A DNA stretch of 24,032 nt from contig JBDLKA010000053.1 of NCBI GenBank assembly GCA_039714075.1, positions 1 to 24,032 on the forward strand, in the 5' to 3' direction. Of the stretch, positions 1 through 24,032 are shown piece after piece. The notes below the pieces were generated by a model. It was not told where the DNA came from, did not search any database, and saw only the letters and a list, made by a program, of their open reading frames with translations. Both the position numbers and the translations under genes were made by a program. Positions within the stretch are counted from its first letter, which is position 1; the number at the start of each line of letters is the position of its first letter. The DNA comes from Candidatus Krumholzibacteriota bacterium (GTDB lineage Bacteria; Krumholzibacteriota; Krumholzibacteriia; LZORAL124-64-63).

Positions 1-128
1 CCGCAGGAAGCGATCCGAAGGATCGCGACGAGGACATCAAAATTTACCCCTGCACCACGCCTCCAGGCCACCACGAAGCGCCTCATACCTGATCCGCCGC
101 CTGGAACCAATAAAGGAAACCGCCAGTA

Positions 129-2114
129 ATGGCCTTGCTTTCAATACAGAATGCATTTTTCGACTACGGGCGGGAGAAGATCCTGAGGGGCGTCAATGTC
201 GCTCTCCAGCCGGGGGTGAAGTACGCGTTGGTGGGGGCCAACGGGGCCGGAAAAACCACGTTGTTGGCGGCCTTGGCGGGGGAGCTTCAGCTGCATGGGG
301 GGACGCGGCAAGTTATGGGGTCGGCGACGATCAGGATGCTGCGGCAGGAAACCACCATCGATCCCACTGCAAGCGATTCGGGGCTGCTCCTTGAAACGGT
401 GGCGGGTTCGGCCTTTGCCCGGGAACGGGAAATTGAGGGAAAACTGGCCCTGGTGGCGGCAGAAATCGCGCACGCGGAGCCGACGGAACAGGCGGCGCTG
501 GTGGAACAGCAGGGGAAACTCCAGGACGAGTTCGAGCACCTGAACGGATACACCATGAAGGCCCGGCTCGAAACGGCTTTGCGCGGGGTTGGGCTGATGC
601 CGGAAACATGGGATCGGCCGGTGAACCAATTGTCCGGAGGAGAGCGCCGGCGAGCGGCACTGGCGACGGTTTTGTTGCGGAACGCCGACCTGCTGCTGCT
701 GGACGAACCGACCAACCACCTGGATCTGGAATCGTGCGAATGGTTGGAAGGGTTTCTTGAAGCCTATCCCGGGGCGGTGGTTCTCGTCTCGCACGACCGG
801 CATTTCCTGGACCGCGTCGCGCGGAAGACCCTGCATCTGGACCGGGGCCGCCTGGTCAGCTACTCGGGCAACTATTCCTTTTTCGATGAACAAAGCCGGC
901 TGCGCTACCAGCAGGAACTCAGCGCCTGGCAGCGGCAGCAGACCAAGATCCGCCAGACCGAAGAATACATCCGGCGCAATATCGAAGGCCAGAAAACCAG
1001 GCAGGCCCAGTCGCGCCGCAAGCAGCTGGAAAAAGAGGAAAAGCTGGAAAAGCCCACCACCGAGCCGGGCCTGTTCCGCTTTCACCTGAACCCGGTGCGC
1101 CCCAGCGGCGGCACGGTGCTGGAAACCGAGGGACTGGCCAAGGGTTGGGACGGGCGCGCCCTGATGTCGGGCCTGGACCTGCACGTTTCCCGGGGCGACC
1201 GCATCGGCATCATCGGGCCCAACGGTTGCGGCAAATCGACCTTGTTGAAAATGATGGCCGGCCGGATCGTTCCGGACGCGGGCCGGGTGGTTATAGGGCA
1301 CAACGTGGACCTGGGTTTCTACGACCAGGAGCTGACCGGAGTCTCGGACCACAACACGGTGCTGTCCGAGATGATGTCCGTGGACCCGGTCCCCACCCTG
1401 GGCGAGCACCGGTCCTTCCTGGGGGCTTTCGGTTTCGGCGAAGATCTTCACGACCGCCAGGTGAGCCGCCTGTCGGGCGGCGAGCGCGGGCGGCTTTCGC
1501 TGCTGCGCCTGATCAAGGAAGGCCACAACACCCTGCTGTTGGACGAGCCCACCAATCATCTGGACATCCGCAGCCGCGAATCCCTGGAAGCGGCGCTGGC
1601 CGAATTCACGGGCACGATGGTGGTCGTCTCCCATGACCGGCGTTTCCTGGACAAGATCGTTCACAAGCTGATCGTGTTTTCGGGGGACGGCTCGGCAAGG
1701 GTGTTCGCGGGGAACTATGCCGACTATGTCTGGAAGCGGAAGCAGGAGCAGCAGACCACGACGACGGTGGCCAAACCGGAAAGGCCTGCCGGCAACGGTG
1801 GGCGGAAGACAGAGCGGGCGGCGGCGACCCCGTCCGGCGTCGGGGCCGCGCCATTGAGCAAGAATGAAATCAATCGCCGGCGGCAGAAGATAGACCGGGC
1901 CGAGGAAAAAATCCTGGAGCTGGAAGCGGCGAAAGAAGCGGCGCTGCAGGAGATGGGATCGCCCGACCTGAAAAACGATCGCCGTCTGGAACTGGCCAAC
2001 CGTTGTGCGGAAATCGATATGGAGCTTGAAATAATCCTCGCCGAATGGGAAAAGTGGAGCCTGGAAATCGAACAGGGCGCCACCAATGGACCCACGGGAA
2101 ACAACACGGAGTAG
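129..2114 (+). CDS. ABC-F family ribosome-associated ATPase (Uup/YheS/YdiF-like) with C-terminal coiled coil
   Basis: Two NBDs: Walker A GANGAGKT and GPNGCGKS, two LSGGE signatures, two LLLDEPTNHLD Walker B motifs, helical inter-domain linker, no TM segments, C-terminal coiled coil; AAGGA upstream of the ATG. Confidence 0.93.
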   Translation: MALLSIQNAFFDYGREKILRGVNVALQPGVKYALVGANGAGKTTLLAALAGELQLHGGTRQVMGSATIRMLRQETTIDPTASDSGLLLETVAGSAFAREREIEGKLALVAAEIAHAEPTEQAALVEQQGKLQDEFEHLNGYTMKARLETALRGVGLMPETWDRPVNQLSGGERRRAALATVLLRNADLLLLDEPTNHLDLESCEWLEGFLEAYPGAVVLVSHDRHFLDRVARKTLHLDRGRLVSYSGNYSFFDEQSRLRYQQELSAWQRQQTKIRQTEEYIRRNIEGQKTRQAQSRRKQLEKEEKLEKPTTEPGLFRFHLNPVRPSGGTVLETEGLAKGWDGRALMSGLDLHVSRGDRIGIIGPNGCGKSTLLKMMAGRIVPDAGRVVIGHNVDLGFYDQELTGVSDHNTVLSEMMSVDPVPTLGEHRSFLGAFGFGEDLHDRQVSRLSGGERGRLSLLRLIKEGHNTLLLDEPTNHLDIRSRESLEAALAEFTGTMVVVSHDRRFLDKIVHKLIVFSGDGSARVFAGNYADYVWKRKQEQQTTTTVAKPERPAGNGGRKTERAAATPSGVGAAPLSKNEINRRRQKIDRAEEKILELEAAKEAALQEMGSPDLKNDRRLELANRCAEIDMELEIILAEWEKWSLEIEQGATNGPTGNNTE

Positions 2115-2115
2115 C

Positions 2116-3438
2116 ATGGGAACCAGACGCGACGAAGAAGCAGGATATTCCACCGAGGTCCCACGGGAACGGGCGGTCCTGGCGGGAGTGCACCTGCCTT
2201 TGGCCTGGTCCGGAGGCCTGGGGGGCGACGCCGATCTGGCCGAACTGGCCCGCCTGGCCGATACCGCCGGCGCCGACGTGGTGGGCCAGGTGGAACAGCG
2301 CCGCCCACGCCCGGCGCCAAGCACGTTCCTGGGCAAGGGCAAACTGGAAGAGCTTCAGGAGCTGGTGGAACAGACCGAGGCCACGTTGTTGATCTTCGAC
2401 AACGATCTGTCGCCCGCCCAGGGGCGGAACCTGGAGAAGGCCCTGGACATCAACATCCTGGACCGGACCGAGCTCATCCTGGACATCTTCGCCAACCACG
2501 CCAACACCAAGCAGGCCCGGCTCCAGGTCGAACTCGCGCAGCTTCAGTACCTGCTGCCGCGATTGACCCGTCTGTGGTCGCACCTTGAACGGCAGGCCGG
2601 TGGCATCGGCACGCGCGGTCCGGGTGAAACCCAGCTGGAAACGGACCGGCGTCTGGTCAACCGGCGCCTCGCCGTGCTGAAGAAAGCCCTCGACGACATC
2701 GAAACCACGCGCCAGACCCAGGTCCGTTCACGCGAGGGCGTTTTTACCGCGGCTTTGATCGGCTACACCAACGCGGGCAAGTCGACCCTGATGAACGGCA
2801 TCACCGGGGCGGGGGTGTATGTGAAGGATCAGCTCTTCGCCACCCTGGACGCCACCACCCGCCGCGTCGACGTCGATGAACGGCGCCACTTCCTGTTGAC
2901 TGACACGGTCGGATTCATCCGGCGGCTGCCGCACCACCTGGTCGAAAGTTTCAAGGCCACCCTGCAGGAGGTGCGCGACGCCGACCTGATGGTTCACGTG
3001 GTCGACGCCTCGAGCGAGGATCCGGAGCACCAGATCGCCTCGGTCAACACGGTCCTCAAGGAGATCGTGCCCAGTGAAAAACCCACGCTGCTGGTGTTCA
3101 ACAAGATGGATCTGGTGGACGATGAACTGTTCACCAACCGCTTTTCCCGCAGTTACCCCGACGCCGTTTTCGTGGCGGGCCGCTCGGAGGAGGGCGCGCT
3201 GGCGCTGCGCGACAACATCCTGACCAGGCTGACGGGAAACGAATTGATCCGCACCGTTCGCCTGCCCATTTCCAATCTTCACTGTCTCAGCGCCTTCCAC
3301 CGCACCGGGTCGGTGCTGGGGCAGGAATTCGAGGCCGACATCTGCCTGGCCACCCTGCGCCTGACCGAGGAGGAACTCAACCGCCTGGTGTCCCGCGAAG
3401 GCGCCGTCCTGGTGGATGAACCCCCCGCAGAATCCTGA
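2116..3438 (+). CDS. hflX: GTPase HflX (ribosome-splitting factor)
   Basis: G1 GYTNAGKS, LFATLD, G3 DTVGFI, G4 NKMD, HflX motifs DRTELILDIF and GGIGTRGPGETQLE. Start placed at ATG 2116 (GGAG upstream, 1 nt after the ABC-F stop) rather than 2086. Confidence 0.95.
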   Translation: MGTRRDEEAGYSTEVPRERAVLAGVHLPLAWSGGLGGDADLAELARLADTAGADVVGQVEQRRPRPAPSTFLGKGKLEELQELVEQTEATLLIFDNDLSPAQGRNLEKALDINILDRTELILDIFANHANTKQARLQVELAQLQYLLPRLTRLWSHLERQAGGIGTRGPGETQLETDRRLVNRRLAVLKKALDDIETTRQTQVRSREGVFTAALIGYTNAGKSTLMNGITGAGVYVKDQLFATLDATTRRVDVDERRHFLLTDTVGFIRRLPHHLVESFKATLQEVRDADLMVHVVDASSEDPEHQIASVNTVLKEIVPSEKPTLLVFNKMDLVDDELFTNRFSRSYPDAVFVAGRSEEGALALRDNILTRLTGNELIRTVRLPISNLHCLSAFHRTGSVLGQEFEADICLATLRLTEEELNRLVSREGAVLVDEPPAES

Positions 3439-3606
3439 TCCGGCGGGCCGGGCCCGATCTTTGCACTGATTCCTGCCGACCCGCCAACCCTCTGTGATCA
3501 TTGCAAAGCGCCAGCCTGATTCGGGCTGTTTCTTGCGCTTTGCCCCGACTGCTATTGAAAACCTCTCTCAATTCCACGATAGCGACCGATTTCAAACCCC
3601 GGGCCA

Positions 3607-3622
3607 CGGCATAGCCTTTGCT
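3607..3622 (+). promoter_or_regulatory. Putative sigma54 (-24/-12) promoter for the minor pilin cluster
   Basis: CGGCATAGCCTTTGCT matches TGGCAC-N5-TTGCW with exact GG-N10-GC spacing, in the ~340-bp intergenic region upstream of the first pilin gene. Confidence 0.6.
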
Positions 3623-3779
3623 TTCAAATGGCAAGGCAAAGTGTGTCCGACCGTGTTCGGTGGCGGTCGAATTACGAGAAAACCCTCAAGGGAACCGAAA
3701 AATGTCCCGAAAAGGGTAACGATACACTGGCTGGGTCCGGATCCGGATCGGGATCGCGACGGGCCCCGGGGGATTGATT

Positions 3780-4235
3780 ATGAGCAAAACCAGATTTGCG
3801 AGGTGGAGCAAAATGCCGCGCTTCAAATGCAGCAGGCAGGGATTCAACCTGATCGAGTTGATGGTGATCATCGCCATCGTGGGCGTCATCGCGGGGATCT
3901 CGGCGCCGCCGATTTTCCGCTACGTCAATTCGAACCGCCTGCAGACCCATGCCGACCGTCTGGCGGCGGATCTTCAGTATGCCCGCACCCTGTCCATCTC
4001 CAACGCCACGATCCTGCGGTTTTCGAGTACGCCCGCCGGGTACCAGGTGGCCGACCCCGTAACCGGAAACATCATCCGGCAAACGGTTTTCGAACACGGC
4101 CTTGATCTGGGCCTGACGCAAACGTCGGACTTCTATCCCTGGGGTATGGCGGATCCGAACGTTTTCAACATTTCCAACGGCACCGGGACCATCACGGTGA
4201 ATCTCATGCCAACGGGCATCGTGGAGGTGCAATAG
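3780..4235 (+). CDS. Type IV minor pilin, FimT/FimU/GspH-like
   Basis: Class III signal G|FNLIELMVIIAIVGVIAGISAP with Glu5; LAADLQYARTLSI helix and terminal 'ITVNLMPTG' strand typical of FimT/GspH. Start could be 3780 or 3813. Confidence 0.85.
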   Translation: MSKTRFARWSKMPRFKCSRQGFNLIELMVIIAIVGVIAGISAPPIFRYVNSNRLQTHADRLAADLQYARTLSISNATILRFSSTPAGYQVADPVTGNIIRQTVFEHGLDLGLTQTSDFYPWGMADPNVFNISNGTGTITVNLMPTGIVEVQ

Positions 4236-4237
4236 CC

Positions 4238-4642
4238 ATGCTTCGCAGGATGAACCGGAAAATCAGGAATCTTTTGGCTACCGGGCGTCTGCCCGGCTTC
4301 GGCAATGAGGGCTTCACCCTGGTGGAGATCATGATGGTGCTGATGATCCTGACGGTGGGTGTGCTGCCCATCATCATGATCCAGCACCGGGCCCGCAACG
4401 AGGTTTCGGAGGCCGACCGTTCGACCCAGGCCATCGAACTGGCCCAGCTGCATCTGGAACGCACCAAGGGCATGGGCTTCGGCAATGCCGTCAACGATGC
4501 GGGGCAGACTGGTCAAATCGCCTGGGCTGTCCGGGTGACCAACGTGGCTTTCGGCCTGGACCGGGTCGAGGTCACCACGACCTGGCAGAACGACGGGGTC
4601 CAGGAAACGCTCATCATCGCCGATCTGATGTCCACGCGCTGA
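4238..4642 (+). CDS. Type IV minor pilin, PilV-like
   Basis: G|FTLVEIMMVLMILTVGVL prepilin motif, 'QAIELAQLHLE' and 'RVEVTTTW' motifs, second position in the cluster. Confidence 0.8.
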   Translation: MLRRMNRKIRNLLATGRLPGFGNEGFTLVEIMMVLMILTVGVLPIIMIQHRARNEVSEADRSTQAIELAQLHLERTKGMGFGNAVNDAGQTGQIAWAVRVTNVAFGLDRVEVTTTWQNDGVQETLIIADLMSTR

Positions 4643-4649
4643 CGGGGGA

Positions 4650-5237
4650 ATGGGAATGAAAACGATGAAAGCAATTAAACAATGTGACCGCCGGGGAATG
4701 ACCCTTTCGGAACTGATGATCGCCTTGGCGATTTTCGGCGTCATCATGACGGTTCTTTTCGGCTTCCTGACCGGCGCCCGCGACAGCTACAGCGACACCC
4801 GGGAACGGGCCCAGTATCAGCAGTCCATGCGGGCGGTCATGTCGCTGGTCTCGCGGGAAATCCGCTCCACCGGCTGTGACCCCAACGAAGTGGGCTTTGA
4901 CTATTTCGCAGTCGCGGATGCCGGCCAGCTCCAGTGCCGGATGGACCTGAACGGGGATTCCGATTTCGTGGATGTCGGTCCGGATGAAAACATCTCCTAC
5001 ACGTTTGTCGCCGGAGACCTGATCCGCAACAACGGGACGGGCGACCAGGTGATTCTGCGCGGGGTTCAGGCCTTGAATTTCACCTATTTCGACGCCGCGG
5101 GAAACCCGTTGGCCACACTACCGCTATCGGCGACGGACCGGGCGCTGGTCCGTTTCGTAGGCATCGATATCCAGGGCCAGACCGACCGGGGAGAACCGGT
5201 GACCTACATCACCCGCATCGCCTTGCGCAACGGGTGA
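4650..5237 (+). CDS. Type IV minor pilin, PilW/GspJ-like
   Basis: G|MTLSELMIALAIFGVIM prepilin motif, 'SREIRSTG' motif, 'LNFTYFD' and terminal 'IALRN' typical of PilW-like pilins. Confidence 0.8.
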   Translation: MGMKTMKAIKQCDRRGMTLSELMIALAIFGVIMTVLFGFLTGARDSYSDTRERAQYQQSMRAVMSLVSREIRSTGCDPNEVGFDYFAVADAGQLQCRMDLNGDSDFVDVGPDENISYTFVAGDLIRNNGTGDQVILRGVQALNFTYFDAAGNPLATLPLSATDRALVRFVGIDIQGQTDRGEPVTYITRIALRNG

Positions 5238-5279
5238 TCCAATCATGTCTCAATGCAACGCAAGGACCGGGAGCAGACA

Positions 5280-5747
5280 ATGAGCCAAACCGAAATGAAA
5301 ACCACAGCCGGCGCCCCAGATCGCGAGGGTTTTGCCATGGTGACCACCCTGTTGATCGTGCTGGTCATCAGCGTGCTTGCGGTGGGCGTGGCGTGGATCG
5401 CGGGGTCGGAAAAGAAGACGACCTTCGCCGAGTCGGTCCATGTGCAGTCGATCTATTCGGCCGATGCCGGGGGCGAGGCGGCCATCAACTTCTTGCGGAT
5501 GTCCGATATTCCTCCCCTGCGCATCGACACCGGCACGGGCCTGGTGCGGAGCCAGGCCGTCACGAACCTGCAGGGCTCCCAGACCTTCGATTACCGGGCG
5601 TTTTTCGTCATCAGGCGGGCCAGGCCCGGCTGGGGAGAAGATTATCTGGACTACGATTATCGCATTGCTTCCCACGGCAACGCCTCCCGTCTGGGGGAAA
5701 GCGGTGTGGAACTCGTGGTCAGTCGACTCTACAAAGAGGGCTATTAG
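5280..5747 (+). CDS. Type IV minor pilin, PilX-like
   Basis: G|FAMVTTLLIVLVISVLAVG lacks Glu5 (a PilX/GspK hallmark); 'SIYSADAGGEAA' resembles the PilX N-terminal A..AEAG motif; GGGAG RBS before ATG 5280. Confidence 0.78.
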   Translation: MSQTEMKTTAGAPDREGFAMVTTLLIVLVISVLAVGVAWIAGSEKKTTFAESVHVQSIYSADAGGEAAINFLRMSDIPPLRIDTGTGLVRSQAVTNLQGSQTFDYRAFFVIRRARPGWGEDYLDYDYRIASHGNASRLGESGVELVVSRLYKEGY

Positions 5748-5813
5748 TTAGATTCGGGGGATAATACGGCGAACCGAATTTCCGGCACGCCGATGAGGCA
5801 GGAGAGAAAGATC

Positions 5814-8597
5814 ATGCTGATTCATAGAAACCAAAAACTCTGGACCGTGGCAGTGGCGCTGCTGATGGGTGTGTCTTTGGCCGCCCTGACCGCGCCGACC
5901 GATGCCGCCGCCCAGGATGTCTGTGAGGTCCCCCTGTTCGTCAAACAGAACAGCGGTGGAGCCAACCTCATGATCCTGGCGGACAACTCGTTCTCCATGA
6001 ACACGGTGATCTACCATTTCGGCTACAACAAGGATGTTGTCTGGACCGGATTTTTCCAATCCGACGCCATCTATTTCGTGGCCAAGGATGGTTGGTACAC
6101 GCCGGCTGATTTCAACAGCACCTGGCCCGTCGACATCGCCAATCCGCCCCCCAGCATCTTCCTGGTCAATTCGGATAACGGTGAAGACGGCCGCTACGAG
6201 GGCAATTACCTGAATTGGCTGTATTACAACGCCACCGTGGACCAGCTCAGTTTCGTGCCCAACGTGACCCGGGTCCAGGTCCTCAAGATGGTCCTGAACA
6301 ACATCATCGCCCGGTCCGCCCGGCTGAACATGGGTATCTGTGTTTTCCAGAAGAACGACACCGGCGGTAACCTGGTCGGCCCCATCGGCAAGAGCCACAC
6401 CGCCCTGCAGTCCATCATCGCCGGTATCACAGCCAACGCCCTGACCCCGACGGGTGAATCCCTGGAAACGATCCTGGATTATTTCGGCGACAAGGTGCAG
6501 TCGCCCATCACGAGCGAGTGCCAGTACAACTTCATCCTTCTGGTCACCGACGGACTGCCGACCGTGGACCAGGGCGTCAGCCCCTACCTGTGGGACGCGG
6601 ACGGGGACGGCAACGACCCCGGTGACTGCACAAGCATCGGCTCTCCTTACGACAACTCCATGGGTTGCAGCGATCACATGGACGATGTGGCCTGGTGGAT
6701 GGCCAACGAGGACATCTACGCCGGCATGGACGGCGTGCAGAACGTCTATACCTACGTGGTCGGCTATCACGCGGACGCTCCCCTTCTGGAGGAGACCGCC
6801 ATCAACGGCCAGGGCCTGTACTTCGAGGCCAAGAACGCCGTGGAACTGTTCCTCAGCATCGAGTACGCGCTGCAGGATATCCTGCGCCGCATTTCCGCCG
6901 GTTCGGCCGTGGCGGTGGTTTCCACCGAGCGCGGCACCGACGACCGCCTGTATCGGGGCAAATTCATGCCCATCGATTGGGCCGGTTATCTCGAGTGCTA
7001 CGCGCTGCCCTACCAGCAGGATGACCAGCCCCTGTGGGAAGCCGGAAACCTCCTGCGCATGCGCAACAAAGCCGACCGTATGTTGTTCACGGCCATTGAA
7101 GACCATACGTATAAATTCGAAACAGGGAACGCTTCCGTCCTGCGGGACGAAATGGGCGCGGTGGATGACGACGAGGCCGCCAGGCTGATCCACTGGGGTC
7201 GGGGCAACTACGTCCCCGGCTACCGCTACAGTCAGGATTGGGTCCTGGGTGACATCATCCACTCCACTCCGGTTGTTGTCGGGCCGCCTTCCCAGTTCGC
7301 CATGGAACAAAGCTACGAGGATTTCCGCAAGGCCAACGAACACCGTCGCAAGATGGTTTACGTGGGGGCCAACGACGGCATGCTCCACGGTTTCGACGCG
7401 GAAACCGGGCATGAAAGCTGGGGCTTCGTGCCGCAGTTCGCGCTGCCCAAGTTCGCCGCCATGGCCGATTCCGCCTACTGCCACAACTACACCTGCGACC
7501 AGACGGTGACCGTGAAGGACGTCATGATCGACGGTGTCTGGAAAACCGTTTTGATTACCGGTGGTGGCGCGGGTAGCGCCAGCATCTTCGCCCTGGACGT
7601 CACCAACCCGGATTTGCCCAACGTCCTGTGGCAGGCGGATCTTCCCAACGGCAAGAAGGACCACTCCCAGGTGGAAGTGGTTACCGTCAACGGGAGGCCG
7701 GTTGCCCTGGTGGGCAGCGGTCTGGATACGGTGGACATGGCGTCCTATCTGTACGCCTACGACATTTCCTCCGGCAACCTGCTGGGTTCGGCCCTGTTGA
7801 GCCAGGACTTCGCGGCCCTGCGCAACAAGACCTCCCGGCCTGCCGTGGTGGACATCAATCTGGACGGACAGACCGATCTCGTCTACGTGGCGGATATGCT
7901 GGGCAGCGTGTACCGCGTCGCCCTGCAGGGAAGCGCGAAGCCCTCGGGCTGGTCGGTCAGCAAACTGTATGAAGGGACCCAGGAAATCCAGGCGGATCCG
8001 ATTGCGGCCTACGGGCCCAACGGCGCGATCTACGTCTACTTCGGGACCGGTGCCTACATCGAGGACCCGGACATGAGCAGCCTGGGACAGAACTCGTTCC
8101 TGTGCGTGTTCGATCACCACGACGGTTCCACCGCCACCATGGCCAGCATGGCCGACCAGACCTCGGGCATCACCAGTATCGGTGCCAGCCACGGCTGGTA
8201 TGTCAACCTGTGGAACGATCCCGCCGAGAGAGTCACCAAGCAGGCCGTGGTCGTGGCCGAAACGGTGATCTTCTCATCGTTCGCTCCGTCGGACGATCCC
8301 TGCGTGGCCGGGGGTGTTTCGTGGCTGTACCAGATGAAGTACGAAAACGGCGGCATTCCCGACGTGGACTACATGGTCAACGAGGAAGACCGTTCCGTGT
8401 CCCTGGGTGAAGGTATCGCCTCGTACCCCGTGGTCGATCTTTCCGAAGGAAACGCGGTGGTCCAGTCGAGTAACGCGGACATCAACGTCGAGCCGATCGC
8501 GGCCATCATCCAGCCCCTGCGCGTCCGTTCGTGGCAGGAGAATTTCGACCATGTTGCGCAGCCGCCCGCTGATGCCACCGCCGGTGGTCCGCAATAA
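5814..8597 (+). CDS. pilY1: PilY1/PilC family type IV pilus tip adhesin with vWA domain
   Basis: Signal peptide; vWA MIDAS residues (DNSFS, TPT, VTDG); PilC-propeller motifs LGDIIHSTP, YVGANDGMLHGF, ESWGFVP; Ca-binding loop DINLDGQTD; terminal RVRSWQE. Start at 5814 (AGGAGA RBS) or 5793. Confidence 0.92.
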   Translation: MLIHRNQKLWTVAVALLMGVSLAALTAPTDAAAQDVCEVPLFVKQNSGGANLMILADNSFSMNTVIYHFGYNKDVVWTGFFQSDAIYFVAKDGWYTPADFNSTWPVDIANPPPSIFLVNSDNGEDGRYEGNYLNWLYYNATVDQLSFVPNVTRVQVLKMVLNNIIARSARLNMGICVFQKNDTGGNLVGPIGKSHTALQSIIAGITANALTPTGESLETILDYFGDKVQSPITSECQYNFILLVTDGLPTVDQGVSPYLWDADGDGNDPGDCTSIGSPYDNSMGCSDHMDDVAWWMANEDIYAGMDGVQNVYTYVVGYHADAPLLEETAINGQGLYFEAKNAVELFLSIEYALQDILRRISAGSAVAVVSTERGTDDRLYRGKFMPIDWAGYLECYALPYQQDDQPLWEAGNLLRMRNKADRMLFTAIEDHTYKFETGNASVLRDEMGAVDDDEAARLIHWGRGNYVPGYRYSQDWVLGDIIHSTPVVVGPPSQFAMEQSYEDFRKANEHRRKMVYVGANDGMLHGFDAETGHESWGFVPQFALPKFAAMADSAYCHNYTCDQTVTVKDVMIDGVWKTVLITGGGAGSASIFALDVTNPDLPNVLWQADLPNGKKDHSQVEVVTVNGRPVALVGSGLDTVDMASYLYAYDISSGNLLGSALLSQDFAALRNKTSRPAVVDINLDGQTDLVYVADMLGSVYRVALQGSAKPSGWSVSKLYEGTQEIQADPIAAYGPNGAIYVYFGTGAYIEDPDMSSLGQNSFLCVFDHHDGSTATMASMADQTSGITSIGASHGWYVNLWNDPAERVTKQAVVVAETVIFSSFAPSDDPCVAGGVSWLYQMKYENGGIPDVDYMVNEEDRSVSLGEGIASYPVVDLSEGNAVVQSSNADINVEPIAAIIQPLRVRSWQENFDHVAQPPADATAGGPQ

Positions 8598-8636
8598 ATC
8601 CCGGTAGCGGGAACCGATACAGGAGGAATTGGAAAA

Positions 8637-9095
8637 ATGAAGAACTTCAAGCTGGCGATGATCTGTCTGGCGTTGGCGGCGACCGTCATGGCCGTGACCG
8701 ACGCCGAAGCGGGGCGAAAGAAAAAGCCCGCCAAGGGGGCTCGGACCGAAAAACCCGAGGAAATGAAGAAGCCCCGCCGCTTCGACAACTACCCGACCAT
8801 GGAATTCAGGGGCGGCATACTGACCAGGGACGCACATACGGGCTGGAAGATCGGGGATATGCCCCTGCATCTGAACAGCGAATGCGTGATCACCATGGAC
8901 GGCTCCGAAGTAGGAATGCTGGTCGAGGGCCGCGAGGCGGTCATCATGGGTGCCCGGATGGGTGAGGCGATCAGCGCCTATTCGATCCATGTTTCCCAGC
9001 CGGAATACAAGAACATCGGCAAGTCCATGTCGGACGAACCCAAGGAAAGAGGCCCGAACCCGAACGTCGGCAAGATCCTCAAACGGGCTGAATAA
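8637..9095 (+). CDS. Small secreted protein, possibly a DUF5666/OB-fold-like domain
   Basis: AGGAGG RBS, Sec signal ending AEA, Lys-rich linker, beta-rich core 'L..G..A.I.G......I.A..I.V'. Domain call is tentative. Confidence 0.6.
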   Translation: MKNFKLAMICLALAATVMAVTDAEAGRKKKPAKGARTEKPEEMKKPRRFDNYPTMEFRGGILTRDAHTGWKIGDMPLHLNSECVITMDGSEVGMLVEGREAVIMGARMGEAISAYSIHVSQPEYKNIGKSMSDEPKERGPNPNVGKILKRAE

Positions 9096-9112
9096 CAGCC
9101 CTGGCAAACATG

Positions 9113-9150
9113 AAAAAACGCCGGACCCAAACAGGGCCCGGCGTTTTTTT
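9113..9150. terminator. Bidirectional rho-independent terminator
   Basis: AAAAAACGCCGGACCC-aaaca-GGGCCCGGCGTTTTTTT: GC stem with one mismatch, flanked by A6 and T7 tracts, between convergent genes. Confidence 0.88.
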
Positions 9151-9163
9151 CCCTGCGGGCTGT

Positions 9164-9694
9164 CTAGAACTTCCAGTTGACGATGGGGAAGAACTTCAGT
9201 TTTTCCTTGTTCTTGATGATGTTGACGATACCGATCTGCAGACCGCTGTTCATGGTCTGGGTGATGTTCACGAATCCCAGCTGGAAGCCGCTGAACTCGT
9301 CGGCCGTGTTCCACCAGCCCCACTGGAAACCTTTTGATCCCACACCGGCCGAGTTGTAGAGACCGCTCTGGAAACCGGTGAATCCGCCCCGGGTGATGGA
9401 GATGAAGCTGTTCTGCCAGCCGGTGAACCCGCCGTCGGTGATGCCGACCAGGGCCCACTGCAGTCCGGTGACACTGCCCTTGTTGACGCCGACCAGGCTG
9501 ATGTCCAGGCCCGTCAGGTCGGTGTTCACGCCGTAGATCAGGCTGAACCGGAAAGCCTTGACCGCCTGGTCTTCACCGACGATCTGGATGGGGTTGAACA
9601 GGGAAAGATTGACGGGTCCGTCGGCCATGGCGGCCGAAGGCAGGATCGATCCAAGGGCCAGGACAATTGTGGCCACTGCGAGGATTTTCTTCAT
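9164..9694 (-). CDS. Exported GxQxGxxN-repeat protein (LA_2272/VC2662-like)
   Basis: Signal peptide ending AMA; ~15-aa repeats GLQWALVG, GWQNSFIS, GFQSGLYN, GFQWGWWN, GFQLGFVN, GLQIGIVN; ends FFPIVNWKF; AGGAGG RBS. Confidence 0.75.
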   Translation of the reverse strand: MKKILAVATIVLALGSILPSAAMADGPVNLSLFNPIQIVGEDQAVKAFRFSLIYGVNTDLTGLDISLVGVNKGSVTGLQWALVGITDGGFTGWQNSFISITRGGFTGFQSGLYNSAGVGSKGFQWGWWNTADEFSGFQLGFVNITQTMNSGLQIGIVNIIKNKEKLKFFPIVNWKF

Positions 9695-9751
9695 GGGGAA
9701 TCCCTCCTGGAAAAAAACCGGTTACAAATACCAACTTCAGCCGGGAAACTA

Positions 9752-11752
9752 TCACCGGTCCGGATTTTCTTCAAGGATCAGTTTCAGGCGCCGGACCTGT
9801 TCCTTCTGCCCCTCGGTCAAGCCGTGCAGGGCCCCGGCCCGGTCCAGGGCGGCGGCGGCCGCGGCGGGGTTGCCGGCCTGGAAGTTGGCCAGGGCCAGGT
9901 TGAACCAGCCGTTCACGTAAAAGGGATAATCACCGGTCAGGTCGGACAGGATATCGACCGCCAGTTCGGTCCGCCCGCTTTCCGCGTAGAGCGAGGCCAG
10001 GTTCGACCGCACCCGGAAATTGCCCGGGCTTCGCTGGTGGGCCTTTTCCATGAGGTCCAGGGCCCGCCCCTTGCGCCCCTGGAGATTCATGACCAGACCG
10101 CCGCGCAGATAGGGATAGGCCCAGCCCGGGTCCAGGAACGACGCCCGTTCGTAGGCGGCCAGCGCCTCGTTGTACTTTTTCATCTGTTCGTAGTTGCGGC
10201 CGATGCGGTAGGGAATCAGGCGGCTGGCCGGTTGCCGGGCCTGCGCCAGCTCGAGAGCGGCCAGCGCCTCGTCGTGGGCCCCGAGATCTTCCAGATACAG
10301 GGACAGATGAAACGGCGTGTCGGCCAGGCCGGGCCGCACCTCTTCCGCCTGTCGGCCCTTGGCCATGGTCAGGTCCAGGTCGCCGCGCTTGCCGGCCCGC
10401 GAAGCCTCGTGCAGATGGACCTGCCAGTGGACCTCGGCCTGGTCGAGGGCGGCCCAGCGGGGCAACAGGGCAACCGTCAGAAGAATGGCCACAGGCAGCC
10501 AGACCCATCGCCGCGCCCTTCCCCGGAACACCGCCACCAGAAAAACCGCCGCGTTGACGGCCAGCAAAGGAGCGACGGGCTGCCGGTAGCGCGAGGTCGG
10601 GAAAAACGGCAGCAGGCTCAGGAAGTAGGAACCGACCAGGATGATCATGATCCAGCGGGCGGTGCGCGGCAGGAACCGGAATCCCAGCAGCCCCAGGGCG
10701 GACAGCAGCACGAACGGAACCGGCAGTACCCACAACGCCGAAAATTGCGTCTTCCAGTAGTCGTAGCTGACGATCTGCGGCAGCTCGTAGCCGTTCCAGA
10801 AACGATAGGCCTTGCGTCCGTAGTGCAGGGGCATGGCGCCCAGGTTGTCGCGGAACCCGTGCCAGGCCCGGCGGGTGAGGATGCGCGAGACCTCGGATCC
10901 CTTGAGGTCGCGGCCCAGCTCGCGTTCGAGGGTTGTTTCCATGGAGGGATCGAATTCGGCCTGCGCCTCTTCCATCACCGGGGCGAAGATTCCCTTGTAG
11001 TCGTGCTGCTGGCCGATCAAAAGATTCACGCCGCCGTTGCTGGTCAAAAGGACAAAATCATCGGCGACGATCAGGTTGCGCAGGGTTGCCGGCGCCAGCA
11101 TCAACGCGCCGCCAAGGACGAGGGCGGCCAGGTTTTTCCAACGGACCGGCCGCGCCAGGGGCGCCTTCCACAGCAGAAGCGGAAGCCCCGCCAGCAACAG
11201 CAGAACGTTGCCCCGGGCAAGTCCGGTCAGTCCGGTCATCAGGCCGAGTACCAGCCAGTTGCCGATGGTGGGTTTGCCGGCCGCGCGAATAGCAAGCAAC
11301 CCGGTCAACAGGAACAGGGTTGTGACCAGGGTGGCCATCAGCAGGTTGCCGGCGTAGAAAACGGGCGCCCCGTAAAAGGCGAACAAGGCCGTACCCAGCA
11401 GGGCGGTGCCCCCGGCGTCGTCCGGAAGCAGCTTGCGGGTGAACCGGAACACCAGCCAGACGTTCAACAACGACATGCCCAGCTGAATGGTCAGCGCCTC
11501 GGGGCCGCCCACACCGAAGACCAGGTAGACAAGGGCCAGAAAGTGGGGGTACAGCGGCCCCATCCAGTAGGTTTCGTTCCAGCCCCAGTCGCCGGCCACC
11601 AGGCGCGTGGCCCAGTCATGGTAGGTTTCGCTGTCCAGCAGGGGGATTTCGCCCAGGTCGGTGCCGCGCAGCTGGAAGAAGAAGAACATCCGCACCGCGG
11701 CGGAAAAAAGCAGCAGGGACAACAGAAGGTGGTTGCGGGTGCGCGCTTCCAC
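9752..11752 (-). CDS. GT-C (ArnT/PMT-like) membrane glycosyltransferase with C-terminal TPR domain
   Basis: Multiple TM helices, DSETYHDWA first-loop motif, PLYPHFLA, SNGGVNLLIG, 'RYRQP' motif, followed by about 5-6 TPR-like repeats. Confidence 0.82.
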   Translation of the reverse strand: MEARTRNHLLLSLLLFSAAVRMFFFFQLRGTDLGEIPLLDSETYHDWATRLVAGDWGWNETYWMGPLYPHFLALVYLVFGVGGPEALTIQLGMSLLNVWLVFRFTRKLLPDDAGGTALLGTALFAFYGAPVFYAGNLLMATLVTTLFLLTGLLAIRAAGKPTIGNWLVLGLMTGLTGLARGNVLLLLAGLPLLLWKAPLARPVRWKNLAALVLGGALMLAPATLRNLIVADDFVLLTSNGGVNLLIGQQHDYKGIFAPVMEEAQAEFDPSMETTLERELGRDLKGSEVSRILTRRAWHGFRDNLGAMPLHYGRKAYRFWNGYELPQIVSYDYWKTQFSALWVLPVPFVLLSALGLLGFRFLPRTARWIMIILVGSYFLSLLPFFPTSRYRQPVAPLLAVNAAVFLVAVFRGRARRWVWLPVAILLTVALLPRWAALDQAEVHWQVHLHEASRAGKRGDLDLTMAKGRQAEEVRPGLADTPFHLSLYLEDLGAHDEALAALELAQARQPASRLIPYRIGRNYEQMKKYNEALAAYERASFLDPGWAYPYLRGGLVMNLQGRKGRALDLMEKAHQRSPGNFRVRSNLASLYAESGRTELAVDILSDLTGDYPFYVNGWFNLALANFQAGNPAAAAAALDRAGALHGLTEGQKEQVRRLKLILEENPDR

Positions 11753-11758
11753 GATCGG

Positions 11759-13072
11759 TCAGTCGCCGTCGATCAGCGACCGGGACAGGCGCAACAGGAT
11801 GAACTCGCTGTCGTCGGGGGTATCGGGCGGTCGTCGTCCGGTGCTCAGCGGGAAATTGTTGTCGTTGGCCACCAGCAGGGTGCGGTCGTCGATCACGGCC
11901 AGACTTTCCGGTGTGACATAGGGGAAGGAATAGTCTTCGCCCAGGCCCACGGCGCCGTTTTCGGACCGGGTCAGGTCCTGGGAATCCCGGATGTCCATCA
12001 GGTCGCAGACCAGGGTCTTGTTCAGGTTGCCGTCCTGGTCGAGATCCTCCAGGTCGATGCGATAGATCCGCTTGATTTCCGCGGTCAACCCTTCGCCCGG
12101 GTCGCGCTCGAGAACCAGGAACACCTGGTCGGTGACGGCCTCCAACGAAGCCAGACTGATGTCCTGACGATCGGCCCGGTAGAGCCAGAAAGCGCCGGAA
12201 AAACCGTGGCGCGCGGGATCGAATTCCAGAATGACACGCCGGGTGCGCTCGCTGTCGTCGCTCATGGGTTTTTCGACCGCGGCGTAGATCTTGTCGCCGG
12301 ACGCATTGCGCGCCAGGCCCTCGATGCCGCCGCTGCGCGGAAGATTGGCCAGATCGAGCCGCATTTTCTCATTGCGCAGGAAGCGCAGGTCCGGGTGATC
12401 GGGGGTGCGCAACACGGGCGAACCGCGGGAAAAAGGGCGCAAAGGGGGGACGACGGGAATCGGCAAAGGCTTTTCGAGGATGACCCCGTCGGGTCCGACG
12501 TGCAACATGGAGGGGCCGAATTCCTCGCCCACCCAGAACGAGCCGTCGTTCATGCGCACGAAGGACTCGGGATCGAAATCGGCCCCGGTCAAAGGCCTGC
12601 TGACGCTGTCACCCAGGGTGATGGCAAAGGGAATTATCCTGGCGGGATCGGACCAGTAGACGAACTCCGACACCTCGACGGGTCCGCCCTCGGTCGGGGG
12701 ATCATCCAGATCCAGATGCAGGTGGAACCAGCCCAGGGGATAGTCGGGGCTGTTGGCCATGGAGCCGAAGCCGTTGTCCTGCAGGGCTACGTACCGCCCG
12801 CCGTCACGGGGGATGAGCGAACTGATTCCCTGCACCGGCATATCGCCGAAAGGCAGCTGGCGGCCGTTGATTTCCGGATCCATGGCGATGCCGACCGGCG
12901 GGCTTCCGGGCAGGAAGGTGTCGGCGGGCAAAACGGCCCGGCCGATCAGGACGGCGAGCTTTCCGGAGCTTTTTTCGGACTTGGGTACACAGGCGGACAG
13001 GCCCAGCGCCAGGGCGACTATGGTCAAGCCGACCGCGGTCAGGCCGAAAATGCGCGATCTTCCAGTCAGCAT
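11759..13072 (-). CDS. Esterase-like activity of phytase family lipoprotein (beta-propeller)
   Basis: Lipobox LSAC; family motifs QGISS, DNGFGS, FDPES, EEFGP, GIEGLA, LVLERD, NDNNFP. Confidence 0.85.
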   Translation of the reverse strand: MLTGRSRIFGLTAVGLTIVALALGLSACVPKSEKSSGKLAVLIGRAVLPADTFLPGSPPVGIAMDPEINGRQLPFGDMPVQGISSLIPRDGGRYVALQDNGFGSMANSPDYPLGWFHLHLDLDDPPTEGGPVEVSEFVYWSDPARIIPFAITLGDSVSRPLTGADFDPESFVRMNDGSFWVGEEFGPSMLHVGPDGVILEKPLPIPVVPPLRPFSRGSPVLRTPDHPDLRFLRNEKMRLDLANLPRSGGIEGLARNASGDKIYAAVEKPMSDDSERTRRVILEFDPARHGFSGAFWLYRADRQDISLASLEAVTDQVFLVLERDPGEGLTAEIKRIYRIDLEDLDQDGNLNKTLVCDLMDIRDSQDLTRSENGAVGLGEDYSFPYVTPESLAVIDDRTLLVANDNNFPLSTGRRPPDTPDDSEFILLRLSRSLIDGD

Positions 13073-13149
13073 GAACTCCCCTGGGGGTTGGTCGGCCAGG
13101 ATTGATTATGGGGGACTGGCAACAATGCGGTATTGTATCACAGGCCCAT

Positions 13150-13162
13150 AAAATGACACACG
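13150..13162 (+). repeat. 13-bp direct repeat copy 1 (AAAATGACACACG)
   Basis: Identical to 13751..13763; ends 9 nt before the YdeI-like start. Confidence 0.7.
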
Positions 13163-13171
13163 GGAGAGGTT

Positions 13172-13744
13172 TTGGAAAAACTTCCGGAAATCTACCTCAG
13201 CGAACGGGACGATTGGCGGGACTGGTTGGCCGAAAACAACGCCGACAGCTCCGGAGTCTGGTTGATCTACTACAAGAAGCACACGGGGATCGCGCGAATC
13301 GCCTACGAGGACGCGGTCGAAGAGGCCCTGTGTTTCGGTTGGATCGACAGCACGGTGCGCCGTCTGGACAACCAGCGGTTCGCCCAGAAATTCGTGCCGC
13401 GCAGGTTGCGCAGCAACTGGTCGGGCCACAACCGGCGGCGGGCGGAAAATCTCATCGCCGCGGGATTGATGGCGGCCCCGGGAATGGAAAAAATCGAAGC
13501 CGCTCGCCGGAACGGCGAATGGGACAAGGCGCTGGAGGACAGGATGGATCGGCCGACGCCGCCCGAACTGGAAACTGTTTTGGCCGCAGACCCCAAGGCG
13601 GCGGCGGAATTCGACCGCCTGACCCCCACGCAGCGCAAATATTTCATCCACTGGATCAGCGAAGCCAAGAAACCGGAAACGCGGGAACGGAGAGCGGACA
13701 AGGCGAGGGCCATGCTGCGGGAGGGGAAACGGCCCGGGATGTGA
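13172..13744 (+). CDS. YdeI/OmpD-associated family protein
   Basis: WRDWLAEN, YEDAVEEALCFGWID, WS..NRRR and 'F..LTPTQRK...WI.EAKKPETRERR' motifs; GGAGAGG RBS before TTG. Confidence 0.92.
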   Translation: MEKLPEIYLSERDDWRDWLAENNADSSGVWLIYYKKHTGIARIAYEDAVEEALCFGWIDSTVRRLDNQRFAQKFVPRRLRSNWSGHNRRRAENLIAAGLMAAPGMEKIEAARRNGEWDKALEDRMDRPTPPELETVLAADPKAAAEFDRLTPTQRKYFIHWISEAKKPETRERRADKARAMLREGKRPGM

Positions 13745-13750
13745 GGGCCA

Positions 13751-13763
13751 AAAATGACACACG
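13751..13763 (+). repeat. 13-bp direct repeat copy 2 (AAAATGACACACG)
   Basis: Identical to 13150..13162; begins 6 nt after the YdeI-like stop and ends 17 nt before a TATAAT at 13781. Confidence 0.7.
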
Positions 13764-13784
13764 AACCGGGTAACAGCCCTTATA

Positions 13785-15365
13785 ATGAAGACCATTGCCA
13801 TCAATCCGAATTTTCCAGGGGACATCAGGACATTGAAACATCATCCCTTCAAAAAAAACGGTTCACCTTTTCTGGCTGCCGGGCTCCTGCTGACGCTTCT
13901 GTTGCTGGGTTCCTGTGACAATGAAACACCCACCATGTGCCCGACCGATGGGGTCGGCATTCTCGAAGGCTATCTGAAGGTTGCGGGCCAGGGAGTTTCC
14001 GCAACCATCGGTGCCCGTGCCCTGGAAGGACCCGACCCTGGGTCAATTTTCCGCAGGACCGTTTCCGATTCGACCGGCTGGTACCGCCTGGAGCTGCCGA
14101 CGGGACTTTATCAACTGGAGATAAATCCCGGCCTTTTCGGCAGAACCTCTCGCGAGCCATACGACACGATAAGAGTGCTGCCCAGGGTTTTCCGTTTTGA
14201 TATCGAACGCGGCCGGGCCGAGGTTCGCATTCAATTCCCCGAAGACCAGGATGGGGTCAGGTTCCACTTTCAGCTCTGGCGTGAAACCTATTTAATAATG
14301 AACCAGTCCGACAGGGTCGAGGGAGGGCAACTGGTTTTCGAGTATCCGATCCTGGAGCCCGGCGCCTATACCATGGAACTTAGCGGCGGAGACCTGATCG
14401 ACGGGTACTACCTGCCGGGCTTCACGGAATCTTCGGACGCGGACATTATCGAAGTCGATATCGCAAGCACATCGGTATACGAGGCTGATTTCAGTGACTC
14501 ATACGCGTCCATCAGCGGGAGTGTTACCGGCAGTTGGCAGGAATCGGGAGTATCGGGGAGACCCATCGTGGAAGCTGTTTCCACCGGTTTGAGGTGGAGC
14601 GGTTACACGAGGTGTGCCATTGAAGGCACGTTTACAATGGGATTCCTGGTTCCCCAGGCGGTCATCCTCCGATCGGAGAACAGCGGGGTGTCCCAATGGA
14701 TCGGGGGCGAAACCTCCGATACCGCCCGGGTATTCGATCTCCAGCCCGGCGACCGGATTGCGGGAGTGGAGGTGATCGAATCCGGAATCAAGGTTCTTCT
14801 CGATGGTCCGGGTGACCTTGTCTCGCACCATCCGGAGATCACCGTTCGGTCGGCGTCCGGCGAGGAATTTCATCCCCGGGGATTCGGGAATAATCCGTTT
14901 GCGGTCACCAATCTGCGGCCGGGACGCTATTTCCTGTTTGTGGACGGTTATTGTGGCGACGAGATCTGGGCCCACCAGTGGTACGGCGGGTCGGAGACGT
15001 TCGCGGGCGCCACCCCCATCGACCTGGCCGAGGGAGAGCTTGGCCGGATTGTGATGACTCTCGAACGGGGCGGCCGCATCGAAGGCAATCTTTTGCGGTC
15101 CGACGGAACCCGGCCGCTCACGATCCGGTTCGGCCTGTTTGATCCGACCGGCGAACCGGCCTGTTCCGGATGGGGCCAGTGGAGAGAGTTCGACGAAGGC
15201 CGCTTCGAGTTCCAGGGCCTTGCCGATGGCGACCATTATCTGGGTGTGCAGACCTGGGGCGATGATATCTGGTGGTATCCCGGAACCGGGGAATTCACCG
15301 AAGCCGTTCCGTTGACCATCGAAAACCATGCGGACCTGGCCGACGTCGATTGGGTGCTGCCATGA
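13785..15365 (+). CDS. Lipoprotein with repeated carboxypeptidase-regulatory/prealbumin-like beta-sandwich domains (paralog A)
   Basis: Lipobox LGSC; repeated 'D..G.Y.L.LP.G.Y', 'L.PG.Y' and 'WYPG/WYGG' modules. True start may be TTG 13833 because TATAAT overlaps ATG 13785. Confidence 0.7.
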   Translation: MKTIAINPNFPGDIRTLKHHPFKKNGSPFLAAGLLLTLLLLGSCDNETPTMCPTDGVGILEGYLKVAGQGVSATIGARALEGPDPGSIFRRTVSDSTGWYRLELPTGLYQLEINPGLFGRTSREPYDTIRVLPRVFRFDIERGRAEVRIQFPEDQDGVRFHFQLWRETYLIMNQSDRVEGGQLVFEYPILEPGAYTMELSGGDLIDGYYLPGFTESSDADIIEVDIASTSVYEADFSDSYASISGSVTGSWQESGVSGRPIVEAVSTGLRWSGYTRCAIEGTFTMGFLVPQAVILRSENSGVSQWIGGETSDTARVFDLQPGDRIAGVEVIESGIKVLLDGPGDLVSHHPEITVRSASGEEFHPRGFGNNPFAVTNLRPGRYFLFVDGYCGDEIWAHQWYGGSETFAGATPIDLAEGELGRIVMTLERGGRIEGNLLRSDGTRPLTIRFGLFDPTGEPACSGWGQWREFDEGRFEFQGLADGDHYLGVQTWGDDIWWYPGTGEFTEAVPLTIENHADLADVDWVLP

Positions 15366-17014
15366 TGGGGTTCAAGAGCGCACCAGGGGCGCCACCGCTG
15401 ATCCGGGGAACCCTGTTCCTGTTGTTGGGCGCGGCATTCATCATGAGTGGTCAGGGCTGTGACGAACCGGTCGACCTGTGTGACCCTCAGGTTCCAGGGG
15501 GCCGGATCCAGGGCCGGGTCCTTTCGGGCGGCCTGCCTCTGGATGCGTACGTTACGGCCGAGCTCATGGACGAGGAACATCCGAATTTCGGAAAGTTCCG
15601 GGCCGAACCGGACGAAACGGGACTCTATTCCCTCGATCTTCCTTTCGGTCGTTACATCTTCACCCTCCGTACTGAAGGGGGCCGCTATGACTATACGGCC
15701 TCCGGGATAAGCTACGGCCAGTTTCCTCCCGACACGGTATCGGTGCGTTCCGGAATCCGCACCCCGGACATCAATTTCGTCCTGGGAGGAGTGGCGATCG
15801 GTCTTGACGTTCCCGACTACCTGAACGACCAATACGGCCAGGTGATTCTTCACCGGCAGGATGATTACGATGGGGGAACTTGGGGACTGGTGACCACGGG
15901 CCGCGCGGAAATCGAGACCGGCAGATTCGAGGTGGATATCGCGGGCGTCCTTCCTGGAGATTACCAGGTCGAGGTTATATTGGGGTGCCTGAGATCCTAT
16001 TGCGGGGACATCAACGGCGGCGAACGCTTCTGGCTGCCGGCCACCCATGACCAGGCCGAGTCGCCGTTGTATACGGTCGCCCCCGATTCGATTTTGTCGC
16101 TCGACGAAAACATGCTCCAGGAACCCGCACGGATTGAAGGAAGGGTGTCGGGAGCCTGGCTGGACATGGGGATCGAACGGGAGCCGGTCGTATCGATCGT
16201 AACCGAGGACTCCCTTCTGGTCCTGAAGAGTTTCCATACGGACGAGGATGGGTTTTTTACGGCCGATTTCCTGGTGCCCGGACCGGTAAAAATATTGGTT
16301 TCCCAATTGGGAATAGACTACTGGATCGGGGGGCCGGATTTCGAGAGCGCCACGGTTTTCATGCTGGAATCAGGCCACACGATCACGGAAATCGAGCATG
16401 ACCAATGTGGAATCCATCTGGTGGTGGACGAAACAGGGCTTTCTTATTACAACGGATTCATTGAAATCTTCAACCCGGCAAATATATCCCAGGGGGTATT
16501 GGAATCCTCCTGGGGAAATACCGGCCGACACATCGGCATTCCCAACCTTTGGCCCGGCGAATTCCTGGTTCAGGTGAGTCCTGTTTCGTGGTCGAGGGGC
16601 ATCACGGAATGGAGACCCCAGTGGTTCGACCGGGCGGCTACCGTCGACCTGGCCCAACCGATCCAGCTGACCACAGGTGGACAAGTGGCGCGCCTGGACC
16701 TGGTGATGGAGGCGGGGGGAAAGATCTCGGGCCGGGTGGTGTCCGCAGACGGCCCGCTGGACTATTATGGGATCCAGCTCTATCCGGTCGACGATGAAGA
16801 CCCCTGGGCGGACAGGTTCTTTGGGGACGATACGTACCATCTAACGGGTCTGCCCGACGGCGATTATGTCATCGCGGCCAGATCGGGCATGATCGTCTCC
16901 CCGCTGGAAGGAATCCTCTGGTATCCCGGAACCTATGACCGGGCCGAGGCGCAGGTCATCGAAATCAGGGATGCTTCGGTGGTGGAAGGTGTGGACATCA
17001 TCATTCCCCAATAG
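15362..17014 (+). CDS. Probable lipoprotein with repeated carboxypeptidase-regulatory-like domains (paralog B)
   Basis: ATGA overlap with the upstream stop; hydrophobic signal then GQGC; colinear motif matches to paralog A along its length. Confidence 0.7.
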   Translation: MMGFKSAPGAPPLIRGTLFLLLGAAFIMSGQGCDEPVDLCDPQVPGGRIQGRVLSGGLPLDAYVTAELMDEEHPNFGKFRAEPDETGLYSLDLPFGRYIFTLRTEGGRYDYTASGISYGQFPPDTVSVRSGIRTPDINFVLGGVAIGLDVPDYLNDQYGQVILHRQDDYDGGTWGLVTTGRAEIETGRFEVDIAGVLPGDYQVEVILGCLRSYCGDINGGERFWLPATHDQAESPLYTVAPDSILSLDENMLQEPARIEGRVSGAWLDMGIEREPVVSIVTEDSLLVLKSFHTDEDGFFTADFLVPGPVKILVSQLGIDYWIGGPDFESATVFMLESGHTITEIEHDQCGIHLVVDETGLSYYNGFIEIFNPANISQGVLESSWGNTGRHIGIPNLWPGEFLVQVSPVSWSRGITEWRPQWFDRAATVDLAQPIQLTTGGQVARLDLVMEAGGKISGRVVSADGPLDYYGIQLYPVDDEDPWADRFFGDDTYHLTGLPDGDYVIAARSGMIVSPLEGILWYPGTYDRAEAQVIEIRDASVVEGVDIIIPQ

Positions 17015-17030
17015 GGGCAAGGGGGCAGTC

Positions 17031-18257
17031 GTGAAATACCTGATCATTCTGGCGGTTTTATTGGCCGTCATCCCCGGACCCGACCCGGCAAAAGCCGGAT
17101 CGGGAGCCGGCGGGATTGTTTTCTCCTTCAACACATCGGCCCGGTACGAGGGCATGGGCAGTGCCGGCGTGGGCGCGCCCTGGGGCGGCGCCACCAACCA
17201 CTGGGCCAACCCGGCCCAGCTGGCCTACCGCCGGGGGCTCCAGCTCGAGTGGTTCAGGTCGGAATTGGCGGCGGGTCTTGCTGATGACATCGTTCTGGAA
17301 AACCAGGAGTTTATTCTGGGAGTGGGAGGGGTCACCGTTCTCTGGGGCCGGACTCCGGCGAGCGGGCGCTACCTGGACATGGGATCCCAAACCGCCACCG
17401 ACGAGAACGGGCAACCGGTGGGCACTTTCCATTCCTACATGAAATCGGAATCCTACGGTTTGGCCGTGGACGTGGTTCAGGTGTTCGATTATTTCCAGTC
17501 CGGTTCGGAGGATCCCCTGAACCTGTCCCGTTACGGATCCCTTTCCTTCGGTTACGTCAATAAGGACTTCGAAGACAAGCTTTCGGGCGACAGTATTATC
17601 CAGGACCCGCAGGGCGCCAGCACGGGTCAGGCGAACACCCACGATTTCGGCTGGGTGGTCCGGGTGACGCCGGTGAATACGCTGGATACCGAAGATGCCA
17701 TCGGCTTTCTCCTGGGCGTGGCCTACGGATCATCCCTTCTCAACGGCGGCGACGAGGTCATCGTCCATGCCGATGCCGACCAGTCCGATCCCTTGCCGCG
17801 GGCCCATGTCAACGGCTGGTCCCTGCACGGGGAAATCGCTGTCGGCCGGCAGAATTGGCGGAAAAACACCTCGACAATCCTGGACAAACTCTATGACACC
17901 TTCAATCCCTTCCTGAGTCTGACCATTGCCGGCCAGACAAGCGTGCCGGGTTATGTTTGGGACAGGGATACCGGGGAATACATCTACAAAAAGGACACGT
18001 CCGGAGTTCAGGACGAAATCGGCAACGGCTGGGAGCTTGGCCTGGGCAACATTTTCTACCTGCGGCGCGGTCATGTTGAGGTAATTTACGCTGATATCGA
18101 TGAAGACACCGAGGGCTGGGGGATAAACGCCCAGGTGGGCGACATGTTCGGCTTCCGCTACGACAAGGCGACGGTTCCCCAAGCCAGCGGCCTACCCACG
18201 GTGGACAGGGAAACGTGGTTGGTCTGGATGAATCCCCTGGCATTCTGTGCGGACTAG
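17031..18257 (+). CDS. PorV/PorQ (FadL-like) outer-membrane beta-barrel protein
   Basis: GTG start with signal peptide MKYLIILAVLLAV; N-terminal SARYEGMGSAG...WANPAQLA matches the PorV/FadL 'ARxxGMGxA...NPAxL' signature; amphipathic strands and 'LRRG' near the C-terminus. Confidence 0.72.
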   Translation: MKYLIILAVLLAVIPGPDPAKAGSGAGGIVFSFNTSARYEGMGSAGVGAPWGGATNHWANPAQLAYRRGLQLEWFRSELAAGLADDIVLENQEFILGVGGVTVLWGRTPASGRYLDMGSQTATDENGQPVGTFHSYMKSESYGLAVDVVQVFDYFQSGSEDPLNLSRYGSLSFGYVNKDFEDKLSGDSIIQDPQGASTGQANTHDFGWVVRVTPVNTLDTEDAIGFLLGVAYGSSLLNGGDEVIVHADADQSDPLPRAHVNGWSLHGEIAVGRQNWRKNTSTILDKLYDTFNPFLSLTIAGQTSVPGYVWDRDTGEYIYKKDTSGVQDEIGNGWELGLGNIFYLRRGHVEVIYADIDEDTEGWGINAQVGDMFGFRYDKATVPQASGLPTVDRETWLVWMNPLAFCAD

Positions 18258-18281
18258 GCGCAGGTGAGGGTTGCTCGAAGT

Positions 18282-18824
18282 CTAGTAATACAGCGCCTTG
18301 ATCCCGCTCCAACTGGCCTCTGAAACCGGCACCTGACCCTCGTCGATGATGGTGTCGATCATGCCGGTGATGGCGGTCAAATCAAACCCGATCGACCCGT
18401 ATCGGATGGTCATGGTCCGGTCCAGCACCGCGTTGTAGGGCAGCCCGCCGGCCTGGGGGAACAGCTCGAACAGGGTCCAGTCGGGCGCCAGCAGGATGGG
18501 ATAGGTCACCCCTTGCGACGCGGCCCAACCCTGGACCAGGGGCTGCAGTTCCATGATGTCCACCGCGAGCACCGTCACGTTGTCGGCCCCGTAGACCTGC
18601 CAGATATCATTCTCCAGATGACCAGCCTCTTCGTTGCACCCCGGGCACCAGGTGGTGAAAAAATTCAGCACGATGATGTCGCCCAGGTGGTCGTAAAGGG
18701 AGCCGTCGCCTTCGACCAGGGCGGGCAGGGTGAAGTCTTCGGCGGTGTCGCCCAGTTCGTAGGCCGAACAGGCGGTCGAAACCACGGCCAGGGCGAGAAC
18801 AAGCGGAAGGGACGAACGACCCAT
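18282..18824 (-). CDS. Exported TlpA/ResA-like thioredoxin-fold protein (CPGC) with C-terminal SWSGIKALYY tail
   Basis: GGGGAG RBS, signal peptide, 'GDTAEDFTL', 'VLNFFTTWCPGC', cis-Pro 'GLPYNAVLD'. Confidence 0.88.
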   Translation of the reverse strand: MGRSSLPLVLALAVVSTACSAYELGDTAEDFTLPALVEGDGSLYDHLGDIIVLNFFTTWCPGCNEEAGHLENDIWQVYGADNVTVLAVDIMELQPLVQGWAASQGVTYPILLAPDWTLFELFPQAGGLPYNAVLDRTMTIRYGSIGFDLTAITGMIDTIIDEGQVPVSEASWSGIKALYY

Positions 18825-18875
18825 GGAACAACTCCCCGATTGATCGCGAAAATGATCGGATTGAGGCCTTGTTCC

Positions 18876-18908
18876 GAGTATATGAAGGTTCGGAGCAACT
18901 GCCAGGGG
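18876..18908 (-). promoter_or_regulatory. Conserved upstream motif copy 1 (CCCCTGGC-N9-GAACCTTCATATACTC on the minus strand)
   Basis: 24 identical positions with the same spacing as 22948..22980; contains TATACT with CTGGCA 17 nt upstream; 51 nt from the ATG. Confidence 0.75.
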
Positions 18909-18947
18909 CCGGGATTTGCGGTAGAATGCGGGCAGCTCGAAAAAACC

Positions 18948-18975
18948 ATGAAGAATTTTCCGCTCCACGCGTCTA
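18948..18975 (+). promoter_or_regulatory. Candidate autoregulatory ECF promoter
   Basis: ATGAAG-N16-CGTCTA about 50 nt upstream of the ECF sigma gene; CGTC -10 is typical of ECF promoters, -35 is atypical. Confidence 0.35.
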
Positions 18976-19025
18976 CCCGGGTGAGAGTTGGCTGATCACA
19001 AGCCGGAGGAAAGGACGCCGCGAAG

Positions 19026-19559
19026 ATGACGATGTCCCGACCAACATCAACCGATCTGGCCTTTCGCGGGCTGGTCGACCGATACCTGGAGCGGGTCTAT
19101 CGTTATCTGCGCAATCTCACCCGCGACGAAGATTCGGCCAGGGAATTGGCTCACGAGACATTCCTGAATCTTCGCCGCCGTCTCGAGACGGGTGAAACCC
19201 CTTCCGAAGCCTACGTGTTCACCGCCGCGCGCAACGCGGCGCTTTCGGCCTGGCGCCGCCGGCAGAACGACAACCGCAAGCACGAGCTGGCGTCGGTCGA
19301 ACGGCCGGCCGGCAACCCGGCGAACTCGCCGACCTTCGAAACCGAACGCAAGGAGTTGCGCACGGCCCTGGAGGACGCTCTGGGAACCCTGCCCGAGGAG
19401 CAACGCTCGGTCTTCCTGCTTTCGGAAATCGAGGGACTGAAATACGGGGAGATCGCCGAGGCGATGGGAATTCCCGCAGGAACGGTGGCCTCGCGCAAGC
19501 ACCAGGCCGGACGGGCCCTGCGCGAAGAACTGGAAAGGATGGGTCATGCGTTGCCCTGA
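19026..19559 (+). CDS. ECF RNA polymerase sigma factor
   Basis: Region 2 (YLERVYRYL...ELAHETFL...ARN) and region 4 (LPEEQRSVFLL...GLKYGEIAEAMGIPAGTVASR); ~177 aa. Confidence 0.92.
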   Translation: MTMSRPTSTDLAFRGLVDRYLERVYRYLRNLTRDEDSARELAHETFLNLRRRLETGETPSEAYVFTAARNAALSAWRRRQNDNRKHELASVERPAGNPANSPTFETERKELRTALEDALGTLPEEQRSVFLLSEIEGLKYGEIAEAMGIPAGTVASRKHQAGRALREELERMGHALP

Positions 19560-20025
19560 GTTTCGCGAAGTCATGCGGTCGTTTCTGGACGGCGAGGTGG
19601 ACGAAGAGACACGCAAAACGGCCGTGTTTCATCTGGCCGAATGTGCCGACTGCGCCGCCCGGATTGAAGACAAACATTTCTGGGACGACGCCATCCGCAC
19701 GCACCTGGACCACGAACTGCCCGCCGGACTGCGCGAAGACATCCTGGGCGATCTGGACCATCTGAGCGGACGCGACCAATGGCGCGTGGTCTGGTGGGTC
19801 ATCCGGCGGGACCTTTCTAGGCCCAGGCAGTTGCTGCAAACCGCCGCGGTGGCCGCGGTGTTAATCCTGGCCGTGACCTACCTGCCGGTCTTCCGTTCGA
19901 ACGATGAACACAACGGGGCTTTCGAGCACGCGGGTCCCATCGTTCAGGTCGGTGAAGAGACGGCGAGGCAACCTGGAGAACCCGAACCCACCGCCCGGCT
20001 CACGCTGTCCGGGCGTATGATATAA
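19546..20025 (+). CDS. Zinc-binding (zf-HC2/ZAS) membrane anti-sigma factor
   Basis: MRC...FLDGE...HLAECADC (C-x25-HxxxCxxC), one TM helix (TAAVAAVLILAVTYL); overlaps the sigma stop. Confidence 0.88.
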   Translation: MRCPEFREVMRSFLDGEVDEETRKTAVFHLAECADCAARIEDKHFWDDAIRTHLDHELPAGLREDILGDLDHLSGRDQWRVVWWVIRRDLSRPRQLLQTAAVAAVLILAVTYLPVFRSNDEHNGAFEHAGPIVQVGEETARQPGEPEPTARLTLSGRMI

Positions 20026-20037
20026 GGAGGCGAAGTC

Positions 20038-20802
20038 ATGTTCCATCGCACCCTGATTTCCTGCCTGGCGATCGTGCTGGTCGCCGGCGCGGCCGGCGCG
20101 GCCGAACCCGTCGAGGTCCTGCTCAAGGGACACGACGAATCACTGACCGGATACTTGCGCCAGATCAGCGACGCCCGGTTCCTGCTGCAGGGCGACAACG
20201 TCTATCATGAATTCCCGGGCAACCAGATCGTCACGGTCGACGGTTCGGACGATATCCCGCAGTCGGTCCGGGGCAACGGCCGGCTCATTTTCTCCAGCTT
20301 CTACGAAAAAATCCTGCCCGGCGGCGACGTCGAGGTCTGGTCCCACAACCAGGTCACGAACGACGGCGTACAGGTCCTGACGGGCACCGACTGGGGCGCG
20401 GCCGCCTGGGAAGAGGAGCAGATCCGCACCATGGAGGTCTATGACAGCTTCAACCACAAGTTGCCGATGATGATCGTTCCACGCGGCGACGGAGGCTTCA
20501 CGGTGAAGGTGGACTTCATTGTTCCGGTGGCGCCGCGGGAGTCGCTGGGTCTGACCCTGAAGACGATCCGCAAGGGCCAGGCGCGTCGCACCGGCGACAC
20601 CTGGAGCTACACCTTCAACATCGATTTCAACGAAGACCGGTACATGACCCGGAAAATCGAACTGCCCGCGGGGGCGGAGATCGAAAAGACCTACGCCTGG
20701 TGCCGGAAGTTCGATATCGAAGGGCGGACGATCCTGATTTCGCAACGGTACTATCCCGCCCGGACCGCCGATCCGCTGACCGTGGTCTACAAGCTTCCCT
20801 GA
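20038..20802 (+). CDS. Secreted hypothetical protein, third gene of the ECF operon
   Basis: AAGGAGG RBS, signal peptide ending AGA, GC3-rich codons, beta-rich; no family recognised. Confidence 0.75.
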   Translation: MFHRTLISCLAIVLVAGAAGAAEPVEVLLKGHDESLTGYLRQISDARFLLQGDNVYHEFPGNQIVTVDGSDDIPQSVRGNGRLIFSSFYEKILPGGDVEVWSHNQVTNDGVQVLTGTDWGAAAWEEEQIRTMEVYDSFNHKLPMMIVPRGDGGFTVKVDFIVPVAPRESLGLTLKTIRKGQARRTGDTWSYTFNIDFNEDRYMTRKIELPAGAEIEKTYAWCRKFDIEGRTILISQRYYPARTADPLTVVYKLP

Positions 20803-20816
20803 AATTCGCCGCTGCC

Positions 20817-20838
20817 GAGGGCCCCCCGGGGGGCCCTC
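20817..20838. terminator. Perfect 22-bp GC palindrome at a convergent gene junction (possible terminator or stability hairpin)
   Basis: GAGGGCCCCCCGGGGGGCCCTC is its own reverse complement; no clear U-tract. Confidence 0.45.
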
Positions 20839-22897
20839 AACGCAGCAGTGTCAGCTTGCTGATGGCGGAAAACCCGCCGGCCCGAATTCTCGCCAGGTAA
20901 AGACCCGAAGGCAGGGCGCGGCCGGTGTCGTCGTTGCCATCCCATACCGCCAGCCCCGCCCCTTTTTCATGCTTTTGACCGGTGATCAACCGCCTGACCA
21001 GGCGGCCCCGGGCGTCGTGTATGTCCAGGCTCACGCGCCCCGTTGCCGGCAATTCAAAATGGATTTCGGTCCGCGGGTTGAAGGGATTGGGCCGGGCCTC
21101 CAGCCTCAGGTTGTTCGCGGCGCCGGGCAGATCTTCCACCGGCGCGGGATTCAACAGCAGTTCGTCGATGACCGCGGTCATCGCTTCGGGATCGTATTCG
21201 GTGCCGAAGTAGGCCACGCGCCCGCCCTGGTCGATCACGTAATCCAGCGGGAAGGGCGAAGTGGCGCCGGTCTGCCGGTACAGGTTGTAGGTCGCCTGCG
21301 TGTCCAGAAGGATGGGAAAGCTGACCTGGAACGCATCCAGGAAAATTTGCAGATCGGGGTCCGAGCTGCCCTGATCGTAAAGGCCCAGCACGGCCACATC
21401 GGTCTCGCTGTACTGCTGCCTGATCGCCGACTCGAGGTCCGAAAACTCCGGACCGCAAACAGGTCACCAGTTTGCGAAAAACGCCATGACCACCACCCTG
21501 CCGTAGTAGCTGGACAGCTTTTGCCGGGCGCCGTCGGTGTCGAAGTGGATGAATTCCGGGGCGACCTCGCCCAAGGCCAAAAGGGACGGACTGTCGTCGG
21601 CCTGGACTGGGAACGTGATTGATGATTCGTCGGTGTCGTCGGAAGTGATCTTGATGAAGGTGGCGTCGTAACCGGCCACCGGGTGGCTGAACCGGAGTCC
21701 CACATCGACGGTCCCGCCGACCGGAATGGCGAAGGGGCCGGGGTCCAGGACCGTGAAGTTGGCGCCGAAATCCTCGATCAGGGAAATGTTGACCGGCCCG
21801 CCACCCGTATTGCCGATGGTAAATGTTGTGTCGACCGTGGCCCCGACGGGCACGTTGCCGAAGTTGATCGATTCGACGGTCACCTGGATGTCGCCAAGGG
21901 TGGTGGGTCCGGGGCGATAGAGACGGAACCGCGACCAGTCGGCCACCGCCACCAGGCCCAGCCGCGCGTCGAGTCCCATGGCGCGCACGGGCGTGTCTTC
22001 GCCCCCGGCGGGAACCGGCAGGGCGGGGTTGCTGATGTCGAATGCCTCCACATCGTCCCAATCGGCGACGTAGACGATGTTCCCTGCGATTGCCGCGGTG
22101 ATGGCCAGTCCCGATGTGTTGATCGAGCTGACGAGTACCGGGGCAGTGGGGGTGGCAAGATCGAAGATGTCGATGCCCGCGCTGCCGCTGCAGACCACGG
22201 CGGTCGATCCTTTCACGACCACGTCAACGGCCGATCCAGAGGTGGGGAAACTGTTCAGATGCACCGGCTGTCCGGGGCTGGACACGTCTATCACGGCCAG
22301 GCCGCCGGCACCATCGGCCACGTAGGCGTATGATCCGTCCAGGGCCACGTCCCACGAGTTGACCAAAGTGGTAACTTCAGCGTCGGAAACCGGCACCAGC
22401 GGATTGGCGATGTTGACGATCTCCAACCCCTGATCGTGGCGGCAGGCATATATATAGTCACCCTGCATCTCGGCGCCCTCGTACGACGTTCCCAACGTTC
22501 CGTGCAGGGACAGGAACAGGGGCGCCGACGGGACGCTCACGTCAATGATAGCCAGCCGATCTTCCCGCGCCCCGCCGCAGGCCAAGCCGCCGCTGACGGC
22601 GCCGCGGTAGTACCTGTTGTAGGGGTGCCCGGGTGGTTCGTAGCGCCCCACCTCGACCGGAAAGTCGGGATTGCTAATATCGAAGATGGCCAGACCGCCG
22701 ACGCCGAACACGTAGGCGAAGTTTCCGGCCAATTCCACATCCTGGAGTTCGGCGAACCATGGTGGAGAGTATTGGCCGGCGTCTTCCAGTTGGTCGTCCT
22801 GGTCGATGGGGATTTGGGCCGCGCCCGGGTTTGAACCCAGGAAGGCGATTAGGCCGAGGATCAGAGCAAGGGAAAACCGGAAAGGTGTGCGGAACAT
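20837..22897 (-). CDS. Predicted secreted multidomain selenoprotein (686 aa, Sec478): LVIVD propeller + ASH/choice-of-anchor-D-like Ig + TlpA-like redoxin (UPVC) + FlgD-Ig sorting domain
   Basis: ORFs 21464..22897 and 20837..21397 are in frame and joined by TGA plus 22 sense codons (MAFFANW*PVCGPEFSDLESAIRQQYSETDVAVLGL). The TGA aligns with the first Cys of the neighbouring FFTTWCPGC; the redoxin fold continues to cis-Pro 'PFPLDYVID'; a hairpin follows the TGA; GGAGG RBS. Confidence 0.88.
21436..21466 (-). promoter_or_regulatory. UGA-Sec codon and bacterial SECIS-like stem-loop
   Basis: mRNA UGA-CCUGUUUGC-GGUCCG-GAGUUUU-CGGACC: 6 Watson-Crick pairs (extendable by G-U and A-U); the apical loop starts with G about 15-17 nt after the UGA. 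Confidence 0.75.
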
Positions 22898-22947
22898 GAA
22901 AGTCCTCCGCTTGGATACCGGAAAAATTTCGATTTGGGACCTGAATT

Positions 22948-22980
22948 GAGTATATGAAGGTTCAACGGGACGGCCAGGGG
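22948..22980 (-). promoter_or_regulatory. Conserved upstream motif copy 2 (CCCCTGGC-N9-GAACCTTCATATACTC on the minus strand)
   Basis: Matches 18876..18908 at 16+8 positions with identical spacing; 50 nt from the selenoprotein ATG. Confidence 0.75.
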
Positions 22981-23007
22981 GTGGGTTGGTCGGGTGTTAT
23001 CTCACGG

Positions 23008-23048
23008 TGATATCATTGAGTTTGCAGTGATAAAATGATATCATCATT
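23008..23048. repeat. AT-rich inverted repeat, possible regulator-binding site
   Basis: TGATATCATT-N16-AATGATATCA, each arm containing the palindrome TGATATCA; overlapping 7-1-7 near-palindrome AATGATA-T-CATCATT. Confidence 0.55.
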
Positions 23049-23171
23049 AACGGTTGGGGTTGTAGTTGGTTGAATTATTGGATTTTATGGGGGGATTGGG
23101 GTTTACGCGGAACTGGATATCCGCAGGAAGGCCTGCAGGGATATTTGATAGTCTAGACCTGCATATTTCAC

Positions 23172-23938
23172 GTTAGGCGGGCAAATGCTTTTAGTTACTT
23201 TTGGCACTCCAGCGGCTTAGATATGCTACACTTTTTAGTCGTCGAATACCCGAAGGGGGAACTCATGTCAGTTCGTATTCAACTCGTTATCTCAATAATA
23301 GCTCTCCTGTTGGCGCAATCGGCCGGGGCCGCTGAACTGTCCAATTCCAGCGCCCAGTTCGGGTTTGGTGTAATTTGGGTCACCGGAGGTAATGGCTGTA
23401 GTTGGGCATCAGATGAGACTCTCGACCCCATCTTTCAGGTCTCGAATGAGCTAGTTGGCGAATGCGGTTATCCCTGGGCGATAAACGCAAGCAGTTCGGG
23501 GCTTGAACTCGCCTATGACATTCCCGCCACACAGTATCCACCCACACTCATTAGACGTTATATTCAGTCTAGTTTGGGAACCTCGGTCGCATTTGAGCGT
23601 CGCCATCGAGTTTCCATCGCTACAAGTCTGATTGGCCAGTGGCGAAACCTGGAGTGCTCAGTTGTGGCTCGCGCTCAGGACGGAACCGAGAGTTCTTTCG
23701 TTGTTGCAAGCGAGGGTGAGCACATGGCCGACTGGGGTCTCGAACCAGGCGAGTATCAGTTTTTTTTAACCGCCGATGCAACTCAGGAACCGTTCGAATC
23801 AGTGGGCTCATTGTTAAGTGTTCATGGATTGCAGGCCAGTGTCCGTGTGACTTGGGAGGAGGATTCACCGTTGCCGGTCGAATACAGCCGGTGGGGAACA
23901 ATTAAGGCGCTCTACAGGTAGCGACTGGGCCGCCTAAC
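23172..23938 (+). mobile_element. Possible integron gene cassette (core and inverse-core sites around one ORF; attC not complete in window)
   Basis: GTTAGGC (GTTRRRY) at 23172 and GCCTAAC (RYYYAAC) at 23932, complementary over 9 bp (GTTAGGCGG/CCGCCTAAC); single ORF, visibly lower GC; no intI in the window. Confidence 0.45.
23265..23921 (+). CDS. Secreted hypothetical protein with C-terminal RWGTIKALYR tail
   Basis: AGGGGGA RBS before ATG 23265, signal peptide ending AGA, C-terminal motif shared with 18282..18824; many A/T-ending codons. Confidence 0.75.
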   Translation: MSVRIQLVISIIALLLAQSAGAAELSNSSAQFGFGVIWVTGGNGCSWASDETLDPIFQVSNELVGECGYPWAINASSSGLELAYDIPATQYPPTLIRRYIQSSLGTSVAFERRHRVSIATSLIGQWRNLECSVVARAQDGTESSFVVASEGEHMADWGLEPGEYQFFLTADATQEPFESVGSLLSVHGLQASVRVTWEEDSPLPVEYSRWGTIKALYR

Positions 23939-24032
23939 ACTTATGAGGACTCCCCTTGTCAACAGGGTATTCCTGTCCGATTCCGGTACATCGTAACCGA
24001 TTAATCAGCCATTACATGGAGCGCCCGCGCCC

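Follow-up and report, generated by a model that had tools for sequence, protein, structure and literature searches.

Gene organization

The DNA analysed here, termed the window, is a 24,032-nucleotide stretch of the Candidatus Krumholzibacteriota assembly GCA_039714075.1 (contig JBDLKA010000053.1). It carries a gene for a predicted selenoprotein and, on the same strand, a gene for a small Cys-type redoxin (Table 1). Read from 22897 to 20840, the selenoprotein frame gives 686 residues, and its sole internal stop is a TGA at codon 478. The interval and length match those of the original prediction made from the DNA letters; the strand, which that prediction left unstated, is established as minus from the frame.

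Translation table 11 yields two ORFs from this gene, one of 477 amino acids (21464..22897) and one of 186 amino acids (20837..21397). The layout is common to all 14 aligned full-length homologues. Both pieces are present in public gene calls, and public protein sets hold only the truncated piece of ~470 amino acids, unnamed or labeled 'hypothetical protein'. Gene callers had been expected to split the gene, and 101 of the 102 top database relatives among the matches listed are indeed pieces of 401–525 amino acids.

Table 1. Features of the selenoprotein locus (positions in the window)
Feature	Position	Strand	Basis or remarks
Whole predicted selenoprotein gene	20837..22897	minus	686 codons plus TGA stop at 20837-20839
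Shine-Dalgarno GGAGGA	22903..22908	minus	5 nt upstream of ATG at 22897; read directly from sequence
Putative Sec-type signal peptide, residues 1-27	22817..22897	minus	two Arg, core LALILGLIAFL, G-A-A before Q28
Seven-bladed LVIVD beta-propeller, ~35-330	21908..22795	minus	PF08309 and model strand pattern
Ig-like domain (HYDIN/VesB-like; choice-of-anchor D), ~337-434	21596..21889	minus	PF22544
ResA/TlpA-like redoxin, ~443-582, active site W477-U478-P479-V480-C481	21152..21571	minus	PF00578, PF08534
Predicted Sec codon TGA (codon 478)	21464..21466	minus	context VVVMAFFANW-U-PVCGPEFSDLE
Resolving Cys481 (TGC) of UxxC	21455..21457	minus	invariant column in 14-sequence alignment
Bacterial SECIS hairpin GGUCCGG-AGUUU-UCGGACC	21436..21454	minus	nt 13-31 from T of TGA
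C-terminal beta-sandwich (PNPFNP...LTLLR), FlgD-Ig / T9SS type A sorting kind, ~598-686	20840..21106	minus	PF13860
Small Cys-type TlpA/ResA-like redoxin (FFTTWCPGC)	18282..18968	minus	probable start M49 at 18824; lipoprotein-like signal ...VSTAC

Domain architecture

The predicted protein is built, in order, of a signal peptide, a seven-bladed LVIVD propeller, an Ig domain, a selenocysteine redoxin and, at its C-terminus, a domain of type IX secretion system (T9SS) kind. In an AlphaFold2 model computed from a 14-row homologue alignment (pLDDT 81, pTM 0.72), seven propeller blades can be made out, as can the Ig domain, the thioredoxin fold and, at the C-terminus, a beta-sandwich. Residues 1–27, a probable signal peptide recognized by eye, fall within the stretch of residues 1–33 that has a pLDDT below 50.

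The propeller matches PF08309 in five stretches at 121 bits, against a cut-off of 20.2. Foldseek matches include propellers, among them PorZ (5m11) and the S-layer YVTN propeller (1l0q). The Ig domain matches PF22544, a HYDIN/VesB-like Ig family, at residues 338–430 (29.7 bits; cut-off 25.5), and NF012200 is matched by all 14 family members, the window protein itself scoring 43.2 against a cut-off of 45. The ASH model reaches only 14 bits and remains below its cut-off. Residues 443–577 match both PF00578 (AhpC-TSA; 54.1 bits, cut-off 26) and PF08534 (Redoxin; 46.2 bits, cut-off 26.6), and PF13860 (FlgD_ig) covers residues 620–671 at 32.4 bits.

The domain list of the original prediction stands in substance. 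Its six or seven blades prove to be seven in the full-length model that it called for, and its placement of a single TGA between two in-frame ORFs, at the catalytic thioredoxin position and splitting the redoxin fold, agrees with a redoxin match that runs across codon 478. Two labels change: the ASH-type Ig domain is better described as HYDIN/VesB-like or choice-of-anchor D, and the FlgD-Ig domain, which PF13860 does support, is better read as a C-terminal domain of the type IX secretion type.

Conservation of the TGA codon

One reading of the interrupted frame is that TGA is a true stop, the locus being a pseudogene, a sequencing error, or two genes encoding a 477-residue propeller-Ig protein and a 186-residue downstream protein. 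Precisely this pair of ORFs results from table 11, and each is found in public gene calls, yet the redoxin domain spans the TGA, so that the downstream ORF would be left without its active site.

The codon is also shared far beyond this genome. A locus search pattern independent of the Sec codon was applied to public genomes, and all 77 loci found in named public MAGs have TGA at the aligned codon, as do 89 of 89 family-type HSPs; the 14 Cys codons met at those loci are those of a second, small gene in the neighbourhood. Among 41 related genomes, the 19 best matches span 84% to 32% identity and contain a single in-frame TGA each, and a sample of 201 genomes of the phylum gave one TGA in each of the 39 matches that cover residue 478. 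The flanks are equally constant: W477-U478-P479-x-C481-x-P483 is invariant in the 14 aligned homologues, and the Cys481 codon is TGC at 47 and TGT at 14 of 61 sites. Positions 21464-21466 are covered by Logan contigs from two runs of one study, one of them possibly that of the source sample, and TGA is the sole reading in these contigs. No RNA run was among the listed holders of the stretch, a result neutral as to expression.

These observations bear directly on the checks proposed originally. TGA with conserved flanks is kept in all homologues examined, the contigs of two runs speak against a misread TGC or TGT, and a nonsense codon private to one strain is incompatible with 77 loci that share it. 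No Cys version of the full four-domain architecture was found among the 77 loci, the phylum sample, the database relatives listed or the representative search. Two proteins from the representative search, P0212 and P0255, cross the Sec position and were rejected as Cys forms, being unrelated tandem-redoxin proteins.

Genome-wide reassignment of TGA was likewise rejected. The true stops of 58 complete family genes are TAG in 25, TGA in 21 and TAA in 12, so TGA is still a stop codon in these organisms, and the gene studied here has a single internal TGA.

SECIS hairpin and selenocysteine machinery

Directly downstream of the TGA lies a hairpin of the bacterial SECIS (bSECIS) kind. The published bSECIS model has a stem of 4–16 bp, a loop of 3–9 nt with G in the first two loop positions, 16–37 nt between UGA and loop, and an MFE of at most −7.5 kcal/mol (PMC13188914, section 5). 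The hairpin starts 9 nt past the TGA, has a 7-bp stem and an AGUUU loop, places 16 nt between UGA and the apical loop, and falls within every one of these limits. Folded alone it reaches −11.7 kcal/mol, a value equalled by 4 of 200 shuffles. An Rfam scan around the TGA (E <= 10) returned no SECIS family and four chance-level matches (miRNA, snoRNA and lncRNA), a null result that is uninformative because bacterial SECIS elements are diverse.

Codon usage across 61 distinct sites indicates that the stem is under constraint at the nucleotide level. Numbered from the Sec codon, Pro+5 is CCG at 57 sites, and the remaining four, from a clade with a shifted hairpin, use CCC. Ser+8 is always TCG (48/48; 23% gene-wide), Ala+8 always GCG (13/13; 29%) and Glu+6 always GAG (48/48; 54%), and Gly+4 is GGT in 39 of 44 cases (19%). 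Pro+1, which lies outside the stem, varies freely (CCG 26, CCC 20, CCT 9, CCA 6). The closing pair changes from G.U (47) to C-G (9) through coupled E-to-Q and S-to-A replacements. The same nucleotides encode the peptide motif GPEFSD and form the hairpin, the two replacements travelling together and preserving the base pair. In all, 86.4% of cells are paired, a level reached by none of 500 shuffles. Covariation concerns this one pair only; the remaining stem pairs are invariant or, in some clades, unpaired. In the divergent clade of four sites, the hairpin is displaced and weak (−6.5 kcal/mol, z 0.15) and fits the bSECIS model poorly.

The genome encodes the complete machinery, as the original prediction had asked: selA (448 bits), selB (328 bits), selD (364 bits) and tRNA-Sec (68.5 bits) are all present over their profile cut-offs. 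ARAGORN reports a tRNA-SeC with anticodon tca, and SelD itself contains selenocysteine, with SAG-U-AAK at the known Sec site. Within the phylum, selA occurs in 22 of 22 genomes that have the gene, but also in 192 of 201 sampled overall, which makes its co-occurrence non-discriminating.

A true stop at codon 478 is hard to reconcile with a hairpin that is conserved and constrained at the codon level, with the presence of the complete Sec machinery, with TGA at 89 sites under several phylum labels within conserved flanks, or with the TGA in contigs of two runs. We give this reading a negligible probability; it is already contradicted. From the sequence record as a whole, 20837..22897 is a genuine selenoprotein gene with a predicted selenocysteine at position 478.

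Probable redox chemistry of the redoxin domain

The best solved relative of the redoxin domain is B. subtilis ResA (3c71, E 2.3e-12), whose WCPHC motif aligns on WUPVC and places U478 on its first Cys. U478 also aligns with the Cys of WCAAC in a short Cys-type relative, WCAACGPELSDLE (P0171). All 14 family members match the ResA subfamily model. Scores against the NCBIfam equivalogs nevertheless lie far under their cut-offs (ResA 56.4 vs 170, TlpA 23.3 vs 230, StoA 33 vs 210), so that a substrate is not transferable from ResA or TlpA. The domain is best classed as a member of the superfamily and not as an orthologue of ResA, TlpA, StoA or DsbE.

A selenol is a good peroxide reductant, and the protein might instead be a peroxidase of the Prx/GPx type that reduces peroxides outside the cytoplasm with no disulfide exchange. 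The top Pfam family is AhpC/TSA, accompanied by a weak GSHPx match and by weak PrxQ matches in 11 of 14 family members, yet the peroxidatic motif P-x-x-x-T/S-x-x-C(U) is not present in the window protein or at the family sites. In its place stands a thioredoxin-type W-U-x-x-C motif, and the residue three positions before U, Ala in the window protein (FFANWU), is either Ala or Gly throughout the 61 sites. Since the best solved sequence relatives are ResA and other thiol-disulfide oxidoreductases, and the ResA subfamily model is matched throughout the family, a peroxidase is improbable.

TlpA/Sco-type folds also include copper-handling proteins, and the UxxC motif could serve to bind or transfer Cu, Hg, As or Se/Te species without disulfide exchange. 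Several prokaryotic selenoproteins in Table 1 of PMC13188914 are metal-binding. In the present family, however, no His/Met ligand set is conserved, the invariant residues being the W, U, P, C and P of the redox motif, and metal-transport genes are absent next to it both in the window and in L130. Metal or metalloid handling is accordingly a most improbable function, and thiol-disulfide chemistry at U478 and C481 is preferred.

Probable export and surface display

T9SS components are present in the genome over cut-offs (SprA 472 bits summed, PorU 467 bits), and the C-terminal domain of the selenoprotein recurs at the end of ~48 other frames. Nine of 14 family members match TIGR04183 (E <= 0.001, best E 7.9e-10), 8 of 14 match the PorU C-terminal region, and the C-terminal piece of one homologue passes PF18962 at 27.8. 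The window protein itself scores 22.2 against a cut-off of 23 for TIGR04183 and 16.5 against 27 for PF18962. These matches suggest that the protein is probably surface-displayed via the T9SS.

The near-miss scores of the window protein, and one family clade that is without the C-terminal domain altogether, would also suit a protein retained in the periplasm. On this view, the FlgD-Ig domain would have only a structural or binding role, and the redoxin would be reduced via DsbD/CcdA like TlpA, ResA and CcmG. A DsbD_TM protein is encoded elsewhere in the genome, though with no genomic link to the gene, and the small TlpA-like neighbour is conserved. DsbD/CcdA supply reaches the periplasm only, and a surface site therefore leaves the reductant unaccounted for. 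Weighed against the TIGR04183 and PorU matches across the family, and against a C-terminal domain shared by ~48 frames in a genome with SprA and PorU, which is the usual T9SS cargo pattern, periplasmic retention seems rather unlikely.

Neighbouring redoxin and gene arrays

In relatives, the gene immediately after the one for the selenoprotein is an orthologue of the small redoxin, which in another family of the class is itself a selenoprotein (FFATWUPTC). This TlpA-like neighbour is a candidate redox partner or relay for the larger protein.

In some genomes, the propeller-redoxin family occurs within tandem arrays that number as many as six selenoprotein genes. Such arrays may point to a dedicated extracellular redox relay based on selenium.

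Proposed mechanism

The explanation that best joins these observations, and in which we have good confidence, is one gene with a SelB-recoded U478, encoding a four-part exported protein that acts as a T9SS surface or secreted thiol-disulfide enzyme. SelB with Sec-tRNA(Sec) would read the UGA at codon 478 as selenocysteine, directed there by the 7-bp, AGUUU-loop hairpin within the G-P-E-F-S-D-L codons. The Sec pathway would carry the protein across the inner membrane, and the T9SS, with SprA and PorU, would move it through the outer membrane, after which it may stay on the cell surface or leave it. There, the U478 selenolate is expected to attack a disulfide or other oxidised chalcogen substrate, and C481 to resolve the selenenylsulfide formed with U478. 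The propeller and Ig domain may bring or hold the substrate.

A broader proposal, possible and held tentatively, is that the family as a whole is an obligately Sec-dependent, T9SS-exported cell-surface redox family spread across uncultured marine lineages. The propeller-Ig unit would present an external oxidised substrate to the selenol. Out of reach of any membrane-bound reductase, the selenol would draw on reductants from the environment, for example sulfide or thiols, for its recycling, and recycling of this kind would account for the absent Cys version.

Relation to known selenoproteins and redoxins

Related selenoproteins with a UxxC redoxin domain have been catalogued. Table 1 of PMC13188914 gives Prx-like thiol:disulfide oxidoreductase, thiol-disulfide isomerase-like and Redoxin-family selenoproteins, all predicted (PF00578, cd02966, PF08534; UxxC). 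The GOS study (PMC2398784) lists related 'Prx-like 1/3' selenoproteins and counts 2,740 Cys homologues of Prx-like 1 against 225 Sec forms. The present family resembles these proteins in having Sec first in UxxC, in its TlpA-like AhpC-TSA/Redoxin fold, and in being predicted from a conserved TGA and a bSECIS hairpin. Unlike them, going by their one-domain descriptions in these sources, it has the redoxin as the third of four domains in a secreted protein of 686 amino acids, with no Cys form found.

The original prediction did not recognise the architecture as a described one, and this holds in part. The UxxC redoxin domain alone is already listed in PMC13188914 (Table 1), and the four-domain fusion appears to be undescribed. 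Judged by family descriptions, the four-domain, Sec-only architecture is absent from this 2026 inventory of 119 selenoprotein families. The distinction from the families of Table 1 is one of descriptions, and a representative listed there may be a piece of the propeller-redoxin family. The text of PMC13188914 nowhere uses 'propeller', 'signal peptide', 'secreted' or 'periplasm'. Literature searches found no papers joining selenoproteins with LVIVD or selenocysteine with Krumholzibacteriota, nothing relevant among the matches listed on a Marinimicrobia selenoproteome and, going by the listing, no connection of selenocysteine with type IX secretion.

Other selenoproteins are extracytoplasmic. 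Table 1 of PMC13188914 includes DsbA-like and DsbG-like proteins, a thiol:disulfide interchange protein, an FCYXU-type TonB-dependent receptor and the ExtKL cytochrome. The predicted protein would, like these, be a selenoprotein working outside the cytoplasm; the table ascribes neither an LVIVD propeller nor a T9SS sorting domain to any entry.

Among structurally characterized proteins, ResA (3c71, 1st9) and the TlpA/CcmG/StoA group have the same fold and are exported. Unlike ResA, the protein carries Sec in place of Cys within a fusion that adds a propeller, an Ig domain and a sorting domain, and it lacks any link to genes for cytochrome c maturation. PorZ (5m11), the top Foldseek match (E 2.7e-13), likewise has a beta-propeller followed by a C-terminal beta-sandwich, but the TM-score is low (0.3), identity is 10%, and PorZ is without a redox domain or selenocysteine.

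Significance

By the matches collected here, the predicted propeller-redoxin selenoprotein family is widespread but unrecognised in uncultured marine bacteria, with record labels of Krumholzibacteriota, Marinimicrobia, Gemmatimonadota, Glassbacteria and Calditrichaceae. Its annotation is cut at the catalytic residue in a family of at least 102 database relatives, so that users of these gene calls see a propeller protein of unassigned function and miss the enzyme. A Sec-flagged family model would mend many MAG annotations at once. If the protein is placed on the surface by the T9SS with no Cys alternative, the family would offer a clean natural case for comparing selenium with sulfur where there is no dedicated reductase. 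In ecological terms, the family would increase how much selenium is required by uncultured marine groups that are abundant.

Gene and domain architecture

The selenoprotein gene lies on the reverse strand of 20837-22897, where a single 686-codon frame runs from an ATG at 22897, with GGAGGA 5 nt upstream, to a TGA at 20837-20839; the plus strand of the same segment contains stops throughout. Its sole internal stop is a TGA at codon 478 (21464-21466), in the context VVVMAFFANW-U-PVCGPEFSDLE. As originally predicted, translation table 11 splits the gene in two, yielding a 477-aa and a 186-aa ORF.

The product begins with a hydrophobic leader, followed by the domains listed in the table, which derive from Pfam matches and from an AlphaFold2 model (pLDDT 81, pTM 0.72) computed from an alignment of 14 rows. 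The nearest NCBIfam models are the ResA subfamily for the redoxin domain and 'choice-of-anchor D' for the Ig domain, and the C-terminal domain scores 22.2 bits against a 23-bit cut-off for the type IX secretion (T9SS) type A sorting domain. The thioredoxin-type UxxC site aligns to the nucleophilic Cys of ResA.

Features of the selenoprotein and of neighbouring genes (nucleotide positions in the window; residue numbers in the 686-codon frame)
Feature	Position	Strand	Evidence or remark
LVIVD repeats	five stretches		Pfam, 121 bits
HYDIN/VesB-like Ig domain	residues 338-430		Pfam, 29.7 bits
AhpC-TSA and Redoxin	residues 443-577		Pfam, 54 and 46 bits; TGA inside domain
FlgD_ig	residues 620-671		Pfam, 32.4 bits
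Seven-bladed propeller	residues 35-330		AlphaFold2 model
Ig sandwich	residues 337-434		AlphaFold2 model
Thioredoxin fold	residues 445-582		AlphaFold2 model
C-terminal beta-sandwich	residues 598-684		AlphaFold2 model
Prepilin-type N-methylation protein	4650-5237	+	type IV pilus cluster
PilY1-like 934-aa protein	5793-8597	+	type IV pilus cluster
Small Cys-type TlpA/ResA-like redoxin	18282-18968	-	FFTTWCPGC; FFTTWCPGCNEE
ECF sigma factor	19026-19559	+	
zf-HC2 anti-sigma factor	19546-20025	+	
254-aa secreted protein	20038-20802	+	no Pfam or NCBIfam family

Some homologues vary this plan. Five loci (L028-L030, L041, L042) carry a second Ig-like domain between the redoxin and C-terminal domains (columns about 670-790 of the full-length alignment), and family members with this insert reach about 770-810 aa. 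A clade labelled Gemmatimonadota or Glassbacteria (L088, L091, L094, L103, L112) retains the propeller, the Ig domain and the Sec-redoxin and has a different tail of ~130 aa, ending in a Cys-rich ...CCFSW..., instead of the PNPFNP sorting domain.

The in-frame TGA almost certainly encodes selenocysteine

The TGA is almost certainly a selenocysteine codon: the Sec machinery, conservation of the codon, continued use of TGA as a stop and a SECIS hairpin are four independent lines of evidence in agreement. In the window's genome, which comprises 260 contigs and is 92% complete, selA scores 448 bits, selB 328, selD 364 and tRNA-Sec 68.5, each exceeding its curated cut-off; the original prediction had made its reading depend on these genes, and all are found. 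ARAGORN identifies the tRNA as tRNA-SeC (anticodon tca). The SelD gene itself (L010; G000:C31:20863-21777, minus strand) has an in-frame TGA at the classical Sec site of SelD (SAG-U-AAK), so at least one textbook selenoprotein gene is demonstrably present in this organism.

Exactly one in-frame TGA is present in each of the 19 top matches from 41 related genomes; these matches represent several genera and two families and range from 84% to 32% identity. Aligned codon 478 is TGA in 14/14 full-length homologues, within an invariant W-U-P-x-C-x-P. A wider scan of 185,579 species genomes gave 77 loci; of its two peptide patterns, one had Cys at the Sec site and could not match TGA, and the other lay elsewhere in the domain, so sampling was not biased towards TGA. 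Searching these loci by tblastn with the redoxin part returned 103 HSPs over position 478, 89 with TGA and 14 with Cys codons, and every locus (77/77) has at least one TGA HSP. The Cys-codon HSPs represent a separate small gene just downstream, at 25-30% identity; one locus, L079, has a further Cys paralogue located past the stop. Across 201 sampled genomes of the phylum, all 39 matches covering residue 478 have one TGA, and three TGA-less matches are fragments ending before that residue. The choice between TGA and Cys in homologues, posed at the outset, thus falls to TGA, with conserved flanking residues.

A reassigned genetic code is excluded because TGA still serves as the stop in 21 of 58 complete family genes (TAG in 25, TAA in 12). 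Sequencing error, named earlier as a possible origin of the TGA, is excluded directly by Logan contigs from two runs of one marine-metagenome study, which cover 21464-21466 and give no other letter there; the first run may be the assembly's source and hence not independent, and the second contains a related strain that differs by a synonymous substitution three bases from the site. The selenoprotein gene is almost certainly genuine.

A SECIS hairpin follows the TGA

Nucleotides 13-31, counting the T of TGA as 1, form the hairpin GGUCCGG-AGUUU-UCGGACC, with an MFE of -11.7 kcal/mol in isolation; 4 of 200 shuffles fold equally well. The consensus bacterial SECIS model, as set out in section 5 of a 2026 review (PMC13188914), has a 3-9 nt loop whose first two positions contain G, a 4-16 bp stem, a UGA-to-loop distance of 16-37 nt and an MFE not exceeding -7.5 kcal/mol. 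The hairpin has a 5-nt A-G-U-U-U loop, a 7-bp stem and a spacing of exactly 16 nt. An Rfam search around the TGA yielded no SECIS match.

Since the hairpin overlaps the G-P-E-F-S-D-L codons, amino-acid conservation alone could mimic RNA conservation. Codon usage at 61 distinct sites speaks against this as the sole source. Pro +1, outside the stem, resembles the rest of the genes (CCG 26, CCC 20, CCT 9, CCA 6), and Pro +5 is CCG in 57/61 sites. Ser +8 is TCG in 48/48 (23% of Ser codons gene-wide), Ala +8 GCG in 13/13 (29%), Glu +6 GAG in 48/48 (54%) and Gly +4 GGT in 39/44 (19%). At the closing pair, 47 sequences have G.U and 9 have C-G; in these nine, Glu->Gln and Ser->Ala occur together (columns 19 and 25 of alignment A2), and this coupled protein change appears, from the aligned sequences, to be driven by the RNA constraint. 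Overall, 86.4% of stem cells are paired, and 0/500 shuffles equal the pairing value or the covariation score; covariation is confined to one pair, and the outer two pairs are missing from many sequences. Four sites of a divergent clade have a register-shifted CCGC-GGUC-GCGG hairpin (-6.5 kcal/mol), no better than shuffles.

Distribution and public annotation

The closest loci (83-57% identity) come from records titled Candidatus Krumholzibacteriia or Krumholzibacteriota, and distant ones (26-50%) from records titled Neomarinimicrobiota/Marinimicrobia, Gemmatimonadota, Glassbacteria, Calditrichaceae, Ignavibacteria and 'Fibrobacteraceae', labels only as reliable as the submitters' binning of these MAGs. 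The gene is patchy within the phylum (22 of 201 sampled genomes, two of nine families). Matches to selA exceed the cut-off in 192 of the 201, including 125/125 high-quality genomes, and on this gene content selenocysteine use looks like a phylum-wide trait.

In a 5.8-billion-sequence protein collection, 101 of the closest 102 matches listed, which include the window's own 477-aa ORF, are 401-525 aa long with 44-69% query coverage, indicating that these proteins stop at the TGA; where named, they are 'hypothetical protein'. HMMER, run with residues 330-686 against 1.84 billion representatives, gave 150 listed matches, including pieces ending at residue 477 (for example P0136, P0187, P0222, P0072) and pieces starting just past it (for example P0125, of 186 aa, P0184 and P0259). 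The best stretch crosses the Sec site in only three of these 150 proteins. Two of the three are unrelated tandem-redoxin proteins rather than Cys forms of the family. P0171, a 332-aa Cys form (WCAACGPELSDLE) with redoxin and C-terminal domains and without propeller or Ig, shows that the short form does occur with Cys. No four-domain Cys form is present among the 150 matches listed, an absence that is strong, not absolute, because one best stretch was taken per protein and large repeat proteins fill many of the 150 rows.

Genomic neighbourhood

The small redoxin, with a lipoprotein-like leader and a probable start at M49, lies 1.9 kb downstream of the selenoprotein gene. Between them are three opposite-strand genes (19026-20802), convergent with the selenoprotein gene and not at the equivalent position in relatives; in the closest relatives the small redoxin is directly 3' of the selenoprotein gene. 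The counterparts of the small redoxin in another family of the class are selenoproteins themselves (FFATWUPTC). One 7-kb array of that kind (L130 7666-14741; G028:C1:107666-114741) contains six tandem selenoprotein genes: two of propeller-Ig-Sec-redoxin type and four small Sec TlpA-like genes of FFATWUPTC type, whose products each end in W..KALY. After it, on the opposite strand, come genes for a protein with two thioredoxin domains, a FlgD_ig protein and a LysR regulator.

The window's genome contains a second secreted selenoprotein (L047 about 780-1617; G000:C18:11779-12616). It has a signal peptide and a redoxin carrying VVGYG-U-AGC, and it ends in the same kind of C-terminal domain (PNPFNP...LTLVK); at least eight related genomes have comparable frames of ~300 aa with one TGA. 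Elsewhere in the window, a type IV pilus cluster (4650-8597, plus strand) is followed at 9824-18257 (plus strand) by large ORFs of 1093, 526, 580 and 440 aa with nil or near-nil Pfam matches.

Export and proposed function

The window's genome encodes DsbD_TM (187 bits) and two T9SS components, the translocon SprA (472 bits summed) and the sortase PorU (467 bits); about 48 of its other frames end in a domain resembling the C-terminal domain of PorU itself. A T9SS sorting-domain model matches 9/14 family members (best E 7.9e-10), and the PorU tail matches 8/14. Foldseek ranks PorZ, a surface component of the T9SS, first among matches to the whole model; next come generic propellers with seven or eight blades and an S-layer propeller from an archaeon. 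TM-scores are low, so the comparison supports a surface-type propeller protein and nothing more. A surface location is likely, and the balance of evidence leans towards the selenoprotein being T9SS cargo.

The gene has UGA recoding signals and encodes a leader, a propeller-Ig module, a UxxC site and a tail of T9SS type, and its genome carries both Sec machinery and a T9SS. The protein is quite probably an exported redox enzyme of the thiol-disulfide type that has a propeller-Ig module for its substrate. It would leave by the Sec pathway and then the T9SS, to be displayed or released. The propeller-Ig module may select the substrate, a disulfide or similar oxidised group that the selenolate would attack, with Cys481 resolving the selenenylsulfide. 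Reductant could come from the small TlpA-like neighbour and DsbD in the periplasm, or from external reductants once the protein is outside. A peroxiredoxin reading has less support, since the protein lacks the T/S-x-x-C(U) signature, position -3 being Ala or Gly in 61/61 sites; Sec-based peroxidase activity is a less likely alternative.

Relation to known selenoproteins

The 2026 review of prokaryotic selenoproteomes counts 119 families, and the Sec-bearing redoxin domain belongs within the Prx-like/TlpA-like UxxC kinds already in its Table 1 (PMC13188914). No entry of that table mentions a propeller, LVIVD repeat or T9SS domain, and the review's text nowhere uses 'propeller', 'signal peptide', 'secreted' or 'periplasm'. 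The GOS study, in its accessible part, describes 'Prx-like' Sec forms as abundant ocean proteins whose Cys homologues number in the thousands, and remarks on unnamed fusions in short reads (PMC2398784). Full-text literature searches returned no paper on selenoprotein with LVIVD or on selenocysteine with Krumholzibacteriota; supplements of primary surveys may tabulate fragments of the family. The chemistry and recoding of this selenoprotein are classical; what is new is its architecture, its apparent lack of any Cys form, its likely surface location and its systematic mis-annotation.
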